Positions 1 through 64,000 of a stretch of 64,000 nt of DNA are shown here, piece by piece; the first letter of the stretch is position 1; each line of letters starts with the position of its first letter. Position numbers and translations under genes: made by a program. The stretch is from an uncultured bacterium. Its GTDB lineage: Bacteria > Patescibacteriota > Minisyncoccia > Phycocordibacterales > Phycocordibacteraceae. The stretch covers positions 5,461 to 69,460 of the forward strand of contig CALFMK010000001.1 in assembly GCA_937879955.1 (NCBI GenBank). The letters are read 5' to 3'. The notes beneath the pieces were generated by a model. The model did no database searches. It saw nothing but the letters and a program-made list of their open reading frames with translations, and was not told the origin of the DNA.

Positions 1-377
1 TTCTTCTGGAACTGCAGGCTGTTGCGGGCCGGCCACAGCGCGAAGCGGGCGATGAGGAAGCCGAAGAGGACGTTGAGGAGCACGAGGCCGAGGAACGAGT
101 ACAGGTACGCCTCGTCCTTCACGGCGTCGATGGTGTCCGGCAGGCTGCTCGTGGTGGTCGCGTTCTCTGCGAGCGCCTGGGCTATCTGCGTCGTGATGGT
201 CTCCACGGTGCGCTCCTGGGCGTAGTGCACGCCCCACACGAACACCACGATCGAGATCAGGGCGAGCACGATCTGCAGCCCGACGACATGGATCGCCGTC
301 TTCACGAACAGGTTGTACCGGTACTTATCGATTAAGTCGGTAACCCACGCCGCGGACGGTTTCGAAGAGAGGGGCAT
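1..377 (-). CDS. sensor histidine kinase, N-terminal fragment (continues beyond window start)
   Basis: Minus-strand frame is open from the ATG at 377-375 to position 1. It is absent from the ORF track because no stop lies in the window. Translation MPLSSKPSAAWVTDLIDKYRYNLFVKTAIHVVGLQIVLALISIVVFVWG...LYSFLGLVLLNVLFGFLIARFALWPARNSL shows two hydrophobic helices flanking a short loop, as in OmpR-partner kinases. It lies directly downstream of the response regulator and overlaps its 3' end. Start codon uncertain. Confidence 0.5.
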   Translation of the reverse strand, partial: MPLSSKPSAAWVTDLIDKYRYNLFVKTAIHVVGLQIVLALISIVVFVWGVHYAQERTVETITTQIAQALAENATTTSSLPDTIDAVKDEAYLYSFLGLVLLNVLFGFLIARFALWPARNSLQFQK

Positions 378-999
378 CTGCATAGGTATCGAGCTTCTTG
401 CGAAGATTCTTCATGTGTACATCAAGCACGTTCGAGAAGCCAGGGAAGTCGAAGCTCCAGACATGGTCGAGGATGCTCTCGCGCGTGAGGGCCTCGTCCG
501 GGTGGCGCATGAAGTACTCGAGGAGCGAGTACTCCTTGAGCGTGAGGGAGAGCGGCTTGCCGCCCTTGGTCACGGTCCGCGCCCCGGAGTCGAGCTCGAT
601 GTCGCGGACGGAGAGCTTCGACGGGAGGCTCTGCTCAGGACGGCGGAGCACCGCGTTGATGCGGGCCACGAGCTCCTCGAACGAGAACGGCTTCGCGAGG
701 TAGTCGTCGGCGCCGGTGTTGAGGAGCTCCACCTTGTACTCGGTCTCGTCGCGGGCCGTGAGGATGATGATCGGGGTCTTCACGCCCTCCTTCCGAGCCT
801 CGCGCGTGATGGTGGCGCCGTCGACGCCCGGGAGCATGAGGTCGAGCAGGATGAGGTCGTACTCGTCCCGGTAGAGGAGGATGCGGGTCTTCGCCTTCTC
901 GCTCTCCGCGATCCAGTCCACGGCGAAGCCCTTCGACTCGAGGCCGCGCTTCAGGCCCTCGGCGAGCTTCGCTTCGTCTTCAACGATGAGTATGCGCAT
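325..999 (-). CDS. OmpR/PhoB-family response regulator
   Basis: Receiver motifs MRILIVEDE, LILLDLMLPGVDG, ILTARD and AKPF, followed by a winged-helix output domain (LTLKEYSLLEYFMRHPDEALTRESILDHVW...VDVHMKNLRKKL...TVRGVGYRL). Confidence 0.92.
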   Translation of the reverse strand: MRILIVEDEAKLAEGLKRGLESKGFAVDWIAESEKAKTRILLYRDEYDLILLDLMLPGVDGATITREARKEGVKTPIIILTARDETEYKVELLNTGADDYLAKPFSFEELVARINAVLRRPEQSLPSKLSVRDIELDSGARTVTKGGKPLSLTLKEYSLLEYFMRHPDEALTRESILDHVWSFDFPGFSNVLDVHMKNLRKKLDTYADAPLFETVRGVGYRLNR

Positions 1000-1050
1000 G
1001 GGTAGAGGATTTATGGCTAATCGCGTATGGGAAGACTCTATCTATTAGAG

Positions 1051-1070
1051 CATGAAGCCTTCATGAAGGA
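1051..1070. promoter_or_regulatory. direct-repeat box CATGAAGCCTTCATGAAGGA (two CATGAAG half-sites 11 bp apart) upstream of the response-regulator gene
   Basis: Lies 52-71 nt upstream of the RR start codon. A 17/20 match in the same orientation occurs at 14977-14996 at the 5' end of the hybrid kinase gene. An 11-bp repeat phase is typical of OmpR-family sites. Confidence 0.4.
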
Positions 1071-1080
1071 TGGTTCAGAA

Positions 1081-1108
1081 AGGAAAAAGACCCGCAGGAG
1101 CGCGGGTC
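1081..1108 (-). terminator. intrinsic terminator (minus strand)
   Basis: Minus strand reads GACCCGCG-CUCCU-GCGGGUC followed by UUUUUCCU. It ends a minus-strand transcript coming from the ORF-free region at 1.1-1.6 kb. Confidence 0.6.
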
Positions 1109-1599
1109 CTCTGAAGGATCAGGAGACGCAGGACGGGATCGCTGGGCGCGACCCCGTCCTGCCGATATTCCTGCGCGGAACGATGCGCACAGGAATCTAT
1201 CGAGGGTGCGAGCCACCTGCCAGAGGCAGACAGCGGTGCCGCTTCCGCTCGGGTGAGGGCACCATACCACATAAAGAAATCCGCCTCACTGATGAGGCGG
1301 ACTGGACAAGGAAAGAGCGGGGAAGCCGGGCGCAGAACGGAAGCTGCTCGCTAGAGGGAGGAACGAGCTTTCTCCATTCTGCGCCGGGCCCGCGCTTGTC
1401 GTCGCTGGCGGGGCTCATTTCGCCGGCGACTGGCGCGTCGTGCCGGAAGATACGAGGGGTACTCCCGGCACGTGCATCCTCCCATAGGCAGGGCGAGCGT
1501 CAAGCGATGCGGGAAGTCGTATCCATTCGCGCACCGCACCACGATTCCCGGGTCCGTCTATGGGTCAAAAAACGGCCTCACGAAAGGCTTTTTCGAAGT

Positions 1600-1780
1600 T
1601 GTGTCTTGCCTCTGTCCGGGAACGTTTCGTGCTGGTTTATGCACAAGGAAGATTGGGTGAAGAGCCCGTATCATACGTAGGTCAACGCAGCCGAATGCAG
1701 TCGGAAGGATGCGGCGGGACGCGCTACGGCGCCCCCGAACGCGGTCCGAAGTGGAGCGAAAACCCTGCCAGCGTCCGAAG
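1600..1780 (+). promoter_or_regulatory. candidate cobalamin (B12) riboswitch in the nrdA leader
   Basis: AAGGAAGAUUGGGUGAAGAGCCCG (1645-) resembles the conserved GGGAAnnnGGUGnnAAnCCnG core. CAGUCGGAAGG resembles the GGGAAGG element. AGCGAAAACCCUGCC (1755-1769) resembles the B12 box AGCCnGGAGACCUGCC. It sits directly upstream of nrdA. Matching was done by eye against the remembered consensus only. Confidence 0.45.
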
Positions 1781-1830
1781 CCAAGGCTGACTTATAAATG
1801 TGCCGTGTAACCTACGGGATTACCTACCAT

Positions 1831-4719
1831 ATGAAGCAGGTCAAGAAGCGGAACGGGAGCATCGTCGACTTCGAGGCGACGAAGATTACTGACGCATTGC
1901 GAAAATCCTTCGCGTATTGCGAGGTCGCGATAGACGAGGCGGGGCTCGAGACGCTCACCAAGGGCGTCCTTGAGGACCTCTCGGCGAAGTTCGGCGACGA
2001 GGCGACTCCCTCCGTGGAGCATGTACAGGACCTGGTAGAGCTCGCGCTCATGGAGGCGGGCTACCTCACCGTGGCGAAGCACTACATCGTGTACCGCTAC
2101 GAGCATGCGAAGGTCCGCGAGGAGAAGAAGCAGGAGACCCTCGAGAAGATCGAGGAGGAGGGTCTCCTCATCACCACCGCGTCCGGGAAGCAGGAGCGCT
2201 TCAACGAGACCAAGCTCCGCCAGACCCTCGAGCATCTCGCGAAGGAGGACCAGATGGCGGGCATCGACATCGACCACATCCTCTCCCAGCTCAAGTACGA
2301 GCTCTATGAGGGTATGACCACGGCCGAGGTGGGGAAGGCGCTCATCATGGTGGTCCGCTCGATGATCGAGCGCGACCCGGCGTACTCGCGCCTGGCCGCC
2401 CGTCTCCTCCTGAACCGTCTCTACGCCGAGGTCTTCGGCACGGAGTTCGACAGCAAGAACCCGTACGATTCCGTCGAGCGCGTGTTCGAGGCGAACATGA
2501 AGCGGCTTGTGGCGAACGGCGACCTCGACGAGCGCATGGCCGAGTTCGACCTGAAGAAGCTCGCGCGCGCGATGAAGCTCGAGAACGACCAGCTCTTCGA
2601 GTACATGGGCCTCGAGATCATGATCAGCCGCTACTGCATGGAGGACCCGAAGGCCAAGCGCACCCTCGAGATCCCGCAGATGCTCTGGATGCGCGTGGCC
2701 ATGGGCCTCGCCATCGCCGAGAAGCCGGAGGACCGCGAGCGCGTGGCGCTCGAGTTCTACGACGCGCTCTCGAACTTCTACTACACCCCGGGCGGCCGCA
2801 CCCTCTTCCAGGCAGGCGCGAAGAAGGCGCAGCTTTCCAACTGCTTCCTCAACACCGTGCCTGATTCCCTCGAGGGCATCTTCAAGTCCATCTCGGACAA
2901 CGCCCAGTACCTGAAGTGGTCGGGAGGCACCGGCACCGACTGGACCCCGGTCCGCGCGACGGGTTCCTTCATCAAGGGTACCGGCGTGCCTTCCCAGGGC
3001 ATCGTGCCGTTCCTCAAGATCGCGAACGACGTGAACCTCGCCATCAACCGCTCCGGCAAGCGCCGCGGCGCCGGCTGCGTGTACCTCGAGACCTGGCACC
3101 ACGACATCGAGGACTTCCTCGAGCTCCGCAAGAACACCGGAGACGAGCGCCGCCGCACGCACGACATCAACACCGCGAACTGGATCCCGGACCTGTTCAT
3201 GAAGCGGGTGCGCGACAACGGCATGTGGACCCTCTTCAGCCCGAGCGAGGTGCCTGACCTCCACGACCTCTACGGCGCAGCCTTCGAGAAGCGCTACATG
3301 GAGTACGAGGCTATGGCGGACGCGGGCGGCATGGAGCTCTGGAAGCGCATCCCGGCGACCGACCTCTGGAAGAAGATGATCGGCATGCTCTTCGAGACGG
3401 GTCATCCATGGATCACCTGGAAGGACCCGATCAACGTCCGCTCCCCGCAGGATCACGCGGGCGTCGTGCACAACTCGAACCTCTGCACCGAGATCACCCT
3501 CAATACGAACGAGGACGAGACCGCCGTCTGTACGATCGGCTCCCTCAACTTCGCGAAGTTCGTCGTTACCGGCGAGGACGGCGTGGCTCGCTTCGACCAC
3601 GAGCTCGTGGCGCGCTACACGCGCATCGCGATCCGCATGCTCGACAACGTCATCGACCTCAACTTCTATCCGACGGAGGACGCACGTCGCGGCAACACCC
3701 GCCACCGTCCGGTGGGCCTCGGCGTCCGCGGCTACCATGACGCGCTCTACGGCCTGAACATCCAGTTCGACTCGCCTGAGGCGCTCAACTTCGCCGACGA
3801 GAGCATGGAGGTCGTCGCGTACTACGCGATCCTCGGCTCGTCCGAGCTCGCGAAGGAGCGCGGCACCTACTCGACCTACAAGGGATCGAAGTGGGACCGG
3901 GACATCTTCCCGCAGGACACCCTCGACCTCCTCGAGAAGGAGCGCGGCGAGTCCGTGAAGCTGAAGCGCGGCGGCAAGCTCGACTGGACCCCGGTCCGCG
4001 AGCACGTGAAGAAGTACGGCATGCGCAACAGCAACACCATGGCGATCGCGCCGACCGCGTCGACCGCGAACCTCGTCGGCTGCATCCCGTGCGTCGAGCC
4101 GATCTACAAGAACATCTACGTGAAGTCGAACAAGGAAGGGGAGTTCGTCGTCGTGAACAAGTACCTCGTCGAGGACCTCAAGAAGGCGAACCTCTGGAGC
4201 GCCGGCATGCTCAACCGCATCAAGTACGCGGACGGCAGCATCCAGGGCATCATCGAGATTCCGCGCGCGCTCCGCGAGAAGTACAAGGAGGTCTTCGAGA
4301 TCGACGGCAAGTGGCTCGTCGAGGCGGCGGCTCGTCGCGGCAAGTGGATCGACCAGTCCCAATCCCTGAACATCTTCTATAACGGAACCTCCGGAAAGGA
4401 CCTCTCCGACATCTACTTCCTCGCGTGGGAGATGGGCCTCAAGACGACCTATTACCTCCGCACCCTCGGCGCGTCCCAGGTTGAGAAGGCGACCGTCTCG
4501 ACCGTTGAGTACGGCTCGACCCACATCCGCGGAGGATCGACCCTCGCTGAGGTCGCTGCTGCGACCGTCGTAGAGGAGGTGGCCGTCGCGGCCCCGGTTA
4601 TCGAGGAGGTGCCCGCGCTCAGCGTCCCGAGCGGATTCTCGGCTGCGGAATGGCAGGCCAAGATGGCTCGCGTCGCCGCAGGCGAGGAGGCGGGCGTGTG
4701 CGAATCGTGCGAAAGCTAA
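1831..4719 (+). CDS. nrdA: ribonucleotide-diphosphate reductase large subunit, class Ia
   Basis: N-terminal ATP-cone (KRNGSIVDFEATKITDAL), a class I catalytic core (NLCTEI region) and a C-terminal Cys pair (CESCES). Followed by nrdB. Start moved from track position 1798 to the ATG at 1831, where the ATP-cone begins. Confidence 0.93.
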   Translation: MKQVKKRNGSIVDFEATKITDALRKSFAYCEVAIDEAGLETLTKGVLEDLSAKFGDEATPSVEHVQDLVELALMEAGYLTVAKHYIVYRYEHAKVREEKKQETLEKIEEEGLLITTASGKQERFNETKLRQTLEHLAKEDQMAGIDIDHILSQLKYELYEGMTTAEVGKALIMVVRSMIERDPAYSRLAARLLLNRLYAEVFGTEFDSKNPYDSVERVFEANMKRLVANGDLDERMAEFDLKKLARAMKLENDQLFEYMGLEIMISRYCMEDPKAKRTLEIPQMLWMRVAMGLAIAEKPEDRERVALEFYDALSNFYYTPGGRTLFQAGAKKAQLSNCFLNTVPDSLEGIFKSISDNAQYLKWSGGTGTDWTPVRATGSFIKGTGVPSQGIVPFLKIANDVNLAINRSGKRRGAGCVYLETWHHDIEDFLELRKNTGDERRRTHDINTANWIPDLFMKRVRDNGMWTLFSPSEVPDLHDLYGAAFEKRYMEYEAMADAGGMELWKRIPATDLWKKMIGMLFETGHPWITWKDPINVRSPQDHAGVVHNSNLCTEITLNTNEDETAVCTIGSLNFAKFVVTGEDGVARFDHELVARYTRIAIRMLDNVIDLNFYPTEDARRGNTRHRPVGLGVRGYHDALYGLNIQFDSPEALNFADESMEVVAYYAILGSSELAKERGTYSTYKGSKWDRDIFPQDTLDLLEKERGESVKLKRGGKLDWTPVREHVKKYGMRNSNTMAIAPTASTANLVGCIPCVEPIYKNIYVKSNKEGEFVVVNKYLVEDLKKANLWSAGMLNRIKYADGSIQGIIEIPRALREKYKEVFEIDGKWLVEAAARRGKWIDQSQSLNIFYNGTSGKDLSDIYFLAWEMGLKTTYYLRTLGASQVEKATVSTVEYGSTHIRGGSTLAEVAAATVVEEVAVAAPVIEEVPALSVPSGFSAAEWQAKMARVAAGEEAGVCESCES

Positions 4720-4767
4720 TAGCTGGCACAAAGGCTGACTTACAAGAAGCGTTAACACTCGCGAACT

Positions 4768-5802
4768 ATGCCCATCAACAAAGGTGCTGCTCCCGTGAAC
4801 ATTAACAACCGCAGGATCATCAACGGCGGAGACGCCGACGTGATGCAGCTCTACCCGATGAAGCACACGTTCGCGTGGGACGCGTACATGGCGGGTAACA
4901 GCAACCACTGGCTTCCGACGGAGATCAGCATGCAGCGCGACATCGAGCAGTGGAAGTCGACGACCGTGCTCTCGGACGACGAGCGCAGGGCGTTCGAGAC
5001 CGTGCTCGGATTCTTCACCACGGCCGATTCGATCGCCGCGAACAACATCGTGCTCGCCATCTACAAGCACATCACGAGCCCGGAGTGCCGCATGTACCTC
5101 CTGCGCCAGGGATACGAGGAGGCGATCCATACGCACGCGTACCAGTACATCGTGGAGTCGCTCGGCATGGACGAGTCGAAAATCTTCAACATGTACCGCG
5201 AGGTGGAGGCGATCTACAACAAGGACAACATGGTGCTGCGCCTCAACGAGGGCATCTTCTCGCCGGACTTCAAGACCGGCACGCTCGAGAACGACCAGCT
5301 CTTCGTGGAGAACCTCTGCGTCTTCTCGCTCATCATGGAAGGCATCTTCTTCTACAGCTCGTTCGCCGTCATGTTCGGCTTCCAGCGCCAGAACAAGCTC
5401 ACGGGCGCCGCGGAGCAGATCCAGTACATCATGCGCGACGAGTCCCAGCACCTTAACTTCGGCGTGAACCTGATTAACACGATCAAGGAGGAGCAGCCTG
5501 AGGTGTGGACCCCTGAGTTCCAGGAGCGCATCATCGGCATGGTGAAGCGCGCGGTGCAGCTCGAGTACGAGTTCGCTACCACGGTCTTCCCGAAGGGCAT
5601 CTTCGGCATGAACGCAGCAGGCTTCAAGCAGTACATCGAGCATATCGCCGACCGCCGTCTCGCGTCGGTAGGCCTTCCGGCGCAGTACAACGTCGAGAAC
5701 CCGTTCCCGTGGATGGGCGAGGCGGTGGACCTGAACAAGGAGAAGAATTTCTTCGAGACCCGCGTGACCGAGTACAAGACGGGCGGGCAGTTGAGCTGGT
5801 AA
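4768..5802 (+). CDS. nrdB: ribonucleotide-diphosphate reductase small subunit, class Ia
   Basis: Di-iron and radical-site motifs FFTTADSI (Asp ligand), EEAIHTHAYQY (ExxH plus Tyr at +7) and MRDESQHLNF. Confidence 0.93.
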   Translation: MPINKGAAPVNINNRRIINGGDADVMQLYPMKHTFAWDAYMAGNSNHWLPTEISMQRDIEQWKSTTVLSDDERRAFETVLGFFTTADSIAANNIVLAIYKHITSPECRMYLLRQGYEEAIHTHAYQYIVESLGMDESKIFNMYREVEAIYNKDNMVLRLNEGIFSPDFKTGTLENDQLFVENLCVFSLIMEGIFFYSSFAVMFGFQRQNKLTGAAEQIQYIMRDESQHLNFGVNLINTIKEEQPEVWTPEFQERIIGMVKRAVQLEYEFATTVFPKGIFGMNAAGFKQYIEHIADRRLASVGLPAQYNVENPFPWMGEAVDLNKEKNFFETRVTEYKTGGQLSW

Positions 5803-5824
5803 TCCTTCTTCCCGTGTTCAAAAA

Positions 5825-5851
5825 AGCGCTCCTTTACGGGAGTGCTTTGTT
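5825..5851 (+). terminator. intrinsic terminator after nrdB
   Basis: AGCGCTCC-TTTAC-GGGAGTGCT hairpin followed by TTGTT. Confidence 0.55.
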
Positions 5852-5863
5852 ATACTAATTCCG

Positions 5864-8257
5864 ATGAAACACGTGGGAAGGCTTCTGGTACTGCTTTTTG
5901 GTGCTTTTATCTTTCCGGGGATGGTCTCTGCAGCCACCTACTACGTTGATGCGACTCTCGGTAATAATTCGAATAACGGCACTGCCGCTAGTACCTCGTG
6001 GCAGACGCTCGCCAAAGTAAACGGCACTACATTCTTGGCTGGCGATAATATCCTCTTTAAGAAGGGAGAGACGTTTACTGGTGTGCTCGTAGCAGGCCAG
6101 AGTGGCACTAATGGGAATCCAATCACGTACGGCTCATATGGGGAGGGTGCGCGCCCAATTATTAATGCCGCTGGAAATAATCATGGATTCGACATCCGGA
6201 CAGGTAAGTCTTATATCAATGTAGCTGGCCTCGAAGTTCGAAACGCGACCTTGAACCAGTTTCTTCTGTTCGCTAATAGTTCGAATATATCGCACGTGTC
6301 CATCCAGGACTCGATAGCTGTAGGGGGAACGAGCGGATTCAATTTACAGGGACCAGGAACGTTTCTAGACATAACAATAAGTAGCAGTACCGCAAGCGGG
6401 TACGCGGGAGGTTCTGCGGTTGGTGTTCGCCTTGGTTCAGGAACCACTTTTGATGGAATTACTCTCGATGGAGTATCGGCGGCTTCTGGAAGTGGGTATC
6501 AGGGCTTCAGTACTGGATCGGGAACCTATTCAAATATTTCGATACTGAACTCATCGTTCACTGGGCATCCATCAAACGGTATTGCGTTTCTGTCTGCAAC
6601 GACGACTAACGTGGTCATTAGGGATACTGTAGCGAGCTTGAATGGAGGAAGTGGGATTTATTTCTTTGGTGTGAAGAGTGGAGTTGAGATTGATAACGTA
6701 ACAGCAAACTCAAATACCCAAAACGGAATAGGATTTGAAGCTGGTGCCATGAATCACATATCAATCGAAGACTCCGAGTTCAACAATAATGGACTTAATG
6801 GAATCGCACTTCTCGGAAGCGGAACCGGAACGTCAACAATCGTTTCTCGGTCGATTGCGTCTGGTAATGATAATGACGGTTTTAATATCTCTGGAAACTG
6901 GCAGAATGTCGTATTCGAGGAAGCGATCGCAAGTGATAATGGTGTAGATGGTATTGGCTCGAACGGAGACGGCTTCAGCTTTCACAACTCGAGCACCGGT
7001 GTAATTAGGAATAGCCAGGCACATAATAATTGGAAGTCAGCCGTAACAAACGTGAATACATCGAGCACGACGGTATATAACAACCTCTTTTCGCATGACA
7101 CCAACGGAACGAATGCCCTCATCACATTCCTAGACAGCGGAAGCCATGCTGCTTACAACAATGTGCTCTATAGCCCTGCACAGGTGGGGTATGGATTGGT
7201 CGCGAATGGTACAACGACACTCATAGCGAGGAATAATATTATTCAAGGTTTTCAGTACGGCGTATCGAAGGGGACGAATGCCTTCTTGGTAGAAGATTAC
7301 AATGACGTTTATGGAGCCAGTACGGCCTCCTACATTGGGCTTACTGGAGGTGTACATTCTATCTCTGTGAATCCAAAGTTTGTCGACGCTGAGGATGATG
7401 ATTTCCGACTACTTCAGTCCTCTCTTGCTATAAATGCAGGTACTACGACGCCCTATGTAACCGATTACCTCGGAAATCCACGCGTCGGCATTCCGGATAT
7501 GGGTGCATATGAGTATCAGGGAATACCTGATATAACAGCACCTTCTATCTACATAATTGCACCAGTGGATCCGGCTACGATATCTGGAACTGTAATTATT
7601 ACCGCATCAGCGACGGATGCTATCGGCGTAGAAGAAGTCGAATTTTTTCTAGATGGAGTATCGCTCGGGGATGATGCATCTGATCCTTATTCATTTTCAT
7701 GGAACTCATCTGCAGTTCCCGATGGCGTATACTCACTTCTCGCAGTTGCACATGATGCTGAAGGGAATTATGCCACCTCCTCTCCTGTCTCCGTCACGGT
7801 CTCGAATGTAATTCAGGAAGCGAGCCATCGCTCTGGTAAGTCCGGTCAGAGTGTCGTACGCACTATCTCTCCGCTCGCAGATTCTGTATTAAATGAAGGA
7901 GAAGCAAAGATATCATCAATAAATCGGCTCATACTCGATAATCGCGCACTTTTTATGCTTGCGCAGGAAAAGGGAATAGTAGTTCCTGAATTCATACTCA
8001 ATATGCTCGATCTCCCTTCGGGCTCGACCATTTCGATATTCTTTAATCGTCCTCTTGCGCTTGGAGCAACTGGCCCAGATGTCACTGCACTCCAGCAGAT
8101 TCTTAAGGATAAGGGCTTCTATGTTTATCAGGAGATAACCGGCTACTACGGACAAGCCACACTACAAGCTGTTGCTGACTACCAGAAGTCACTTGGGCTC
8201 GAATCTCTCGGGTATGTAGGTCCAGCAACAAGGGAAGCCTTGAATGCTGGGATTTGA
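5864..8257 (+). CDS. secreted parallel beta-helix repeat protein with Ig-like module and C-terminal peptidoglycan-binding domain
   Basis: Signal peptide MKHVGRLLVLLFGAFIFPGMVSA. About 400 aa of G/N/S/T-rich repeats (..NGI.F..) typical of right-handed beta-helices. Ig-like segment VEEVEFFLDGVSLGDDASDPYSFSWNSSAVPDGVYSLLAVAHDAEGN. PG_binding_1-like tail GATGPDVTALQQILKDKGFY..GYYGQATLQAVADYQKSLGL. Lies in the low-GC island. Confidence 0.8.
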   Translation: MKHVGRLLVLLFGAFIFPGMVSAATYYVDATLGNNSNNGTAASTSWQTLAKVNGTTFLAGDNILFKKGETFTGVLVAGQSGTNGNPITYGSYGEGARPIINAAGNNHGFDIRTGKSYINVAGLEVRNATLNQFLLFANSSNISHVSIQDSIAVGGTSGFNLQGPGTFLDITISSSTASGYAGGSAVGVRLGSGTTFDGITLDGVSAASGSGYQGFSTGSGTYSNISILNSSFTGHPSNGIAFLSATTTNVVIRDTVASLNGGSGIYFFGVKSGVEIDNVTANSNTQNGIGFEAGAMNHISIEDSEFNNNGLNGIALLGSGTGTSTIVSRSIASGNDNDGFNISGNWQNVVFEEAIASDNGVDGIGSNGDGFSFHNSSTGVIRNSQAHNNWKSAVTNVNTSSTTVYNNLFSHDTNGTNALITFLDSGSHAAYNNVLYSPAQVGYGLVANGTTTLIARNNIIQGFQYGVSKGTNAFLVEDYNDVYGASTASYIGLTGGVHSISVNPKFVDAEDDDFRLLQSSLAINAGTTTPYVTDYLGNPRVGIPDMGAYEYQGIPDITAPSIYIIAPVDPATISGTVIITASATDAIGVEEVEFFLDGVSLGDDASDPYSFSWNSSAVPDGVYSLLAVAHDAEGNYATSSPVSVTVSNVIQEASHRSGKSGQSVVRTISPLADSVLNEGEAKISSINRLILDNRALFMLAQEKGIVVPEFILNMLDLPSGSTISIFFNRPLALGATGPDVTALQQILKDKGFYVYQEITGYYGQATLQAVADYQKSLGLESLGYVGPATREALNAGI

Positions 8258-8284
8258 ATTCTTCTAGAGGACGGCGATAATAAA

Positions 8285-8500
8285 CTATATATAACGTTTA
8301 ATTATCTCAACACTGCCCAAGGTCAGTATGTCTCTACCGACCACTCCGTTCTTACGGGTACTAATTACTTTAATAGCTTCTCGTTCGAGAAAGTACATTA
8401 CCGCAGTGTTCAGAATTAAATTCCTATCCCTCTCCTCTGTAACTAGTAAATCAATCGTTTCAAGGACATCCTCTGGAATATCAAGATTAATTTTAGACAC
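8285..8500 (-). CDS. ribbon-helix-helix (CopG-like) small DNA-binding protein
   Basis: KINLDIPEDVLETIDLLVTEERDRNLILNTAVMYFLERE follows the RHH strand-helix-helix pattern. GTG start, no obvious SD, 23 nt after the upstream ORF. Low GC. Confidence 0.55.
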   Translation of the reverse strand: MSKINLDIPEDVLETIDLLVTEERDRNLILNTAVMYFLEREAIKVISTRKNGVVGRDILTLGSVEIIKRYI

Positions 8501-8523
8501 TGTAAATTCTAAAAATTAAAGCT

Positions 8524-9003
8524 CTAGCTGAACTTCAGCATTTTCGTTTCTAAATTTTCCAGCAATATCTGATAACGCGCATCGAGAGGATTTAACTTGT
8601 AACGTATTTGACGTATAACGATTTTGTATAATTTCCCAACTTGCCCTCGCGTTTCTATACGAATACGGAAGGCTGCTGTCATTCCTGTTGGTATCTTGCA
8701 GTAAACTATCGTGCCTAGGGCAACTTGAGTTATGTTCTCTCCTCGGCATGAAATATCAGTTTTTAATATTGAACTCTGAGCCGTTCCTTCAATCTGATAT
8801 ACAAAACCGGTTGGCTTCTTGCCCGAGGCAACCGAAAGAGGAACGTATAGATCTTTCCGAGGAGCAGTTATGTTAATGATAAATATAAAATTCCCGATTA
8901 CGCGGTCAGGTCCATTAGGAATTCGCGTTCTCCTAAGATTCTCTTCAGTGTCTTTAATATCGACCAAGACATCTTTCTCCGGTGGAATGATTGGTTTATC
9001 CAT
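8524..9003 (-). CDS. hypothetical protein (low-GC island)
   Basis: 159-aa ORF co-oriented with and immediately upstream of the RHH gene. I recognise no motif. Confidence 0.5.
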   Translation of the reverse strand: MDKPIIPPEKDVLVDIKDTEENLRRTRIPNGPDRVIGNFIFIINITAPRKDLYVPLSVASGKKPTGFVYQIEGTAQSSILKTDISCRGENITQVALGTIVYCKIPTGMTAAFRIRIETRGQVGKLYKIVIRQIRYKLNPLDARYQILLENLETKMLKFS

Positions 9004-9116
9004 ATAATCAGATAGCTCTTTGTATAAGATCAGTATGGGTTTAGGAATATGAAAAATATCTCAAAATTGCATAAAGTAATTATGGAGACAGTGGCAGAAA
9101 GCTGATCTAGTCACTT

Positions 9117-9148
9117 CGAAAAGAAGCACCGGACCACATGTCCGGTGC
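9117..9148 (-). terminator. intrinsic terminator (minus strand) after the 9182-9484 gene
   Basis: GCACCGGAC-ATGTG-GTCCGGTGC on the minus strand, followed by TTCTTTTCG. Confidence 0.6.
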
Positions 9149-9181
9149 TAACTAATATGAATCCTATAAGAAAGAGGCAAA

Positions 9182-9484
9182 TTACTTCTTACCCCAGCGC
9201 CATGATGGCTCTTCGCCAAAGCGTAGGCAGATCCGGTAGAGGGAATAGGAAAGAAGGGCGATAACGCCTGTGAACTCTAAGACTCCGAAAATGATGTCCC
9301 GGGCCCCTACATGGCTCTCGACCGCGGCACCGACCCATCCGAAGAATATAAGGAAGGCGAAGGTGAAGAGGAGGGCATAGAAGACCGTCACGGCCCATCC
9401 CTGCCATGAGACAGGGAACCAGCCCCACCCGAATTCCTTCGCCCGGAACCACAGCTTCCGGGCCTTCCTTTTGTGTTCGCTCAT
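9182..9484 (-). CDS. small integral membrane protein
   Basis: 100 aa with two or three hydrophobic helices (WAVTVFYALLFTFAFLIFFGWVGAAV, IIFGVLEFTGVIALLSYSLY). Confidence 0.6.
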   Translation of the reverse strand: MSEHKRKARKLWFRAKEFGWGWFPVSWQGWAVTVFYALLFTFAFLIFFGWVGAAVESHVGARDIIFGVLEFTGVIALLSYSLYRICLRFGEEPSWRWGKK

Positions 9485-9643
9485 GGGCTTATAATACTGT
9501 AAATAGGCCGTTTTATCCAGGCTTGACTCCTAAAAATGAGGGTCTCCTGAACATGAAGAATTGGCTTTCCACGTCTTGACAGTGGTTGTCAACCCTGCTA
9601 CTATGGGCCTTGTCAGGCCGTCCGCAAGGGCGGTCTTTCATTT

Positions 9644-10258
9644 ATGCCAGTTATTGCAGTAGTAGCCCTTATGGGCTTCCTGTTTTTACCGGGTAGCGCA
9701 GGAGCGCCGGCACAAGCGGAGACGATTTCCGCGCCGGTCGCGATAGCGGGGGCGGCTGAAGAGCCTTCCAAACGCCTGGCCACCTCGAAAGAGGCGGCCC
9801 GGACCTACCAGGTAAGTATGACCGCTTACAATGCCGTTCCCGGCCAGACGGATGCCAACCCATTCGTCACCGCGAGCGGCATGGCCTCGAATCACGAGGT
9901 TGTGGCTGCGCGATCGCGCGATATGGCGGCTGAACTCCCGTTCGGCACCGTCATACGCTTCGAGCGCTCGACGAAGGACACGCCTTCGTGCCGTTTCGGC
10001 GAAGTCGAGCACTTGATGGGGTACCGCATCATCGCGGACACCATGCATGAGCGCTGGAGCCACAAGGTGGACGTGCTCTTCGACCAGACCGATACGGTCA
10101 TGGTCGAGGGACGCATCGTCAACCCGGCGCTCGCCCTCGGTATCTGCGACGACGTGACGATCACGGTCGTGGGAACTGTCGATATGACGGATCCGCCGAC
10201 CACGCAGGCCGAGCTCGCGGCGATGTTCGCCACGCCGACCTACGCGATAGCGAAATAA
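9644..10258 (+). CDS. secreted 3D-domain (RlpA/MltA-like double-psi beta-barrel) cell-wall protein
   Basis: Signal peptide, then YQVSMTAYNAVPGQTDANPFVTASG, the hallmark of 3D-domain proteins. TTGACA-N17-TACTAT promoter at about 9583-9611. Confidence 0.75.
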   Translation: MPVIAVVALMGFLFLPGSAGAPAQAETISAPVAIAGAAEEPSKRLATSKEAARTYQVSMTAYNAVPGQTDANPFVTASGMASNHEVVAARSRDMAAELPFGTVIRFERSTKDTPSCRFGEVEHLMGYRIIADTMHERWSHKVDVLFDQTDTVMVEGRIVNPALALGICDDVTITVVGTVDMTDPPTTQAELAAMFATPTYAIAK

Positions 10259-10330
10259 ATGAATCTCCTTCATGAAGAGTCCTGCTCGTAAGAGCCGGGC
10301 TCTTCTTACGTTTGGTATACTGAACCCAGT

Positions 10331-11578
10331 ATGAACATCACCCCGAAGATCCTCGTCGCAGCCGCGCTCATGGCGACGTTCGCGGTCGCAGGCGCTATGC
10401 CCGCTACCGCGCTCGCGGCAAGTAGCAGGTCCTCCTCAAAATCCTCGATAGAGATATCGGGATGGATCCCGTACTGGAGGACGGAGCTCGGCACGAAGGA
10501 CGCGAAGGCGCACATCTCGCAGATGGCAGAGGTGAACCCGTTCGGCTACACGGTGACGAGTACCGGGAATCTGAACGACGCCATGAAGATCGGCGGCGCC
10601 GACTGGCAGAGCCTCATCGCAGCCGCGAAGAAGAAGGGCGTGAAGGTCATCCCGACGGTCATGTGGAGCGATACGGCGTCCATCTATAGCGTCCTCTCGA
10701 ACCCGGTCACGCGCGCGTCGCACGTGAAGGCTATCGCGAAGGCCGTTAAGGACAACGGCTTCGACGGCATCGACATCGACTACGAAGGCAAGACCGCGGA
10801 GACCCGCGTCTACTTCTCTGCGTTCCTCGCCGAGCTCAAGGCCGAGCTCGGCCGCAGCAAGCAGCTCGACTGCACCATCGAGGCCCGCATGCCGCTCGAG
10901 GCGCGCTTCTCGGGAACTCCTCCGGCGAACATCGAGTACGCGAACGACCTCCCGGAGATCAACAAGAGCTGCGATCGCGTGCGCATCATGACCTACGACC
11001 AGCAGACCGCAGACCTGCAGCTGAACGCATCGGCACGCCGCGCAGGCGAGATCTATGCGCCTGTGGCGGACGTGAAGTGGGTGGAGAAGGTCGTTGAGTA
11101 CATGGGCAAGGATATCGACAAGAAGAAGATGGTCCTCGGCGTCCCGACGTACGGCTATATCTACCAGATCATGCCGAACTCGGATGGCAGCGGCTACGGC
11201 TACACGAAGCTCGAGGCCTTCAATCCGGCGTACGCGACGCAGCTCGCGAAGGAGCTCGGCATCACGCCGGAGCGCAACCGCGCGGGCGAGATGTCCTTCA
11301 GCTACGTGCCGAAGGACCAGCCGGCCTCGCTCCCGACGCAGAGCGCGCTCTCGCGGCTCGCGCCGCGGAGCACCTCGTCGGCGAGCCTCGCTGCCGCAGG
11401 TGCCCTCGCGCTTGCGAAGAGCAAGAAGCAGCAGGCCCCGTTCGAGTACATCACCTGGAGCGACGCGGGCGCGATCAAGCAGAAGGTGGACCTCGCGAAG
11501 AAGATGAAGCTCGCGGGCGTGGCGGTCTTCAAGATCGACGGAGGATCCGACCCGAAGATGTGGGACGTGCTGAAGTAG
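10331..11578 (+). CDS. secreted glycoside hydrolase family 18 protein
   Basis: Signal peptide and the GH18 catalytic motif FDGIDIDYEG. TATACT lies 9 nt upstream of the ATG. Confidence 0.85.
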   Translation: MNITPKILVAAALMATFAVAGAMPATALAASSRSSSKSSIEISGWIPYWRTELGTKDAKAHISQMAEVNPFGYTVTSTGNLNDAMKIGGADWQSLIAAAKKKGVKVIPTVMWSDTASIYSVLSNPVTRASHVKAIAKAVKDNGFDGIDIDYEGKTAETRVYFSAFLAELKAELGRSKQLDCTIEARMPLEARFSGTPPANIEYANDLPEINKSCDRVRIMTYDQQTADLQLNASARRAGEIYAPVADVKWVEKVVEYMGKDIDKKKMVLGVPTYGYIYQIMPNSDGSGYGYTKLEAFNPAYATQLAKELGITPERNRAGEMSFSYVPKDQPASLPTQSALSRLAPRSTSSASLAAAGALALAKSKKQQAPFEYITWSDAGAIKQKVDLAKKMKLAGVAVFKIDGGSDPKMWDVLK

Positions 11579-11622
11579 AACGTGAGACACGAGAAAAGCC
11601 CCTGCGCGAGCGGGGGCTTTTC

Positions 11623-11970
11623 CTATTCCGTCGTTTGCTGGATGTCCTGCGTCTGTTCGTCGAGCATGTCGATGAGTGCGGCGTAATAGGTCGGACGCGT
11701 AGCAACCTTCTCTTCCGTAGCTGCGTTAATCGCGCGTATCGCGTCCTCGAGCGTGAATCCGGCAATAGCGGCCCGCGTCTCTTCCTTGCGTGCATCGCTC
11801 CAGAGGGACATATCGGCGCCGGGCCCGTACGTCTCGCCGACCATTCGTCGCACGCTCGCTTCCTTCGCCATGTCCAGAGCGCCGGTCTCTGCGGCCGGAC
11901 TCTCGGAGAGGTTGTCATTCGCTGCGGCATTCGGGAACTGCAGGATCTTTCCGAACGGTCTTCCTTCCAT
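11623..11970 (-). CDS. hypothetical protein
   Basis: Track ORF 11623-12060 trimmed to the internal ATG (MEGRPFGKILQFPN...) because the upstream part overlaps the VanY gene. TAGGAT lies 10 nt upstream. Confidence 0.5.
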   Translation of the reverse strand: MEGRPFGKILQFPNAAANDNLSESPAAETGALDMAKEASVRRMVGETYGPGADMSLWSDARKEETRAAIAGFTLEDAIRAINAATEEKVATRPTYYAALIDMLDEQTQDIQQTTE

Positions 11971-11992
11971 GGGTATGTAAATCCTAGTAGTG

Positions 11993-12874
11993 CTAATCGA
12001 ACAGCTCCGCAAGGTACTCGTCGATGGTGCGCTGGTCGAGGTCGTAGAACCACGCGTCATCGTCGTGCAGCCGCTCGGCGAGGTCCCTGCCTACGAAGCG
12101 CCAGTGCCACGGCTCGTACTGGTAGTACGTGTTGCCCTTGGGGTAGGAGAGCACAAAGCCGTACTTCCAGGCGTTCTTCGTGAGCCATTCGTACTCCTCG
12201 GTCTTGTCGAAGCCAGCGAACGTTCCGCCCACCGTCGTCGTCGTGAAGTCGACGGCGGTGCCGAGCTGGTGCTCGGAGTAGCCCTGATCTGCGGAGAACG
12301 AATTGGCTCCGGACCCGTACTTCACGGTGTAGCCGGACTTGAGCGACGCCTGGTTCGCGAACGAGCGGTACGAGGACGCCACCTTGAGGTCGAGGCCGTC
12401 CTCCTTCGCGTCGTCGAGCAGGTCCTCGAGGAACGGGTCTACGTCGGCATGTATCTCGTACGCGCGTCCCTCCTGGAACGCGTACGCGGCATCGATAACG
12501 GTCAGTCTCGACGGGACGTAGTTCTCGTTCAGGAAGTAGACCTTCGAGTACTTCGCGAGCAGCTCGGGATCGGTCTTCGCGAGCTTCTCGAGGGTCCCTA
12601 CGGTCCCCGAGAGGTCCTTGAGCTGGCTCTCGAACTTACCGTTCTTCTGCTGCTCGCGCCGGAGCTCCCCGGCGAGGCTGATGCTCTCCTCGGTCTTCTC
12701 GCCGAGCTTTCCGGTAAGCTCGGCCTCCTTCGCCTCGGCCGTCGCACGGGCCTCGGTAAGCGCGCTCTTCGCCGCCGCCAGCTCTGACGAGAGGGAATAG
12801 AGGCCGTACATCGCGAACCCTGCGAGCGCGAGGACGACGAGGCCGATGAGTGCGAGAAGGGTGCTGCGGGACAT
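11993..12874 (-). CDS. D-alanyl-D-alanine carboxypeptidase, VanY/M15B family, membrane-anchored with coiled coil
   Basis: N-terminal TM helix, a coiled-coil segment, then M15B motifs SSYRSFANQ, SEHQLGTAVD and EPWHWRF. Confidence 0.85.
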   Translation of the reverse strand: MSRSTLLALIGLVVLALAGFAMYGLYSLSSELAAAKSALTEARATAEAKEAELTGKLGEKTEESISLAGELRREQQKNGKFESQLKDLSGTVGTLEKLAKTDPELLAKYSKVYFLNENYVPSRLTVIDAAYAFQEGRAYEIHADVDPFLEDLLDDAKEDGLDLKVASSYRSFANQASLKSGYTVKYGSGANSFSADQGYSEHQLGTAVDFTTTTVGGTFAGFDKTEEYEWLTKNAWKYGFVLSYPKGNTYYQYEPWHWRFVGRDLAERLHDDDAWFYDLDQRTIDEYLAELFD

Positions 12875-12897
12875 ATGGCTATTCTCTCACAGGTCCC

Positions 12898-14979
12898 CTA
12901 TGCGCGCTCGATAGTAGCGAGAATCTCCTCGATCTCAGCGAGCCCCGCCGGCTTCGTGAGATGGTGGTCGAACCCGGCCTTCCGGGCCTTCTGTATGTCG
13001 GATTCCTGGCCGTAGCCGGTGAGTGCGACGAGCGTCGCGGCGAACCCATCAGCGCGGAGCGCCGTCGCGACCTCGTAGCCCTCCATGTCCGGCAGGCCGA
13101 TGTCGAGCAGGATCACGTCAGGACGGAACGCGGGCGCGCGGGCGATAGCCTCCTCGCCGGTATATGCGGTTTCGGTACGGTTCCCGCGGAGCGTGAGGAG
13201 CTTCGCGAGCGCGTCGGCCGCGGCGCGGTTGTCGTCCACGACGAGGATGCGGAACCCGTCACGCGCCTTTGGCGCTGCTACGGCCCGTGCCCGCACCCCG
13301 ACGGCTCCCTCCTGCGGGAGCGGGATGCGGACGGTGAACCGGCTCCCGTGTCCGGGCCCGTCGCTCTCGGCCTCGATCGTGCCGTCGTGCATCTCCACCA
13401 GGTTCTTGGTAAGCGAGAGGCCGATGCCGAGACCTGCGTGCATCTTGCCGGGCTGCTCGATCTGGAAGAACGGTTCGAAGACGTGCGCAAGGAGCGCGGC
13501 GTCCATGCCGATGCCGGTGTCCGTCACCGTGACGACGGCCTCGGTCCCGTCCGTGCGTGCCACGAGCTCGATACGGCCTCCGGGCTCGGTGTACTTCGCC
13601 GCGTTGTTGAGGAGGTTCACGAACACCTGCTCGAGACGCACGGGATCGGCCTCGAGGCGGATCGCCTCGTCCGGCATGTCGATCGAGAGCTCGTGCTTGA
13701 GGGACGCCATGAGCGGCGCCACGGTACGCTGGCTCCTTGCGAGCACGGTCTGGAGGTCGATGTGCTCCTTCTGGAGGGAGAGCTTCTCGCGGGTGATGCG
13801 CGAGATGTCGAGCAGGTCGTCGAGGAGATGCCGCATGGTCTTCAGGTGGTCGGTCATGCCTTCGGCGAGCTCGCTCGAGCGAGCGGCATCCGGCCGCTCG
13901 AGCTTCATGATCTCGAGCGAGGACATGAGCGGGGCGAGCGGGTTGCGCAGCTCGTGCGCGAGGGTGGCGATGAAGCGGCTCTTCGCCTCGTCCTCACGGC
14001 GGATCCGCTCCACGGCGTCCTCGAGCCTGCGCACGTTGTCGCGCAGGACGTTCGCGGTGTCCTTGCGCTCCTCCGCGATGGAGACGAGCACGAGGAATAT
14101 GAGGGAGAGCACGATCACGAATATCTCGGTCTGCAGGAGGTCGTATCCGAGCGTCCCTGTACCGGACGCGAGGCTGAGGAACGCGGTGCCGCCGAGCGCG
14201 AGCGCGGCGTTCAGGAAGAGCGCGAGCGTCATGAAGCGCGGGCCGATGCGCAGCGCGATCCAGAGGAACGGGATGAGGATAAGGTATACGAGCGGCACCT
14301 GCGCGATCTCGCGGTATGGGGTCCAGTACAGGAGGAGGCCGGTCCCGACGACGGCCGCTATCGCGACCCAGGCCTCGACGAGCTCGCCCTTCGTGCGCTG
14401 GAACCTGAAGCGCGGCAGCCACTTGATGAGGAGCGGCGTCACGACGAGCATGGAGAGGATGTGCCCGATCCACCACGGGATGAAGGTACCCATGAGGCCG
14501 CGGGGCATGGCGCGCTCGGCCAGGGTGAAGGTGAGGGTTCCGAGCGCCGGGATGAGGATGGTGACGAAGAGCGCGACGAACACGAACATGAGGGTGTCGG
14601 GAGCCTTCGAGAAGGTGTTGCGGTATCCGAGCTTCCGGAGGAGCCAGGTGCCCACGCTTGCCTGTATGGCGTTCGCCGCCGCAAGCCCGAGCGCCACGAA
14701 CAGCACGCTCCCGTTCAGGAGCTGGTGCGCGAGAGCTGCCAGGAATACCGCAGGCCAGAGCGCGATGCCGCCGAGGAGGAGTCCGCCGAGCGCGATGCCG
14801 GATGCCGGCCAGATGAGGGCCGGGGCGGTCGGGACGGAGGAATAGATATGCGAGAAGACCTGGGCGCAGAACAGGTACGCGCAGAACAGCAGCGCCATGT
14901 AGAGGAGCGACCGTCCGGAATAGGGGAAGCGAGGCATAGACGGGTGGATGGCGTTCTCCCTAGGATACATTCTTTTCAT
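12898..14979 (-). CDS. hybrid sensor histidine kinase (multi-TM MASE1-like sensor, HisKA, HATPase, C-terminal receiver)
   Basis: About 300 aa of TM helices. H-box LAHELRNPLAPL. ATP-lid boxes NLLNNAAKYT, DTGIGM and GLGIGL. Receiver ILVVDDN..ILLDIGLPDMEG..LTKP. Start could be an internal Met (14970 or 14937). Confidence 0.85.
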   Translation of the reverse strand: MKRMYPRENAIHPSMPRFPYSGRSLLYMALLFCAYLFCAQVFSHIYSSVPTAPALIWPASGIALGGLLLGGIALWPAVFLAALAHQLLNGSVLFVALGLAAANAIQASVGTWLLRKLGYRNTFSKAPDTLMFVFVALFVTILIPALGTLTFTLAERAMPRGLMGTFIPWWIGHILSMLVVTPLLIKWLPRFRFQRTKGELVEAWVAIAAVVGTGLLLYWTPYREIAQVPLVYLILIPFLWIALRIGPRFMTLALFLNAALALGGTAFLSLASGTGTLGYDLLQTEIFVIVLSLIFLVLVSIAEERKDTANVLRDNVRRLEDAVERIRREDEAKSRFIATLAHELRNPLAPLMSSLEIMKLERPDAARSSELAEGMTDHLKTMRHLLDDLLDISRITREKLSLQKEHIDLQTVLARSQRTVAPLMASLKHELSIDMPDEAIRLEADPVRLEQVFVNLLNNAAKYTEPGGRIELVARTDGTEAVVTVTDTGIGMDAALLAHVFEPFFQIEQPGKMHAGLGIGLSLTKNLVEMHDGTIEAESDGPGHGSRFTVRIPLPQEGAVGVRARAVAAPKARDGFRILVVDDNRAAADALAKLLTLRGNRTETAYTGEEAIARAPAFRPDVILLDIGLPDMEGYEVATALRADGFAATLVALTGYGQESDIQKARKAGFDHHLTKPAGLAEIEEILATIERA

Positions 14980-14996
14980 GAAGCCTACATGAAAGG
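14977..14996. promoter_or_regulatory. second copy of the CATGAAG direct-repeat box (CATGAAGCCTACATGAAAGG)
   Basis: 17/20 identity and the same orientation as 1051-1070. Lies at the 5' end of the hybrid kinase gene, in the divergent region shared with the SET gene. Confidence 0.4.
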
Positions 14997-15044
14997 CCCG
15001 CGCCTTGCTACGGAGCCGTGCTTCGCCGTACTATGGGCTCCACT

Positions 15045-15455
15045 ATGACAGCAAAAGGAAAGTACGTACCCGGCGAGTGGACGCTCGCCGTGAAGCGGTC
15101 GAGCGCCGGCCTCGGCCTGTTCGCGGGCGAGCGCATCCCGAAGGGCGCCTGCGTCATCGAGTATGTCGGACGCACGGTATCGAAGGAGGAGAGCGAGACG
15201 AGCAAGAGCAAGTACCTCTTCGAGATCTCGAAGAACAAGACCATCGACGGGAAGCCGAAGATAAACAAGGCGGGGTACATCAACCATGCCTGCAATCCGA
15301 ACTGCGAGACGGAGATAGCGAAAGGCCGCATCTTCGTGATGGCGATCAAGGACATAAAGCCCGGAGACGAACTCACCTACGACTACGGGAAGGAGTACTG
15401 CCTCGAGCACTGCGTCCCGTGCCGCTGCAGCGCGAAGAAGCACCTGTACGGATAG
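15045..15455 (+). CDS. SET-domain protein (putative lysine methyltransferase)
   Basis: GLGLFAGERIPKGACVIEYVG, NHACNPNC, ELTYDY and a Cys-rich tail CLEHCVPCRC. Start set to the ATG at 15045, 10 nt after TACTAT. The track start at 15018 is in the same frame. Confidence 0.8.
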   Translation: MTAKGKYVPGEWTLAVKRSSAGLGLFAGERIPKGACVIEYVGRTVSKEESETSKSKYLFEISKNKTIDGKPKINKAGYINHACNPNCETEIAKGRIFVMAIKDIKPGDELTYDYGKEYCLEHCVPCRCSAKKHLYG

Positions 15456-15468
15456 GTGCCGCGCATGA

Positions 15469-15500
15469 GGAACCCGCGCTTCGCGTGAAGCGCGGGTTCC
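15469..15500 (+). terminator. perfect 14-bp hairpin after the SET gene
   Basis: GGAACCCGCGCTTC-GCGT-GAAGCGCGGGTTCC. No clear U-tract. Confidence 0.45.
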
Positions 15501-15516
15501 GTGCTAGCGTACTCCC

Positions 15517-15741
15517 ATGTACGTGAAAGCGAGAGTACAGGCCGGTGCGAAGGCCGAGTCCCTCCGGCAGGTCTCTGATACGCATTTCGCGATAGCGGTC
15601 AGGGAGAAGGCGGAGCGGAACGAGGCGAACCTGCGGGTGATCGCGCTTGTCGCCGGCCACTTCGGCGTTCCTGCGGGGAAGGTGCGGATCGTGAACGGGC
15701 ATCGAAGCCCGTCGAAGCTCCTCTCCGTCGATACGGACTAG
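15517..15741 (+). CDS. DUF167/YggU-family protein
   Basis: 74 aa. KARVQAGAKAESL...AERNEANLRVIALVAGHFGVPAGKVRIVNGHRSPSK matches the YggU pattern as I remember it. Confidence 0.75.
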   Translation: MYVKARVQAGAKAESLRQVSDTHFAIAVREKAERNEANLRVIALVAGHFGVPAGKVRIVNGHRSPSKLLSVDTD

Positions 15742-16346
15742 CGGATGCGGACGTTCTTCGCGATCGCGCGGACGGTCTCCTCGTCTGCCTCGTCCGCCGA
15801 GAGGTTGAGCGGCGCGCCGATAACGAGCATCTTCGTTGCGGAGGCGCCCGTCGAGAGGACGAACGCGTAGTACGGGCCCTTCTCGACCTCCGTGACGCTT
15901 CCGGTGGCGAGGTCCTTGAGTTCGCCCTTCAGGTAGAGCTCGTAGCCGCTCGCGCCCATGTCCGAGACGAAGGGCGACAGCCGGGTCACGCCCGTGCAGG
16001 AGAAGGAGGCGTCAGGACCGTCTGCGGCGCAGAGGTTCGCGAGCTCGCGCACGGCTGCGTCCGTGAAGGACTCGCCCTCCTTTCCTTCGATGACCTGCAC
16101 GCGCACGTCGGCGACGCTATCGATGCCGCCTTCGATGAGGTGTCCGATCGACGCGATGTCATCGGTGTACTCGAGGATGTCGAGGTCTGCCGGATAGGCG
16201 AGGGAGTATCCGTGATCCGCGTTCTCGTACGCGGTCTCAGGCACCTCCTCCGGCGCAGGCGCGTTCGCCTTCAGGTTGAAGATGAAGCCGCCGAGCGCGA
16301 TGACGAATACGATGCAGATGGCGACGGAGAGGATGCGGTTCAGCAT
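15738..16346 (-). CDS. membrane-anchored/secreted hypothetical protein
   Basis: N-terminal hydrophobic anchor MLNRILSVAICIVFVIALGGFIF. GC-rich codon third positions. Confidence 0.6.
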   Translation of the reverse strand: MLNRILSVAICIVFVIALGGFIFNLKANAPAPEEVPETAYENADHGYSLAYPADLDILEYTDDIASIGHLIEGGIDSVADVRVQVIEGKEGESFTDAAVRELANLCAADGPDASFSCTGVTRLSPFVSDMGASGYELYLKGELKDLATGSVTEVEKGPYYAFVLSTGASATKMLVIGAPLNLSADEADEETVRAIAKNVRIR

Positions 16347-16391
16347 GGATAGGGATTTAGTGCTATGCCGCGAGTATACCGCGGGGCTGTA

Positions 16392-16793
16392 TCAGCGTGC
16401 CACGACGGCGTAGCAGAGCTGCTTGTGCCCGCAGCTTGCCGTCGGCATGATAGAGCCGCTCCTCACGGCATCAGCGAGCTCCGTGCGCGTCGCAGGGATC
16501 GTGAGAGGGATCTGGCACGTGCCATCGTCCGTGCTGGACCAAGTGCCGTTCGCGAGGATGCAGTCGTACTCAGTCTTCGTTTCGCGGCTGAACTCGTAGT
16601 GTCCGGTACCGGACACCTGATCTCCCGTAACATCGAGGGTGCCGGCATAGGTCCGGCCTCCGCCTGAGCTCGTGAGGTCCGCGCTCAGGGTCATGACGAA
16701 CGAGCGGGGAAGGCCGTCGCCCCTGAGGACGACCGCGGCGAGCACGCCGAGCGCGAGGCAGGCGAGGACGATGAGCGGAATGAGTCTCTTCAT
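16392..16793 (-). CDS. secreted hypothetical protein
   Basis: Signal/anchor MKRLIPLIVLACLALGVLAAVVL. 133 aa. Confidence 0.6.
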   Translation of the reverse strand: MKRLIPLIVLACLALGVLAAVVLRGDGLPRSFVMTLSADLTSSGGGRTYAGTLDVTGDQVSGTGHYEFSRETKTEYDCILANGTWSSTDDGTCQIPLTIPATRTELADAVRSGSIMPTASCGHKQLCYAVVAR

Positions 16794-16822
16794 GGCGACA
16801 ATGGTACCGCGTATACGAAGAA

Positions 16823-16845
16823 AGCGCCCTCTGGGGGGCGCTTTT
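16823..16845. terminator. bidirectional hairpin terminator
   Basis: AGCGCCC-TCTGGG-GGGCGCT flanked by an A-run and a T-run. Confidence 0.55.
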
Positions 16846-16849
16846 CCTG

Positions 16850-16963
16850 CTAGCGGACCTTCCGGGCGTCCTTCGCTGCCTGCTTGATAGCGAGACGCTT
16901 CTTGGTCTTCGGAGGACTCTTCCTCGGTTTCTTCGGGCTCACCCCGTGACTGTTTGCTGCCAT
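16850..16963 (-). CDS. possible 37-aa highly basic small protein (below the ORF-track length cutoff)
   Basis: ATG..TAG translates to MAANSHGVSPKKPRKSPPKTKKRLAIKQAAKDARKVR. Has its own TAGTAT box upstream and the 16823-16845 hairpin downstream. No homolog recognised. Confidence 0.3.
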   Translation of the reverse strand: MAANSHGVSPKKPRKSPPKTKKRLAIKQAAKDARKVR

Positions 16964-17033
16964 AGATATGATTTAGGTGTGCTCACACGATACTACGAAA
17001 TAAGGGAAAAAGCTCGGTGGGGGATATGAAAAA

Positions 17034-17056
17034 GGCGAGGACGTTCTGTCCTCGCC
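17034..17056 (-). terminator. intrinsic terminator (minus strand) after 17068-17451
   Basis: GGCGAGGAC-AGAAC-GTCCTCGCC followed by TTTTTC on the minus strand. Confidence 0.6.
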
Positions 17057-17067
17057 CTCTGCCAGCG

Positions 17068-17451
17068 TCAGGTGCTGGGATACTGAACCACGATGCGGTC
17101 GGCGTAGATGTCGATGACGGTCGCCGCGCAGACATTCACGCCCATCTTGGTGAGCACCTTGCCGCCGTTGAACTCGACCTTGATGTCGTACCGGCAGGCG
17201 CCGGAGCCGTCGTCGATATTGGCGATCTTCTGCCGGCCAGCGAACAGGACCGTACCGCCGAGCATGTCTTCCTGCCAGCTGTCCACGCCGACCCGCGAGG
17301 CATAGAACCTCCAGACCGAGACCTGCGCGTGGTTATGCAGCGCCACCTCACGGTCCCTGGCGCCGTCGGATTGGGCCAGGGCGGGCTGGGCGGACAAGGC
17401 AACGGCCGCCAGGATGGCGGCAGCGGATACGAATCGTTGGAACGCTCGCAT
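17068..17451 (-). CDS. secreted hypothetical protein
   Basis: Signal peptide MRAFQRFVSAAAILAAVALSAQPALAQ. Confidence 0.6.
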   Translation of the reverse strand: MRAFQRFVSAAAILAAVALSAQPALAQSDGARDREVALHNHAQVSVWRFYASRVGVDSWQEDMLGGTVLFAGRQKIANIDDGSGACRYDIKVEFNGGKVLTKMGVNVCAATVIDIYADRIVVQYPST

Positions 17452-17533
17452 GATATTCCCTCCTTGGAATATGAAAGATCAATGAAACAACCGTGGGAAT
17501 GTAACACACGTTATAGTGCCTGTCATCAGAAAA

Positions 17534-17557
17534 CCGCCGGGTCCAGGGACCCGGCGG
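17534..17557 (-). terminator. intrinsic terminator (minus strand) after tdk
   Basis: CCGCCGGGTCC-CTG-GACCCGGCGG followed by TTTTCTG on the minus strand. Confidence 0.6.
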
Positions 17558-17564
17558 GGAAGTT

Positions 17565-18164
17565 CTAGAGGGATGGCGGCACGAAGCATCGGCGGCAGCG
17601 CGGCTCGTACTTGTCCGCGTCGCCGATGACGACCGTCGACGTGTCCTTGCTTAGTCGTTGCGAGAACTGTGCTTCGTCACCGCATTCGCAGATAGCCGTG
17701 ACCTTCAGTATGCGGTCCGCGATGGCGCAGAGCCCGGGCATGCCGTTGAACGGCTTCCCGTCCCAGGTCATGTCGAGGCCGGCGATGTAGGCATGCAGGT
17801 CGTCATTCCGTCGTAGGTAGAGGAGCGTTTCGATAGCGCGCCCGAACCAGCCGAGCTGGTCCCCGTCGAGCGGGAAGAACTGGGCTTCGTCGACGATGAG
17901 GACGTCGAAGTCCTCATTGGCGAAGAGCGCGAGAAGTTCTCGCTCGGTCCTGATCTCGTGCGCCGGGAGGAGTCCCGTGCGCGCGGTGGTGCCGTTCTCC
18001 TGGAGCCTTCGCGGCGCGATGCCGTTAGCGATGCGCGTGTCGGTGACCGGCTTCACGGCGAGCACCCTCTTCTTCGCGATGCGCGCGCGTTCCGCCCGCA
18101 GGAGCAGTACCCCGGACTTCCCGGAGAACATGGGCCCCACGATAACCTCGAGCGTTGCTGGCAT
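17565..18164 (-). CDS. tdk: thymidine kinase
   Basis: P-loop GPMFSGKS, DEAQFF and a C-terminal zinc ribbon CECG...CRRC. SD AAGGAGGG upstream. Confidence 0.9.
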   Translation of the reverse strand: MPATLEVIVGPMFSGKSGVLLLRAERARIAKKRVLAVKPVTDTRIANGIAPRRLQENGTTARTGLLPAHEIRTERELLALFANEDFDVLIVDEAQFFPLDGDQLGWFGRAIETLLYLRRNDDLHAYIAGLDMTWDGKPFNGMPGLCAIADRILKVTAICECGDEAQFSQRLSKDTSTVVIGDADKYEPRCRRCFVPPSL

Positions 18165-18227
18165 GGAGCCCTCCTTGTTGATGAACGTCTGGAGGCAATG
18201 ATACAGCTCGCGCCTGACAAAGGAAAA

Positions 18228-18248
18228 GACAGGCCGCGAGGGCCTGTC
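18228..18248 (-). terminator. intrinsic terminator (minus strand) after the VOC-family gene
   Basis: GACAGGCC-CTCGC-GGCCTGTC followed by TTTTCCTTT on the minus strand. Confidence 0.6.
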
Positions 18249-18269
18249 TTTCCGTGTGTGGTCGGGTTG

Positions 18270-18695
18270 CTAGGCAGCCGGTGCCTCTACCATCCACTCG
18301 ATGCCGTACTTGTCGCGGAACATGCCGAAATGCGTGCCCCACGGGCTCTCGCTCATCGGCGCCTCTACCCGTCCTCCTTGCGAGAGGCCGGAGAATATCC
18401 TATCCGCCTCCTCCTTGCTCTCCGCGCTCACCGCTATCTTGCTGCGGTTCTCGCTCTCGCTCACGGTGCCCATGAACGAGGGAACGTCATTCCCCATGAG
18501 CACGTTCCCTGGGCCGATAGGGAGGGCGATGAGGATGATCTTGTCCGCGTCCGCCTCCGATACCGGGAACTCCGGACTCACGAGCTCCTTGAGGCGGAGC
18601 TTCTTGGTGAACTCGCCGCCGAACACCGACTTATAGAACGTGAACGCTTCTTCGGCGTTGCCGTTGAAGTTTATCCAAGGGTTTATGGTTGCCAT
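18270..18695 (-). CDS. VOC/PhnB-like (glyoxalase-fold) protein
   Basis: MATINPWINFNGNAEEAFTFYKSVFGGEF...WGTHFGMFRDKYGIEWMV is the PhnB/3-demethylubiquinone-methyltransferase-like pattern. Start trimmed to the ATG at 18695, 6 nt after TATACT. Confidence 0.8.
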   Translation of the reverse strand: MATINPWINFNGNAEEAFTFYKSVFGGEFTKKLRLKELVSPEFPVSEADADKIILIALPIGPGNVLMGNDVPSFMGTVSESENRSKIAVSAESKEEADRIFSGLSQGGRVEAPMSESPWGTHFGMFRDKYGIEWMVEAPAA

Positions 18696-18769
18696 GCGAG
18701 GAGTATAGCAGGGAGGATTTCGCTCCTGCATGAAGGAAAAAGGACCCTCATGGATCCTTGCGTCCTATC

Positions 18770-18844
18770 TGGCTCCGCGGGCAGGATTCGAACCTGCGAC
18801 CAATCGATTAACAGTCGACCGCTCTACCACTGAGCTACCGCGGA
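18770..18844 (-). tRNA. tRNA-Asn (anticodon GTT), CCA encoded
   Basis: Cloverleaf folded by hand. Acceptor TCCGCGG/CCGCGGA, D-stem GCTC/GAGC, anticodon loop CTGTTAA, T-arm GCAGG-TTCGAAT-CCTGC, discriminator G plus CCA. Confidence 0.95.
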
Positions 18845-18954
18845 ATGCTATGAAGCCCTCCTGGGAGGGCTTTTTCCATACTAGCCGAATTCTCGGATTC
18901 GGCAACGGGTAGGGCCTGGTATGCTTGGTATATATCCCGCTAACCCCATACGCC

Positions 18955-19197
18955 ATGCCTATCCTCTACATACGCCTCGGCTGCCACTACTCCGAGAAGG
19001 TGCTCCATGCGGCAGCCGAGCTCGGCGTGGCCTTCGACCTGAAGACCATCGACAATCCGGAGAGCCTCGCCGAGCTCGTGGCTCGAGGCGGGAAGCAGCA
19101 GGTCCCGTACCTCGTGGACGCCGAGCACGGCGTCGAGATGTACGAGTCCGAGGATATCATCGCCCATCTTCACGCTACCTTTACGTCGGCAGCGTAG
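18955..19197 (+). CDS. glutaredoxin-like thioredoxin-fold protein (monothiol CHYS site)
   Basis: MPILYIRLGCHYSEKV...KQQVPYLVD...MYESEDII follows the Grx/GST-N pattern. Only one Cys at the active-site position. Start trimmed to the ATG at 18955. Confidence 0.65.
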   Translation: MPILYIRLGCHYSEKVLHAAAELGVAFDLKTIDNPESLAELVARGGKQQVPYLVDAEHGVEMYESEDIIAHLHATFTSAA

Positions 19198-19247
19198 GAT
19201 AGGGCGAGGTGCGCCGTCTTATGAGATTCCGTTAAGTACCAGACTCC

Positions 19248-19616
19248 ATGCAGATCCATTTCAAGGGCACGAATTATGAGCTTCCGGCGAACGTAAGCGC
19301 GCTCGCCAAGCGCAAGGTGGACGGCCTCGCGAAGTATCTCGGGAAGGGGAAGGAGAACGCGCGCGCGTACGTCGACCTCGGGAAGGAGACCGAGGCGCAT
19401 CAGAACGGCGCTATCTGGCGCGCGGACATCAACTTCGACATCGATGGCAGCCGCTTCTACGCGAAGGCCGTGGAGGACAGCATCGAGAAGGCCATAGACC
19501 GGTCCGTGAGCGAGCTCGCGAAGGAGCTGCAGACAGCAAGGAAGCGCGAGCAGAGCCTCGCGCGCAAGGGAGGCAGCCTCATCAAGTCACTGATGCGCCG
19601 CGGGCTCACGTCCTAG
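19248..19616 (+). CDS. hpf: ribosome hibernation promoting factor (short HPF/RaiA)
   Basis: MQIHFKGTNYELPANVSALAKRKVDGLAKY...AYVDLGKE...FYAKAVEDSIEKAID is the typical S30AE/HPF fold sequence. Confidence 0.85.
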   Translation: MQIHFKGTNYELPANVSALAKRKVDGLAKYLGKGKENARAYVDLGKETEAHQNGAIWRADINFDIDGSRFYAKAVEDSIEKAIDRSVSELAKELQTARKREQSLARKGGSLIKSLMRRGLTS

Positions 19617-20470
19617 AGCGCATTCCAGCCGGAGGATACGAGACCGCGGTATGCGGTCTCGCTCTTTCCTTCGGGCACCACGAGCTCGGGCGCGAAGACG
19701 CCGTCCTCGAATCGCGCGGTCCTTATCTTCACGCGCAGGCGCTTCCCGTCCTTCTCCATGAAGAAGTACGTGCCCGGGGACTCCGCGTACGCGCGGTATC
19801 GGTTCCAGTTCTCCGTAGCGTCACCCCTGAGCGAGAGCTCGCCCATCTCCTTCCGGATCTTCTTCGTGACGGTGGCCTTGGAATCGTCCTGCGGTACGGG
19901 CACCAGCGTACCCTCCTCGAAGGCTGGGAGGATGTCGGCGAGGAGCGCGGCGCCGATCTGCACGAGGCGCGGACGGAGCTCGCGCGTGGTCTCGTCGGAT
20001 TCTATGGCTACGGTCTTCGACGCGAGCACGTCGCCTGCGTCGAGCGCGTAGACCATCCGCTGAATGGCGACGCCGGTCTCGGTCTCGCCCGCGAGGAGCG
20101 CGCCCTCGACAGGAGAGGCGCCGCGGTACTTCGGGAGGAGGGAATAATGGATATTGAGGATGCCGAGCGGGAACGAGTCGATGAGCGCCTGCGGCAGGAT
20201 CTTGCCGTACGCGACCACGATCGCGTACTCGCAACCGTATCCCTTGAGCTCTTCGATGAGCGCATCGTCCGCCTTCTCGGGCGTGAGGACGGGAAGGTCG
20301 TGCTCGAGCGCCCAGGCCTTGGTCTCGCAGGGCGTGAGCGTCATGCCGCGCCCTCTCGGCGCGTCAGGCGAGGTGACCACGACCGCGGGCACGTAGCCCC
20401 GCTCGACGAGGATCGCGAGGGTATCGCGCGCGACGTAGGGAGTGCCGAAGAAGGCGAAGGGCTTAGGCAT
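19613..20470 (-). CDS. fmt: methionyl-tRNA formyltransferase
   Basis: FFGTPYVARDTLAILVERG..., ILNIHYSLLPKYRGASP, and a C-terminal beta-barrel domain. Overlaps def by 8 nt. Confidence 0.9.
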   Translation of the reverse strand: MPKPFAFFGTPYVARDTLAILVERGYVPAVVVTSPDAPRGRGMTLTPCETKAWALEHDLPVLTPEKADDALIEELKGYGCEYAIVVAYGKILPQALIDSFPLGILNIHYSLLPKYRGASPVEGALLAGETETGVAIQRMVYALDAGDVLASKTVAIESDETTRELRPRLVQIGAALLADILPAFEEGTLVPVPQDDSKATVTKKIRKEMGELSLRGDATENWNRYRAYAESPGTYFFMEKDGKRLRVKIRTARFEDGVFAPELVVPEGKSETAYRGLVSSGWNAL

Positions 20471-20984
20471 GGCGCGCAGGGTCGGTCTCTACTTTATCAG
20501 TGGCATGGTCGATGAAGAGGATGCCGTTCAGGTGGTCGGTCTCGTGCTGGAAGATCTGCGCGAGTAAGCCGCCGCCGCCGCGCTCGAAGGCCGCGCCCTG
20601 CTCGTCGCGGGCTCGTACCGTGGCGCGATTGTGGCGCATGGTCTTGCCGTAGATGCCGCGTACGGAGAGGCAGCCCTCGTCCATCTCGACCCTGCGCTTC
20701 GAGCTCTTCACGAAGACGGGGTTTATGTAGACGCCCACTTCCACCGGATGGTCCGGGTGCCCGTCAGGCGGGGGAGGCACGGTGCGGTCGTAACGCACGA
20801 TGAAGATGCGCAGGCTGATGCCGATCTGAGGCGCCGCGAGCGCGACGCCGTCCTTCTGAGCGTCGAGGGCCTCGGCCATGTCGGCGAGTATGCGGGCGAG
20901 CTCGGGCGTCCCGAAGAGCTCTTCGGGTACGGGTTCGGCTATCTTTCTGAGGACGGGCGCGCCGTCCTGGACGATCTCGGACAT
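20463..20984 (-). CDS. def: peptide deformylase
   Basis: Motifs GVALAAPQIG, EGCLSV and HETDHLNG. TATAGT lies 6 nt upstream of the ATG. Confidence 0.92.
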   Translation of the reverse strand: MSEIVQDGAPVLRKIAEPVPEELFGTPELARILADMAEALDAQKDGVALAAPQIGISLRIFIVRYDRTVPPPPDGHPDHPVEVGVYINPVFVKSSKRRVEMDEGCLSVRGIYGKTMRHNRATVRARDEQGAAFERGGGGLLAQIFQHETDHLNGILFIDHATDKVETDPARHA

Positions 20985-20997
20985 ACGGGGACTATAG

Positions 20998-21235
20998 CAA
21001 AAAAGAAAGCACCGGCCACGAGGGTCGGTGCGGGAAGGTGCGAAAGGGCAAGGGTGCGTCGTCGGAGGACGGTGCCAGGGTTGGTGCGCCAGGCGGGGAA
21101 GGCGTGCGAATCGTTCCCCAACGGTACGTAGCCTCTTCTGTGCGAGTCGCTACTCTCTGACGGTCGACTCCGACGACGCGATGATAGCCTCACATGAGAG
21201 GCGAGGTCCTTGGCAGGGATTATGTACCAACGACC
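20998..21235 (-). ncRNA. candidate structured small RNA or attenuating leader between the 21272-21568 gene and def
   Basis: TTGACT-N16-TATAGT promoter (plus coordinates 21241-21268) right after the upstream stop codon. A 9-bp GC hairpin plus TTTCTTTTTT terminator lies at 20998-21031. No plausible ORF. A perfect 12-bp long-range complement (21056-21067 with 21168-21179) crosses a second helix (21111-21127 with 21224-21233). Confidence 0.35.
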
Positions 21236-21271
21236 TTCTGACTATAGCACTAATATGAATCGAGTCAATGG

Positions 21272-21568
21272 CTAGAACGGCTTGTCCAGCGTCTTGTGCT
21301 TCTCCGGGTCTATCTCCCACCAGAACTTCTTGCTGAAGTTCTTCGCTCTCGAACAGACCGTCTTCAGGTAGTAGAGGTCGTCGGTCGGGATGCCTTCGAG
21401 GATCTTTCCCATGCGGCTCATGGTGAGCTTCGGGAGGCCGTCATGCGCGCGGCTGTGGTTCAGGTGCCGGACGAAGAAGCGCATGAGCTCGCCGCGCTCG
21501 GTCTTGGTGCTCGGCTTCTTGCCGTCCTTGCCGAAGTCCTTCGGGAGGAGGTCCGCGATGCTCTTCAT
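21272..21568 (-). CDS. conserved hypothetical small protein
   Basis: 98 aa, basic, ...DDLYYLKTVCSRAKNFSKKFWWEI. TACAAT lies 6 nt upstream of the ATG. Confidence 0.65.
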   Translation of the reverse strand: MKSIADLLPKDFGKDGKKPSTKTERGELMRFFVRHLNHSRAHDGLPKLTMSRMGKILEGIPTDDLYYLKTVCSRAKNFSKKFWWEIDPEKHKTLDKPF

Positions 21569-21595
21569 AAGGGAATTGTACCAATTCCCGGGACG

Positions 21596-22897
21596 CTACG
21601 CGTGCTCGATTTTCGCGCCGATCGACGTGAGCCTATTCACCAAATCCTCGTATCCGCGGTTGATGCTGTAGACGTTGCGGAGCGTGGAGCGGCCTTCTGC
21701 GGCGAGCATGCCGATGAGGAGGATGGTCGCAGGGCGCAGTGCTGGCGGCGCCACGATCTCGGCGCCGCGCAGGTGCACGGGGCCGTGTATCTGGATGCGG
21801 TGCGGGTCCATGAGGAGCGTGTTCGCGCCGAGGCGGTCGAGCTCGGTGTAGTAGATGGCGCGCTTCTCGTAGACCCAGTCGTGGATCATGGTCTCGCCCT
21901 CGGCCTTCAGCGCCATGACGGCGAAGAACGGGAGGTTGTCGATGTTGAGCCCTGGGTACGGACGCGCATGGATCTTCTCGGGGAAGGCCGTGAGGGTCGA
22001 CGGCTCGATATGGATGTCGGCGAGCTTCGTGATGCCGTTCGCAGATATCGCGTGGCTGTCGACGCTGAACTTCAGTCCCATCTTCTCGAGCACCTCGAGC
22101 TCCACCTCGAGGAACTCGATCGGCGCGTTGCGGATGGTGAGCGCGGAGTTCGTGGTAACGGCGCAGGCGATGAAGAACATGGCATCGATCGGGTCCTCGC
22201 CGATCGCGTAGGTGACGTCGGCGCGGATGTCCTTCTTGCCGGTGATGGTGAGGGTCGTGGTGCCGATGCCTTCAACGGAGACGCCGAGCGCCTTGAGGAA
22301 GCCGCAGACCTCCTGGACCTGGTAGTTCGCGGACGCGTACTTGATGACGCTCGTGCCCTCGATACCTGCGGCTGCCAGCATCGCGTTTATGGTCGCGGTG
22401 TCGCTCGACTCGTAGAGCACTACCTCGGCCGCTGAGAGCCCGTCGTTCGTGATCTGGAAGCTGTCGGTGAGCGCCTCGATCGTGATGCCGAACTTCTCGA
22501 GCGCCCAAAGATGCGAGCGCACGCTCCTGAGACCGAGCGTGCAGCCGCCGGACTGCGGGAGCTCGAACGAAGGGAAGTGATGCACGAGGGAGCCGATGAA
22601 CATGAGGATGCTCCGGGTGCGCACGGCCGCGGCACGGTCGATGCTGTCGAGGTCGATCGTCTCGGGCGGCGTGATGGTCACGTCCTTCCCGTTCCACTCG
22701 ACCGAGACGCCGATGGAGCGGAGCACCTCGATGAGGCGGTTCACCTCCTCGATCTTCGGCATGTTGCGGAGCGTCGTCGTGCCCTTGTTAAGGAGCGACG
22801 CGCCGAGCATGGCCACGGCGCCGTTCTTCGAGCTATTGGTAGTGATGGACCCTGAGAGCGGATGGCCTCCCTCGACGACGAAGTTGTTCTCTGACAT
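21596..22897 (-). CDS. murA: UDP-N-acetylglucosamine 1-carboxyvinyltransferase
   Basis: MSENNFVVEGGHPLSGSITTNSSKNGAVAMLGASLL..., an active-site loop region, and a length of about 433 aa. Start trimmed to the ATG at 22897, 7 nt after TACAAT. Confidence 0.92.
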   Translation of the reverse strand: MSENNFVVEGGHPLSGSITTNSSKNGAVAMLGASLLNKGTTTLRNMPKIEEVNRLIEVLRSIGVSVEWNGKDVTITPPETIDLDSIDRAAAVRTRSILMFIGSLVHHFPSFELPQSGGCTLGLRSVRSHLWALEKFGITIEALTDSFQITNDGLSAAEVVLYESSDTATINAMLAAAGIEGTSVIKYASANYQVQEVCGFLKALGVSVEGIGTTTLTITGKKDIRADVTYAIGEDPIDAMFFIACAVTTNSALTIRNAPIEFLEVELEVLEKMGLKFSVDSHAISANGITKLADIHIEPSTLTAFPEKIHARPYPGLNIDNLPFFAVMALKAEGETMIHDWVYEKRAIYYTELDRLGANTLLMDPHRIQIHGPVHLRGAEIVAPPALRPATILLIGMLAAEGRSTLRNVYSINRGYEDLVNRLTSIGAKIEHA

Positions 22898-22986
22898 GGG
22901 TGGCATTGTAGCAGGCCCCGGACGCGTCCAGCCACAGATTCCATCGGTTTTGCGCACCTCGCCTCACCCGCGGTATGATGGCGCCA

Positions 22987-23997
22987 ATGTCCCTCTTCTC
23001 ACCGCGCATCGGCATCGACCTCGGCACTACCAATGTCCTCGTGTTCGTGCCTGGGAAGGGCGTGGTCCTGAACGAGCCGTCGGTCGTGGCGGTCTCCACC
23101 GAGACGAACAAGGTGGTCGCCATCGGGGTGGAGGCCAAGGCGATGGTAGGCCGCACCCCGGACTCCATCCAGGCGTACCGCCCGATGAAGGATGGCGTCA
23201 TCGCGGACTATCGCGTGACCGAGGCGATGCTCCGCTATTTCATAAAGAAGGCACTCGGCCGGAACCTCTTCAAGCCCACCGTCCTCATCTCCGTGCCTGC
23301 GGGCGTTTCCTCCACCGAGAAGCGCGCCGTGATCGAGGCTGCCGTGAAGGCGGGCGCGGCAGACGCGTACGTCGTGAAGGAGCCGATCCTCGCCGCGATC
23401 GGTGCCGGAATCCCGATCCAGGAACCGATGGGGCGCATGGTGGCTGACATCGGCGGCGGCACCATCGACGTGGCCGTGATCTCGCTCGGCGGCATCGTGG
23501 CGTCCACCTCCGTGAAGGTGGCAGGGAACAAGCTCGACCGCGCGATCATCGACCATGTGAAGAAGCAGTACAACCTCTCCATCGGCGACAAGTCGGCCGA
23601 GGACATCAAGATCCAGATCGGCTCGGCCGTCCCGGTCACCGAGGAGCTCACGATGTCGGTGAAGGGACGCGACCTCCTCTCGGGCCTCCCGCGCACCATC
23701 GAGCTCAAGACCAACGAGGTGGTGCAGGCACTGAACCGCGAGCTGCGCGACATGATGAACGCGGTGCGCAAGGTGCTGCAGGACACGCCGCCTGAGCTCG
23801 CAAGCGACATCATCGACAACGGCATCATCCTTACGGGCGGCACGAGCCAGCTCCGCCATCTCCCCGAGCTCGTGTATAGGCGCACCGGCGTGCAGGCGAA
23901 GCTCGCCGACGACGCCTACTACTGCGTCGTGCGCGGCACGGGCATCGCGCTCAAGCATCTCGATACCTATAAGAAGAGCATCATCTCGAAGCGGTAA
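22987..23997 (+). CDS. mreB: rod-shape-determining protein MreB (copy 1)
   Basis: IGIDLGTTNVLV, actin-fold phosphate and adenosine motifs (DIGGGTIDVAV, ILTGGTSQL). Start set to the ATG at 22987, 7 nt after TATGAT. In-frame ATGs also lie at 22975 and 22978. Confidence 0.9.
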   Translation: MSLFSPRIGIDLGTTNVLVFVPGKGVVLNEPSVVAVSTETNKVVAIGVEAKAMVGRTPDSIQAYRPMKDGVIADYRVTEAMLRYFIKKALGRNLFKPTVLISVPAGVSSTEKRAVIEAAVKAGAADAYVVKEPILAAIGAGIPIQEPMGRMVADIGGGTIDVAVISLGGIVASTSVKVAGNKLDRAIIDHVKKQYNLSIGDKSAEDIKIQIGSAVPVTEELTMSVKGRDLLSGLPRTIELKTNEVVQALNRELRDMMNAVRKVLQDTPPELASDIIDNGIILTGGTSQLRHLPELVYRRTGVQAKLADDAYYCVVRGTGIALKHLDTYKKSIISKR

Positions 23998-24007
23998 CAG
24001 GGAAGAG

Positions 24008-24036
24008 CAAAAGGCCCCGCGCATGCGCGGGGCCTT
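24008..24036. repeat. 29-nt palindromic hairpin element, copy 1 (CAAAAGGCCCCGCGCATGCGCGGGGCCTT)
   Basis: Identical 29-mer recurs at 24403-24431. The core is a perfect 22-nt palindrome. Plausibly also a bidirectional terminator after mreB. Confidence 0.8.
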
Positions 24037-24043
24037 TCCTGAT

Positions 24044-24328
24044 TCAGGCGCCGGTGCCCGTAGCGGCCCGGTACTCCTTCTCGGTCATGACGACGAACCC
24101 GTCCTTCCCGAGCTCGTCCTTCATGCAGCGGACGTAGTAGCGGTCGCGGTCGTCCGGATCGGTCACGGCGGCGAGACAGGTCGCCTTCGCCTTCAGGTAG
24201 GCCGCGGTCGCGACGCTCTGGTCGGTGACGCCGGGCTTCGTGACGTAGACCGCGGGCGGGTCGTACGGCTCGTGCGCGAGCGCGGAGCCGGCCAGAAGGC
24301 AGGCGAGTGTCAAAAGAGCGATGCGCAT
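24044..24328 (-). CDS. small secreted hypothetical protein
   Basis: Signal peptide MRIALLTLACLLAGSALA. 94 aa. Bracketed by the two identical hairpin elements. Confidence 0.55.
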   Translation of the reverse strand: MRIALLTLACLLAGSALAHEPYDPPAVYVTKPGVTDQSVATAAYLKAKATCLAAVTDPDDRDRYYVRCMKDELGKDGFVVMTEKEYRAATGTGA

Positions 24329-24402
24329 TGGTTTCCTCCCTGTGTGCGCGGCCGATCATGTCGGCGTGGGATGCACTATATACCGTTCCGCGCCCGTGGC
24401 CA

Positions 24403-24431
24403 CAAAAGGCCCCGCGCATGCGCGGGGCCTT
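24403..24431. repeat. 29-nt palindromic hairpin element, copy 2
   Basis: Identical to 24008-24036. Confidence 0.8.
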
Positions 24432-24438
24432 CAGTCTT

Positions 24439-24906
24439 TCATCGCCTCTTCCATGAGGTCTTCCGGGTGATGCTGATCCCGTAGCTCAGGTCCTTCTCCA
24501 TCCGCGGCATGAACCGCTCGGAGTACTTCGTGAGCCAGGCGCCGGCGTAGAGGGTGGTCCGGTCGTCGATGACTCGGGTGGCGTAGACGCCCTCGAACCG
24601 CTGCTTGGTCCCTTCGCGGAGGTAGTAGGACTTGCTGCGGGTCGTGAGGTCGACGTTCAGGACCGGGATGCGGACCGTGAACCGGCCGTCGTCGATGCGG
24701 TCGCGGAGCGAGTGCTCCGCGAAGCGGTCGAGGAAGAGCGGATCGGAGGCCGTGTCCGTATACCTCGCGGCGAACCGGTCAGCGAGGCCGGTGTCGAACG
24801 TCTTGGCGCTATAGGCGCGCGGCTCGGGCGTGAGCTTGAGCTGCGCGTGCGCTATGCCGCCACCGATCGTGGCGAGGGCGATGATGCTGAAAAGAGCTGC
24901 GCGCAT
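24439..24906 (-). CDS. secreted hypothetical protein
   Basis: Signal peptide MRAALFSIIALATIGGGIAHA. 155 aa. Confidence 0.55.
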   Translation of the reverse strand: MRAALFSIIALATIGGGIAHAQLKLTPEPRAYSAKTFDTGLADRFAARYTDTASDPLFLDRFAEHSLRDRIDDGRFTVRIPVLNVDLTTRSKSYYLREGTKQRFEGVYATRVIDDRTTLYAGAWLTKYSERFMPRMEKDLSYGISITRKTSWKRR

Positions 24907-24995
24907 TCGAACGTCCTTTCATGCTGGGTGATACGCACTACTTCCATCATAAGACTCCCGAACAGGGTTGGCGTCAATGCGGCCGGGGTGCAAAA

Positions 24996-25023
24996 GGAGT
25001 AGCCCGTTAATACGGGCTACTCC
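24996..25023. terminator. bidirectional hairpin terminator
   Basis: GGAGTAGCCCG-TTAATA-CGGGCTACTCC (11 bp), flanked by AAAA and TTACTTCTT. Confidence 0.6.
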
Positions 25024-25044
25024 TTACTTCTTGCGAGGTGGGCG

Positions 25045-25509
25045 CTACTTCACGCGCGTGAACTCGAGCGAGCCGTTGCCCGAGAGGTAGATCATGGAGA
25101 GGTCGGTCTCCGAGAGGTTCGTGAGCGCGAAGTACATGACCTCCTCGGGGAACTGGAGCTTCAGGACCTTCGCGTCCTTCACGACGGGAAGCTCCGCCTG
25201 CTCCTTCGTCGGGTCCGCCACGAAGCTCCAGGTGCCGCTCACGGTCGCGCTGTCATCGCCCTCGTAGCGGTCGGTGACGGTGCCGTCGGCCGTGAAGCTG
25301 CGGACGAAGCGCGCGTCGTCCGTGCTCTTCCAGGTGCCCTCGATCTTCGCGGCCGTCTCCTCGTTCGGCGTCGCGACATCATTCACGCTCCCGGATGCGG
25401 GGACGTCCTCGCCCATGTCGGCAGGCTTCTGCATGAAGAAGTAATACGCGCCGCCGACCACGATGAGCGCGAGCGCGATGACGATCCCTATAACGACGTT
25501 CCTGTTCAT
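25045..25509 (-). CDS. membrane-anchored hypothetical protein
   Basis: N-terminal TM MNRNVVIGIVIALALIVVGGAYYFF. 154 aa. Confidence 0.6.
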   Translation of the reverse strand: MNRNVVIGIVIALALIVVGGAYYFFMQKPADMGEDVPASGSVNDVATPNEETAAKIEGTWKSTDDARFVRSFTADGTVTDRYEGDDSATVSGTWSFVADPTKEQAELPVVKDAKVLKLQFPEEVMYFALTNLSETDLSMIYLSGNGSLEFTRVK

Positions 25510-25567
25510 ATGCGCGTTCAGGTTAGTTCCTATGGAGACAAGTCTAGCACCGGGGTAGACTGCCTGT

Positions 25568-26260
25568 ATGGCGCACCATGCGTATGTCTACATAGGGGAC
25601 CGCGAGGCAGGGCTCGCTGCCGCGCGCGCGTACGCGGCGGACGCGCTCGGCCTCCATGGGAGCGACAACCCGAACGTCGCCGTGTTCGAGTTCGGGCTCT
25701 TCTCGGTCGACGACGCGAGACGGGTCGCGAGCTTCGCGTCCCAGTCCCAGGCGACCGGCGACCGGAAGCTCATCGTCATCGCGACAGGACGCCTCTTCCA
25801 CGAGGCGCAGAACGCGCTCCTGAAGCTCTTCGAGGAGCCGACCGAGGGTACGACGCTCGTGCTCGTGGTCCCTGCCGAAGGCATCCTCCTGCCGACGCTC
25901 CGCTCGCGGCTCATCAGGCTTCCGGACGCGTCGGGCGGCGCGAACGCGATAGGGGACGTCGCGCAGGAATTCCTCTCCATGGCGAAGGCCGAGCGCGAGA
26001 AGTACGTCGTGAAGCTCGTCGCGCGCTCAAAGTCAGATAAGGACGCGGAGAAGCAGGCGGCCCGCCTCGAGGCGGCGTCCGTGATCGCGGGCGTCATGCG
26101 CGCGGCACATGCGAAGAACATGAAGACGCCCACAAGAGAGCTTGGCCTCCTCCTGCGCGACCTCGACCGGTTCGCACCCATCGTGCACGAGCGCTCCGCT
26201 CCGCTGAAGCTCATCTTCGAGCATCTCGTCCTCGTGATGCCCGAAGGACTGGGGAAGTGA
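25568..26260 (+). CDS. holB: DNA polymerase III delta-prime-like subunit (short form)
   Basis: NALLKLFEEP and LPTLRSRL motifs. Only 230 aa. TAGACT lies 6 nt upstream of the ATG. Confidence 0.7.
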   Translation: MAHHAYVYIGDREAGLAAARAYAADALGLHGSDNPNVAVFEFGLFSVDDARRVASFASQSQATGDRKLIVIATGRLFHEAQNALLKLFEEPTEGTTLVLVVPAEGILLPTLRSRLIRLPDASGGANAIGDVAQEFLSMAKAEREKYVVKLVARSKSDKDAEKQAARLEAASVIAGVMRAAHAKNMKTPTRELGLLLRDLDRFAPIVHERSAPLKLIFEHLVLVMPEGLGK

Positions 26261-26274
26261 TACACTCTCCGCAT

Positions 26275-26829
26275 ATGGCCTCATTCGATTTCAAGACCCT
26301 AGACACCAGCATCAAGGAGACCGAGGAGTGGCTCGTCCGCGAGCTCTCGACGGTGCGCACCGGCCGCGCCACCCCGGCGATCCTCGACACGATAAAGCCC
26401 GAGGTGTACGGCAGCCGCACCCCGATCAACCAGGTCGCGGCCGTCACCATCGAGGACGCGCGCACGCTGCGCATCGTCCCGTGGGACAAGTCCCTCACGA
26501 AGGTGATCGAGCGCGCGATCCAGGACGCCGACCTCGGCATGGGCGTGGGCAGCGACGACCAGGGGCTCCGCGTCTCGTTCCCTGAGCTCACGGCGGAGCG
26601 CCGCACCATGCTCCTCAAGGTAGCCAACGACAAGCTCGAGCAGGCGCGCATCACGCTGCGCGGCCATCGCACCGATACGCTCAAGGCGCTCGACGCTGCG
26701 GAGAAGGAGGGCGGCATGGGAAAGGACGAGCTCGCGCGCCTGAAGGACGAGGTCCAGAAGAAGGTGGATGCCGCCACCGAGGCGCTCGGCGCGCTCGCGA
26801 AGAAGAAGGAAGCAGAGATCGCTGCCTAG
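26275..26829 (+). CDS. frr: ribosome recycling factor
   Basis: LSTVRTGRATPAILD...IPWDKSL...AIQDADLG...RVSFPELTAERR. Start set to the ATG at 26275, 8 nt after TACACT. The track GTG at 26257 overlaps the holB stop. Confidence 0.92.
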   Translation: MASFDFKTLDTSIKETEEWLVRELSTVRTGRATPAILDTIKPEVYGSRTPINQVAAVTIEDARTLRIVPWDKSLTKVIERAIQDADLGMGVGSDDQGLRVSFPELTAERRTMLLKVANDKLEQARITLRGHRTDTLKALDAAEKEGGMGKDELARLKDEVQKKVDAATEALGALAKKKEAEIAA

Positions 26830-26832
26830 GCC

Positions 26833-27915
26833 ATGACGATTCTTATCTTCGTACTCGTTCTCGTCGCGCTCATCGTGGTGCACGAGTTCGGGCATTTCCT
26901 CGTCGCGAAGTGGTCCGGGATGCGCGTGGACGAGTTCGGCCTCGGCTATCCGCCGAAGGCCTGGGGCAAGAAGATCGGCGAGACCGAGTACACCCTCAAC
27001 TGGCTGCCGTTCGGCGGCTTCGTGAAGATATTCGGCGAGGACCCGGAGCCAGGGGAGAAGCCCGCGCCGCGCTCGTTCGGCTCGCGCCCGCGCGTCCTGC
27101 AGGCCGCGGTGCTCGTCGCAGGCATCGCCATGAACCTGTTGTTCGCGTACGTCCTTCTCACGGCGACCCTTTTCGGCGGCACGACCCGCGCGCTCACCGA
27201 CGAGGAGGCGAAGACCGCGCCTGACGCCGTGCTTGCCGTGGCGAGCGTGCTGCCCGAGTCTCCGGCCGCGGACGCTGGCCTCAGGCCTGGCGACTTCATC
27301 CTCTCTGCGACCGCGGGCGAGGACACCTACGAAGGCGCCGACGCGAAGGCGTTCACGTCCTTCGTCGCGGAGCACGGTGCCGAGGAGATCGTCCTCGACG
27401 TGAAGGGAGAGGAGGTCGTCGTGCGTCCTGAGGCGGGCGTCATCGCGGCGGATCCGGAACGCCTCGCGCTCGGCGTCGGGCTCACTGCCGTGGGCACGGC
27501 ATCGATGCCGTGGTATAGGGCGCCTATCGAGGGCGCGGTGCTCACCTGGGAGCTCACGAAGGAGACCGCCGTCGCGCTCGTGCATTTCTTCACCGGCATA
27601 TTCACGCTCTCCGCGGACCTCTCGCAGGTAGCGGGCCCGGTGGGCATCGCGGGTGCGGTCGGCGACGCGTCGAACAACGGCCTCGCGTCCCTCGCCACCA
27701 TCACGGCACTCATCTCCATCAACCTCGCGCTCATCAACCTGCTGCCAATCCCGGCGCTCGACGGCGGACGCCTCCTCTTCGTGATCATCGAGGCGATAAC
27801 CCGCAGGCCTATCAAGCCGTCCTTCGCGAACGCGGTGAACGGCATCGGGTTCTTCCTCCTCGTCGCGCTCATGCTCGTCGTGACCGCGAGCGACATCTTC
27901 AAGATCGTCGGGTAA
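26833..27915 (+). CDS. rseP: RIP metalloprotease RseP (M50 site-2 protease)
   Basis: HEFGHFLVAK (HExxH), a PDZ-like segment with SPAADAGLRPGD, and C-terminal NLLPIPALDGG. Confidence 0.88.
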   Translation: MTILIFVLVLVALIVVHEFGHFLVAKWSGMRVDEFGLGYPPKAWGKKIGETEYTLNWLPFGGFVKIFGEDPEPGEKPAPRSFGSRPRVLQAAVLVAGIAMNLLFAYVLLTATLFGGTTRALTDEEAKTAPDAVLAVASVLPESPAADAGLRPGDFILSATAGEDTYEGADAKAFTSFVAEHGAEEIVLDVKGEEVVVRPEAGVIAADPERLALGVGLTAVGTASMPWYRAPIEGAVLTWELTKETAVALVHFFTGIFTLSADLSQVAGPVGIAGAVGDASNNGLASLATITALISINLALINLLPIPALDGGRLLFVIIEAITRRPIKPSFANAVNGIGFFLLVALMLVVTASDIFKIVG

Positions 27916-27931
27916 AGGAAATGGCCGCTGG

Positions 27932-28174
27932 TTAGGCGGCCATGGGGAGTTCGTGATGCGCTTCGTCGATGCGCTCTTCTCCGTCAAAATCTGGGTCCTC
28001 GAACGGGCAGTACGGATTCAGGTGCTTCTTCCGTACGAGCACGTACCCGTAGCGTCCGTTCTTGCGAATCGTTACGGTGCGCTCATACCTATCCAGGGGA
28101 AAGATCGGATGGTTGCAGCGATCGCAGCGGTGCGTCAGTCTGGCGACGTGCGTGCTGCACGTGGGCTTCGGCAT
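27932..28174 (-). CDS. small Cys-rich (zinc-ribbon-like) hypothetical protein
   Basis: Track ORF trimmed to MPKPTCSTHVARLTHRCDRCNHPIF... (80 aa) with SD GGAAAGGAAG upstream. C-x10-CxxC plus a distal Cys. Confidence 0.5.
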   Translation of the reverse strand: MPKPTCSTHVARLTHRCDRCNHPIFPLDRYERTVTIRKNGRYGYVLVRKKHLNPYCPFEDPDFDGEERIDEAHHELPMAA

Positions 28175-28224
28175 GTGAGCTTCCTTTCCGAGGACGTTGT
28201 AGCACATGGGGAAGTAAAAAGAAG

Positions 28225-28250
28225 GACGCTCTCCTGAAAGGGAGAGCGTC
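28225..28250. terminator. bidirectional hairpin terminator
   Basis: GACGCTCTCC-TGAAAG-GGAGAGCGTC flanked by an A-run and a T-run. Confidence 0.6.
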
Positions 28251-28263
28251 TGTCTTTTTCCGG

Positions 28264-28569
28264 TCACGCGCGCTTCTTCGCTCCCGAGGGAGCGCGGAAC
28301 GGATTCCGGTCGGGGACGAAGAGCAGGACGAGCGCGATGGCGAGGCCTTCGCCGAAGACGATGCCGGCGGTGAACTGGACGAGCTCCGCGAGCGGGAAGT
28401 CGCCGCGGAGCGTCGGGAGGGCCATCCCGACGAACGGGATGAAGAACCCGGCGAGCACGTTCAGGACGAAGGCCGATTTCTTCGCGCGCCGCGGCGTGAC
28501 GGTCGGCGTGCCGAGCGCTGCGCACGAGAGCCCATGCTGCCTTCTGGGCAGCGCTGCATACGAGGTCAT
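28264..28569 (-). CDS. small membrane protein, hypothetical
   Basis: Two hydrophobic helices (FVLNVLAGFFIPFVGMAL, FTAGIVFGEGLAIALVLLFV). Confidence 0.5.
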   Translation of the reverse strand: MTSYAALPRRQHGLSCAALGTPTVTPRRAKKSAFVLNVLAGFFIPFVGMALPTLRGDFPLAELVQFTAGIVFGEGLAIALVLLFVPDRNPFRAPSGAKKRA

Positions 28570-28684
28570 AGCTATTTCTCCCTAGGCTGAAGAGGACGGA
28601 CTGGGACCACTATACTCCTGCCCTGTCCAGTAGGGAACAGCCACTTTTGCGGTGCGCGGGACAGGGCCGTATACTGGACGCACT

Positions 28685-29929
28685 ATGCGCCAGAGTCAGC
28701 TATTCACGAGGACCAGGAAAGACAATCCGTCCGACGAGGAATCGAAGAACGCGCAGCTCCTCATCCGTGCCGGATTCGTCTACAAGGAGATGGCGGGCGC
28801 CTACACGTACCTGCCGCTCGGTCTCCGCACGCTCAACAACCTGAACCGCATCATCCGCGAGGAGATGAACGCGATCGGCGGCCAGGAGCTCGCCATGACC
28901 GCGCTCCAGGACAAGTCGTTGTGGGAGAAGACCGACCGCTGGGACGACGCGAAGGTGGACAACTGGTTCAAGACCGAATTCAAGTCGGGCGGCGAGACCG
29001 GCCTCGGCATCACGCACGAGGAGCCGATCACGCGCATCATGACGGAGCACATCGCCTCGTATCGCGACCTGCCGGTGTACGCGTACCAGTTCCAGAACAA
29101 GTTCCGCAACGAGCTGCGCGCGAAGTCCGGCATCATGCGCGGGAAGGAGTTCCTCATGAAGGACCTCTACTCGTTCTCGAAGGACACGGAGGAGCACGAC
29201 GCCTTCTTCGCGAAGGCGCGCGAGGCGTACCTGAACGTCTTCCGTCGCGCCGGCATCGGAGACCGCACCTACGTCACGTTCGCGTCCGGCGGCATCTTCA
29301 GCGAGTTCTCGGAGGAGTTCCAGACCGAGTCCGAGGCGGGCGAGGACCTCATCTACGTGGACGAGGCGAAGGGCATCGCGGTTAACAAGGAGGTGCTCGA
29401 CGACGCGACCCTCGCGAAGCTCGGCCTTTCTAAGGACGCGCTCGTGGAGAAGAAGGCGATAGAGGCGGGCAACATCTTCAATCTCGGCACCCGCTTCTCG
29501 GAGCCGCTCGGCCTTACCTACACGGCCGAGGACGGCAGCAAGCAGCCCGTCGTGATGGGAAGCTACGGCATCGGTCCGACGCGCCTCATGGGCATCATCG
29601 CGGAGACCCTCTCCGACGATAAGGGGCTCGTGTGGCCGGAGGAGGTCGCGCCGTTCACGTACCATCTCGTCTCGCTCGCCGGCAACGATGATGAACTTGC
29701 TGCGGTCGCGGACGAGCTCTATGCGGACATGGAGAAGAAGGGCATGTCCGTCCTCTATGACGACCGCATTGCTCGCGCCGGCGAGAAGTTCGCGGACGCC
29801 GACCTCATCGGCATCCCGTACCGGATCGTGGTCGGGAAGGAGACGAAGGCGTCAGGACGCGTCGAGCTAGTCTCCCGGGCGACCGGCGAGGTCTCGACGC
29901 TCTCGCGCGAGGAATTACTCAACCGATAG
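28685..29929 (+). CDS. proS: prolyl-tRNA synthetase, bacterial type without INS editing domain
   Basis: MRQSQLFTRTRKDNPSDEESKNAQLLIRAGF..., class II motifs, and a C-terminal anticodon-binding domain. Only 414 aa. TATACT lies 9 nt upstream of the ATG at 28685. Confidence 0.92.
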   Translation: MRQSQLFTRTRKDNPSDEESKNAQLLIRAGFVYKEMAGAYTYLPLGLRTLNNLNRIIREEMNAIGGQELAMTALQDKSLWEKTDRWDDAKVDNWFKTEFKSGGETGLGITHEEPITRIMTEHIASYRDLPVYAYQFQNKFRNELRAKSGIMRGKEFLMKDLYSFSKDTEEHDAFFAKAREAYLNVFRRAGIGDRTYVTFASGGIFSEFSEEFQTESEAGEDLIYVDEAKGIAVNKEVLDDATLAKLGLSKDALVEKKAIEAGNIFNLGTRFSEPLGLTYTAEDGSKQPVVMGSYGIGPTRLMGIIAETLSDDKGLVWPEEVAPFTYHLVSLAGNDDELAAVADELYADMEKKGMSVLYDDRIARAGEKFADADLIGIPYRIVVGKETKASGRVELVSRATGEVSTLSREELLNR

Positions 29930-29933
29930 ACAT

Positions 29934-30995
29934 ATGGCAAAAGGAAACCGCTTCTCGAAGAGCTCGCTCTTCTCCACCGACATCGGCATCGACCTCGGCA
30001 CCGGCAATACGCTCGTGTACGTGCGCGGCCGCGGCATCGTGATATCGGAGCCGTCGGTGGTGACGCTCAACGAGAAGACCGGCCAGATGGTGGCGGTCGG
30101 GAAGGAGGCGAAGGCCATGCTCGGCAAGACGCCGCCGCACATCCGCGCGGTGCGTCCCTTGTCGCACGGCGTCATCTCCGACTTCGAGGTGACGGAGGAG
30201 CTGCTCGCGTATTTCATAAACAAGGCGCAGGGCGGACGCTCCAGGCTCTTCGGGCCAAGAGTGGTGGTGGGCGTGCCGACCGGCGTGACGAACGTCGAGT
30301 CGAGAGCGGTGCGCGACGCGGCGATGACGGCGGGCGCGCGCGAGGTGTTCATCCTCGAGGAGCCGATGGCGGGCGCGATCGGCGCGAAGCTCCCGGTCAT
30401 GGAGGCGGTGGGCACCATGGTGCTCGACATCGGCGCAGGCACTACCGACATCGCGGTCATCGCGCTCGGCGGATCGGTAGCAGGGAAGAGCTCGCAGGTC
30501 GCGGGCGACCGGTTCAACGAGAACATCATCGATTTCGTGCGCAGCGAGTTCCAGCTCGCCATCGGCGAGAAGACCGCCGAGGACACCAAGATCGCCATCG
30601 GCGCGGTGCTCCCGCTCGCGACGCCGCTCGAGAAGGCGATCCGCGGACGCGACCTCGCCACCGGCCTCCCGCGCGAGATCACCCTCAACGACTCACACAT
30701 GCGCGACGCGCTCGCGCCGTCCATGGAAGCGCTCATGGAGGCGATGAAAGAGGTCATCGAGAAGACGCCGCCCGAGCTCCTCTCGGACGTGCTCGAGCGC
30801 GGCGTCACCGTGTTCGGCGGCGGCGCCTTGCTCCGCGGCCTGCCTGAGCTCCTCGCGAAGATGCTCGGCGTGCCGGTGCACGTGGCCTCTGATCCTCTCA
30901 CGGCCGTGGTGCGTGGCACCGGCGTCGTGACGGAGGACCCGCGCCCGTGGAATGACGCATTCATGCATGAAGAAGCGATTCTCCCGAAGGCATAA
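29934..30995 (+). CDS. mreB: rod-shape-determining protein MreB (copy 2)
   Basis: IGIDLGTGNTLV, DIGAGTTDIAV and VFGGGALLRGL. Starts 4 nt after the proS stop and is followed by mreC, mreD and mrdA. Confidence 0.9.
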   Translation: MAKGNRFSKSSLFSTDIGIDLGTGNTLVYVRGRGIVISEPSVVTLNEKTGQMVAVGKEAKAMLGKTPPHIRAVRPLSHGVISDFEVTEELLAYFINKAQGGRSRLFGPRVVVGVPTGVTNVESRAVRDAAMTAGAREVFILEEPMAGAIGAKLPVMEAVGTMVLDIGAGTTDIAVIALGGSVAGKSSQVAGDRFNENIIDFVRSEFQLAIGEKTAEDTKIAIGAVLPLATPLEKAIRGRDLATGLPREITLNDSHMRDALAPSMEALMEAMKEVIEKTPPELLSDVLERGVTVFGGGALLRGLPELLAKMLGVPVHVASDPLTAVVRGTGVVTEDPRPWNDAFMHEEAILPKA

Positions 30996-31755
30996 CTCGT
31001 TCGTCGGCGCGTATCCGTGGGTCGGTCCCGCGCTCATAAGCCTCGTGGCGCTCGTGCTCGTCATGGGCCTCTTCCGCTTCCTCCTCCCGGGCGCGCTTGT
31101 CGCGGTGTCGAAGCCGTTCTGGTCCGCAGGCACCTCGCTCTCCGCGGGCGTCGGGAATGTCGGCTCGTTCTTCACGGACAAGACGAAGCTCGCGAACGAG
31201 CGCGATGCGCTCGCAAGCGAGAACGCCGCGCTGAAGGCTGCCGGCGCGACGAGCGCGGCCCGCATCACGGACCTCGAGCGCCTGCTCGGAGACCGCACGG
31301 AGGCGGGTAACGGCGTCCTTGCGGGTGTCCTCGCGCGTCCGCCCGTATCCCCGTACGACGTGCTCGTCATCGACCAGGGAAGCGATGCGGGCATCAAGGA
31401 GGGCAGCCGCGTGCAGGGGCCGGGCGGCATGCCGCTCGGCGTTATCGAGAGCGTGACGAAGTCGTCCGCGCGCGTCCTCCTGTACTCGGCGCCTGCCAAC
31501 GAGACGGAGAGCTGGATCGGCGAGGCGCGCATCCCCGTGACCGTGGTCGGCGAGGGCGCCGGCAGCCTGAGCGCGGAGGTTGCGCGCGAGGCGGGCGTCG
31601 CCGTGGGCGATCTCGTCTACATGATGGGTCCGGGCGCACGGGCGGTGGGCACGGTCATCGAGGTCGGCAACGACCCGTCCTCGCCGCGCTCGAGGGTCGA
31701 CATCCACCCGCTCCAGAACCCGTTCTCCATCACCTGGGTGACCGTGACGCCATGA
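30967..31755 (+). CDS. mreC: rod-shape-determining protein MreC
   Basis: N-terminal TM, coiled-coil segment ANERDALASENAALKAAG, then beta-rich domains. Its position lies between mreB and mreD. Confidence 0.78.
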   Translation: MKKRFSRRHNSFVGAYPWVGPALISLVALVLVMGLFRFLLPGALVAVSKPFWSAGTSLSAGVGNVGSFFTDKTKLANERDALASENAALKAAGATSAARITDLERLLGDRTEAGNGVLAGVLARPPVSPYDVLVIDQGSDAGIKEGSRVQGPGGMPLGVIESVTKSSARVLLYSAPANETESWIGEARIPVTVVGEGAGSLSAEVAREAGVAVGDLVYMMGPGARAVGTVIEVGNDPSSPRSRVDIHPLQNPFSITWVTVTP

Positions 31756-32006
31756 TCCGCTTCGCAGCCGTAGCCGCCGCCTTCGTCTCGCTCTTCGTAT
31801 TCCCATGGCCGGTCTCGGCCGCCTTCATGCTCGCGGCGAGCCTCTTCCTGCCGCCGGCAGGCATCGCGCTCGGCCTCGTCGCCGACCTTTCGTACTTTGT
31901 CCCGGGTGCGGCCCTCTTTCCGTACCTCTCCGTCTGGGGCGTCGCCTGCACGCTCGCGAGCCTGCTCGTGCATCGTTTCGTGAAGACGCGTATCATCAAC
32001 GGATGA
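31752..32006 (+). CDS. mreD: small polytopic membrane protein, probable MreD
   Basis: 84 aa and entirely hydrophobic. 4-nt overlaps with both mreC and mrdA. Called by position only. Confidence 0.5.
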   Translation: MIRFAAVAAAFVSLFVFPWPVSAAFMLAASLFLPPAGIALGLVADLSYFVPGAALFPYLSVWGVACTLASLLVHRFVKTRIING

Positions 32007-33673
32007 TCCTCAGGCGGCGCAGGCGAAGACGGGGGCTCGAGCTCGATCCGGACGAGATCTTCCTCGATTCCTCGAACACCTCGGGCTTCGACAGGAGCCA
32101 GCTGGAAGGGAGGCTCGAGAAGCCCATCGACCGCACCACGTTCGCGGGCATCGGCATCGTGATAGCGCTCATGTTCACGACCCTGCTCACGCAGGCCGCG
32201 AACCTCCAGATACACCAAGGAGACGAGTACGCGGCGCGCTCGGAGCGCAACCGCCTCCGCCCCCAGGTGCTCTTCGCCGAGCGCGGCGCCATCGTGGACC
32301 GCAACGGCGAGCCGCTCGTCTACAACGAGGAAGGCGAGGACGGGTTCGTGAAGCGCGTGTACGCGTACCCGGGATTCTCGCACCTCCTCGGCTACGTGTC
32401 GTACCCGAAGAAGGACTCCTCGGGCAATTTCTACGAGACGAAGATCGAGGGACTGAACGGCGTGGAGGAGGCGTTCGACCTGGCGCTCTCGGGCGAGAAC
32501 GGCACGCTGCTCGTGGAAGAGGATGCGCACGGCGACATCCAGTCGTCAGGCACCGTGAAGCCTGCCACGAAGGGGCAGACCGTGACGCTCTCGATAGACG
32601 CGCGGGCGCAGCGGGCCTTCGCGCACTCCATCAGCGAGCTCGCCGACCGCATCCCGTTCATGGGCGGCTCCGCCATCCTCATGGACGTGAACACGGGCGA
32701 GGTGCGCGCGCTCGTCTCCTATCCCGAGTACGACCCGAACGTGCTCTCGTCCGGCGGGCCGTCGAACGTGATCGCGGGATACCAGACCAACCCGCGCCGC
32801 GTCTATCTCGACCGCGCGGTCTCCGGCATCTATACGCCAGGCTCGATCGTGAAGCCGATGGAGGCGGCGGGCGCGATCAGTGACGGCGTGGTGACGCCTG
32901 AGTGGGGCATCGTCTCGACGGGTTCCATCTCCATCCCGAACCCGTACAACCCGGACAAGCCGAGCATCTTCAAGGACTGGAAGGCGCACGGCTGGGTGGA
33001 CGCGCGCCGCGCCATCGCGGTCTCCTCCGACGTGTACTTCTACGCCGTGGGCGGCGGGTACGGCGACGTGAAGGGCCTCGGCATCGAGCGCCTCAAGTAC
33101 TGGTTCGAGGCATTCGGCTTCACGAGCCCGACGGGCATCGAGCTCTCGGGCGAGGCCTCGGGCTTCGTGCCGGATCCGGCCTGGAAGGAGGCGAAGTACG
33201 ACGAGCCATGGCGCCTCGGCGACACGTACAACACCTCGATCGGGCAGTACGCGATGCAGATAACGCCGCTCGAGGCCGCGCGCGCGGTGGCGGCGGTCGC
33301 CAACGGCGGGAAGCTCGTTAAGCCCACCCTCATCAAGGACGCGCCGCTCCAGGGGCAGACCATTCCGATCAGCCAGGACGCGCTTAAGGTCGCGCGCGAG
33401 GGCATGCGCCTCGGCGCGGTCGAAGGCACGTCGGTGGGCCTCGCGCCGCTCTCGTTCGTGAAGCTCGCCGGAAAGACCGGCACGGCGCAGCTCGGCGTGA
33501 ACAACGAGTTCTACAACTCGTGGGCGGTGGGGTACTTCCCGTACGACAACCCGAAGTACGTGTACGTGGTGGTGATGGAGCGCGGTCCCTCCACCAACGC
33601 GATCGGCGGCATCTACGCGACGTATCAGGCGCTCGCGGAGCTGCATCGGACGGCGCCGGAGTACTTCGAGTAG
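32003..33673 (+). CDS. mrdA: penicillin-binding protein 2 (elongation transpeptidase)
   Basis: SxxK (GSIVKP), SxD/N (SSDVY) and KTG (KTGTAQ). Start trimmed to the ATG at 32003 (ATGA overlap with the mreD stop). Confidence 0.88.
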   Translation: MILRRRRRRRGLELDPDEIFLDSSNTSGFDRSQLEGRLEKPIDRTTFAGIGIVIALMFTTLLTQAANLQIHQGDEYAARSERNRLRPQVLFAERGAIVDRNGEPLVYNEEGEDGFVKRVYAYPGFSHLLGYVSYPKKDSSGNFYETKIEGLNGVEEAFDLALSGENGTLLVEEDAHGDIQSSGTVKPATKGQTVTLSIDARAQRAFAHSISELADRIPFMGGSAILMDVNTGEVRALVSYPEYDPNVLSSGGPSNVIAGYQTNPRRVYLDRAVSGIYTPGSIVKPMEAAGAISDGVVTPEWGIVSTGSISIPNPYNPDKPSIFKDWKAHGWVDARRAIAVSSDVYFYAVGGGYGDVKGLGIERLKYWFEAFGFTSPTGIELSGEASGFVPDPAWKEAKYDEPWRLGDTYNTSIGQYAMQITPLEAARAVAAVANGGKLVKPTLIKDAPLQGQTIPISQDALKVAREGMRLGAVEGTSVGLAPLSFVKLAGKTGTAQLGVNNEFYNSWAVGYFPYDNPKYVYVVVMERGPSTNAIGGIYATYQALAELHRTAPEYFE

Positions 33674-33764
33674 CCAATTACGACCCGAAACAGGGAAGAT
33701 TGACGCCAGGGTGGCACCCCGTACAATACTCATACCAAACAGCGTTCATTACTGATTCATACCC

Positions 33765-34235
33765 ATGACCGAACAGGATACTGTCGTAAGCCAGGAGAAA
33801 TTCGACGAGATGATAAAGGAGCTCGAGAACCTCAAGACCGTCCGCCGCACCGAGATCGCGGAGAATCTTGAGTATGCTCGCTCTCTCGGCGACCTGTCGG
33901 AGAACGCGGAGTACCAGGAGGCGCGCGAGCTCCAGGCCGCTACCGAGGAGCGCATCCGCAAGCTCGAGGAGCTCGTGAAGCGCGCGAAGATCGTCACGGA
34001 CGGCAAGAAGAAGGACGTCGTGGGATTCAGCTCCACCGTCACGATAAAGAAGGAGGGAAGCAGCGAGTCGCACGAGTACACCATCGTCGGCAGCGAGGAG
34101 GCGGACATGCGCGTGCACAAGCTCTCGCACGTGTCGCCGCTCGGCGCCGCGCTCATGGGCAAGAAGAAGGGGGACGTCTTCACGTTCGAGACGCCGAACG
34201 GGAAGCAGACGTACTCCGTCGAGAAGGTCTCCTAG
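33765..34235 (+). CDS. greA: transcription elongation factor GreA
   Basis: N-terminal coiled coil with ARSLGDLSENAEYQEA, and a C-terminal FKBP-like domain ending ...SHVSPLGAALMGKKKGD. Confidence 0.92.
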   Translation: MTEQDTVVSQEKFDEMIKELENLKTVRRTEIAENLEYARSLGDLSENAEYQEARELQAATEERIRKLEELVKRAKIVTDGKKKDVVGFSSTVTIKKEGSSESHEYTIVGSEEADMRVHKLSHVSPLGAALMGKKKGDVFTFETPNGKQTYSVEKVS

Positions 34236-34255
34236 GCATCCTCGGAGATAAGGGA

Positions 34256-34281
34256 AAGGGCGGTCCTTCGGGACCGCCCTT
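34256..34281. terminator. bidirectional hairpin terminator between greA and the convergent gene
   Basis: AAGGGCGGTCC-TTCG-GGACCGCCCTT. Confidence 0.65.
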
Positions 34282-34290
34282 CGACGTATC

Positions 34291-34671
34291 TCATGCGACG
34301 TTCTTTTTCGCCGTATCGAACCATGTCAGGACCAGGTTCGCGGCGTGCTTGAAGCGCTCGTCCCGCAGGCGGACCAGCGGACGATCGAGGTTCCTCGCCT
34401 CCTCGAGGTCCCGCACGCAGACGTAGCACGGGGCCTGCGGGCACCAGGGCTTCGGAGCGAGGCCGAGGGCCGGGAGTCCGGCGCGTTCGAGCCGCTGGAA
34501 CGGGTGCTTGAGGCCCTTCTTCGCGTACAGGATGGGAATCTCGCCGTCTCTGGGGCCTGCGGCTTCCTTCGCCGTGAGCACGCGGACCTCTAGCTGCGTA
34601 CGCAGGATGAGCTTCAGGATCTCATCGGGCAGCTCATCCTGGTGAGTGACGAACCTGATACTGGCGCACAT
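34291..34671 (-). CDS. hypothetical protein
   Basis: 126 aa. Strong SD GAAGGAGG upstream of the ATG. No motif recognised. Confidence 0.55.
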   Translation of the reverse strand: MCASIRFVTHQDELPDEILKLILRTQLEVRVLTAKEAAGPRDGEIPILYAKKGLKHPFQRLERAGLPALGLAPKPWCPQAPCYVCVRDLEEARNLDRPLVRLRDERFKHAANLVLTWFDTAKKNVA

Positions 34672-34933
34672 GGCGTCCTCCTTCTGTTTCTGGTTGAAAG
34701 AACAAACGAAATCGAGCCCCTGCCGTTTCCGGTCAGAGGCTCGTTTCAGGTTTCTCTCTGCTAGCTCTTGGCTGGGGAAACCTCAAATGAACCTCCGACC
34801 TTCGTAAGAAGGACGTAGGTAATCGTAAAGAGGATTCCCGCGAGCATGCTTATCATGTAGCCCGAGTATAGCGGGACAGGCATGCCTGTCAAAGGAAGGT
34901 TATACACAACTTTCTGTAGGGCGGATGAACCGA

Positions 34934-34979
34934 GTGGGGCAAAGTGTCATATACTGACCTATACGTGGGATGAAGTGGG
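34934..34979 (+). promoter_or_regulatory. phased GTGGG-type repeat array upstream of mraZ (candidate MraZ operator)
   Basis: GTGGG at 34934, 34965 and 34975, with degenerate GTGTC at 34944 and CTGAC at 34954, giving 10-11 bp phasing. MraZ is known to bind TGGGN repeats with about 10-bp spacing in its own promoter. Confidence 0.5.
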
Positions 34980-35025
34980 AACACGTTCCCTTCATCTTTC
35001 TCCCGCCAAAACCCTTCGTATCACT

Positions 35026-35460
35026 ATGTTCATCGGAGAATACCGCCACACTCTGGACGCGAAGAACCGCCTCTCGCTCCCGGCGAAGTTCCGCAAGGAG
35101 CTCGGCTCTTCGGTGATCGTGACGCGTGGTCTCGACCACTGCCTCTTCGTGTACCCGAAGGCGGCATGGAAGAAGGAGGCGCAGAAGTTCGCGGAGCACT
35201 CCTCGGGCGGACAGGCCGGCCGCGCGTTCGCGCGCCTCATGCTCGCGGGCGCGAACGAGGTCGACGTCGATACGGCCGGCCGCGTGCTCGTGCCTGACTA
35301 CCTCAAGACCTACGGCGCCCTCACGGGGAAGTGCGTGGTCGCGGGCGTCTCGGACCGCATCGAGATCTGGGACGAGGCGGCATGGGAGACCTACACGAAG
35401 GAGATCGAGCGCGATGCCGATTCCTTCGCGGAGACCCTCGGGGCCAAGGCGCTCGCATAA
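35026..35460 (+). CDS. mraZ: division/cell wall cluster transcriptional regulator MraZ
   Basis: Two SpoVT/AbrB-like halves, DAKNRLSLPAKFR and DTAGRVLVPDYLK. Start trimmed to MFIGEYRH at 35026. Confidence 0.9.
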   Translation: MFIGEYRHTLDAKNRLSLPAKFRKELGSSVIVTRGLDHCLFVYPKAAWKKEAQKFAEHSSGGQAGRAFARLMLAGANEVDVDTAGRVLVPDYLKTYGALTGKCVVAGVSDRIEIWDEAAWETYTKEIERDADSFAETLGAKALA

Positions 35461-35464
35461 CGGT

Positions 35465-36427
35465 ATGGATATGGCACCGGTACAGCGTCACGACACCGTC
35501 CTCCTCAAGGAGGCGGTCGACGCGCTCGAGGTCACGGCCGGCGACGTCGTCGTCGACGCGACGCTCGGCGGGGCAGGGCACTTCGGGGCGCTCCTCGCGC
35601 TGCTTGGCAAGGAGGGCACGCTCGTCGGCATCGACGCGGACAAGGATGCGCTCGTGCGCGCCCAGGCGGTCGTGGATGCGGTTCCGGAGGACGTCCGTCC
35701 GACGGTGCACCTCGTGAACGGGAACTTCCGCGACCTCGCGGTGATCCTCGACGAGCTCGAGCTCACGCCGACGAAGGTCCTCTTCGACCTCGGCTGGAGC
35801 GCCTTCCACCTCACGAGCGGGCGCGGCTTCTCGTTCCGTACGGACGAGCCGCTCCTCATGACCTACGGCGATCCTGAGGGCGTAACGACGGCAGCCGACC
35901 TCGTGAATCATCTCTCGGAGTCCTCGCTCGCCGATCTGCTCTGGTCGCTCGGCGAGGAGCGCTTCGCCCGGTCCATCGCGAAGTCCATCGTCGCCGTGCG
36001 CGAGGAGAAGCCGATCGAGACCACCGCGGACCTCGTCGCCGCGATCGGCGAGGGCGCGCCGTCCTGGTACCAGCATCGCAAGATCCATCCCGCCACGAAG
36101 ACCTTCCAGGCGCTCCGCATCGCCGTGAACGACGAGCTCGGCGCGCTGCGCGAGGGCCTTTCGGTGGCGCTAGAGCGGGTGCCTGCGGGCGGCCGCGTCG
36201 CCGTCATAACCTTCCACAGCACCGAGGACCGCATCGTGAAGACGATGCTCCGCGAGGCGGTGGACGAGGGGAGAGGGACGCTCGCGTCCCGGAAGCCGGT
36301 GGCGCCGTCGGCTGCCGAGCTCGAGAAGAACCCTCGGGCCCGCAGCGCGAAGCTCCGGACGTTCGTCGCCGGTGCGCCTGCCGTTAAGAACCGTATCAAC
36401 CTGACCTCATTTCCAGCCTATGCCTAA
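35465..36427 (+). CDS. rsmH: 16S rRNA (cytosine1402-N4)-methyltransferase
   Basis: VVDATLGGAGH, FDLGWSAFHL and ITFHSTEDRIVK. Start at the ATG at 35465 within the longer track ORF. Confidence 0.92.
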   Translation: MDMAPVQRHDTVLLKEAVDALEVTAGDVVVDATLGGAGHFGALLALLGKEGTLVGIDADKDALVRAQAVVDAVPEDVRPTVHLVNGNFRDLAVILDELELTPTKVLFDLGWSAFHLTSGRGFSFRTDEPLLMTYGDPEGVTTAADLVNHLSESSLADLLWSLGEERFARSIAKSIVAVREEKPIETTADLVAAIGEGAPSWYQHRKIHPATKTFQALRIAVNDELGALREGLSVALERVPAGGRVAVITFHSTEDRIVKTMLREAVDEGRGTLASRKPVAPSAAELEKNPRARSAKLRTFVAGAPAVKNRINLTSFPAYA

Positions 36428-36698
36428 GCTCGCCATCCCCGTCCTCGGATACTCCATCGCCGCCCTCGTCGCGACGTACCTCGTCCTGATCGTGGCCACG
36501 GTCTCGATGGCGGCATGGCAGACGAACCTCGCCATGGAGGTGCATGAGACCGAGTCGGACATCGCACGCCTCGAGTCCCGCTACTACGACATGGTGGCGC
36601 AGATCGACCGCCGGGACCCGGCGAGCATGGGCTTAGTCGCGCCGAAGGCCGTCTCCTACGCGCCGACGAAGGCCGCGCCGACATTCTCGCTCCGCTAG
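36420..36698 (+). CDS. ftsL: FtsL-like small bitopic division protein
   Basis: 92 aa with a single TM followed by a short coiled-coil-like segment. Its position lies between rsmH and ftsI. Confidence 0.55.
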   Translation: MPKLAIPVLGYSIAALVATYLVLIVATVSMAAWQTNLAMEVHETESDIARLESRYYDMVAQIDRRDPASMGLVAPKAVSYAPTKAAPTFSLR

Positions 36699-36702
36699 TC
36701 CT

Positions 36703-38430
36703 ATGCGCCGGGCGATACGAGGACGGCTCCGCATACTGACCATCGGTCTCGCTGCGGTCGCATTGCTGCTCGTCGTGCGGCTCTATTTCGTACAGGTGGT
36801 GCATGGCAGCGAGTTCGCGCTGCGCGCCGAGCGGCAGTACGTCTCGGCGAGCCAGGAGCTCTACGACCGCGGGACGATCTATTTCACCAGGAAGGACGGG
36901 ACGGTGCTCTCGGCCGCCACGCTCGCGAACGGCTTCACGGTCTCGATGAGCCCGAAGCTCGTGAAGGATCCGGAGGCGGCGTACCTGGCCATCTCCGCGC
37001 TCACGCCGATCGACCGCGACGCGTTCATGGCGTCCGCCGCACGGAAGGAGGATCCGTACGAGGTGGTGGCACGCCGTGTCGACGACGATGCGGGCCGCGC
37101 CATCGAGGCGCTCGAGATTCCAGGCATCTCGGTCTCGCGCGAGCGGTGGCGCTCTTATCCGGGAGAGACGCGCGCCGCGCAGTCCATCGGGTTCGTGGCG
37201 TTCGACGACGACGATACGCTCGCCGGCCGCTTCGGCCTCGAGCGCTACTATAACGACGTCCTGTCCCGGGATTCCGTCGGCGTGTTCGGCAACTTCTTCG
37301 CAGAGCTCTTCGCGAACGTGGACAACGCGACGTCCGAGGCGCGCGAGACCCGCGAAGGCGACCTCATAACCTCCATCGAGCCCGTGGTGCAGGAGAAGCT
37401 CGACCAGGTGCTCGCCTCCGTGAACGCGCAGTACGGCTCCCTCGAGACCGGCGGCATCGTCATGGATCCTGCCACCGGCGAGATCATCGCGCTCGACACG
37501 GCGCCCTCATTCGACGCGAACGACTTCGCGAACGGGGACTCGTCGCATTTCGGAAACCCGCTCGTGGAGCACCGCTACGAGTTCGGGTCGATCGTGAAGG
37601 CGCTCACCATGACCGCGGGGCTCGACTCGGGCGTCGTGACCGCGGACTCGACCTATAACGACACCGGCTGCACGACGCTCAACAACAAGACGTTCTGCAA
37701 CTACGACCTCAAGGCGCGCGGCATAACGCCGATGCAGGAGGTGCTCTCGCAGTCCCTGAACATGGGCGCGTCCTACATCGCGCTCAAGGTCGGGCACGAG
37801 AAGCTGCGGACGTACTTCAAGGACCTCGGCATGGCTACCGAGACCGGCGTCGACCTGCCGAGCGAGATCCGTGGCGACCTCGCGAACATCGAGACGTCCC
37901 CGCGCGACATCGAGTACGCCACGGCCTCCTACGGGCAGGGCATCGCGCAGACCCCGATGCAGATGGTGCGGGCGCTGGGCGCCTTGGCCAACGGCGGACA
38001 GGTGGTGACACCGCACCTCGTCTCGAAGATCCGCCTCGAGTCCGGCATCGAGAAGCAGCTCTCCTGGGGCACGCCCGAGCGCGTCTTCAGCGCGAAGGCT
38101 ACCGAAGAGACCACGCGCATGCTCGTGAAGGTGGTGGACACGAAGCTCGCGAACGGGACCGTGAAGATCCCGGAGATGAGCGTGGCCGCGAAGACCGGCA
38201 CCGCCCAGATCGCGGGCCCGGGCGGCAAGTACGCGGAGGGGAAGTACTTCCACTCCTTCTTCGGGTACTTCCCGGCGTACGACCCGAAGTTCATCATCGT
38301 CCTTTACACGCGCGAGCCGCAGGGCGTACAGTACGCCTCTGAGACGCTGACGCTGCCCTTCATGGATCTGACACACTTCCTCATCAATTATTACGAGATC
38401 CCGCCCGACCGGGCCGACTATCCCGCCTAG
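36703..38430 (+). CDS. ftsI: penicillin-binding protein 3-like (division transpeptidase)
   Basis: N-terminal TM, PBP dimerisation domain, SxxK (GSIVKA), SxN (SLN) and KTG (KTGTAQ). Confidence 0.88.
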   Translation: MRRAIRGRLRILTIGLAAVALLLVVRLYFVQVVHGSEFALRAERQYVSASQELYDRGTIYFTRKDGTVLSAATLANGFTVSMSPKLVKDPEAAYLAISALTPIDRDAFMASAARKEDPYEVVARRVDDDAGRAIEALEIPGISVSRERWRSYPGETRAAQSIGFVAFDDDDTLAGRFGLERYYNDVLSRDSVGVFGNFFAELFANVDNATSEARETREGDLITSIEPVVQEKLDQVLASVNAQYGSLETGGIVMDPATGEIIALDTAPSFDANDFANGDSSHFGNPLVEHRYEFGSIVKALTMTAGLDSGVVTADSTYNDTGCTTLNNKTFCNYDLKARGITPMQEVLSQSLNMGASYIALKVGHEKLRTYFKDLGMATETGVDLPSEIRGDLANIETSPRDIEYATASYGQGIAQTPMQMVRALGALANGGQVVTPHLVSKIRLESGIEKQLSWGTPERVFSAKATEETTRMLVKVVDTKLANGTVKIPEMSVAAKTGTAQIAGPGGKYAEGKYFHSFFGYFPAYDPKFIIVLYTREPQGVQYASETLTLPFMDLTHFLINYYEIPPDRADYPA

Positions 38431-38433
38431 ACC

Positions 38434-39717
38434 ATGAAAACCTTCCTGAAGTCCGTCGTCGCCATGCTCCTCGCGGTCCTCGCGAAAGCGGTTGTGCGCA
38501 AGTACCGCCCGCTCGTCGTGATGGTGACCGGAAGCGTCGGGAAGACCTCCACGAAGGATGCGCTCGCGTCCGTGCTCGCCGCCCGCTACCACCTGCGCGC
38601 GAGCGAGAAGAGCTATAACAGCGAGTTCGGCGTCCCGCTCACGATCCTCGGCAGCAAGAACCCGTGGGAGAAGCCGGCGGCATGGCTGCGTGTGGTCGAG
38701 GAGGCGTTCGCGCTCCTCCTCCTTCCGAACCATTACCCGAAGCTCCTCGTGCTCGAGGTGGGTGCGGACCGTCCCGGCGATCTCGCGCGCATCCTGCGCA
38801 TCGTGCGCCCTGACGCGGTGGTGGTCACGCGCCTGCCGGACGTGCCGGTGCACGTGGAGGCGTACGCGAGTCCGCAGGCCGTGCGCGACGAGGAGTTCAC
38901 GCCTGCCTATGCGCTCATCGCGGGCAGCCCGCTCGTGGTCTCCGCCGACGATCCGAACGCCATGACCATGGCGAGCCTGCTGCCGCTCTCCATTAGCACC
39001 TTCGGCTTCTCGGACGGCAGCGACGTCAGGCTCGAGGGGTACTCGTTCTTCGAGGACGGGGAGGTCTGCGGCATGGAGGCCACGCTCAACGTGCGCGGCA
39101 CCTCCTGCACGCTGCGGGTGCCGGGCGCGCTCGGGAAGAGCCAGCTGTACGCGCCTGCCGCCGCCATCGCCTGCGCGCTCACCCTCGACCTCACGCTCGA
39201 AGAGGCACTCAAGGGTGCGGAGAGCTACGTGCCGCCGGCCGGCCGCGGCCGCATCCTGGCCGGCAAGAACGGCTCGCTCCTCATAGACGATTCCTATAAC
39301 GCCTCCCCGGCCGCGGTCGAGGAGGCGCTTTCCGCGCTCCAGCTCCTGACGGGCCGCAAGCGCCGCATCGCGGTGCTCGGCGACATGCTCGAGCTCGGCC
39401 GGTACTCGGCGGAAGAGCACGAGCGCGTGGGAGCGCTCGCGGCAGGGAAGGTGGACGTGGTGGCCGCGGTAGGGACCCGCTCCCGCGCTACCGCCGCCGC
39501 CGCGATCAGCGCCGGGATGAAGGAAGAGGCCGTGTTCTCGTTCGATACCGCGAAGGACGCGGCAGACATGCTCGAGGGCTTTCTCGAGGAGGGGGACGCG
39601 GTGCTCGTGAAGGGCTCGCAGGGCATCCGTACGGAGCGGGTCGTGGAGCGCCTCCTCAAGGACCCGGCTGACTTGCCGAAACTGGTGCGTCAGGAGCGGG
39701 AGTGGAAGAGGCGATAG
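38434..39717 (+). CDS. murF: UDP-N-acetylmuramoyl-tripeptide--D-alanyl-D-alanine ligase
   Basis: Mur ligase P-loop TGSVGKTSTKD. C-terminal domain DDSYNASP...VLGDMLELG. Confidence 0.88.
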   Translation: MKTFLKSVVAMLLAVLAKAVVRKYRPLVVMVTGSVGKTSTKDALASVLAARYHLRASEKSYNSEFGVPLTILGSKNPWEKPAAWLRVVEEAFALLLLPNHYPKLLVLEVGADRPGDLARILRIVRPDAVVVTRLPDVPVHVEAYASPQAVRDEEFTPAYALIAGSPLVVSADDPNAMTMASLLPLSISTFGFSDGSDVRLEGYSFFEDGEVCGMEATLNVRGTSCTLRVPGALGKSQLYAPAAAIACALTLDLTLEEALKGAESYVPPAGRGRILAGKNGSLLIDDSYNASPAAVEEALSALQLLTGRKRRIAVLGDMLELGRYSAEEHERVGALAAGKVDVVAAVGTRSRATAAAAISAGMKEEAVFSFDTAKDAADMLEGFLEEGDAVLVKGSQGIRTERVVERLLKDPADLPKLVRQEREWKRR

Positions 39718-39771
39718 ATTGACTTTCTATTTTAGATACGTATAGTTCAGGCAGAAGAAAAGGAGCATCAG

Positions 39772-40137
39772 ATGCTTTCAGAAGAAGTGCGCGTACGTCT
39801 GCGCGAGATGGGAGTCTTCCCGACTGACGAGGACATGCATCGGCGAAAGGACGCCAACCCCTTCTTCGAGATCCGGCCTGACAGCGAATCTCCGACCGAG
39901 ACAGAACTGAATCGTCTGACCGCTCTGACCGAGGCCTATCGGGAATGCTTCGGCGACGCCGCGACGATCAGGACGTTCTGGGGCGTGATGGCGAATACCA
40001 TTACGCTTTGGAAGTGTAAGGGTACCTGGCGCATGCGTCGCATGACGTGGACCGACAAGGGAGAGTGGACACCAGCACCGAATGGCGTCAGTATCGAAGA
40101 ACTGTTCCTAAAGGTTGCCCGCGGCACGACCGCCTGA
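39772..40137 (+). CDS. hypothetical protein
   Basis: TTGACT-N16-TATAGT promoter and AAGGAG SD upstream. A long hairpin plus T-run follows at 40130-40179. Confidence 0.55.
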   Translation: MLSEEVRVRLREMGVFPTDEDMHRRKDANPFFEIRPDSESPTETELNRLTALTEAYRECFGDAATIRTFWGVMANTITLWKCKGTWRMRRMTWTDKGEWTPAPNGVSIEELFLKVARGTTA

Positions 40138-40179
40138 CCAGAGAGACCGCACGGCTCTCGGGTCGGGCGGTTTTCTTTT
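40130..40179 (+). terminator. intrinsic terminator after 39772-40137
   Basis: CCGCCTGACCAGAGAG...CTCTCGGGTCGGGCGG imperfect long hairpin followed by TTTTCTTTT. Confidence 0.6.
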
Positions 40180-40189
40180 ATGGAAACGA

Positions 40190-40217
40190 GCAAAGCCGCC
40201 CTTTCGGACGGCTTTGC
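40190..40217. terminator. hairpin just downstream of tRNA-Glu
   Basis: GCAAAGCCG-(10 nt)-CGGCTTTGC. Confidence 0.45.
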
Positions 40218-40221
40218 TGCT

Positions 40222-40296
40222 TGGTGACCTCACGGGGAATCGAACCCCGATTTGATCCGTGAGAGGGATCTGTCCTAGCCGTTAGACGATGAGGCC
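40222..40296 (-). tRNA. tRNA-Glu (anticodon CTC), CCA encoded
   Basis: Cloverleaf folded by hand. Acceptor GGCCTCA/TGAGGTC, D-arm GTCT-AACGGCTA-GGAC, anticodon stem GATCC/GGATC with loop CTCTCAC, T-arm CGGGG-TTCGATT-CCCCG, then A plus CCA. Confidence 0.93.
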
Positions 40297-40409
40297 GTGC
40301 AAGATTTATACCAGATTCCTCTGGGGAATTCAAACCAGTCCAGCACCCTCAGGAGATTGATTTACCCTCGTCGGAGGGTATAGTCCTCGAGGAGAGAGAA
40401 GGAGGAGAG

Positions 40410-40817
40410 ATGCACGATTATTTCGAGATCGTCGTCCCGCGCCAGACGCAGGATCCGATCGCATATATCGAGTTAGCGGAATGGGGAACGGCCACGGTCC
40501 TCTGTGCCCGAAAACGGGTCCGCATCACGTTCGAGATGACCTTCCCGTCGCAGGAGCACATGGACTCGTTCCTCGAAGCGCGTCGCACGCACCGATACGC
40601 GCAGTATGGCGGCCGCATCACGGCGCTCACGCCGACGCACCTGAGCGAGCAAATCCCGTCATCTGAGAGCGAAGATGGGGACAGTCTGGTACTCGGGATA
40701 CGGCAGCTGGCCGAGGTGTTCGGCGTAACGGAGAAGGAGTTCAAGGCGGCGAGGACGCTCGCGGAGTCCGCCATCCTCTCGAAGTACCGTTTCGGAAGAA
40801 GGAGAGCGTCTACCTAA
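40410..40817 (+). CDS. hypothetical protein with possible C-terminal HTH
   Basis: TTGATT-N16-TATAGT promoter and GAAGGAGGAG SD. The C-terminal LGIRQLAEVFGVTEKEFKAAR is HTH-like. Confidence 0.55.
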   Translation: MHDYFEIVVPRQTQDPIAYIELAEWGTATVLCARKRVRITFEMTFPSQEHMDSFLEARRTHRYAQYGGRITALTPTHLSEQIPSSESEDGDSLVLGIRQLAEVFGVTEKEFKAARTLAESAILSKYRFGRRRAST

Positions 40818-40858
40818 TCGACCCCTGCCGCATGGCACGGGGTCGATTTCTTCATGGC

Positions 40859-41686
40859 TCAGCGGTATTCCCGGATCCAGCATCCCATGCCGAGGATCTG
40901 CCGGTAGGTGCCGATCCTCGTCCTCCGGATGGAGAGCGCCATGCCTCGGGTGCCGAGCGCGCGGCCGATGCGCTCGGCAAGCGAGCGCATGTAGGTTCCT
41001 GACGCGCAGGTCACGCGGAGCCGCATGCTAGCGAAGCTGCGATCAGCCATGTCGTCGAACGTGTCCTTCCATGCGGCGCGTATCTCGTCCTGCCTGAAGT
41101 CCCGTCCGAGCGCTTTCGACTCATCGTCGGTGCGTGGTGCCAGATCGAGCATCGCCATGACGCGCTTCTCGAGGTCCTTCGCATCGATCTTCAGGATGTC
41201 GAGATCCGCTATGCGATAGATGGTCTCGGTGTGCGTCGGCATATCGACGGCATCGAGCGTGCCCTCGAGCGCGTGCAGGAAGAGCGGCCTGCCGCCTACG
41301 GTCTTCGACGAGTAGGGCGGGTACGGGATATCCTTCGCGCCCGTTTCCGCCTTGAGCGCCTTCCGGACCGTCCTGCCATCGGGATGGGACGCAGTTCCTG
41401 CGTAGGACGGCATGCCGAGCACGTCCCCCGTGTCAGTCGCCAGATCGAGCAGGACCTCAACCTCGTATTCCTTGTCGAGCCCGAGATATGCCTCCTTGCG
41501 CTTGCACTCGTCGCCGAGCAGCACGAGGAGCGCTCCTTCGGCCATCGGATCGAGCCTGCCGGCGTAGGTGGCCGGGAGGTGCGCGTATCGGGGATTTTCC
41601 CGCTTCCAGTCCTGAAGCGCTTGGAGCGGCGTCTGGCCGATTTTCTTATGGAGTACGATCGGGCCGGTCGGCTGGATGCTCTGCAT
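40859..41686 (-). CDS. truB: tRNA pseudouridine(55) synthase
   Basis: HKKIGQTPLQAL and catalytic YAGRLDPMAEGALLVLLG. Start trimmed to MQSIQPTG at 41686. Confidence 0.88.
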   Translation of the reverse strand: MQSIQPTGPIVLHKKIGQTPLQALQDWKRENPRYAHLPATYAGRLDPMAEGALLVLLGDECKRKEAYLGLDKEYEVEVLLDLATDTGDVLGMPSYAGTASHPDGRTVRKALKAETGAKDIPYPPYSSKTVGGRPLFLHALEGTLDAVDMPTHTETIYRIADLDILKIDAKDLEKRVMAMLDLAPRTDDESKALGRDFRQDEIRAAWKDTFDDMADRSFASMRLRVTCASGTYMRSLAERIGRALGTRGMALSIRRTRIGTYRQILGMGCWIREYR

Positions 41687-41758
41687 GGTGGGTTGATGAT
41701 ACCGGCAACAGCCAGGAAAAGAAAAAGGCCCCGACATGATGTCGGGGCCAATGCTGCC

Positions 41759-42766
41759 TCATATAGGGGCGGAAAGTGCGTAGTCTCCGGTCCTCGTGGT
41801 GCGAAGCGCGCTGAGGCCGTGGCTGTGATAGAGCGCCCTCCATTCGGCATACTCCGCCGCGCTCAGTCCCGGATACTTTGCCAGGACGTAGGGAAGCGGG
41901 ATGCCGCCCTTCTCGACGAGCAGGACGATCACCGCCTTGCGGCGTATGACCCATCGCGTGTCCTGCGCTTCGGACGGGAGGTCCTCGGCGCAGATCTTCA
42001 TTCCCAGGGGGCCCGTGATCGTCTTCTTCGGGTCGAAGCAGACCGTCGGGTTCGCGCTCGGATCGAGCCTGAGCTCGCCGAAGTAGTAGCCGCGGCCCCA
42101 GACGGTCCTGAGCGGAGGGTTACCCGGGAAGAACGCCCCGAGAGCCTTCCGCATCCTGCACGCATGCACGTCGATTATCTTCGGATCGACATGCGTGCCT
42201 TCCTCGTGCCTCGCATCCAGCAGCATCTGCCGCGTATGGATGATCCCGGACTTCGAGATGAGGGTCGTGAGCAGGCGGGCCTCGTCAGGGGTGATGCGCG
42301 CGCGCTGGCCCCCGATGAAGACCTCGTCGAGCCCGTTGATGACGATCGGAACGCCTTCGTGCACGGACTCGAGCTTGGTCGCGACGGATTGCAGCTCGGC
42401 TCCGTCTTCAAGCGCGAGCATGTAGCCCCTCCTGGGATGCGTGCTGATGACCTGCCTTGCGGCGGGGTGGCACGCGGCGAGCCGCATGCGGATATGGTGG
42501 ATATGGGTGTCGATCACCTTATCGAGCGGAGGATGCTCCTTGTTGCCGTCGATGACGCGCTTGAGGCTCGCCTTCGACTGCAGATGGCCACGCCGATCCA
42601 TCATGTAGAGGAAGAGCTTCTGCTCCGAAGGCGTGAACTTGGCGGAGATCTCGTTTACTGAGACCTGGCCGCTCGAGGCGATCTTGAACACCAGCTCTCC
42701 GTACGTAAGCTGGATAGGGTCTCGCTGGGGAGCCGCGTGGGTTCCCGTACGTTCGACGACGCTCAT
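41759..42766 (-). CDS. receiverless regulator with two tandem OmpR/PhoB-type winged-helix domains and a C-terminal DUF1153-like HTH
   Basis: Domain 1: FTPSEQKLFLYMMDRRGHLQSKASLKRVI...VIDTHIHHIRMRL...ISTHPRRGYML. Domain 2: ITPDEARLLTTLISKSGIIHTRQMLLDA...IIDVHACRMRKAL...LRTVWGRGYYF. Tail: RWVIRRKAVIVLLVEKGGIPLPYVLAKYPGLSAAEYAEWRALYHSHGLSALRTTR. Start set to the ATG at 42766 with an AGGAG SD; the track start is 42820. Confidence 0.75.
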   Translation of the reverse strand: MSVVERTGTHAAPQRDPIQLTYGELVFKIASSGQVSVNEISAKFTPSEQKLFLYMMDRRGHLQSKASLKRVIDGNKEHPPLDKVIDTHIHHIRMRLAACHPAARQVISTHPRRGYMLALEDGAELQSVATKLESVHEGVPIVINGLDEVFIGGQRARITPDEARLLTTLISKSGIIHTRQMLLDARHEEGTHVDPKIIDVHACRMRKALGAFFPGNPPLRTVWGRGYYFGELRLDPSANPTVCFDPKKTITGPLGMKICAEDLPSEAQDTRWVIRRKAVIVLLVEKGGIPLPYVLAKYPGLSAAEYAEWRALYHSHGLSALRTTRTGDYALSAPI

Positions 42767-42854
42767 GTACTTGCTCCTAGATACCTTGGTTTCAACGAAT
42801 CCAGAGCCAGTAAATGACAAGAAGGAGGCCGTGTCAATAAATAGGACAATGGAA

Positions 42855-42883
42855 AGAGCCGCCCTTCATGGAAGGGCGGCTCT
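42855..42883 (-). terminator. 13-bp hairpin after the CtrA-like copy 1 gene
   Basis: AGAGCCGCCCTTC-ATG-GAAGGGCGGCTCT. Confidence 0.55.
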
Positions 42884-42912
42884 GCTTGAAGCACGCACTG
42901 CTGATACTGCTC

Positions 42913-43683
42913 TCAGGCCATCGGCGCCGGACTCGGGGCGCCGGAGCCGTTCGTGAAGGCCGGTCTCGCGGCCTCGGCGATCGGAAGATCTTCTGCCATC
43001 ACGCGCTCGTTCGGGTCGCGCAGCACGTAGCCGCGGCCCCAGACGGTCTCGATGTGGTGCCTGCCGCTGTTACCGGAAGCGAGCTTCCTGCGCAGCTTGC
43101 AGACGAACACGTCCACGATCTTGAGTTCCGGCTCGTCCATGCCGCCGTACAGGTGGTTCAGGAACATCTCCTTGGTGAGGGTGGTGCCCTTGCGCAAGGA
43201 GAGGAGCTCCAGTATCTGGTACTCCTTGCCGGTCAGGTGCACGTGCTTCCCGCCGATCTCGACGGTCTTCGCGTCGAGGTTCACGACGATCTCGCCGGTC
43301 TTGATGACCGACTGGGCATGACCCCGCGAGCGCCGCACGATCGCGTGGATGCGCGCGATCATCTCGTCCTTGTGGAACGGCTTGGTCATGTAGTCGTCGG
43401 CGCCGCCCGCGAAGGTCTTCACCTTCATGTCGATCTCGGCGGATCGCGCCAGGATCATGATCGGCGTGTTGACCTTCGCGACCCTGATGGTGCGAAGCAC
43501 GTCGATCGCTGACATGTCGAGCAGGTCGAGACTGAGTACGATCATGTCGTAGTCATATATCTTTGCCAGATCGACGCCCTCCTCGCCCAGGTCGGTCACG
43601 TAGACGTTGAAGCCTTCCGACTTCAGCATCAGCTCGATCGTCTGGGCGGTAGCGCTGTCGTCTTCGATCAGGAGAATACGCAC
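42913..43683 (-). CDS. CtrA-like response regulator paralog with degenerate receiver (Ser at the phospho-acceptor position) and a C-terminal Pro/Ala-rich extension
   Basis: GTG start with a [47 protein letters not shown]... The expected [11 protein letters not shown] reads [12 protein letters not shown], and the conserved T/S reads A ([10 protein letters not shown]). The output domain [52 protein letters not shown]...[11 protein letters not shown] is near-identical to copy 2. Confidence 0.85.
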
Positions 43684-43736
43684 GCTTAGCTCTCCTCTGT
43701 GTCTGTTTGATTATCGGGAACGCATGTCTGGGATTG

Positions 43737-43764
43737 ATGATAGTGATTATCCGGGCATTGTCAA
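43737..43764 (-). promoter_or_regulatory. sigma70-type promoter of CtrA-like copy 1 (TTGACA-N16-TATCAT)
   Basis: -35 at 43764-43759 and -10 at 43742-43737 on the minus strand. Paralogous in sequence to the promoter at 44597-44624. Confidence 0.6.
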
Positions 43765-43800
43765 AAGTAGCGAATGCTCCTGTCCCTCAGGTAAGAAATT

Positions 43801-43826
43801 GGCCGCCCTTCGTGAGAAGGACGGCC
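43801..43826 (-). terminator. hairpin after the canonical ctrA-like gene
   Basis: GGCCGTCCTTC-TCAC-GAAGGGCGGCC on the minus strand, followed by AATTTCTT. Confidence 0.5.
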
Positions 43827-43851
43827 AGGTATCTTCGGATGGGTGATGCTA

Positions 43852-44547
43852 CTACGCCGCGGATACCATCTCGTTCTCGTCGCGCAGCACGTAGCCGCGG
43901 CCCCAGACGGTATCGATGTGATGCTTGCCGCCGTTGCCCGAGCCGAGCTTCTTGCGAAGCTTGCAGATAAAGACGTCCACGATCTTGATCTCGGGAACAT
44001 CGATGCCGCCGTACAGGTGATTCAAGAACATCTCCTTGGAAAGGGCGGTGCCCTTGCGTAGCGACAGGAGCTCGAGCATCTGGTACTCCTTGCCGGTCAG
44101 GTGCACGCGCGTGCCGCCGACCTCGACGGTCTTCATGTCGAGGTTCACGACGATCTCGCCGGTCTTGATGACCGAATGAACGAGACCCTTCGAGCGCCGT
44201 ACGATCGCATAGATGCGAGCCACGAGCTCGTCCTTATGGAACGGCTTGGTCATGTAGTCGTCGGCGCCGAGGTTCAGCGCCTTCACCTTCGTCTCGATGC
44301 GGGTGTCGCCGGTCGAGATCATGACGAGCGTCTCGATCTTCTCGGCGCGGAGCGTCCGGAGAACGTCGAGGCCGTACATGTCAGGCAGGTTAAGGTCGAG
44401 CAGGATCAGGTCGTAGTCGTAGGACCTCGCGAGATCGAGACCCTCCTCGCCCAGGTCGGTCGTCTGGACGCTGAAACCTTCCGACATCAGCATCAGCTCC
44501 ACCGTTTGGGCAGTGGCGCCGTCATCTTCGATCTGGAGAACGCGCAT
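43852..44547 (-). CDS. ctrA: CtrA-type OmpR-family response regulator (canonical receiver)
   Basis: [67 protein letters not shown]...[28 protein letters not shown]...[32 protein letters not shown]...[11 protein letters not shown], ending in ..SAA. It reads along its whole length like alphaproteobacterial CtrA as I remember it. Track ORF trimmed to the ATG at 44547 with an AGGAGG SD. Confidence 0.85.
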
Positions 44548-44596
44548 TATGAAATCCTCCTGTTTCCGTTGTCTGGATGGAACGTGTCTGATTTTG

Positions 44597-44624
44597 ATAC
44601 TACGACTACTCCATGGATTGTCAA
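44597..44624 (-). promoter_or_regulatory. sigma70-type promoter of the canonical ctrA-like gene (TTGACA-N16-TAGTAT)
   Basis: -35 at 44624-44619 and -10 at 44602-44597 on the minus strand. Confidence 0.6.
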
Positions 44625-44647
44625 ACGAGCGCACGTGAGGAATAGGG

Positions 44648-44673
44648 AAAGGCGGCCATGCGTGGCCGCCTTT
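44648..44673 (-). terminator. hairpin terminator after the 44675-44974 ORF
   Basis: AAAGGCGGCC-ACGCAT-GGCCGCCTTT. Confidence 0.6.
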
Positions 44674-44674
44674 G

Positions 44675-44974
44675 CTAGGGAGGTGGGAAGAGCGGCAGCT
44701 GTCGTGCATCCTGCGCCGCTCGCGCTTCGGCGCGCTCACGCTTCTTGCTGTTTCTCGAACGCGTCGCGCCCGCTTTCTTGCCGTACCGCTGACGGAGTCT
44801 CGCGACGAGGCCTTCGGGCGTATCGGCATCGGGCCAGCAGGTGCTGTTCAGGAACTCGTTCGCCTTTTGTACGAGCTCCTTATTCGTGAATCGGTTAAGG
44901 TCCTTCGGGCCGTGCCGCCTCCGGAAGCGCAGGTTCCGCTCGAATGCGTCGAGACGCTCTTCAGGGGACAGCAT
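44675..44974 (-). CDS. hypothetical basic small protein ending in QLPLFPPP
   Basis: 99 aa with GC-rich third positions. Overlaps the upstream ORF by 14 nt. A terminator follows directly. Confidence 0.5.
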
Positions 44975-45176
44975 GCCGTCTCCTTTTCGGGGCGCGTATG
45001 ATGCCGCGATTCCGGAGTTCGGCGAGGACTTCCGCCACGCGTCTCCTTATATCGGGAGCATGGCGGATATTCTTCCCTTCGATTGCCTTGATCGCCGCGA
45101 GCGGCCACCCGACGCTCTTGTCGGAACGCTGCTTCACGCGGATAGTCGCCTCGGTAAGCTCTGCAATGCTTAACAT
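44961..45176 (-). CDS. hypothetical small protein
   Basis: 71 aa. TTGACA-N18-TATAGT promoter and GAGAGGTG SD upstream. Confidence 0.5.
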   Translation of the reverse strand: MLSIAELTEATIRVKQRSDKSVGWPLAAIKAIEGKNIRHAPDIRRRVAEVLAELRNRGIIRAPKRRRHAVP

Positions 45177-45250
45177 CTGACACCTCTCAAAGATCCAGAT
45201 ATCGTGCTGGAAAAACTATACCGAACGGAGAAAGGGCATGTCAAACCTCT

Positions 45251-45706
45251 CTAGGAAAGGAGGGAATCGATCACCGCCTTCACGGCAGCGCCGTCCGCGC
45301 GTCCCTTAATCTCCTGCATGACGGCGCCCGTGAACTTGCCGGCGTCCTTCTTCTCGGAGATCCCGAGCTCTGCCATCTTCGCCTTCACCACGGCCTCGAT
45401 CTCCTCGGTGCTCATCTGCGCAGGGAGGAACGACTCGATCACGGCGAGCTCCTCCTTCTCGGGCGCGGCGAGCTCGTCACGCCCTGCGGCCGTGAACTGC
45501 TCGATGGAGTCCTTGCGCTGGTTCGCTGCGCGCTTCACAACCGCGAGCGCCTCATCGTCCGTGAGGAACTCGTCAGGCTTGCGCTTCTTCGCGACGACCT
45601 CGTTGGTCATCATGGTAGCGAGCGAACGGAGGGTGCGGAGGCGGATTTCGTCCTTTGCGCGCAGCGCATCAGGGATGCCGGCCTTTATGGTCTGATGTAG
45701 GGTCAT
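45251..45706 (-). CDS. yqeY: GatB/YqeY domain protein
   Basis: LRAKDEIRLRTLRSL...AANQRKDSIEQFTAAGRDELAAPEKEELAVIESFLP...MSTEEIEAVVKA is the typical YqeY pattern. Confidence 0.85.
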   Translation of the reverse strand: MTLHQTIKAGIPDALRAKDEIRLRTLRSLATMMTNEVVAKKRKPDEFLTDDEALAVVKRAANQRKDSIEQFTAAGRDELAAPEKEELAVIESFLPAQMSTEEIEAVVKAKMAELGISEKKDAGKFTGAVMQEIKGRADGAAVKAVIDSLLS

Positions 45707-45733
45707 GCGGAAATCGTACCATCCCCGGGCGCG

Positions 45734-46546
45734 TCAGGCACTCCGGTGCGCATAGGACGCGGGTACGCTCGCGTACGCGTCCCTGGTCACGATGACATGG
45801 TCGACGAGCTCGATGCCGAGCAGGCGCCCGGCCTCGATGACCTGTTCCGTGACCCTGAGGTCGGCCACAGAGGGAGCCACTTCTCCGGAGGGATGGTTGT
45901 GGACCAGGATTACGGCTGCGGCCAGGTGTTCAACCGCCGGACGGAACACCTCGCGCGGATGCACGAGGTTCGCGTCGATAGTGCCCATGGAGAGTATCTC
46001 GTCATGGACGACCTTGTAATGCGCGTTCAGGTAGAGGCCGCGCAGGTGCTCCTTCGGCAGCATGCGCATGTCCGCGACATGCTCGAAGACGTCGCGTGCG
46101 GTCCGTACGACCGGCAGCGCCTTGTCGTTGCGCGCGTAGAAGCGGCGCCCGAGCTCGGCGGCAGCGACCACCTGCATGGCCTTGCCGATAGGGAGGCCGA
46201 TCTCCCGTGCGAGGCGCTCCGGATCGGCTTCGTGCATCATGGCGCGCTCGCCATACTCCCGCGTGATGCGGGATGCCATCGAGAGCACATTCTCCTTCTT
46301 GGTGCCGGACGAGAGGAGCACTGCTACGAGCTCGGCGGTGCTGAGCGCCTTGGGCCCGTGCTCGAGCAATCGCTCGCGCGGACGGTCCTCGTCCGGCAGG
46401 TCGTGGATAGTAAGGACATAGGTGCGCTCGGCATCGGACACGAGGGCATCCATCGGCGCGATGGCATAGGGCGTGAGCGTCTCCATGAGGACATCGTACT
46501 GCGCTTCGTGCGGAGCGCCTGAAAAGAAATCCCCAAAAGATTTCAT
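45734..46546 (-). CDS. radC: RadC-family JAMM/MPN protein
   Basis: DRPRERLLEHGPKALSTAELVAVLLSSG (HhH) and the JAMM motif ILVHNHPSGEVAPSVAD. Start trimmed to MKSFGDFF at 46546. Confidence 0.85.
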   Translation of the reverse strand: MKSFGDFFSGAPHEAQYDVLMETLTPYAIAPMDALVSDAERTYVLTIHDLPDEDRPRERLLEHGPKALSTAELVAVLLSSGTKKENVLSMASRITREYGERAMMHEADPERLAREIGLPIGKAMQVVAAAELGRRFYARNDKALPVVRTARDVFEHVADMRMLPKEHLRGLYLNAHYKVVHDEILSMGTIDANLVHPREVFRPAVEHLAAAVILVHNHPSGEVAPSVADLRVTEQVIEAGRLLGIELVDHVIVTRDAYASVPASYAHRSA

Positions 46547-46676
46547 ATTCTCGTTATCTTTTAGACGTCCGATGTCACTGAAATCGGAAACGGACCAACG
46601 GATACAATAAGGAATGCATTCCCGAACGAGGCCCCTGTCCTCAGGGCTCGATTTCTTCGTCGGGTATACTGGCAGC

Positions 46677-49343
46677 ATGAAAGACACGGCAACGTGGCAC
46701 GCCCTTGCGCTATCGGATGCGGCCGAGTACCTGGAGACTGATCATGTGAGAGGGCTCTCGCGTGACGAAGCGGCGAAGCGCCTCCTTCAGGGTGCGAATC
46801 GCATGCCCGAGCCCGAACGGGATGGCTTTCTCATGCGGCTCCTAAAGCAGTTCGCGAGCCCCATAACGCTCGTGCTCGTGGCGGCGAGCATCGCGACCCT
46901 GCTGCTCTCGCACGTGACCGACTCGCTCGTCATCCTCGCTGCGCTCCTCGTGAACGTCGTCATGGGGCTCGTACAGGAGGGGAGGGCCTCCCGCGCGTTC
47001 GAAGCGCTCAAGGAAGGCGAGGCGCGCTTCGCGATGGTGATCCGCGGCGGCGAGCCGCTGCGCATCCCCGCCGAGGAGCTCGTGCCAGGCGATCTCGTCA
47101 TGCTCTCGACCGGGAACGCGGTCCCTGCCGACCTGCGCCTCGTGGAGACGCACGGGCTCTCCGTCAACGAGTCCGCGCTCTCGGGCGAATGGATGGCGGT
47201 CGAGAAGGATACTGAAGGAACGCATGAGGAAGCCCCGCTCGTGGAGCGCACCGGCATGGCGTACGCGGGGACGCTCATCGCAGCGGGCGCGGGTAAGGGC
47301 ATCGTCGTCGCGACCGGAAGCAAGACCGAGCTCGGCAAGATCGCGCTCGAGCTCGGGAAGAAGGACGAGTCCGTCACGCCGCTCATGCGCGACATACGGC
47401 AGGTGGCCCGCCTTATCCTGATCGTCGTCTCCTTCGTTATCGTGGGAATCGTCGCGCTCGGCCTGTTGCGCGGGCTCCCGCTCGACGAGTCCCTGTTCAC
47501 GGCTATCGCGCTCGCGGTGGCGTCCGTCCCCGAGGGGCTCCCGGCCGCGGTGACGGTCGTGCTCGCGCTCGGCATGGAGCGCATCCTCACGTCCGGCGGC
47601 CTCGTCCGCAACCTGCTCGCGGCCGAGACGCTCGGGACGACGAGCATCATCCTCACCGACAAGACCGGTACGCTCACCGAAGGCCGCATGACGCTCGAGC
47701 GGTACGTCGGGAAGTCAGGATCGGCGGGAGCGGCAGACGACACCGAGCCCGCCATGCTCCTCACGGGCGCGGTCCTGGCATCGAACGCGTACGTGGAGGA
47801 GGTCCAGGGCGCCCCGGAGAGCGAGCGGCTCGTGGTGCACGGCAGGCCCATCGAGGCGGCCATCGTCACGGCGGGCCTCGCGTACGGCGTCGAGCAGCAC
47901 GTGCTCCTTTTGGAGCGTCCGCGCATCGACGAGCTGCACTTCGATTCCTCCCGCCGCTTCGGCGGCATGATCGTACGGGAAGGAGGCGTGCCTGTCGCGT
48001 ACGTGACCGGCGCGCCTGAGCTCTTCCTCGCCTCCGTGAAGACGGTGCGGGACGGGGACGGTACGGACCATCCGATCGCGGGCGCGGCCCTTTCGCACTT
48101 CGAGGACGCGCTCTCCGAAGCTGCCGCGAGCGGAAAGCGCGTGATCGCGGTGGCGCGCATCCCTGCGGGAGACGCGTTCCCGTCTGAGGATGCGCTCCCG
48201 GCGTTCCTCGCGACAGGCTCTTTGCTCGGGCTCCTCGTCTTCTCGGACGTCATACGCCCTGAGGCGGCGCGCGCGATACAGGACATGCGCGCGGCAGGCG
48301 CGCGCGTGATCATGCTCACGGGGGACAATCCGGAGACTGCGCTCTCCATCGCGCGCACGGTCGGCATCGCCACGGACGCCGAGGAGCGCGCCTATACGGG
48401 TGCCGAGCTCTCCGGTCTCTCGGATGCCGAGCTCCTCTCTGTGCTGCGCGAGCATGTCGTCTTCGCGCGCGTGGCGCCTGCCGAGAAGCTCCGCATCGCA
48501 ACCGTGCTCAAGGACGCGGGCGAGGTCGTCGCCATGACGGGCGACGGCGTGAACGACGCGCCCGCGCTGCGCTCCGCCGCCATCGGCATCGCGCTCGGCT
48601 CCGGCACCGACGTCGCGAAGGAGGCTTCGGACCTCGTACTCCTCGACAACGGCTTCTCCGTGATAACGGCGGCGATACGCGAAGGGCGCCGCCTGCGTGA
48701 CAATTTCAAGAAGATATTCGCGTACATGCTCTCGACGAACTTCAGCGAGGTCTCGCTCATCGCGTTCTCGCTCATCGTCGGACTGCCGCTCCCGATCCTG
48801 CCGACGCAGATCCTCTGGTCCAACCTCGTGGAGGGCGGGCTCATGAACTTCGCGTTCGCGTTCGAGCCCCTGTATCCGGACGCCATGAAGCGCGGCCCGA
48901 AGGACCCGGAGACCGCGCGCGTGCTCTCGCCGAAGCTCCTCCGGCTCATCGGCGTGGTGGGTACCATAACCTCGGTCACGCTCATCGGCGTCTATACGTA
49001 TCTCATCTATCTCACGGACCTCGCCCTGCCTGAGATCCAGACGCTCATGTTCGTCGCGGTCTCCGTGAACTGCATCTTCATGGCGTTCTCGATGAAGAGC
49101 TTCGGCACGCCGCTCTGGAAGCTCCCGCTCTTCTCGAACATGTTCCTCCTCGTCTCGCTGCTCGGCAGCGCAGCGCTCCTCTTCGCCGCGCTCTACGTCC
49201 CGATGCTCCAGATGCTCGTGCACGTGTCTCCGCCGACCGTGCTTCAGATTCTGATGCTCGTTGGATTCGGCTTCGTGAACCTCGCCACCATCGAGCTCGC
49301 GAAATGGATCGTGTTCATACGCCCGCAGCGGAATCCGGTATAA
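46677..49343 (+). CDS. P-type cation-transporting ATPase (P2-like, Ca2+/Mg2+ type)
   Basis: DKTGTLT, MLTGDN and GDGVNDAPAL. N-terminal cation-ATPase-N segment and 10 predicted TM regions. Start at the ATG at 46677, 6 nt after TATACT. Confidence 0.9.
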   Translation: MKDTATWHALALSDAAEYLETDHVRGLSRDEAAKRLLQGANRMPEPERDGFLMRLLKQFASPITLVLVAASIATLLLSHVTDSLVILAALLVNVVMGLVQEGRASRAFEALKEGEARFAMVIRGGEPLRIPAEELVPGDLVMLSTGNAVPADLRLVETHGLSVNESALSGEWMAVEKDTEGTHEEAPLVERTGMAYAGTLIAAGAGKGIVVATGSKTELGKIALELGKKDESVTPLMRDIRQVARLILIVVSFVIVGIVALGLLRGLPLDESLFTAIALAVASVPEGLPAAVTVVLALGMERILTSGGLVRNLLAAETLGTTSIILTDKTGTLTEGRMTLERYVGKSGSAGAADDTEPAMLLTGAVLASNAYVEEVQGAPESERLVVHGRPIEAAIVTAGLAYGVEQHVLLLERPRIDELHFDSSRRFGGMIVREGGVPVAYVTGAPELFLASVKTVRDGDGTDHPIAGAALSHFEDALSEAAASGKRVIAVARIPAGDAFPSEDALPAFLATGSLLGLLVFSDVIRPEAARAIQDMRAAGARVIMLTGDNPETALSIARTVGIATDAEERAYTGAELSGLSDAELLSVLREHVVFARVAPAEKLRIATVLKDAGEVVAMTGDGVNDAPALRSAAIGIALGSGTDVAKEASDLVLLDNGFSVITAAIREGRRLRDNFKKIFAYMLSTNFSEVSLIAFSLIVGLPLPILPTQILWSNLVEGGLMNFAFAFEPLYPDAMKRGPKDPETARVLSPKLLRLIGVVGTITSVTLIGVYTYLIYLTDLALPEIQTLMFVAVSVNCIFMAFSMKSFGTPLWKLPLFSNMFLLVSLLGSAALLFAALYVPMLQMLVHVSPPTVLQILMLVGFGFVNLATIELAKWIVFIRPQRNPV

Positions 49344-49350
49344 TCAGGGC

Positions 49351-50427
49351 ATGGACGTCATAACCGTAGTCATCATCGTCGCCGTCGTCATGGTCCTGCA
49401 GGGGGTCGGGCTGTACCTGGTCCTGCGGCGCCGGGAGAACGACGCGCCCAAGGAGGACAACGGCGGCCTGCTTCTGATCCAGAACCAGATGGAGAAGCTC
49501 GAGCGCGCGCTCGACACCCGCATGGCCGAGAGCCAGCGCGCCGCGCACGAAGCGATGCGTTCGCAGAACGAGACGATGCGCAGCGCGAACTCCGAGACCG
49601 CGCAGCTCATCAAGGAGATCACGGCGGAGATCACCTCGGTGAAGGAGATCGGCCGCGAGACGGGAAAGTTCGCCGAGCAGCTAAAGTCCCTCCAGGACAT
49701 CCTGAAGAACCCGAAGCAGCGCGGCATCCTCGGCGAGTACTACCTCGAGACCGTGCTCAAGAACGTGCTGCCGCCTGGCATGTTCCAGATGCAGTACCCG
49801 TTCCCGAACGGGGAGATCGTGGACGCGGCGGTGTTCGTGAACGAGAAGGTGGTGCCGATCGATTCGAAGTTCTCGCTCGACAACTACAACCGGTTCATCC
49901 ATGCGGAGGGCGCCGAGCGCACGGCCCTCGAGAAGGCGTTCGTGAACGACCTCAAGCTCCGCATCACGGAGACGGCGAAGTACATCCGCCCGGAGGAGGG
50001 GACCATGGACTTCGCGTTCATGTTCATCCCGTCCGAGGGCATCTACTACGACCTCCTCACGAATCAGGTGGGCGCGGGCGAGGACGAGAACCTCATCCAG
50101 CGCGCGGCCGGGAAGTACAAGGTGATCATCGTGTCGCCGACCTCCTTCCTCGCGTACCTCCAGACCGTCATGCAGGGCCTGAAGGCCCTCCAGATCGAGA
50201 AGCGGGCCGAGGAGATCCAGAAGCGCGTGGGGGAGCTCGGGAAGCATCTCGGCGCCTACGAGACCTACTATCAGAAGCTCGGCGCTTCGCTCGGGACCGC
50301 CGTCTCCCATTACAACGCCGGCTACAAGGAGCTCGGGAAGGTGGAGAAGGACGTGTACCGCATCGCCGAGGAGAAGATCGGGCTCGAGGTGACCTTGCTC
50401 GACAAGCCGTCCGCGGGGGACGAGTAA
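49351..50427 (+). CDS. rmuC: DNA recombination protein RmuC
   Basis: N-terminal TM, a long coiled coil, and the RmuC nuclease-like C-terminal domain (MFIPSEGIYYDLL...). TATAAT lies 6 nt upstream of the ATG. Confidence 0.85.
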   Translation: MDVITVVIIVAVVMVLQGVGLYLVLRRRENDAPKEDNGGLLLIQNQMEKLERALDTRMAESQRAAHEAMRSQNETMRSANSETAQLIKEITAEITSVKEIGRETGKFAEQLKSLQDILKNPKQRGILGEYYLETVLKNVLPPGMFQMQYPFPNGEIVDAAVFVNEKVVPIDSKFSLDNYNRFIHAEGAERTALEKAFVNDLKLRITETAKYIRPEEGTMDFAFMFIPSEGIYYDLLTNQVGAGEDENLIQRAAGKYKVIIVSPTSFLAYLQTVMQGLKALQIEKRAEEIQKRVGELGKHLGAYETYYQKLGASLGTAVSHYNAGYKELGKVEKDVYRIAEEKIGLEVTLLDKPSAGDE

Positions 50428-50491
50428 TTGACGCTTCTCCGCGCCAGTCGCATAGTGCTCCCGGAATGACCGCTTCGGGGGAGGAATAGCC

Positions 50492-50698
50492 ATGAAGCCC
50501 TTACGTGAGGACAGGCAGGAAGCCATACGGGACAAGGGGATCGCCATAGGCTCGATCGTGAGCTTCGCCGCGGGACCCGGGCTTCCGGCGGGCCGCGGGG
50601 AGGTCCTCGGCATCGACGAGGACGATCTCGGGCTCTATATCGAAGGCCGGAAGGACCCGCTCTGTCCGCTCGAGGTCCAGAAGGTCCTCAGTACCTAG
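50492..50698 (+). CDS. hypothetical small protein
   Basis: 68 aa with SD GGGGGAGGAA upstream. A hairpin terminator at 50726-50750 follows. Confidence 0.5.
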   Translation: MKPLREDRQEAIRDKGIAIGSIVSFAAGPGLPAGRGEVLGIDEDDLGLYIEGRKDPLCPLEVQKVLST

Positions 50699-50725
50699 GC
50701 GCCTATTCGCCGAGATGCGCCCCAC

Positions 50726-50750
50726 AGGCCGCCGCTAACCCCGGCGGCCT
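50726..50750 (+). terminator. intrinsic terminator
   Basis: AGGCCGCCG-CTAACCC-CGGCGGCCT followed by TGCTTTCT. Confidence 0.55.
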
Positions 50751-50787
50751 TGCTTTCTAGGGCCTATTTCGGTACTATACGGGGACT

Positions 50788-51117
50788 ATGGAACTCGCAG
50801 TAATCAAGACCGGAGGCAAGCAGTACGTCGTCTCCCCAGGCGCTCTCGTAACCATCGAGAAGCTCGGCCGCGGCATCAACACCGTGGCGCTCAAGAAGGG
50901 AGATACCGTCACCTTCGACGAGGTGCTCATGAAGGATAACGGCACCCTCAGCCTCGGCACTCCGGTGCTCGCGGGCGCGAAGGTAACCGGTACTGTCCAG
51001 TCGGTAGGCCGCAACAAGAAGGTGGAGGTGGTGAAGTACAAGGCGAAGAGCAACTACCTCAAGCGCCGCGGACACCGCCAGCCGCACATCAAGGTCAAGA
51101 TCGACGCGATCGCGTAA
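50788..51117 (+). CDS. rplU: 50S ribosomal protein L21
   Basis: MELAVIKTGGKQYVVSPG...KVEVVKYKAKSNYLKRRGHRQPH. Confidence 0.93.
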   Translation: MELAVIKTGGKQYVVSPGALVTIEKLGRGINTVALKKGDTVTFDEVLMKDNGTLSLGTPVLAGAKVTGTVQSVGRNKKVEVVKYKAKSNYLKRRGHRQPHIKVKIDAIA

Positions 51118-51123
51118 GCACGA

Positions 51124-51145
51124 GCCGCCCGGAAGGGCGGTTTTG
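51124..51145 (+). terminator. intrinsic terminator after rplU
   Basis: GCCGCCC-GGAA-GGGCGGT followed by TTTTG. Confidence 0.65.
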
Positions 51146-51204
51146 CGTTACGCAGGCCTCGTGGCATATTAGGGAAAGCATTTTGTACAACAGGGAGGAA
51201 TACC

Positions 51205-51447
51205 ATGCGTAGCGAGCGGCTCATGAAAGTCATCGCGATCAGGGGGACCGGGGAGGTGAATATGCCCCTCGGTGAGCACAGCCTGCCGGACGATCTCGTG
51301 CCGGGCGTCACGTTCACGCTCACCGACTATCCCGACGTGCAGTTCACGACCATGAACATCGTTCACGGCGTGGTCCGCGGCCGTGTCGCGGTCGACGTCT
51401 ATGATCGCACATTCGCCGGCAAGGGAGCGCAGGGCGTCGCAGCCTGA
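51205..51447 (+). CDS. hypothetical small protein
   Basis: 80 aa with SD GGGAGGAA upstream. A bidirectional terminator lies downstream. Confidence 0.5.
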   Translation: MRSERLMKVIAIRGTGEVNMPLGEHSLPDDLVPGVTFTLTDYPDVQFTTMNIVHGVVRGRVAVDVYDRTFAGKGAQGVAA

Positions 51448-51451
51448 CATC

Positions 51452-51487
51452 AAAACCCCGCTCGGACATCTGTCCGGGCGGGGTTTT
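51452..51487. terminator. bidirectional terminator between 51205-51447 and recR
   Basis: AAAACCCCGC..GGACA-TC-TGTCC..GCGGGGTTTT. Confidence 0.65.
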
Positions 51488-51489
51488 CT

Positions 51490-52095
51490 CTATGTCTCCT
51501 TCCGGTTCTGGAGCGCCGCCGAGAGGGTAGCGGAATCGGCGTACTCGAGCTCGGAGCCCGTGGCGAGCCCGCGGCCGAGCTCGGAGATGAGGATGGGGCC
51601 GCGCAGGGGCGCGAGCAGCTCGCGGACACGGTCCGCGGTGTGCTCGCCCTCAGAAGTCGCCGAGAGCGCGAGGACGATCTCCGAGAGGCCGTTGCGGGAT
51701 CGCTCCTCCACGACGCGCACGAGGTCGCGCTCGCGGATGGCGCCCTTGCCGGAGAGCGTGAGGACGCCGCCGAGGACGAAGTACCGTCCGCGATAGGTGC
51801 CTGCGCGCTCCACGGCTACCAGGTCCTGGTCCTTCTCGAGGATCATGAGGATAGCGTCTTCCCGGCCCTGGTCCGCGCAGTAGTTGCAGAGGGCGTCCGC
51901 GTTCACGGGCGCAAAGCGCATGCACATGCGGCACTGCGCGACGTCCTGCCCGAGGTTCGCGATGAGGTCGGCGAGGCGGTTCCGGTCGCCCTGCGAGACG
52001 GCGAGAAGGTGATAGACGAAGCGCTTCGCCTGGCGGGGTCCGATGCCCGGGAAGCGGTTGAACGCTGCGGAGAGGTCTTCAATCCGGTCGCGCAT
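51490..52095 (-). CDS. recR: recombination protein RecR
   Basis: FPGIGPRQAKRFVYHLL (HhH), Cys4 finger CRMC..CNYC, and a Toprim domain. Confidence 0.92.
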   Translation of the reverse strand: MRDRIEDLSAAFNRFPGIGPRQAKRFVYHLLAVSQGDRNRLADLIANLGQDVAQCRMCMRFAPVNADALCNYCADQGREDAILMILEKDQDLVAVERAGTYRGRYFVLGGVLTLSGKGAIRERDLVRVVEERSRNGLSEIVLALSATSEGEHTADRVRELLAPLRGPILISELGRGLATGSELEYADSATLSAALQNRKET

Positions 52096-52097
52096 GG

Positions 52098-53468
52098 CTA
52101 GAATTCGTCAGCGAGCTCGCCGTAGCCGGTCTTGTCCATCGGCATGAAGCTCGTGCGCTTCTCGTCGAAGTAGAGCTCCACCGAGCCTGTCGGGCCGTTA
52201 CGGTGCTTCTCGATGAGGATCTCGGCGATGTTCGGGCGGTCGCTGTCCTTGTTTATCTTGTCCTCGCGATGGATGAACATAACCACGTCCGCGTCCTGCT
52301 CGATCGATCCCGAGTCGCGGAGGTCGGAGAGGCGGGGCTTGCCGCCGCGCTGCTCCACGGCGCGCGAGAGCTGCGAGAGCGCGATGACAGGCACCTCGAT
52401 CTCGCGGGCGAGCTGCTTCAGGGAGCGGGAGATCTCCGTGACCTGCTGCACCATGGAATCCGACGCCTTCGTGTTGGTCGGCGCCATGAGCTGGAGGTAG
52501 TCCACGACGATGAGGCCGATGCCGCGCTCGCGCTTCAGGCGGCGCGCCACGGCGCGCATGGAAAGGATGTTCTGGGCCGGCTTGTCGTCGATGTAGATCG
52601 GCGCCTTCGAGAGGGTCTCGAGCGCGTCGCGGATCTTCGCGAAGTCGTCCTCGCTGCTGATGGCGCCCGTGCGCATCTTCCAGGAATTCACGAAGGACTC
52701 CGCGGAGAGCATGCGGTCCACGAGCTGCTCCGAGCTCATCTCGAGCGAGAAGATGCCCACCGGCGTGTCGTGCCGCACGGCGACGTTGCGCGCGATGTCG
52801 AGCGCGAACGACGTCTTACCCATGGACGGACGGGCGGCGAGGATGATGAGGTCGGACTTATGGAGTCCGGACATGAGGTTGTCGAGGTCCGGGAAGCCGG
52901 TCGGCACGCCCCGGACGGCGCCCTTGTTCTTCGAGAGCTGCTCGATGCGGTCCCAGGCGTCGTCCACCTTGTCCTTGATGGCTACGAACTTGTGAACGGC
53001 CGACGAGTTGCCGATGGCATAGATCGCTTTCTCGGCCGCGTCGAGCGCTACCGCCGTGTCCACGGAATCGTCATAGGCGGACTCGGTGATCTCGCTCGCG
53101 GTCTCGATGAGGGAGCGCATGATGTGCTTCCGGACCACGAGCTCCGCGTAGTGGTTGAAGTTGCCCGGAGTAGGCGAGGAGCCCGCGAGCTCGGCGAGGT
53201 ACGCGCGTCCGCCGGCGCGCTCGAGCAGCCCCTTCGCGTTCAGGCGCTCGCCCAAGGAGAGCATGTCGATCGGCTCGCCGCGCTCGACGAGCTCGCGCAT
53301 GGTGTCGAAGATGTGGCGGTGCTTGTCCGCGTAGAAGGACTCCGGACGGATGAGGTCCGAGACGTCGTGGATGGCGTCAGGCTTGAGCAGGAGCGAGCCC
53401 AGGAGCGCGCGTTCAGACTCGAGGCTCTGCGGAGGTACGCGGTGGGTGGGGTCGGTAGGGGTGGCCAT
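52098..53468 (-). CDS. dnaB: replicative DNA helicase DnaB
   Basis: PPQSLESERALLGSLLL, Walker A ARPSMGKTSF and the RecA-like core ...LIVVDYLQLM... Confidence 0.93.
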   Translation of the reverse strand: MATPTDPTHRVPPQSLESERALLGSLLLKPDAIHDVSDLIRPESFYADKHRHIFDTMRELVERGEPIDMLSLGERLNAKGLLERAGGRAYLAELAGSSPTPGNFNHYAELVVRKHIMRSLIETASEITESAYDDSVDTAVALDAAEKAIYAIGNSSAVHKFVAIKDKVDDAWDRIEQLSKNKGAVRGVPTGFPDLDNLMSGLHKSDLIILAARPSMGKTSFALDIARNVAVRHDTPVGIFSLEMSSEQLVDRMLSAESFVNSWKMRTGAISSEDDFAKIRDALETLSKAPIYIDDKPAQNILSMRAVARRLKRERGIGLIVVDYLQLMAPTNTKASDSMVQQVTEISRSLKQLAREIEVPVIALSQLSRAVEQRGGKPRLSDLRDSGSIEQDADVVMFIHREDKINKDSDRPNIAEILIEKHRNGPTGSVELYFDEKRTSFMPMDKTGYGELADEF

Positions 53469-53480
53469 GCCCCCATTCTA

Positions 53481-54941
53481 TCAACCGCGCCTCCTGGTGA
53501 CTACGGTCCCGGAAGGGCCGTCTTCAACATGATATCCACTCTCCTCTATGTGGATACGGAGCGCGTCTGACTTCGCGAAATCCCGGGAAATGCGCGCGAT
53601 ATCGCGCTCCTTGAGGAGCGCCTCGATATGGGCAGGGATAGCGGCCTCCTTGGCAAGGAGCGAGAGGCCGAACACGGCGTCCGCGGCCTCGATGACGGCG
53701 AGCTGCTCCTCGCGTCCCATGTCCTCGTCCTTCACGGCCTCCCAGAGGAGCGCGAGCGCGGCGGGGGTGGCGAGGTCATCCCGCAGGAGGGCGATAACGC
53801 GGCGGCTCGCGTCGGACTGCCGGGCCACGCCCTTCGCTTCCGCATGGATGGTGCGTGCGATGCGCTGCAGGCGCTCGAGCGCCGCATCCGCGGCCGCGAG
53901 CGACTCCCAGGTGAACGAGAGCGGGGAGCGGTAATGAGCCTGGAGGAACAGGTAGCGGAGCGCGAGGGGGCTGTAGCCGCGCTCGACGACGTCGGAGACG
54001 TAGTAGGTATTCCCGAGGGACTTCGCGATCTTCTCGCCGTCTATCGTGAGGAACCCGCCGTGCATCCAGAAGCGCGCGAGCGGCTTGTCGAAGGCGGCCT
54101 CGGACTGCGCGATCTCGTTGGTGTGATGGACCGGGATGTGATCGATGCCGCCGGTATGGATGTCGAGCGGCTGGCCGAGGAGGCTGCGTGCCATCGCGGA
54201 GCACTCGATGTGCCAGCCCGGGAACCCGACGCCCCACGGACTCTTCCATTCCTGTTCGCGCCGCGCGCCGCGGGGCGAGAACTTCCAGAGCGCGAAGTCC
54301 GCAGGATGCCTCTTCTCGTCGTTGCCGGCGATGCGGCGGCCGATCTCCGCGAACGCCTCTTCGCGCATCTTCGCGCCCGAGTGGTCCAGCACGCCGTAGG
54401 CAGGGAACTGCTTCGTATCGAAATAGATGCCGTCGGAGGTGCGATAGGTATAGCCGCGCTGCTCGAGCCGCTTCACGATGTCGATCTGCTCCTCGATGTA
54501 GTCGGTGGCCTTCGGGAAGCTGATGTCGTCGACGTCCACGCCGAGCATGCGGACGTCGTCGAGGTACATCTTCGTGTAGCGCGCGGCGATGTCCTGCGCG
54601 CGGAGCCCCTCCTTCTTCGCGCCCATCTCCATCTTGTCCTCGCCGTCGTCCGCGTCCGAAACGAGGTGGCCGACGTCCGTGATGTTTATCACGCGGCGCA
54701 CGTGATAGTCCGCGCTCTTGAGCGTGCGGGCGAGGAGGTCGGAGAACACGACGGCCCGCATGTTCCCGATGTGCTGCTTGCTGTAGACGGTGGGTCCGCA
54801 GGAGTAGAGCGTCACGGACCCGGCGCGTATCGGGGAGAAGATCTCCTTCTTCCCGGAAAGGGTATTCGTGAGGAGGACGGGCGCGTCGCTCCGGGCAGGC
54901 TCGCTCGCACGAGGACGGAAGAGGGAGGCGAGCCAGTTCAT
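53481..54941 (-). CDS. cysS: cysteinyl-tRNA synthetase
   Basis: CGPTVYSKQHIGNMR (HIGH-type), WHIECSAM, and the KMSKS-equivalent GEKIAKSLGN. Confidence 0.93.
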   Translation of the reverse strand: MNWLASLFRPRASEPARSDAPVLLTNTLSGKKEIFSPIRAGSVTLYSCGPTVYSKQHIGNMRAVVFSDLLARTLKSADYHVRRVINITDVGHLVSDADDGEDKMEMGAKKEGLRAQDIAARYTKMYLDDVRMLGVDVDDISFPKATDYIEEQIDIVKRLEQRGYTYRTSDGIYFDTKQFPAYGVLDHSGAKMREEAFAEIGRRIAGNDEKRHPADFALWKFSPRGARREQEWKSPWGVGFPGWHIECSAMARSLLGQPLDIHTGGIDHIPVHHTNEIAQSEAAFDKPLARFWMHGGFLTIDGEKIAKSLGNTYYVSDVVERGYSPLALRYLFLQAHYRSPLSFTWESLAAADAALERLQRIARTIHAEAKGVARQSDASRRVIALLRDDLATPAALALLWEAVKDEDMGREEQLAVIEAADAVFGLSLLAKEAAIPAHIEALLKERDIARISRDFAKSDALRIHIEESGYHVEDGPSGTVVTRRRG

Positions 54942-55043
54942 GCCCGTATTCTACCCTAGAGTCCCTGGCGTTTGACAGGCCTCCTTGGCAGGAGCACTCT
55001 ACGGAAAGCACCTTGTCCTTACGTAGTTTCTGAGGAGGTAGAG

Positions 55044-55589
55044 ATGAATACGCTTGTCGAAGAGCGGCCCGTCGCGGCCGCCGAGCCCATCCAGGTCCTC
55101 GAGCGCGTCGGTCCGGTCGTCACGCTCCCTGAGGTCCAGAACTCTCACATGTCCGGCCTCTTCTCCGTGAGCGGCGTCGAGCCCGTCCCGTTCTCTGAGA
55201 TCTGCAAGGCGTTCAAGAGGTTGATGCCGAGCCAGTCGAGCGCCCCGTCGATAACGGTCAGCGCGCGGCGCCTCACCGGCGGGTGGACCGACGAGGAGGT
55301 CATCGCGGCGCTCAGGAGCGCAGGCTCCTCGCCGTATGTCGCGCTGATTCACGTGTACGAGTACCTGAAGCATGCCGAGCGCCGGCCGGCCGATCTCGAG
55401 GTCGACCGCCGTCCCCACTGGCATATCTTCTACTACAGGACGGACCATCCTGACCCGAAGAAACGGGAAGACTGGGTGATCCGCGCGCTCTGGCAGGAAG
55501 GCGGCTGGTCCATGGCCGCGGGCCGTACGGACGCGGAGAGGCCCTGGGACGAGGACGAGGAGATACTCGTCATCGCTCCTGACTCCTGA
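55044..55589 (+). CDS. hypothetical protein
   Basis: Start at the ATG at 55044 with SD GAGGAGG. 181 aa. No motif recognised. Confidence 0.55.
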   Translation: MNTLVEERPVAAAEPIQVLERVGPVVTLPEVQNSHMSGLFSVSGVEPVPFSEICKAFKRLMPSQSSAPSITVSARRLTGGWTDEEVIAALRSAGSSPYVALIHVYEYLKHAERRPADLEVDRRPHWHIFYYRTDHPDPKKREDWVIRALWQEGGWSMAAGRTDAERPWDEDEEILVIAPDS

Positions 55590-55645
55590 ACGAAAGAAGG
55601 CCCGCATCTCTCCGGAGAGATGCGGGCCTTTTCCTTATTCTTTAG

Positions 55646-56563
55646 CTACAGCCACTTCTTCAGCTTGAAGAACGCGAGGAGCGCGAGGCCCGTGAGCGTC
55701 ATGATGCCGAGGATGATCCAGAAGCCGTTCTGTCCGTGCACGACAGGCATGTACTCCGCGTTCATGCCGAATACGGACGCGATGAGGGTGAGCGGCACCC
55801 CGACGAACGCCATCACCGTGAGGGTCTTGGTCACCTGGTTCTGGCTCGCCGAGAGGAGGGAGTCGTTGGTGATGCGGAGCTCCTGCGCCACGGCGCGATA
55901 CGAGGACACGAGCCCTGCGGCGTGGGTGCGCCTCGCCTCGATATGCGCGGCATGCTCCTCGAAGGCGGTGCCGAAGAAGACCGGCGTTGAGAGCGCCGCG
56001 AGGAAGTCCGCGAGCGGCTCCTTGTGACGCGAGAGGGAGGTCTCGAACCGCAGGAGGATGCGGCCGGTCTCGGAGATCGGACGGACCGTCTCCTGTTCCT
56101 TGCCGGAGAAGATGTCGCGCTCGATGCGCTCGAGCCGGTATCCGGCCTGCTCGATGTCCTCGCTGATGGAGGCGTAGAGGCGGCTCATGACGCGCTCGAG
56201 CAGCTCGCCGGTGCGCAGCAGGCCGCCGCGCAGCTCGAGCATCTCCTCGGCCTCGAGCACCTTATGCAGGTTATGGAGCGACTCGATGCTCTCGTACCTG
56301 GCGGTTATGAGGAAGTGCTTGCCGACGATGAAGTCGATCTCCTGGGAGCGGGTGCCGTCCTCGGAGCCCGCGATCGGGAAGTGCAGGATGAGATAGGTGT
56401 AGCCCGGGAAGGAGATGGAGAGCGGGTAGGCGGTCGGCGTCGAGATCTCCTGGTGGATGCGCTCGTCGATGTCGAACTCCCGCATCACCTCGCTCACTTC
56501 CTCGTCGGTCGGGCACTCAAGGTCGACCCAGACGGTCTTGCCGCGCGTATGCCTGGTTATCAT
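55646..56563 (-). CDS. corA: CorA-family magnesium/cobalt transporter
   Basis: C-terminal two TM helices with the GMN motif (ASVFGMNAEYMP). Confidence 0.88.
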   Translation of the reverse strand: MITRHTRGKTVWVDLECPTDEEVSEVMREFDIDERIHQEISTPTAYPLSISFPGYTYLILHFPIAGSEDGTRSQEIDFIVGKHFLITARYESIESLHNLHKVLEAEEMLELRGGLLRTGELLERVMSRLYASISEDIEQAGYRLERIERDIFSGKEQETVRPISETGRILLRFETSLSRHKEPLADFLAALSTPVFFGTAFEEHAAHIEARRTHAAGLVSSYRAVAQELRITNDSLLSASQNQVTKTLTVMAFVGVPLTLIASVFGMNAEYMPVVHGQNGFWIILGIMTLTGLALLAFFKLKKWL

Positions 56564-56650
56564 GCCAGTAAGTATACGCGCTCCGCGTACGTCTTAAGCG
56601 GCATAGCCTCTCGCATCAGTGGATATGCGCGGCATGATAGAATTTCTCCC

Positions 56651-57922
56651 ATGAACCCATTCGAAGAATCCGAGGCGCCGATCCGCTCCTCCAGCCCGTT
56701 ACCGAAGATCGCGAAGCTCGGCATCGCGTCCGCGCTCATGCTCGCCGTCGGATTCATCGGCGGCATCTCGGTAGGCGCCGCGAACGCGAGCAACCTGATC
56801 GCGAACGTGCCGCTGCTCGGCGACGGGCTCGACGCGACCCCGGACGCCGATGCCGACCTCACGGACTTCTGGAAGGCATGGAACACGCTCGACTCGCGGT
56901 TCGTCGAGACGCACTCGACCTCGAGCCTTCCGACATCGGAGAACAAGATCTGGGGCGCTATCCAGGGTCTCGCCGCATCGTACGGCGACCCGTACACGAT
57001 ATTCATGCCGCCGTCGGAAGCGAAGCAGTTCCAGGACGATATCCGGGGCGACTTCTCGGGCGTAGGCATGGAGCTCGGCGTGAAGGACGGCGTCCTCACC
57101 GTCATCGCACCCTTGAAGGGTACGCCGGCAGAGCGCGCAGGCCTCCGCTCCGGCGACATGATCATCGCGATCGACAAGGCCTCCACCGACGGCCTCTCGA
57201 CCGACGAGGCGGTGAAGCTCATCCGCGGCGAGAAGGGCACGACCGTCACCTTCACCATCATCCGGGACGGCAAGTCGTCCGAGATACCTGTCGTGCGCGA
57301 CACCATCGTCGTGCCGACCATCGAGACGGAGACCAAGGACGGCGTGTTCGTCATCTCCTTCTACAGCTTCACGGCTAACTCGAGCCAGCTCTTCGCGAAG
57401 GCTATCGCCGAGTTCCGCGCTTCCGGCTCTAAGAAGCTCGTCATCGACCTGCGCAGCAATCCGGGCGGCTACCTCGAGTCCGCGGTGGCTATAGCGGGCC
57501 ACTTCCTCCCGAAGGGAGCTAGCGTCGTCACCGAGGACTATAAGGGGAAGGGGAATCAGGAGAACGTCGTGCATCGCAGCCGCGGCATCGGCGGCTTGCC
57601 TGAGGGCGCGAAGGTCGCGATCCTCATCGATCAGGGCTCCGCGTCAGCGTCCGAGATCCTCGCGGGAGCGCTGCAGGACGCGCACGTAGCGACGCTCATC
57701 GGCACTCGCTCGTTCGGAAAGGGCTCGGTCCAGGAGCTCGTCGATATCAACGGCGGCGCGCTCAAGGTCACGATCGCGCGCTGGCTCACCCCGAGCGGCC
57801 GTTCCATCTCCGACGGCGGCCTCACGCCTGACATCGAGGTCGAGTACACCGCGAAGGACCGCGATGCGGACGCCGATCCGCAGATGGACCGCGCGATACG
57901 GTTCCTGAACACGGGGAAGTAG
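56651..57922 (+). CDS. carboxy-terminal processing protease (S41)
   Basis: N-terminal TM, PDZ (GTPAERAGLRSGDMIIAID), S41 core (DLRSNPGGYL, GSASASEILAGAL, GKGSVQ). Start at the ATG at 56651, 7 nt after TAGAAT. The upstream part of the track ORF is antisense to corA. Confidence 0.88.
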   Translation: MNPFEESEAPIRSSSPLPKIAKLGIASALMLAVGFIGGISVGAANASNLIANVPLLGDGLDATPDADADLTDFWKAWNTLDSRFVETHSTSSLPTSENKIWGAIQGLAASYGDPYTIFMPPSEAKQFQDDIRGDFSGVGMELGVKDGVLTVIAPLKGTPAERAGLRSGDMIIAIDKASTDGLSTDEAVKLIRGEKGTTVTFTIIRDGKSSEIPVVRDTIVVPTIETETKDGVFVISFYSFTANSSQLFAKAIAEFRASGSKKLVIDLRSNPGGYLESAVAIAGHFLPKGASVVTEDYKGKGNQENVVHRSRGIGGLPEGAKVAILIDQGSASASEILAGALQDAHVATLIGTRSFGKGSVQELVDINGGALKVTIARWLTPSGRSISDGGLTPDIEVEYTAKDRDADADPQMDRAIRFLNTGK

Positions 57923-57938
57923 GTTCTGCATCGCAGTA

Positions 57939-57962
57939 ACAGCCCCGCATACGCGGGGCTGT
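57939..57962 (+). terminator. hairpin after the S41 protease gene
   Basis: ACAGCCCCGC-ATAC-GCGGGGCTGT. Confidence 0.5.
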
Positions 57963-58052
57963 TCTATTGACGTTATCTAGATATAGAGGTATAACCATCC
58001 CAGACGTTCTCTCCATGAATGGTCATGAGAGACAGATCGATGGGAGGAATAC

Positions 58053-58412
58053 ATGCTCCGTTCGCTTCAAGACCTGGAAACCGGGATCATCATCCCCGAT
58101 ACGGTCGCGTACCACGTCCGCGCGTTCGACATCGTCGGCCGCTGGACGGGCCGCGACATCGACGGCGCGATGCACGCCCGGTCCCTGATTCGGATCACGG
58201 ATCCGGACATCATCGCGCTGATCCGCGACGACGACCTGCTCGATCGCAGCGGCATGCCGAACCTGATCCCGCAGGACGATATCCTGGCCCTGAGCCTGGT
58301 CTACTCGCGCAACGACCGCGGCATCACGACCGATCGCGCGAGCATGACCTCGCGGATCCCGTGGACGGGCGGCCGCCTGTTCGTGCTCGCCGCCGGCGCC
58401 TGTCCGAACTGA
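58053..58412 (+). CDS. hypothetical protein
   Basis: TTGACG-N16-GTATAA promoter-like boxes and SD GGGAGGAA. 119 aa. Confidence 0.5.
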   Translation: MLRSLQDLETGIIIPDTVAYHVRAFDIVGRWTGRDIDGAMHARSLIRITDPDIIALIRDDDLLDRSGMPNLIPQDDILALSLVYSRNDRGITTDRASMTSRIPWTGGRLFVLAAGACPN

Positions 58413-58508
58413 CGGCGTCCTGACCCGCATACAAACCCCGGCTACCAAGGTAGCCGGGGTTTTCTCTGTCGTTGCGCGGCCCTATCTTTGCCGGTAGGAT
58501 GGTCCTAT

Positions 58509-58934
58509 ATGAAAGTCGTACTACTCAAAGACGTGAAGAATACGGGCCGTGCGGGAGCGGTCATCGAGTGCTCTGACGGGCACGCGCAGAACTTCCTCAT
58601 ACCGCGCGGCATGGCCGCGCTCGCGACGCCCGCGAACCTCAAGCAGGCCGAGCTCCGCCTCAAGCAGGAAGGCGAGCGCAAGGCGCTCGACGTGAAGCTC
58701 ATCCAGGACCGCCTCGCCGCGCTCGCGGAGGAGCGCATCGTCATCCTGAAGAAGACGAACGAGAAGGGTCACCTCTACGACGCGGTCGACGCGGCGGATA
58801 TCGCGAAGGCGACGCAGCTTCCGGTAGAGGCCATCAAGCTCGAGAAGCCGTTCAAGGAGGTCGGCACGTTCGACGTCCCGGTAGCGCTCGGAGAGAGTTT
58901 CGGGAAGCTCTCCATCACGGTCGAGGCCGAGTAA
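58509..58934 (+). CDS. rplI: 50S ribosomal protein L9
   Basis: MKVVLLKDVKNTGRAGAVIECSDGHAQNFLIPRGMA. Start at the ATG at 58509, 9 nt after TAGGAT. Confidence 0.92.
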   Translation: MKVVLLKDVKNTGRAGAVIECSDGHAQNFLIPRGMAALATPANLKQAELRLKQEGERKALDVKLIQDRLAALAEERIVILKKTNEKGHLYDAVDAADIAKATQLPVEAIKLEKPFKEVGTFDVPVALGESFGKLSITVEAE

Positions 58935-58996
58935 GAGAAGGGAGATAAAAGATAACGGCGTCCCATGCGGGACGCCGTTCTTTTGTGCCTGCGCGG

Positions 58997-59419
58997 CTAC
59001 CGCCTGCGGCCCATCCTTCCGGCGACGAAGCCGAGAAGCAGGGAGAGCAGGATGACGAACGCGCACCAGCCAACCCACCCGAGATTGTAGTGCCGCTTGA
59101 AGTAGTTCGTGTCGCCGACCCGCAGCTTCAGCTGGTCGACCTCGGCGCTCAGTGCGCTGATCCGGGCCTTCTGGTCCCTGATCATCGCATCCTTCGCGTC
59201 CATGGCCGACTTCGCCTTGTCGGCTTTCGCGCAGATGCTCTGCGCGCTTTCGCCGGGCCTGACGAAGTACTCGGCGTTCTCGAACAGGATCGCCGTGTTC
59301 GCGACGAGTCCCGTCGGCGAGAGCCCCTGCGCGGCGAACCGTTCCTCGCAGGTCTTCGCATTCGCGGCGGATGCCGCGAATGCCATGATCGCTACTGCGA
59401 CCACCATCCTGTACTTCAT
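58997..59419 (-). CDS. secreted coiled-coil protein with C-terminal membrane anchor
   Basis: Signal peptide MKYRMVVAVAIMAFAASAANA, coiled coil (ARISALSAEVDQLKLR), C-terminal TM WVGWCAFVILLSLLLGFVAG. SD GGGAGGGG and a TTGAAC-N16-CATAAT promoter. Confidence 0.55.
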   Translation of the reverse strand: MKYRMVVAVAIMAFAASAANAKTCEERFAAQGLSPTGLVANTAILFENAEYFVRPGESAQSICAKADKAKSAMDAKDAMIRDQKARISALSAEVDQLKLRVGDTNYFKRHYNLGWVGWCAFVILLSLLLGFVAGRMGRRR

Positions 59420-59518
59420 GGAACCCCTCCCTAGAGAAAACAATGATCCGGTGCAGCCGGATGTCTGGGAGCATTATGCATTAAAATTCAATATGTTCAA
59501 TGCTTGGCATAGAAAGAG

Positions 59519-59544
59519 AAAAACCGCCCAGAGAGGCGGTTTTT
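59519..59544. terminator. bidirectional terminator downstream of rpmA
   Basis: AAAAACCGCC-CAGAGA-GGCGGTTTTT. Confidence 0.7.
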
Positions 59545-59558
59545 CGGAGGAGGATGGC

Positions 59559-59837
59559 TTATGCCGGCACGACGTCCACGACCTTCTTCTGGACGACGCG
59601 TCCGTCGAAGTTGGTCTTGCGGCGGCTGCGAAAGAGGACCTTGCCCGCGATCATCGAGTAGAGGGTGTGGTCATGGCCGACCTTCACGTTGTGGCCTGCC
59701 TCGATCTTGGTGCCGCGCTGGCGCACGATAACCATGCCCGGGCGCGCTGCCTGGCCGTCATAGAGCTTAACGCCCAGGAACTTTGGTCCTGAGTCGCGCC
59801 CGTTCTTAGTCGATCCTCCGGCTTTTGTGTGTGCCAT
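59559..59837 (-). CDS. rpmA: 50S ribosomal protein L27
   Basis: [24 protein letters not shown]...RQRGTK...G.D.TL. Confidence 0.93.
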
Positions 59838-59860
59838 ACTGCTATACTTTTTAGGTTGCT

Positions 59861-60289
59861 ATGACTATATCAGAGGAGCAGGTACAGGGCAAGGCGTATA
59901 TAGGCCGTATACCCCCGGATATCCTCATCCTCCTGGTGCTCGTGCTCTCCTCGACCCTGGCGTTCGGGCTCGGGATCCTGGCAGGGAAGGATATGGCAAA
60001 GACGGACGGGAAGGACGGATTCTGGATAGAACAGCTCCCGGAACAGCCCGGAAGTGCTGCGGGAGGGCCTGCCGCGGCCATCGAGGCCGTTACGCCCGCG
60101 AAGGCTGCCGAGCCGGCACCGGCTCCTGGGCCCCAGGTCTACATGGCCTCGAAGAACGGCACTAAGTACTACCTGCCGTCCTGCGGGTCCGCGAAGCGCA
60201 TTAAGGAGGAGAACCGGATCTGGTTCGCTACCAAGGACGAGGCGGAGGCGGCAGGGTACGGCCCGGCGGCGAACTGCCCGGGGCTCTAG
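59861..60289 (+). CDS. membrane-anchored protein with small C-terminal Cys-containing domain
   Basis: TM ILILLVLVLSSTLAFGLGILAG, a Pro/Ala linker, then YMASKNGTKYYLPSCGSAKRIKEENRIWFATKDEAEAAGYGPAANC. This resembles the small metal-binding module often found at the C-terminus of CPR ComEA-like proteins. Confidence 0.6.
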   Translation: MTISEEQVQGKAYIGRIPPDILILLVLVLSSTLAFGLGILAGKDMAKTDGKDGFWIEQLPEQPGSAAGGPAAAIEAVTPAKAAEPAPAPGPQVYMASKNGTKYYLPSCGSAKRIKEENRIWFATKDEAEAAGYGPAANCPGL

Positions 60290-60303
60290 GGTAGAATAGG
60301 CGC

Positions 60304-60909
60304 ATGATAGTCCTCGACGTCGAAGGGACCGGGCTCGACCCGCAGAAGCATTCCATCGTATCCATCGGCGCGCTCGACCTCGACGATCCCACGAACCAGT
60401 TCTACGAGGAGTGCCAGGTGTGGGACGGCGCGGAGATCGAGGATGCGGCGCTCATGGTTAACGGCTTTGCGCGCGAGGAGATAACCGGACAGGGAACCCG
60501 AAAGCAGACCGAGGCTGAGCTCATCGCGTCCTTCGTCACGTGGGCCATGGATCGCCCGAAGGACCGCACGCTCGCGGCGCAGAACGTCACGTTCGACCGG
60601 TTGTTCGTCGAGGCGGCGTGCAGGCGCGCCGGGATCGAGTGCCCGTTCGCGCACCGGACGCTCGACGTGCACAGCCTCGTGTGGCTGCACATGGTCTCGA
60701 ACGGGAAGGTGCCGCCGACGAAGAACGCGCACTCGGGCATCGATCTCGGGTTCGCGCTCAACTACGCCGGGCTCCCTGAAGAGCCCCGGCCGCACAATGC
60801 ACTCACAGGCGCCTTCTGCCATGCCGAAGTGATATCGCGCATAGCGTATACTAAGAAACTACTACCAGACTTCAGCGACTTCGACATTCCATGGGAGACG
60901 AACCGATAA
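60304..60909 (+). CDS. DEDD-family 3'-5' exonuclease (DnaQ-like)
   Basis: Exo I VLDVEGTGL, Exo II AQNVTFDRLF, Exo III PHNALTGAFCHAE. TAGAAT lies 6 nt upstream of the ATG. Confidence 0.8.
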   Translation: MIVLDVEGTGLDPQKHSIVSIGALDLDDPTNQFYEECQVWDGAEIEDAALMVNGFAREEITGQGTRKQTEAELIASFVTWAMDRPKDRTLAAQNVTFDRLFVEAACRRAGIECPFAHRTLDVHSLVWLHMVSNGKVPPTKNAHSGIDLGFALNYAGLPEEPRPHNALTGAFCHAEVISRIAYTKKLLPDFSDFDIPWETNR

Positions 60910-61685
60910 TCACGACGCCGACGACGAGCCTCTATACCCCTGACGAAGGGGAGCCGAAGGCCGAGCGCAACCGCGAGATGGGCAACGTGCTCACGCGCGC
61001 CATCGAGGAAGGGAAGCATGTGGTCCCGGAGAATCCGGCGCCCTTGGTGTGCAAGCCGGCGCAGCTCGAGAGCTGGCGGGTGTTCAAGATCATGGCAGAG
61101 TTCGTGGACGGCTTCGAGATCCTCAAGAAGTACGGACTCGCCGCGACCTTCTTCGGCAGCGTCCGCCTCACGCCCGAGGACCGCTACTACCAGGAAGCAT
61201 CCGCGCTCGCGGGCCTCATGGCGAAGGCAGGCTACGCGATCATCACGGGCGGGTCGGCCGGCATCATGGAGGCGGGGAACAAGGGCGCGCACGACGCGGG
61301 CGGCTCCTCGGTCGGCCTCAACATCCGTCTCTCGGACAGCCAGGCGTACAACGGCTACCTCACCGATTCCTTCACCTTCGACCACTTCTTCGTGCGCAAG
61401 GTGATGCTCGCGTTCGCGTCCGAGGTATACGTGTACTTCCCGGGTGGCTTCGGTACGCTCGACGAGTTCTCGGAGATCGTCACGCTCGTACAGACGAAGA
61501 AGATAAAGCCGGTGCCGATCGTCCTCTACGGGAAGGAGTTCTGGGACCCGATCGTCGAGCTCTTCAAGACGCATCTCCTCGGGAAGTACAAGACCATCAG
61601 CGAGGAGGACATGGACCTCTTCCATGTCGTGGACTCGGTGGACGAGGCGTTCGCGTATATCCAGAAGAACGTCACGGCCTGCTAG
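60891..61685 (+). CDS. LOG-family (TIGR00730) nucleotide phosphoribohydrolase-like protein
   Basis: ITGGSAGIMEAGNKGA and YFPGGFGTLDEF motifs. Confidence 0.85.
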   Translation: MGDEPIITTPTTSLYTPDEGEPKAERNREMGNVLTRAIEEGKHVVPENPAPLVCKPAQLESWRVFKIMAEFVDGFEILKKYGLAATFFGSVRLTPEDRYYQEASALAGLMAKAGYAIITGGSAGIMEAGNKGAHDAGGSSVGLNIRLSDSQAYNGYLTDSFTFDHFFVRKVMLAFASEVYVYFPGGFGTLDEFSEIVTLVQTKKIKPVPIVLYGKEFWDPIVELFKTHLLGKYKTISEEDMDLFHVVDSVDEAFAYIQKNVTAC

Positions 61686-61694
61686 CGCATCACC

Positions 61695-61856
61695 ATGGGA
61701 CTCGACTATAGCCAGAAGCGCCTCGTCTCCGCGCCGCTCCATCACCGGGGGCGCGAGAGCGCGCACACCAAGCGCCTTAAGCTCTACGCGTTCCTCACGG
61801 GCCTCATGAGCACCTGCATATCGCTCGCGCAGCTGGTTATCACGGCGATGAAATAG
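61695..61856 (+). CDS. possible 53-aa tail-anchored small protein (below the ORF-track cutoff)
   Basis: MGLDYSQKRLVSAPLHHRGRESAHTKRLKLYAFLTGLMSTCISLAQLVITAMK. Codon third positions are almost all G/C. Paralogous C-terminus to the next ORF. Confidence 0.35.
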   Translation: MGLDYSQKRLVSAPLHHRGRESAHTKRLKLYAFLTGLMSTCISLAQLVITAMK

Positions 61857-61886
61857 GCGTGCTATCCTAGTACCCATACATTCCTT

Positions 61887-62006
61887 ATGGCACGCCGAGC
61901 AAAGAAACATTCCAAGGGACCGGGGCTCGAGGTCTACGCGTTCTGGACCGGGTTCGCGAGCACTATCATCAGCCTCCTGCACGTGCTCATCGTGGCGAGC
62001 AAGTAG
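61887..62006 (+). CDS. possible 39-aa tail-anchored small protein
   Basis: MARRAKKHSKGPGLEVYAFWTGFASTIISLLHVLIVASK. Shares the (L/V)YAF.TG..ST.ISL...(L/V)I.A.K pattern with the previous ORF. Confidence 0.35.
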   Translation: MARRAKKHSKGPGLEVYAFWTGFASTIISLLHVLIVASK

Positions 62007-62010
62007 CGCC

Positions 62011-62130
62011 ATGGCAGAGAATAAGCCTGCACCATCGTTCCGTGACCCGAAGCGCGGCATGAGCGCGTTCTCGAGCAAGGGCGTGAAGAAGCCTGTACGC
62101 GCGTCGTATTTCGGAAAGAAGGCGCGATAG
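62011..62130 (+). CDS. possible 39-aa basic small protein
   Basis: MAENKPAPSFRDPKRGMSAFSSKGVKKPVRASYFGKKAR. Followed 8 nt later by a strong terminator. Confidence 0.3.
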   Translation: MAENKPAPSFRDPKRGMSAFSSKGVKKPVRASYFGKKAR

Positions 62131-62138
62131 GGAAGGGA

Positions 62139-62166
62139 AAAGCCGGAGTAGGGATGCTCCGGCTTT
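62139..62166 (+). terminator. intrinsic terminator closing the LOG / tiny-ORF transcription unit
   Basis: AAAGCCGGAG-TAGGGATG-CTCCGGCTTT followed by T. Confidence 0.65.
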
Positions 62167-62182
62167 TACGTAGGTGGATGCG

Positions 62183-62368
62183 TCATCGGGTGCGGCCGCT
62201 GTAGGTGAGCACGCCGGCGATTATGATCGCGACGGTGACAGTCCGTCCGGCGATCTGTACGACAGGGTCCGGATGGAGATTCGCCGCGAGCGAGCAGAGC
62301 AGCATCACGAGAGCGACGGTGTACAGAATGATCGAGATACCCCTACTTTCAGGACTATGACGCGACAT
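62183..62368 (-). CDS. small membrane protein, hypothetical
   Basis: 61 aa with two hydrophobic helices (ISIILYTVALVMLLCSLAA, VTVAIIIAGVLTY). Confidence 0.4.
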   Translation of the reverse strand: MSRHSPESRGISIILYTVALVMLLCSLAANLHPDPVVQIAGRTVTVAIIIAGVLTYSGRTR

Positions 62369-62554
62369 GGCACGGACCTTTCCTAAAGAGCGATACCGAG
62401 CTCTTCCGCTAGTATGCGCTCCGCCGGGGATTTGTTAAGCAGAAAGGCACTCGACTTTATCTTTTCTTTATCTCTCGTACATACACTGAGCCGGGTAGTT
62501 CTTTCATCCTGCAAGGTCGCCCGTAGCGACTGCGCATGAATACCCGCATAGGGG

Positions 62555-62586
62555 AGAGCGAACCGTCCGTCAGGGCGGTTCGCTCT
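62555..62586 (+). terminator. 13-bp hairpin in the 62.4-62.6 kb ORF-free region
   Basis: AGAGCGAACCGTC-CGTCAG-GGCGGTTCGCTCT followed by TT. Confidence 0.45.
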
Positions 62587-62648
62587 TTAGTGGTGTAATA
62601 TTTTAGCCCTAAACACGGTACGCGCACGGTGCTATAGTCGAGGTATCT

Positions 62649-63014
62649 ATGCCTTGGCCACGAGTGGGGGACTGGTTGGAGAGGATCAGTAAATCGAACG
62701 CGCTCTATCCGCTCCTCATAGCGCTATGCCTCTCCGTCGCGTTCGCCGGTACGGTCATAGCATTCGTACCGAACGTTCTCATCCAGGTCATCGTCTGTAT
62801 ACCAGTGCTGATGATCGTATTCCAGATCGTCCGGAGCTTCGAGTACTTCTCCAAGAACAACCCGGACATGCTCCGGACCGAGACGCATGTGATCCAGCAG
62901 CGCGTCCTCGAGATGATGGGGGACGAGTCCGGCGTCGTGCACGCGACTGCGGCCGACCTGGTAGCCATAACGAATCCTGCGAATACCCAGGATAGAATCG
63001 AAAACCATGGCTAA
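62649..63014 (+). CDS. membrane protein, hypothetical
   Basis: 121 aa with two TM helices (LYPLLIALCLSVAFAGTVIAFV, IQVIVCIPVLMIVFQIV). TATAGT box upstream. Confidence 0.5.
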   Translation: MPWPRVGDWLERISKSNALYPLLIALCLSVAFAGTVIAFVPNVLIQVIVCIPVLMIVFQIVRSFEYFSKNNPDMLRTETHVIQQRVLEMMGDESGVVHATAADLVAITNPANTQDRIENHG

Positions 63015-63294
63015 CATCTATCTTATCGCCGTAAAGAATGATGATTCCTTCAATGTTAAGGAATTCCATAAATTTGTTAAGGAAAAACTCTATCCTGAGC
63101 ATGTGGGCGGTTGGTGGCATTACGTTTCTGGACCAACCTATCTCGTTAAGTCGGAAACACTTGATGCTAAGGGAATATCCGAAATCATCACCCAGTTCAC
63201 TGGCAAGCAGAGTCATCTTGTTACCAAGATCGATCTAGAAGATATCGAAGGAATGTTGCCGGCTCGCGCATGGGACTGGCTCGGACTCTACTAA
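63007..63294 (+). CDS. hypothetical protein (low-GC island)
   Basis: 95 aa. Overlaps the previous gene by 8 nt. AT-rich codon usage. Confidence 0.5.
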   Translation: MANIYLIAVKNDDSFNVKEFHKFVKEKLYPEHVGGWWHYVSGPTYLVKSETLDAKGISEIITQFTGKQSHLVTKIDLEDIEGMLPARAWDWLGLY

Positions 63295-63512
63295 TGGAGC
63301 ACATCACACTTCAAGAGTATGAAGATACTGATGGAACGAGGATGGAGCTCGGTATCCAGTATGACGAAGCTACCTACCAGTTCATCGTTTCCGGAACGCC
63401 AATTAATGGCAATGGGGCGTATGAGGCAGGGAAGACGCCCATTTTCGCATCCTTCCCGACCCTCGAAGAAGCAAGGATGTTCGTAGAAAAGAGTTTCACT
63501 AAGATCTCCTAG
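63294..63512 (+). CDS. hypothetical protein (low-GC island)
   Basis: TAATG stop/start overlap with the previous gene. MEHITLQEYEDTDG... (72 aa). The track start at 63270 is in the same frame. Confidence 0.45.
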   Translation: MEHITLQEYEDTDGTRMELGIQYDEATYQFIVSGTPINGNGAYEAGKTPIFASFPTLEEARMFVEKSFTKIS

Positions 63513-63571
63513 GAATCTTCGGTTTATTTTTTCTCCAGGATTCCTTTATCCGGGGCTGGTAGGGTTCGGAT

Positions 63572-64000
63572 ATGGCAATGGTAGAAGAAAATCTGATACT
63601 TTCCCTCTTGAAGAAAGAGTTTCCGAAGGCGCCCGAACAGGTATTGAGACAATGGCTTGCTCCAGCTGTTAAGAAGGACGGTTGGCCACCGACCGGACTT
63701 CATTGGATCGGTGTATTGGGGAAAAGGGATCTGGATTTCTGGAAAAAGAAGGAATGGTCCCTTAAGGACGTTAACCTCGAAGAAGCTTCCTGGGATTACG
63801 ATACTAGGTACGCGGCAGAAAAGGTGCTCGAAGGGTTTGTTGCATCTCAAGAATCTGAAGTCCTCTTCTCTGATTCTCATGAGAAGCAGAAGGTCATACG
63901 AGCACTTAAGCACCTTTCAGTCGAAGGAAGCTTCTTCGAGCCGATAACCGCATTTCTCGTAGAAAACGAATCTGGTGGCTACTCGCTCGTAGACGGATTC
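63572..64000 (+). CDS. hypothetical protein, N-terminal fragment (runs off window end); possibly ParB/Srx-like
   Basis: Open frame from the ATG at 63572 to the window end (143 codons), so it is absent from the track. It ends ...GGYSLVDGF, reminiscent of the ..LIDG(H/F)HR motif of ParB-like nuclease domains, but the motif is cut by the window edge. Confidence 0.4.
   Translation, partial: MAMVEENLILSLLKKEFPKAPEQVLRQWLAPAVKKDGWPPTGLHWIGVLGKRDLDFWKKKEWSLKDVNLEEASWDYDTRYAAEKVLEGFVASQESEVLFSDSHEKQKVIRALKHLSVEGSFFEPITAFLVENESGGYSLVDGF

Follow-up and report, generated by a model that had tools for sequence, protein, structure and literature searches.

A block of CtrA-clade regulators and a wHTH-wHTH-SciP fusion between yqeY and truB in a Patescibacteria genome

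CtrA serves as cell-cycle master regulator in Caulobacter-like bacteria, and the C-terminal Ala-Ala of the Caulobacter protein marks it for degradation by ClpXP. Atypical members of the OmpR/PhoB family that act independently of phosphorylation are also known, for example HP1043 of Helicobacter, ChxR of Chlamydia and GlnR of actinomycetes. SciP (DUF1153/PF06627; NF051866) is known as a free helix-turn-helix protein of 90 aa. It inhibits CtrA-activated late-S promoters, and residues T168 and T170 of CtrA tune the choice of promoter class (PMC6847485). In metagenomic data, CtrA-SciP fusions and adjacent sciP-ctrA genes (P0002-P0008; L155, L160) pair a CtrA-type winged helix with SciP; these proteins have a full or partial receiver and one winged helix, and SciP is often N-terminal. 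Cell-cycle regulators also occur in phages, with a GcrA homolog in phiCbK-like phages and CcrM analogs in Sinorhizobium phages (PMC9437464), and GcrA-like and CtrA-like genes lie side by side on the phage contig L090. As a scale for what follows, CtrA of Brevundimonas is 87% identical to that of Caulobacter, and identity averages 74.4 +/- 11.1% across the Alphaproteobacteria (PMC9437464). Our literature search turned up no publication dealing with CtrA in CPR bacteria.

The block described here lies in a 64-kb window (the whole stretch of DNA that was analysed) whose host is a member of the Patescibacteria (Paceibacteria/Kaiserbacteria-like, CPR, with a tiny genome), not of the Alphaproteobacteria. 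The DnaB of the window is 92-93% identical to its closest matches among Patescibacteria MAGs, and the best 80 genome matches to it are, without exception, Patescibacteria/Paceibacteria/Kaiserbacteria. The gene content of the window (two copies of mreB, mreC, PBPs, mraZ/mraW, murF, rpl9, recR and rmuC) also fits Patescibacteria. An earlier reading of the locus, which we call the sequence-only reading, had already judged that the window does not look alphaproteobacterial, and the DnaB comparison agrees with it.

That reading had described five co-oriented ORFs on the minus strand between truB and yqeY, and their coordinates were verified (Table 1). It had also counted all five as regulators, which the evidence bears out for CtrA1, CtrA2 and the fusion but not for ORFa and ORFb, neither of which has a match in Pfam or NCBIfam. 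ORFa, which overlaps ORFb by 14 nt, is probably a native CPR gene: in the related loci L015 and L019, both without CtrA genes, yqeY is immediately followed by weak homologs of it (38-43% identity). ORFb has no homolog in any locus that we fetched. A further gene, o135, has no Pfam match, and its homologs were found only in the module-bearing loci L083 and L084, where they lie between the fusion and truB, with none in L001-L080; it is possibly an accessory gene of the module. The independent assembly L083 (SRR14271336), which is 97.2% identical over window positions 43044-40267, shares the CtrA2 tail, the fusion and the truB junction with the window. Its truB gene call is 275 aa long, an offset of 51 nt, and the true start of truB in the window is probably 41686.

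A scan found five promoter-like sites, compared with 1.1 +/- 1.0 in shuffled sequence, and reading of the sequence gave an AGGAG-type Shine-Dalgarno upstream of all five ORFs. Each transcription unit does have its own TTGACA-type, sigma-70-like promoter and Shine-Dalgarno, as had been proposed, with three of the promoters detected by scan and the fourth weaker. The upstream regions of ctrA1 and ctrA2, promoters included, are homologous to each other. Hairpins end the three upstream units, again as proposed, but the fusion gene has one too, and the T-run rule of the terminator scan is passed by two of the four; the scan did not list the hairpin after ORFb because its T run is weak.

Table 1. 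Positions in the window of the genes and signals of the block and its flanks
Feature	Coordinates	Strand	Description
yqeY	45251..45706	-	Conserved upstream flank of insertion site; seen in 59 of the 80 related loci
Promoter-like site upstream of ORFa	45215..45244	-	TTGACA, 18 nt, TATAGT; 11/12 consensus
ORFa	44961..45176	-	71 aa, small, basic; GC3 0.68
ORFb	44675..44974	-	Putative ORF, 99 aa; AGGAG ribosome-binding site; GC3 0.75
Hairpin after ORFb	44651..44670	-	GGCGGCCA-cgca-TGGCCGCC, then TTTCCCTATT; by eye
Promoter-like site of ctrA1	44597..44624	-	TTGACA, 16 nt, TAGTAT; scan
CtrA1	43852..44547	-	231 aa; REC + Trans_reg_C (OmpR-type wHTH)
Terminator-like hairpin after ctrA1	43800..43827	-	Scan: 12 pairs, 8 G-C
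Promoter-like site of ctrA2	43737..43764	-	TTGACA, 16 nt, TATCAT; 11/12 consensus
CtrA2	42913..43683	-	256 aa, GTG start; CtrA paralog with pseudo-receiver
Hairpin after ctrA2	42855..42883	-	AGAGCCGCCCTTC-cat-GAAGGGCGGCTCT; by eye; conserved in L083
Promoter-like site of fusion gene	42809..42837	-	TTGACA, 17 nt, TTTACT; by eye, below scan rule
wHTH-wHTH-SciP fusion	41759..42766	-	335 aa; receiverless
Terminator-like hairpin after fusion gene	41727..41749	-	Scan: 10 pairs, then TTTTTCTTTT
truB	40859..41737	-	Conserved downstream flank of insertion site
o135	40410..40817	+	135 aa; candidate accessory gene of module

Judged by profile score, by identity to Caulobacter CtrA and by their nearest neighbours, which are Caulobacteraceae, the two response regulators truly belong to the CtrA clade. 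On NF045991, the curated CtrA equivalog with a cut-off of 350 bits, CtrA1 scores 360.8 bits and CtrA2 379.9 bits. In a neighbor-joining tree both fall on the Caulobacteraceae side of a split with 85% support, and CtrA2 groups with the regulator of locus L084 (L084_RR) at 85%, while any finer placement has support of only 31-50%. The top database matches of CtrA2 are all CtrA proteins of Caulobacter or other Caulobacteraceae. Profile searches and trees were checks that the sequence-only reading had proposed, and its descriptions of a canonical CtrA-like regulator (44547-43852) and of a second copy with a degenerate receiver both hold.

CtrA1 has the domain order of Caulobacter vibrioides CtrA and is 77.1% identical to it in amino-acid sequence, with a near-identical recognition helix. 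It retains D51, K101 and the C-terminal AA; at position 79 it has Thr where the Caulobacter protein has Ser, and its DNA-binding domain carries the changes T168A and T170S. CtrA2 is still closer to C. vibrioides CtrA (85.7% amino-acid identity; 82.3% nucleotide identity to ctrA), and its DNA-binding domain is nearly identical. Its receiver, which can be aligned to the Brucella CtrA REC of 4QPJ, carries D51S, N53D, P55L and S79A and retains K101, and in place of the terminal AA it has a 25-residue tail that is identical in strain L083. The window differs from Caulobacter in having a tandem pair, in a Patescibacteria genome, of which one copy is extended at its C-terminus and cannot be phosphorylated at position 51. 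The phospho-acceptor Asp51 is also gone in L084_RR, L087_RR1 and L014_RR, and N53D is present in three of the four copies. By their sequences these four would resemble the atypical phosphorylation-independent regulators in having an intact DNA-binding domain behind an Asp-less receiver, but they are derived from CtrA and adjoin a phosphorylatable paralog.

The third protein had been described as receiverless with two OmpR-class winged helices. It does match Trans_reg_C twice, but a C-terminal SciP domain was missed: residues ~18-117 form wHTH1, ~130-229 a CtrA-type wHTH2, and ~250-325 a SciP/DUF1153 domain that scores 63.7 bits on PF06627 and matches 2JRT, a solved DUF1153 structure. The C-terminal ~85 residues keep the RWVxRRKA and GLxALRTTR motifs of SciP, although the score on NF051866 (61 bits) is below the equivalog cut-off of 100. 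Whereas known SciP is a free protein, here it sits behind two winged helices, and unlike the metagenomic CtrA-SciP proteins the fusion has no receiver and carries SciP at its C-terminus. The AF2 model (pLDDT 81) has three domains, and the top PDB matches of a fold search are all OmpR/PhoB-type DNA-binding domains (TM 0.75-0.84). On true CtrA the wHTH2 part of the fusion profile reaches 93-108 bits, versus 36 on a generic OmpR regulator. The two winged helices are 22-32% identical to the DNA-binding domain of CtrA, and their DNA specificity may differ from CtrA's. The fusion is under purifying selection, with a dN/dS against strain L083 of 0.24 (0.20 for truB). Its homologs form 72 clusters at E<1e-10, including at least 13 full-length tandem forms and one member labelled Patescibacteria by NCBI; with a YPDLS signature of its own, the family is divergent and apparently undescribed.

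The set of two response regulators and a wHTH-wHTH-SciP protein recurs at yqeY-truB in other metagenomic Paceibacteria contigs. The order is radC-yqeY-RR(D51N)-RR(D51)-fusion-truB-murF in L087 and ATPase-yqeY-MFS-RR(D51N)-fusion-truB in L084; in L085 a response regulator adjoins a wHTH-SciP gene, and in L014 one with D51S lies between yqeY and truB. The GC content of these lineages is 46-63%. In L085 (a locus of 46% GC) the CtrA gene has a GC3 of 0.51, equal to the local level, yet its product retains 79% identity to Caulobacter CtrA. Constraint on the CtrA copies also shows in comparisons of the window with L084/L087, where their identity is 74-84%, that of YqeY 71-75%, that of TruB 57-58% and that of MurF 54%. 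The sequence-only reading had proposed an import, and a comparison of synteny by which to check it; the alien host stands, but the block is neither private to one genome nor a one-off.

We found no CckA- or ChpT-like gene in the window and no kinase or Hpt gene within ~25 kb of the block. The sole kinase in the window is a generic MASE1 hybrid histidine kinase (12898-14979), in line with the earlier remark that no kinase or phosphotransferase is adjacent. A scan of the window for TTAA-N7-TTAA, a motif named in the same reading, gave no site, even with one mismatch allowed, against 1.97-3.4 expected, and other CPR loci showed no enrichment. Thus the CckA, ChpT and CtrA boxes of the Caulobacter system were not seen in the DNA examined.

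These results could mean that the proteins are ordinary local regulators with no role in the cell cycle, binding a changed motif and acting on nearby or a few unrelated genes, with the CtrA/SciP ancestry being history only. The lack of CtrA boxes in the window and the CPR loci scanned is as expected if so, as is the absence of the module from most relatives; in both L014 and L084 an MFS transporter, a conceivable target, adjoins the CtrA-like gene, and the copy in L014 has diverged as far as 49% identity. However, no MFS gene lies in the block of the window or of L087, and the three co-evolving CtrA/SciP-derived parts stay together. Moreover, in CtrA1, CtrA2, L084_RR, L085_RR and L087_RR2 the recognition helix and nearly all of the DNA-binding domain are the same as in Caulobacter, which argues for the same motif. 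We regard this explanation as unlikely, though it deserves real weight.

It is also conceivable, but improbable, that these Paceibacteria are episymbionts of Caulobacterales and that the CtrA look-alikes, instead of regulating the symbiont in the ordinary way, work with or against the CtrA pathway of the host. They might, for instance, bind its CtrA boxes or act as decoys of its ChpT, ClpXP or SciP, either once transferred into it or on host DNA that the symbiont has taken up. CtrA-like proteins in four CPR lineages are 79-87% identical to the CtrA of one family, and they are better conserved than housekeeping proteins of the symbiont itself. Even the pseudo-receiver has an unaltered helix alpha1, the receiver helix that docks ChpT in 4QPJ, and CtrA2 has lost both phosphorylation and the C-terminal degron. 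The fusions, at 25-30% identity across module lineages, evolve fast, as in an arms race, and the absence of CtrA boxes from the CPR DNA scanned would be in keeping with targets in a host. Phages of alphaproteobacteria also carry such regulators (the GcrA of phiCbK, PMC9437464; GcrA and CtrA in L090), but here they are carried in the chromosome of a cellular organism from another phylum, and the parasitic link to an alphaproteobacterial host is hypothetical. On the other side, high identity by itself counts for little, as CtrA evolves slowly wherever it occurs. The genes have normal CPR-type promoters, the N-termini are ordinary receiver starts, neither a signal peptide nor a known route of export is evident, and the clade has no known host association, with no paper found that links Patescibacteria and Caulobacter. 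We know of no demonstrated transfer of protein from a CPR cell into host cytoplasm.

That a mobile element or phage carries the block from cell to cell as cargo, so that the block is not a stable part of a CPR regulatory network, is very improbable. Its patchy presence among relatives would fit, as would the variable yqeY-truB gap (21 bp to 3.5 kb, a hotspot), the CtrA-like genes on viral contigs and the GC3 of the L084 regulator (0.82) and fusion (0.70) against 0.50-0.58 for their neighbours. However, there is no integrase, transposase, repeat or phage gene in or beside the block, no close phage homolog was found for CtrA2 or the fusion, and all lineages have the block at one and the same chromosomal site, a pattern in keeping with homologous exchange among relatives and not with a self-mobile element. 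Contamination or a chimeric assembly joining a Caulobacter fragment into a CPR contig, suggested by the 82% DNA identity to Caulobacter ctrA and the high GC of both genomes, is ruled out by the same junctions in independent assemblies (L083, L084, L087-L089), and CPR genes in conserved synteny lie within a few hundred bases on either side. At diagnostic sites the copies do not match any Caulobacter CtrA, and no alphaproteobacterial protein corresponds to the fusion.

We therefore favour, with moderate confidence, the view that an ancestor within one clade of the Paceibacteria captured a Caulobacterales-type CtrA-SciP circuit, which was later kept, and sometimes exchanged, between yqeY and truB. 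As the window contains no TTAA-N7-TTAA box and no CckA- or ChpT-like gene, the DNA targets and inputs given here are those that we infer, and the same applies to the sharing of targets, to whether each effect is positive or negative, to the kinase that provides the input and to any link to the cell cycle. The sequences are best read as a domesticated circuit of activator, phospho-independent paralog and anti-activator. Because it retains Asp51, the switch residue, the Lys and the Ala-Ala, CtrA1 would be a switchable activator with controlled turnover. CtrA2 would have arisen as a tandem duplicate with its own promoter; with D51S and S79A its receiver could not be phosphorylated, its degron would be buried under the 25-residue tail, and it would most likely occupy CtrA sites independently of phosphorylation as a competitor, heterodimer partner or basal activator. 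OmpR-family proteins dimerise head-to-tail on direct repeats, and the two winged helices of the fusion may imitate such a dimer in one chain. The fusion also carries SciP, which in Caulobacter shuts off promoters activated by CtrA, and would most likely act at CtrA sites as an anti-activator that is always on, or else trap CtrA1 and CtrA2. It is plausible, as the sequence-only reading had suggested, that the proteins compete or hetero-oligomerise at a shared operator, but with a SciP domain in the third protein the expected logic would be built-in anti-activation instead of plain competition. The closest sequenced relatives (L001 and L002) and nearly all of the 80 related species loci lack the module, so it is dispensable for the clade; where it is present, its occurrence as a set at one site in several related genomes suggests a kept, working import and not an accident.

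Both response regulators in the block between yqeY and truB are CtrA-type proteins, as the sequence-only reading had proposed, and they lie on a contig from outside the Alphaproteobacteria, of which CtrA is regarded as a hallmark. We accepted as CtrA any protein whose whole-length score exceeded the curated equivalog cut-off of NCBIfam model NF045991, 350 bits. CtrA1 and CtrA2 both score above it, and the next-best family reaches approximately 157 bits or less. CtrA2 shares 85.7% protein identity and 82.3% DNA identity with ctrA of C. vibrioides, and CtrA1 shares 77.1% protein identity; CtrA is 87% identical between Brevundimonas and Caulobacter, and its mean identity within the Alphaproteobacteria is 74.4 +/- 11.1% (PMC9437464). 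The top matches of CtrA2 among 5.8 billion proteins were all Caulobacter or Caulobacteraceae CtrA. In NJ trees, a split with a bootstrap value of 85% sets apart a Caulobacteraceae-type group that includes both proteins, and their nearest neighbours are all Caulobacter or Caulobacteraceae; the finer nodes of these trees are weak (31-50% support).

The contig itself was assigned to Patescibacteria/Paceibacteria by DnaB and by synteny, in agreement with the suspicion that it was not alphaproteobacterial. Among GTDB species genomes, its DnaB matched only Patescibacteria, Paceibacteria (Minisyncoccia) and Kaiserbacteria MAGs, the best at 92-93%, and other genes in the window fit Patescibacteria as well (two mreB, mreC, PBPs, mraZ/mraW, murF, rpl9, recR, rmuC and class I RNR). 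The two mreB genes encode full paralogs, and together with MreC and a pair of PBP transpeptidases they belong to a genome of approximately 0.6 Mb. There are also two low-GC islands in the window, which elsewhere has a GC content of 0.62-0.66. The first encodes a 797-aa beta-helix / Big_7 / peptidoglycan-binding protein and a 159-aa orphan; a foreign origin is possible, or else a gene that acts at the cell surface or in interaction with a host.

Positions of the features discussed, in window coordinates unless another locus is named, and gene order at module-bearing loci
Feature	Position or gene order	Strand	Remarks
Generic OmpR-family regulator	325-999	minus	CtrA model 168.6 bits
Low-GC island	5864-10000		GC 0.47
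Beta-helix / Big_7 protein, 797 aa	5864-8257
Orphan, 159 aa	8524-9003
MASE1-HisKA-HATPase-REC hybrid kinase	12898-14979	minus	only kinase in window
MreB paralogs	22975-23997; 29934-30995
Orphan, 135 aa	40410-40817	plus	adjoins truB
truB	41737/41686-40859	minus	downstream flank of block
Fusion, 335 aa	42766-41759	minus	two Trans_reg_C + C-terminal DUF1153
CtrA2, full OmpR-family response regulator	43683-42913	minus	NF045991 379.9 bits
ctrA2 promoter and leader	43684-43800
CtrA1, full OmpR-family response regulator	44547-43852	minus	NF045991 360.8 bits
ctrA1 promoter and leader	44548-44660
ORFb, 99 aa	44974-44675	minus
ORFa, 71 aa	45176-44961	minus
yqeY	45706-45251	minus	upstream flank of block
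Low-GC island	62000-64000		GC 0.515
Pseudo-receivers with new Asp two residues on	window 43500-43560; L084 6318-7013; L087 2528-3223
L087	radC-yqeY-RR(D51N)-RR(D51)-fusion-truB-murF
L084	ATPase-yqeY-MFS-RR(D51N)-fusion-truB
L085/L086	long-tailed RR adjoining wHTH-SciP gene
L084 RR and fusion	L084 6318-8165
sciP upstream of ctrA	L155 83-919; L160 7968-9062	same strand
GcrA-like gene and CtrA-like regulator	L090 9798-10969

All five of the minus-strand ORFs described between yqeY and truB are present. ORFa and ORFb overlap by 14 nt and have no match in Pfam or NCBIfam. The claim that every unit has its own TTGACA-type promoter stands for ORFa, ctrA1 and ctrA2, where the promoters are strong, while that of the fusion gene is weaker; a promoter scan found 5 promoter-like sites where 1.1 were expected. 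AGGAG-type ribosome-binding sites do precede all of the ORFs. Hairpins follow the three upstream units, as described, and the fourth unit, the fusion gene, has one too. Because the first ATG of the truB ORF (41737, in the region 41686-41749) lies inside this last hairpin, and the truB gene call in an independent assembly of a close strain (L083) begins 51 nt further in, truB probably starts at 41686. The 135-aa orphan beside truB has homologs only in L083 and in L084, another module-bearing locus, where the homolog sits between fusion and truB, and zero homologs among 80 related loci. Given this distribution, the orphan could belong to the module as its fourth part.

The two CtrA proteins differ in the residues that matter for switching and turnover. 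We judged the receiver by its acidic pocket, the phospho-acceptor D51, the switch Ser/Thr79 and K101. All are kept in CtrA1 (D8/D9, D51, T79, K101). CtrA2 retains K101 and carries D51S and S79A, as well as N53D and P55L, so the degenerate receiver noticed in the second copy is real. The C-terminal Ala-Ala of Caulobacter CtrA is a degradation signal; it is present in CtrA1, which ends in SAA, and absent from CtrA2, which has a 25-residue C-terminal extension, unchanged in strain L083, and finishes with PMA. Helix alpha1 and the DNA-binding domain of CtrA2 are almost unchanged relative to Caulobacter, with T168 and T170 kept. CtrA1 likewise keeps the recognition helix but carries T168A and T170S, at positions that have been shown to set the promoter class used (PMC6847485).

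With its phospho-acceptor Asp lost and its DNA-binding domain intact, CtrA2 has the make-up of an atypical (phosphorylation-independent) OmpR/PhoB regulator, and the same is true of L084_RR (D51N), L087_RR1 (D51N) and L014_RR (D51S), regulators from three other loci. In three of these four pseudo-receivers, Asp51 has become S or N and a new Asp appears two residues on, giving LSLDL or LNLDL instead of LDLNL, which may represent a displaced acidic site or a common ancestral state. The promoters and leaders of ctrA1 and ctrA2 are homologous (TTTGACAAT...ATCAA..CAGACA), and the gene was therefore duplicated in situ. CAGACA is repeated within each leader and could be an operator.

The fusion protein had been described as receiverless with two OmpR-class winged helices. 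Both Trans_reg_C domains are there, and a C-terminal DUF1153 domain, from the family to which SciP, the inhibitor of CtrA, belongs, had been overlooked. It scores 63.7 bits in Pfam against a threshold of 23.5, scores 61 bits on the NCBIfam SciP model NF051866 against a cut-off of 100, and matches PDB 2JRT with an E-value of 2.4e-6. Here the SciP domain forms the C-terminus of a 335-aa protein rather than a free-standing protein of approximately 90 aa like SciP, which binds CtrA and blocks activation. An AlphaFold (AF2) model built on 15 family members has a mean pLDDT of 81 and three separate domains, and a fold search with it returned OmpR/PhoB effector domains at TM 0.75-0.84.

We define the wHTH(-wHTH)-SciP family as receiverless proteins that have DUF1153 behind either one or two winged helices of OmpR type, and whose homologs can be aligned end to end. 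A word-based search, which returned weak CtrA matches only, had given the impression that the fusion was unique, but an exhaustive HMMER search yielded 72 clusters at E<1e-10, including at least 13 full-length wHTH-wHTH-SciP members at 24-32% identity, besides many single wHTH-SciP proteins. One member carries the NCBI label Patescibacteria, and the family HMM detects members in module-bearing loci only. No match was found when genome contigs were scanned with the fusion as query; exact-sequence look-ups of five window proteins (the fusion, CtrA2, YqeY, P0001 and P0136) gave no record; neither a phage database nor IMG/VR contained anything related to the fusion or closely related to CtrA2; and the loci found in a metagenome scan with a three-sequence alignment matched only one portion, either SciP or the winged helix of CtrA type, with zero family members among them. 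True CtrA DNA-binding domains reach 93-108 bits with the family profile, versus 36 for the generic OmpR regulator of the window, which argues that the second winged helix of the fusion derives from CtrA. CtrA-SciP fusions that include a receiver, and sciP and ctrA genes side by side, also occur in metagenomes and are plausible intermediates. At two metagenomic loci, presumably alphaproteobacterial (L155 and L160), whose matches are confined to the CtrA-type and SciP parts, sciP lies 4-70 nt upstream of ctrA, an adjacency that could be the source of SciP-CtrA fusions. An AA or LAA C-terminus, the type recognised by ClpXP on CtrA and on ssrA-tagged proteins, occurs in 9 of the 20 wHTH-SciP family members fetched (P0375-P0409) and in most CPR CtrA copies; neither CtrA2 nor the fusion of the window has one.

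The block is not an artefact, is not private to one genome and is not recent. L083, from a different sample, is 97.2% identical across 2.8 kb with the same CtrA2-fusion-truB junction, and dN/dS between the two strains is 0.24 for the fusion and 0.20 for truB. Across 80 loci from related species, the genes keep the order dnaB-recR-rmuC-(ATPase)-(radC)-yqeY-[gap]-truB, with a gap of 21 bp to approximately 3 kb that holds unrelated ORFs in the closest relatives. Among these 80, only L014 has a CtrA-like gene in the gap; its product is approximately 48% identical and scores 247.7 bits on NF045991, below the cut-off, and a search with it found no close relatives. The comparison of synteny that had been proposed showed regulators and a fusion gene between yqeY and truB in the metagenomic loci L084 and L087 too. 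"Recent single import" was dropped as an explanation when L084, L085 and L087 were found. Identity to Caulobacter CtrA is 87% in L084, 85% for L087_RR2, 79% in L085 and 58% for L087_RR1, and the pseudo-receiver proteins CtrA2 and L084_RR group together in the NJ tree with 85% support. When the window is compared with L084/L087, identity is 74-84% for the CtrA copies and only 25-30% for the fusions, against 71-75% for YqeY, 57-58% for TruB, 54% for MurF and 62% for RadC. The homology, architecture, residues and conservation of the module, and the selection on it, are shown by these data.

Composition bears on how the block came to be where it is. The CtrA genes of L085 (GC3 0.51, in a locus of 46% GC) and L014 (0.43, 48% GC) have the GC3 of their surroundings, which marks them as old residents; the protein of L085 nevertheless remains 79% Caulobacter-like. 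In L084, GC3 is 0.82 for the regulator and 0.70 for the fusion versus 0.50-0.58 for neighbouring genes. The block is a later arrival in that locus, and its probable source is a GC-rich relative, through exchange across the conserved flanks. Such foreign composition suggests that the block moves among Paceibacteria lineages via the conserved yqeY and truB flanks.

No kinase or phosphotransferase adjoins the block, as had been noted: the only kinase is approximately 28 kb away, and the window contains no Hpt or ChpT domain. Outside the block, the two-component genes of the window are limited to that hybrid kinase and the generic OmpR-family regulator. The kinase was ruled out as CckA, being of a generic MASE1 type without a specific match, and the regulator was ruled out as a third CtrA by its score. 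Since the kinase is a hybrid, an Hpt partner is implied, and none lies within the window. ChpT, Hpt, DivK, CcrM and GcrA, and with them a cognate CckA-ChpT phosphorelay, were not found in these 64 kb, about one-tenth of the genome, which also contain no TTAA-N7-TTAA site, the target box of CtrA, at zero or one mismatch versus 2-3.4 expected. This motif, through which ctrA would be autoregulated, is absent upstream of ctrA1 and ctrA2 and is not enriched in L083-L087 or L014.

For the circuit formed by CtrA1, CtrA2 and the fusion, we infer targets, signs and inputs. The evidence best supports a circuit of three parts that would act on common CtrA-type operators. CtrA1 would be a phosphorylatable and degradable activator; CtrA2 would be a phosphorylation-independent paralog with a masked degron that occupies or shares the sites of CtrA1; and the fusion, a single-chain double winged helix with SciP, would act as a repressor at CtrA sites or sequester CtrA proteins. 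The main rival, which carries real weight, is that the module has been re-used as a set of ordinary local regulators.

We consider it improbable that the module instead mimics a host, that is, that a Paceibacteria clade living on Caulobacterales copied the CtrA of its host (the master switch of the cell cycle), a CtrA2 that cannot be turned off and a pre-assembled CtrA-dimer-plus-SciP repressor in order to read or override the host CtrA programme. The unusual conservation of CtrA speaks for it, and phages carrying copies of GcrA and CtrA provide a precedent. One phage-like contig of 123 kb (L090; GCA_040384165.1, JAWVHB010000268.1), with terminase, portal, SSB and phage metallopeptidase genes, has a GcrA-like gene followed directly by the gene of a CtrA-like regulator of 322 aa that is extended at its C-terminus. 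Another 10 viral contigs in IMG/VR bear CtrA-like genes, at only 51-77% identity. If host mimicry were true, this would be the first cellular symbiont to mimic a cell-cycle regulator of its bacterial host, and the CtrA sequence itself would name that host.

Within the literature that could be searched, no paper was found to deal with CtrA in Patescibacteria or CPR. The parts of the module come from known families, namely CtrA, SciP and atypical OmpR regulators. As far as that literature goes, what is new is the presence and long retention of CtrA and SciP in CPR, the pairing of a canonical CtrA with a pseudo-receiver CtrA, and the wHTH-wHTH-SciP family. CtrA occurs in CPR, another phylum and a very reduced one, with an identity to Caulobacter of the family level. 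There it has long been retained, exists as one switchable and one unswitchable copy after duplication, and is accompanied by a new protein family that contains SciP. This shows that the transplant of a master-regulator circuit across phyla, and its retention, are possible. The module offers natural variants for the study of CtrA: D51S/N combined with N53D, the T168A/T170S pair, a degron that is masked, and two winged helices joined to SciP in a single chain. Host-derived genes are among the few host markers available for CPR, and the CPR CtrA gives a specific lead, open to testing, on which hosts these uncultured bacteria have. The module is of high interest to CtrA biology and CPR biology alike.

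Follow-up and report, generated by a model that had tools for sequence, protein, structure and literature searches.

A gene beside two ctrA genes in a 64-kb window (the window being the whole stretch of DNA analysed) encodes a fusion protein in which two OmpR/PhoB-type winged helices, D1 and D2, are followed by a domain of the SciP family. CtrA, the cell-cycle master regulator of Caulobacter, and its inhibitor SciP are textbook regulators that are viewed as alphaproteobacterial; the genome studied here belongs to a CPR bacterium. Together, the ctrA genes and the fusion look like a form of the CtrA/SciP switch that has not been described and that works independently of phosphorylation. We give about even chances to the proposal that the fusion, which has no receiver, acts as a hard-wired 'CtrA-DBD·SciP' unit, either antagonising the neighbouring CtrAs or regulating alongside them.

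Gene and domain architecture

The relevant features of the window are the following:

43852..44547, minus strand: ctrA2, second CtrA paralogue, starting at the ATG at 44547 (231 aa), Asp51 kept (NF045991, 359 bits)
42913..43683, minus strand: ctrA1, CtrA response regulator, 256 aa, with a 25-aa C-terminal extension (NF045991, 380 bits)
42851..42883, minus strand: hairpin and T-tract terminator that ends ctrA1 and divides it from the fusion gene (sequence AGAGCCGCCCTTCCATGAAGGGCGGCTCTTTCC)
42809..42837, minus strand: fusion promoter, sigma-70-like, TTGACA-17-TTTACT (TTGACA 42837-42832, TTTACT 42814-42809), read from the sequence
41759..42766, minus strand: fusion gene, wHTH-wHTH-SciP, 335 aa, stop codon included (ORF listing and Pfam/NCBIfam domains)
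42416..42715, minus strand: D1, N-terminal OmpR/PhoB-type winged helix, divergent, residues 18-117 (Trans_reg_C, AF2 topology)
42080..42379, minus strand: D2, second OmpR/PhoB-type winged helix, residues 130-229, with the wing TVWGRGY (Trans_reg_C)
41780..42028, minus strand: SciP (DUF1153) domain, residues 247-329
41727..41749, minus strand: intrinsic terminator 3' of the fusion gene (found by terminator scan; the stem has 10 bp, 8 of them G-C, and a T-run follows)

The fusion gene extends from an ATG at 42766-42764 to a stop codon at 41759-41761. The product of 335 aa is taken as the right one, since the Shine-Dalgarno sequence AGGAG (42774-42778) lies 7 nt 5' of this ATG and the longer alternative start, a TTG at 42820, falls inside the gene's own promoter. 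This promoter is absent from the consensus scan listing because its -10 element lacks an A at position 2; the pattern TTGACA-N17-TTTA(C/A)T is also found upstream of the orthologues in three loci of relatives (L082, L083, and L086). All three genes of the module have their own promoter and their own terminator, with those of ctrA2 located at 44624-44597 and 43827-43800, respectively, and the promoter of ctrA1 at 43764-43737. The GC3 of the fusion gene (0.82) is like that of the rest of the genome, and the protein sequence is free of signal peptides and hydrophobic segments. An Rfam search for RNA elements returned two tRNAs only.

When the whole protein was compared with Pfam, Trans_reg_C was detected over two stretches (88 bits, E 4.5e-25) and DUF1153 over residues 247-329 (63.8 bits, E 1.7e-17), and the scan found no Response_reg, BTAD, or any further domain. 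The protein was also cut into three pieces, each of which was scanned separately against the gathering scores of Trans_reg_C (PF00486, 26.2 bits) and DUF1153 (PF06627, 23.5 bits). All three pieces scored above the cut-off: the N-terminal piece with Trans_reg_C over residues 43-117 (39.9 bits, E 4.4e-10), the middle piece with Trans_reg_C (52.6 bits, E 4.7e-14), and the C-terminal piece with DUF1153 (67.3 bits, E 1.4e-18). A sequence-only reading of this DNA had proposed two tandem OmpR-type winged helices and a C-terminal DUF1153-like domain in a chain with no receiver, transmembrane segment, or BTAD; the Pfam search that it suggested as a check bears out this architecture, with Trans_reg_C found twice, rather than once or not at all, in addition to DUF1153.

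The features of the OmpR/PhoB fold, i.e., an N-terminal four-stranded sheet, a three-helix bundle with a recognition helix, and a C-terminal beta-hairpin wing, are present in the predicted structure, and even the divergent D1 shows the complete wHTH topology in the AlphaFold model. For residues 127-335, which comprise D2 and SciP, the model has a pTM of 0.87 and a pLDDT of 92.8, and the 30-residue linker between these two domains has a pLDDT of 86-97; D2 and SciP are thereby predicted to form one rigid unit. The full-length model has a pTM of 0.74 and is weak in one segment only, the linker between D1 and D2 (residues 123-126). Fold matches include ToxR, CadC, the SARP regulators AfsR and EmbR, and the PhoB-DNA structure 1GXP. 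ToxR, CadC, AfsR, and EmbR likewise carry an OmpR/PhoB winged helix without a phosphorylatable receiver; however, each combines a single winged helix with a transmembrane/periplasmic sensor or with BTAD/NB-ARC/TPR domains, and they have neither the tandem pair nor SciP. With respect to the SARP/BTAD type, Pfam found no BTAD after the winged helix in the fusion.

Relationships of the SciP domain, the winged helices, and the family

The C-terminal domain had been read as an anonymous third helix-turn-helix of the DUF1153 type, a description that has to be replaced, as DUF1153 is the SciP family. The NCBIfam model NF051866, 'CtrA inhibitor SciP', matches the fusion with 61 bits over 81 of its 90 profile positions, which misses the equivalog cut-off of 100 bits, and a stand-alone SciP whose gene lies beside fliF shares 52% identity with the domain. 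The core motifs of the domain are common to 25 stand-alone SciPs, and it has the core motifs and predicted fold of solved DUF1153 proteins. Judged by its sequence, the domain is homologous to SciP, yet not an equivalog. With this identification, the whole protein no longer reads as a set of three DNA-binding modules; it reads as DNA-binding domains of the CtrA type connected to an antagonist of CtrA. In Caulobacter, SciP is a free protein that binds DNA-bound CtrA and prevents the recruitment of RNA polymerase (PMC4083442, PMC6847485), although its mechanism is in dispute, with CtrA-dependent action opposed to direct DNA binding (PMC4083442). Compared with SciP of Caulobacter crescentus (CC_0903; PF06627; NF051866), the C-terminal 85 residues of the fusion represent a full SciP module with the same motifs and predicted fold, and the gene adjoins ctrA, in a CtrA circuit. 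However, the alphaproteobacterial SciP stands alone with about 90 aa, whereas the version in this CPR bacterium forms the last of three domains in a chain of 335 aa, with a sub-cut-off score, a clade-specific YPDL insertion where free SciPs have RY-xLS, and a predicted docking in cis on a winged helix.

For the winged helices, profiles of D1 and D2 were built from the family without the query protein, i.e., the fusion of the window. The D2 profile gave 89-101 bits with CtrA, 48-50 with PhoB, and 35 with another OmpR-type regulator of the same genome; the D1 profile gave 61-70, 44-49, and 34 bits, respectively, with the DNA-binding domains (DBDs) of CtrA, with PhoB, and with that same-genome regulator. 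Similarly, among the best 120 matches listed for a whole-family profile, the fusions were followed by CtrA-type response regulators, and every named one was CtrA. On these family profiles, the DNA-binding domain of CtrA is the nearest relative of D2 and, at a greater distance, of D1. The TxWGRGY wing is present in nearly all family members, W223, G224, and G226 of D2 are invariant across the family, and the recognition helix of CtrA is almost unchanged in several members. Like CtrA (NF045991), the query's D2 has the TVWGRGY wing, and most family members share the recognition helix as well; the query's own helix (KIIDVHACRMRKAL) has diverged, with five positions unlike those of CtrA. The query's D2 is 35-37% identical to the DBDs of the neighbouring CtrAs (E 1e-14), and it scores as well or better with PhoB, the DBD of Paracoccus PhoB reaching 58.7 bits (43-49% identity) and CtrA 37-47 bits. 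The specificity of this D2 may therefore no longer be that of CtrA. In a neighbour-joining tree, it groups with its family.

D1 is the least conserved domain, with a mean pairwise identity of 22%. Its recognition helix retains a single invariant residue, R93, and its wing is degenerate or lost in four clusters (P0258, P0263, P0268, and P0287). In the favoured explanation, D2 would be a CtrA-derived winged helix and D1 an older, strongly diverged duplicate of it.

An exhaustive HMMER scan detected 14 further clusters with the same wHTH-wHTH-SciP order, at 21-28% identity, 307-338 aa in length, and from different samples. The architecture is thus found in 15 clusters, which form an undescribed family; the sequence-only reading knew of no described family with such tandem domains, and the literature searched links neither these domains together nor CtrA/SciP to CPR bacteria. 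Only the exhaustive scan revealed the family: in a word-indexed homologue search the fusion looks like a near-singleton, and when repeated with the family profile it returned overwhelmingly CtrA. No relative of the fusion was returned by searches of genome, metagenome (query and P0263), or viral contigs. A phage or plasmid origin was considered and rejected, tblastn giving two weak single-domain matches in phages and only PhoB and CtrA DBDs in plasmids.

The same two building blocks occur in about 95 clusters that join one winged helix to SciP in either order (64 wHTH-SciP and 31 SciP-wHTH), such as MES2668658.1 of a Patescibacteria group bacterium (P0267). These single winged-helix fusions have CPR-like genomic contexts, and the few clusters that could be placed are from CPR bacteria; however, ctrA is not adjacent in the two contexts seen. 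Fusions of the CtrA-SciP and SciP-CtrA types (P0002-P0008) also exist, and three of them (P0006-P0008) retain the receiver domain. Conversely, P0302, P0378, and P0393 lack SciP and have winged helices in tandem, two or three per chain. As far as sampled, the family is restricted to Patescibacteria/CPR bacteria.

The ctrA neighbourhood and its host

Both regulators beside the fusion gene, which had been described as CtrA-type from the sequence, pass the 350-bit cut-off of the NCBIfam CtrA equivalog. The ctrA1 product is 86% identical to CtrA of Caulobacter vibrioides and has a Ser at the phospho-acceptor position (D51S; S51/D53), and the ctrA2 product is 72% identical to that of ctrA1 and 77% to Caulobacter CtrA. 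The CPR CtrAs are 77-87% identical to Caulobacter CtrA, with one divergent paralogue at 58%, and the CtrA DBD is nearly identical to that of Caulobacter; identities this high point to horizontal transfer. Several CPR CtrAs have lost the phospho-acceptor Asp51, and those of L082, L086, and L083a carry N51 and a D53 that looks compensatory. The 64-kb window yielded no gene like that of CckA or ChpT; a hybrid histidine kinase encoded at 12898..14979 was considered as CckA and is not CckA-like by NCBIfam.

The co-occurrence with ctrA-like genes that had been suggested for verification in related genomes is borne out. In five of the six loci of relatives with readable upstream sequence (L001, L082, L083, L086, and L091), ctrA lies directly upstream of the fusion, and in the same five TruB is encoded directly, or one small ORF, downstream; the arrangement in the sixth, L092, is ambiguous. 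On contigs of sufficient length (L082, L083, and L086), YqeY, a P-type ATPase with RmuC, or MurF also recur. The gene order of the window matches these ctrA-fusion-TruB loci, and the data show that the ctrA module has been vertically inherited within a CPR clade. Among orthologous loci the fusions are only 25-30% identical, whereas their neighbours are 53-84% identical, which shows that the fusion evolves much faster than its neighbours; the low identity could also reflect relaxed constraint. Between the window and the close L001 strain, 10 codons of the fusion ORF differ synonymously and 7 non-synonymously, all outside SciP, and the gene is under selection.

DnaB encoded in the window is 92-93% identical to DnaB of CPR metagenome-assembled genomes, which identifies the host as a member of the Patescibacteria/CPR (Paceibacteria), an ultra-small, probably symbiotic bacterium. 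The association of DUF1153 with alphaproteobacteria made in the sequence-only reading hence holds for the origin of the parts and fails for the host.

Possible functions and significance

The fusion would have been assembled from parts of the alphaproteobacterial CtrA/SciP switch, namely D2, D1, and a complete SciP module. Since SciP shares one covalent chain with a CtrA-like DNA-binding domain, D2, and is predicted to pack rigidly on it, the outcome would be a hard-wired 'CtrA-DBD·SciP' complex. Whereas CtrA has a receiver with Asp51, the fusion has two DNA-binding domains in one chain and no receiver, so that it escapes phosphorelay control and would act without phosphorylation. D2 may occupy CtrA-type or related half-sites, with D1 supplying a second, different contact or a scaffold, and the fusion bound there would antagonise or tune the transcription driven by CtrA1 and CtrA2, through putative repression or contact with CtrA. 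Such contact may, in the model, be made impossible by the docking of SciP in cis on D2. Several CtrAs of the clade have lost the phospho-acceptor aspartate, so that the control exerted in Alphaproteobacteria by the CckA-ChpT phosphorelay would here pass to a dedicated antagonist protein. Counting against this proposal, the CtrA-box motif TTAA-N7-TTAA is absent from the 64-kb window at both 0 and 1 mismatch (expected, 0.03 and 2.0), and the module promoters of four genomes contain a single 1-mismatch site, in L082. In 12 upstream regions, a k-mer search turned up nothing beyond TTGACA of the -35 and, in the 5'UTRs, a CAGAC(A) element.

A different role was suggested by the sequence-only reading, in which the tandem winged helices pair within the chain as a pseudo-dimer that could bind a direct-repeat operator without being phosphorylated. 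Carried further, with D1 and D2 arranged head to tail, this model makes the protein an autonomous activator or repressor that has no mechanistic link to CtrA and in which DUF1153 is just another DNA-binding helix-turn-helix. OmpR-family regulators usually bind direct repeats as tandem dimers, and the two complete winged-helix folds in one chain, like the existence of tandem winged helices without SciP, agree with this; in one view of SciP, moreover, it binds DNA directly (PMC4083442). A pseudo-dimer on a direct repeat is only weakly favoured, and the reading as a whole is rather unlikely: D1 is poorly conserved, down to its one invariant recognition-helix residue and its lost wings, low confidence in the model is limited to the D1-D2 linker while D2 and SciP are predicted to be one rigid unit, the 64 and 31 related clusters manage with one winged helix and SciP, ctrA adjacency is conserved, and the module promoters showed no conserved direct repeat. 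It is likewise improbable that the fusion is a trans-acting anti-CtrA adaptor, whose SciP domain would bind the DBD of free CtrA1 or CtrA2 while D1 and D2 tether the captured CtrA elsewhere or sequester it; in a variant, D1 or D2 may mimic CtrA and hold SciP auto-inhibited until needed. The AlphaFold model fixes SciP on D2, which would block binding in trans if the same surface is used, and the YPDL insertion sets the domain apart from free SciPs. Still, the SciP module is complete with a conserved core, direct SciP-CtrA binding has been published (PMC4083442), the DBD that would be bound is nearly that of Caulobacter, and ctrA and the fusion are adjacent yet separately transcribed.

Far less probable is an effector directed at the host, by which a CPR epibiont of a Caulobacterales-like host would use CtrA/SciP mimics derived from that host to disturb the host's cell cycle or synchronise to it. 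CPR bacteria are, as one source has it, widely regarded as obligate epibionts (10.1101/2025.01.22.634366). The CtrA found here is 81-87% identical to Caulobacter CtrA and at most 73% to that of other alphaproteobacterial orders, and the rapid evolution of the fusion resembles that of arms-race proteins. However, the protein has no export signal of the kinds noted above, secretion genes were not found nearby, the context is ordinary housekeeping with sigma-70-type promoters, and the full regulators in the module make sense as an internal circuit. The chance is vanishingly small that the gene is an artefact, produced by a frameshift that joined neighbouring genes or by a chimeric contig, or that it is in decay as what is left of pseudogenised ctrA duplicates, despite the very low identity among orthologues and the near-singleton status in the word-indexed search. 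In an independent assembly (SRR14271336, L001), the ORF is again intact at 1008 nt and differs by 19 substitutions, without any indel, synonymous changes outnumber non-synonymous ones, and the domain order recurs in the 14 further clusters. In addition, the gene has host-like GC3, its own promoter, RBS, and terminator, and a high-confidence predicted fold, and synteny with CPR housekeeping genes extends to both sides in several assemblies. The fusion of two genes by a frameshift, which had been named as the outcome that would overturn the original reading, is ruled out, as is a chimera, by the intact ORF in L001, the 14 clusters, and the synteny.

The module suggests a way for a two-component master regulator to be rewired where a minimal genome lacks the phosphorelay. 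The family adds a sizeable group of unannotated regulators (about 110 clusters at 50% identity), and its rigid-looking covalent wHTH-SciP unit is a natural experiment, tractable for structural work on the disputed SciP interface. Gene flow from Caulobacterales to CPR bacteria is indicated, which gives a concrete lead on the hosts of this uncultured clade. More speculatively, and with a probability that we consider low, a clade of CPR epibionts may have captured a Caulobacterales-type cell-cycle switch, possibly that of its hosts, and rebuilt it phosphorelay-free from an aspartate-less CtrA and a fast-evolving (CtrA-DBD)2-SciP fusion, so as to couple its own programme (attachment, division) to the host cell cycle or to interfere with that cycle. 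Were this true, it would be the first case of a symbiont taking up the global regulator module of its host's lineage.

Domain architecture and integrity of the fusion gene

The 335-aa fusion protein is encoded on the minus strand, from an ATG at 42766 to a stop at 41759, within the following signals:

42851-42883, minus strand: hairpin terminator of the upstream gene (read from the sequence)
42837-42832 (TTGACA) and 42814-42809 (TTTACT), separated by 17 nt, minus strand: promoter of the fusion gene (read from the sequence)
7 nt before the ATG, minus strand: AGGAG ribosome site (read from the sequence)
41749-41727, minus strand: strong intrinsic terminator after the stop codon (terminator scan)

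An alternative TTG start (42820) gives a longer ORF, but it sits within the gene's own promoter. Because the gene has this promoter, with terminators on either side, it is a transcription unit of its own. At third codon positions, its GC (0.82) is similar to that of the rest of the window (0.8-0.9). The possibility, raised by the sequence-only reading, that two genes had been joined by an assembly frameshift is excluded: the ORF is intact in an independent assembly of a near-identical strain (L001; 19 substitutions, 0 indels), and 14 other clusters share the architecture.

In Pfam, the protein contains two Trans_reg_C domains, one DUF1153 domain, and no other domain, hence no receiver. When scanned separately, D1 (residues 18-117; 39.9 bits), D2 (130-229; 52.6 bits), and the DUF1153 region (247-329; 67.3 bits) were all above the curated Pfam thresholds, which confirms the two tandem OmpR-type winged helices and the third domain noticed from the sequence alone. 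D1 and D2 share 26% identity. In the full-length structural model (pTM 0.74), pLDDT falls below 50 only in the D1-D2 linker (residues 123-126); residues 127-335 modeled alone reached a pLDDT of 92.8 and a pTM of 0.87, with values of 86-97 along the 30-residue D2-SciP linker. From these models, we infer that D2 and SciP would form a single rigid unit, to which D1 is joined more loosely.

The DUF1153 region corresponds to the NCBIfam family 'CtrA inhibitor SciP' (61 bits, under the equivalog cut-off of 100 bits). In an alignment with 25 stand-alone SciP-like proteins from the exhaustive search, it keeps the core motifs GPxG, DLP, RWVxRRKA, E..W, and HG..LRTTR..Y; however, where free SciPs have RY-xLS, the fusions carry a clade-specific YPDL. 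Among free proteins, its nearest relative is P0345 (52% identity), whose gene lies next to the flagellar gene fliF, a gene context that is typical of Alphaproteobacteria. As for function, one passage of the literature presents SciP as an inhibitor of CtrA-activated late-S promoters (PMC6847485), and another describes a disputed mechanism, with direct binding of SciP to CtrA on one side and the competing view that SciP itself binds DNA on the other (PMC4083442).

A fast-evolving family in a conserved module

In a word-indexed search, the protein resembled a singleton: the matches were the fusion itself, one variant with at least 90% identity, and a few fusions of SciP and CtrA with their domains ordered differently. 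When 1.84 billion representatives were scanned exhaustively with HMMER, 72 proteins reached E ≤ 1e-10, in which the full-length relatives (307-338 aa) were 21-28% identical to the fusion. The best 148 clusters were sorted with local domain HMMs.

Architectures among the best 148 clusters
D1-D2-SciP: 14 clusters
wHTH-SciP: 64 clusters
SciP-wHTH: 31 clusters
SciP alone: 25 clusters
wHTH alone: 17 clusters
Two or three tandem wHTH without SciP: a few clusters

Named members carry a Patescibacteria label (MES2668658.1; the stand-alone wHTH P0338). Two single-wHTH fusions lie in a CPR-like gene context with no adjacent ctrA. P0393 has three tandem winged helices. In L090 (4549-6663), P0302 (220 aa) has two CtrA-like winged helices in tandem and no SciP; it adjoins a CtrA-like response regulator with 64% identity to the closest CPR CtrAs and 57% to CtrA1 of the window.

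Six loci of the three-domain family were recovered. The co-occurrence with ctrA-like genes that the sequence-only reading proposed as a check was found in five of them, in which ctrA is directly upstream of the fusion (L001, L082, L083 with two copies, L086, and L091); the upstream fragment in L092 has no detectable CtrA similarity. TruB lies downstream in the same five loci, directly or after one small ORF, and longer contigs add YqeY, P-type ATPase and RmuC, or MurF, in the gene order of the window. An ORF of 130-135 aa without Pfam or NCBIfam match is located between the fusion gene and TruB in L082 (8220-8624) and L086 (6886-7278), and just past TruB in the window (40410..40817, plus strand); its rate of evolution matches that of the fusion (28% identity).

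Identity between window proteins and those of relatives
CtrA1: 77-84%
RmuC: 76-77%
YqeY: 71-75%
TruB: 55-58%
MurF: 54%
P-type ATPase: 53-54%
Fusion: 25-30%

Compared with the near-identical strain, the fusion gene has 10 synonymous and 7 non-synonymous codon changes (five in D1, two in D2, none in SciP), which, together with the low orthologue identity, indicates that it is maintained but fast-evolving. Within the family, mean pairwise identity is highest for SciP (39.5%), followed by D2 (30.9%) and D1 (22.4%). With the query left out, the family D2 profile gave 89-101 bits for CtrA DNA-binding domains, 48-50 for PhoB, and 35 for another OmpR-type regulator of the genome; the corresponding D1 values were 61-70, 44-49, and 34. 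The CtrA recognition helix is nearly unchanged in several members (e.g., P0258), and nearly all of them have a TxWGRGY wing. The D2 of the query has diverged (KIIDVHACRMRKAL, with PhoB-like helices 1-2): taken alone, it scored 58.7 bits for Paracoccus PhoB vs. 37-47 for CtrA, and in a rough tree it stays with the fusion family. At 43-49% identity, this domain (42080..42379, minus strand) is closer to the DNA-binding domain of Paracoccus PhoB than to CtrA or the D2 of its own family, a likeness that could reflect convergence or domain replacement within the fusion family.

Caulobacter-like ctrA genes in a CPR genome

Both same-strand genes upstream of the fusion exceed the NCBIfam CtrA equivalog threshold (380 and 359 vs. 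350 bits), in agreement with the CtrA-type neighbors first proposed. Both are flanked by a TTGACA promoter and a terminator of their own. CtrA1 (42913..43683) shares 86% identity with Caulobacter vibrioides CtrA across 90% of its length and bears a 25-aa C-terminal extension. CtrA2 (43852..44547), read from an internal ATG that follows an AGGAGG, shares 72% identity with CtrA1 and 77% with Caulobacter CtrA. The main CPR copies (CtrA1, L082, L083b, and L086) share 85-87% identity with Caulobacter CtrA; with CtrA2 included, they show 59-73% with Rhodobacterales, Rhizobiales, and Rhodospirillales, and 55-61% with Rickettsiales. The paralogue L083a has diverged (58% to Caulobacter CtrA). These identities, and an NJ tree in which the main copies and CtrA2 fall within or beside the CtrAs of Caulobacterales, indicate that ctrA was captured from a Caulobacterales-like donor and then inherited vertically, with occasional duplication.

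Several of these genes encode a receiver that has lost the phospho-acceptor Asp51, LLDLNLPD having become ILNLDLPD:

42913..43683, minus strand: window ctrA1, S51/D53
L082 6318-7013: ctrA, N51/D53, changes at conserved Thr/Ser79
L086 4986-5681: ctrA, N51/D53, changes at conserved Thr/Ser79
L083 2528-3223: ctrAa, N51/D53, changes at conserved Thr/Ser79

D51 is kept in CtrA2 and L083b, and the single-ctrA genomes (L082, L086) have the aspartate-less form only. No CckA- or ChpT-like gene was found in the 64-kb window; its sole hybrid kinase (MASE1 type) was rejected as a CckA candidate because it is not CckA-like. The CtrA that precedes the fusion in L091 (2-829) has a C-terminal extension of ~230 aa with a winged-helix-like end, which the end of the L092 fragment (1-228) resembles. 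Upstream of ctrA2 lie two small overlapping ORFs (44675..45176, minus strand), which encode basic proteins of 71 and 99 aa that match no family; a strong promoter (45244-45215) and a terminator belong to these ORFs.

No CtrA box was detected in the window or in the promoters of the ctrA/fusion module, whose sole recurrent element is CAGAC(A) in 5'UTRs. CAGACA occurs 11 times in the window on both strands, with four occurrences in the ctrA1 and ctrA2 leaders (43684..43760 and 44548..44620, minus strand; -47/-22 and -43/-28 from the start codons), and CAGAC lies at -23 to -27 in the leaders of L083 ctrAb and of the L086 and L092 fusions. This motif may be an operator or leader element.

The sequence-only reading had associated DUF1153 with alphaproteobacteria; this applies to where the parts came from and not to the host, which is a CPR bacterium. 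DnaB of the window is 92-93% identical to Patescibacteria MAGs, and its best 80 matches are nearly all CPR-labeled (Patescibacteria, Paceibacterota, Parcubacteria, Kaiserbacteria, and similar), the remainder being unclassified MAGs labeled only 'bacterium' or 'uncultured bacterium'. At 591 kb, the source contig is as long as CPR genomes typically are in full. The window carries housekeeping genes (ribonucleotide reductase, MurA-like enzyme, two MreB, MreC, PBP2, MraW, FtsI, MurF, DnaB, CysRS, RRF, Def, Fmt, TruB, YqeY, RadC, RmuC, and a P-type ATPase). The MreB paralogues are at 22975..23997 and 29934..30995; a truncated dcw cluster (35126..39717) comprises MraW, a small ORF, FtsI, and MurF, without MurE between, and ends with tRNA-Glu. 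A SET-domain protein (15018..15455, plus strand; 145 aa, 86 bits) is also encoded in this CPR genome. Two low-GC islands, 6001..10000 (0.47) and 62001..64000 (0.52), vs. ~0.63 elsewhere, may have been horizontally acquired; the first contains the gene for a 797-aa protein, probably surface or cell-wall-acting, that combines beta-helix, Big_7, and PG_binding domains.

Possible role of the fusion

The most economical reading is that the fusion would be a receiver-less unit, combining a CtrA DNA-binding domain with SciP, whose target is the CtrA regulon of the CPR clade. Most likely, it would antagonize CtrA1/CtrA2 at shared or overlapping sites, with D1 providing a clade-specific additional contact or scaffold. 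Of the sequence-only reading, the observation is confirmed and the interpretation is partly supported. Its model of an autonomous tandem-wHTH regulator binding direct repeats as a pseudo-dimer seems unlikely. A trans-acting CtrA adaptor or sequestrator would fit the adjacency to ctrA; this alternative is slightly less probable still. A host-directed effector is very improbable.

In the literature searched, no paper linked CtrA or SciP to Patescibacteria, CPR, or Parcubacteria. The component parts are already known; the architecture of tandem CtrA-like winged helices with SciP, how large the family of wHTH/SciP fusions is, and the position of the fusion beside a Caulobacter-like, often aspartate-less ctrA in CPR genomes are undescribed in that literature. 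The fusion is of relevance to both the CtrA and the CPR fields.
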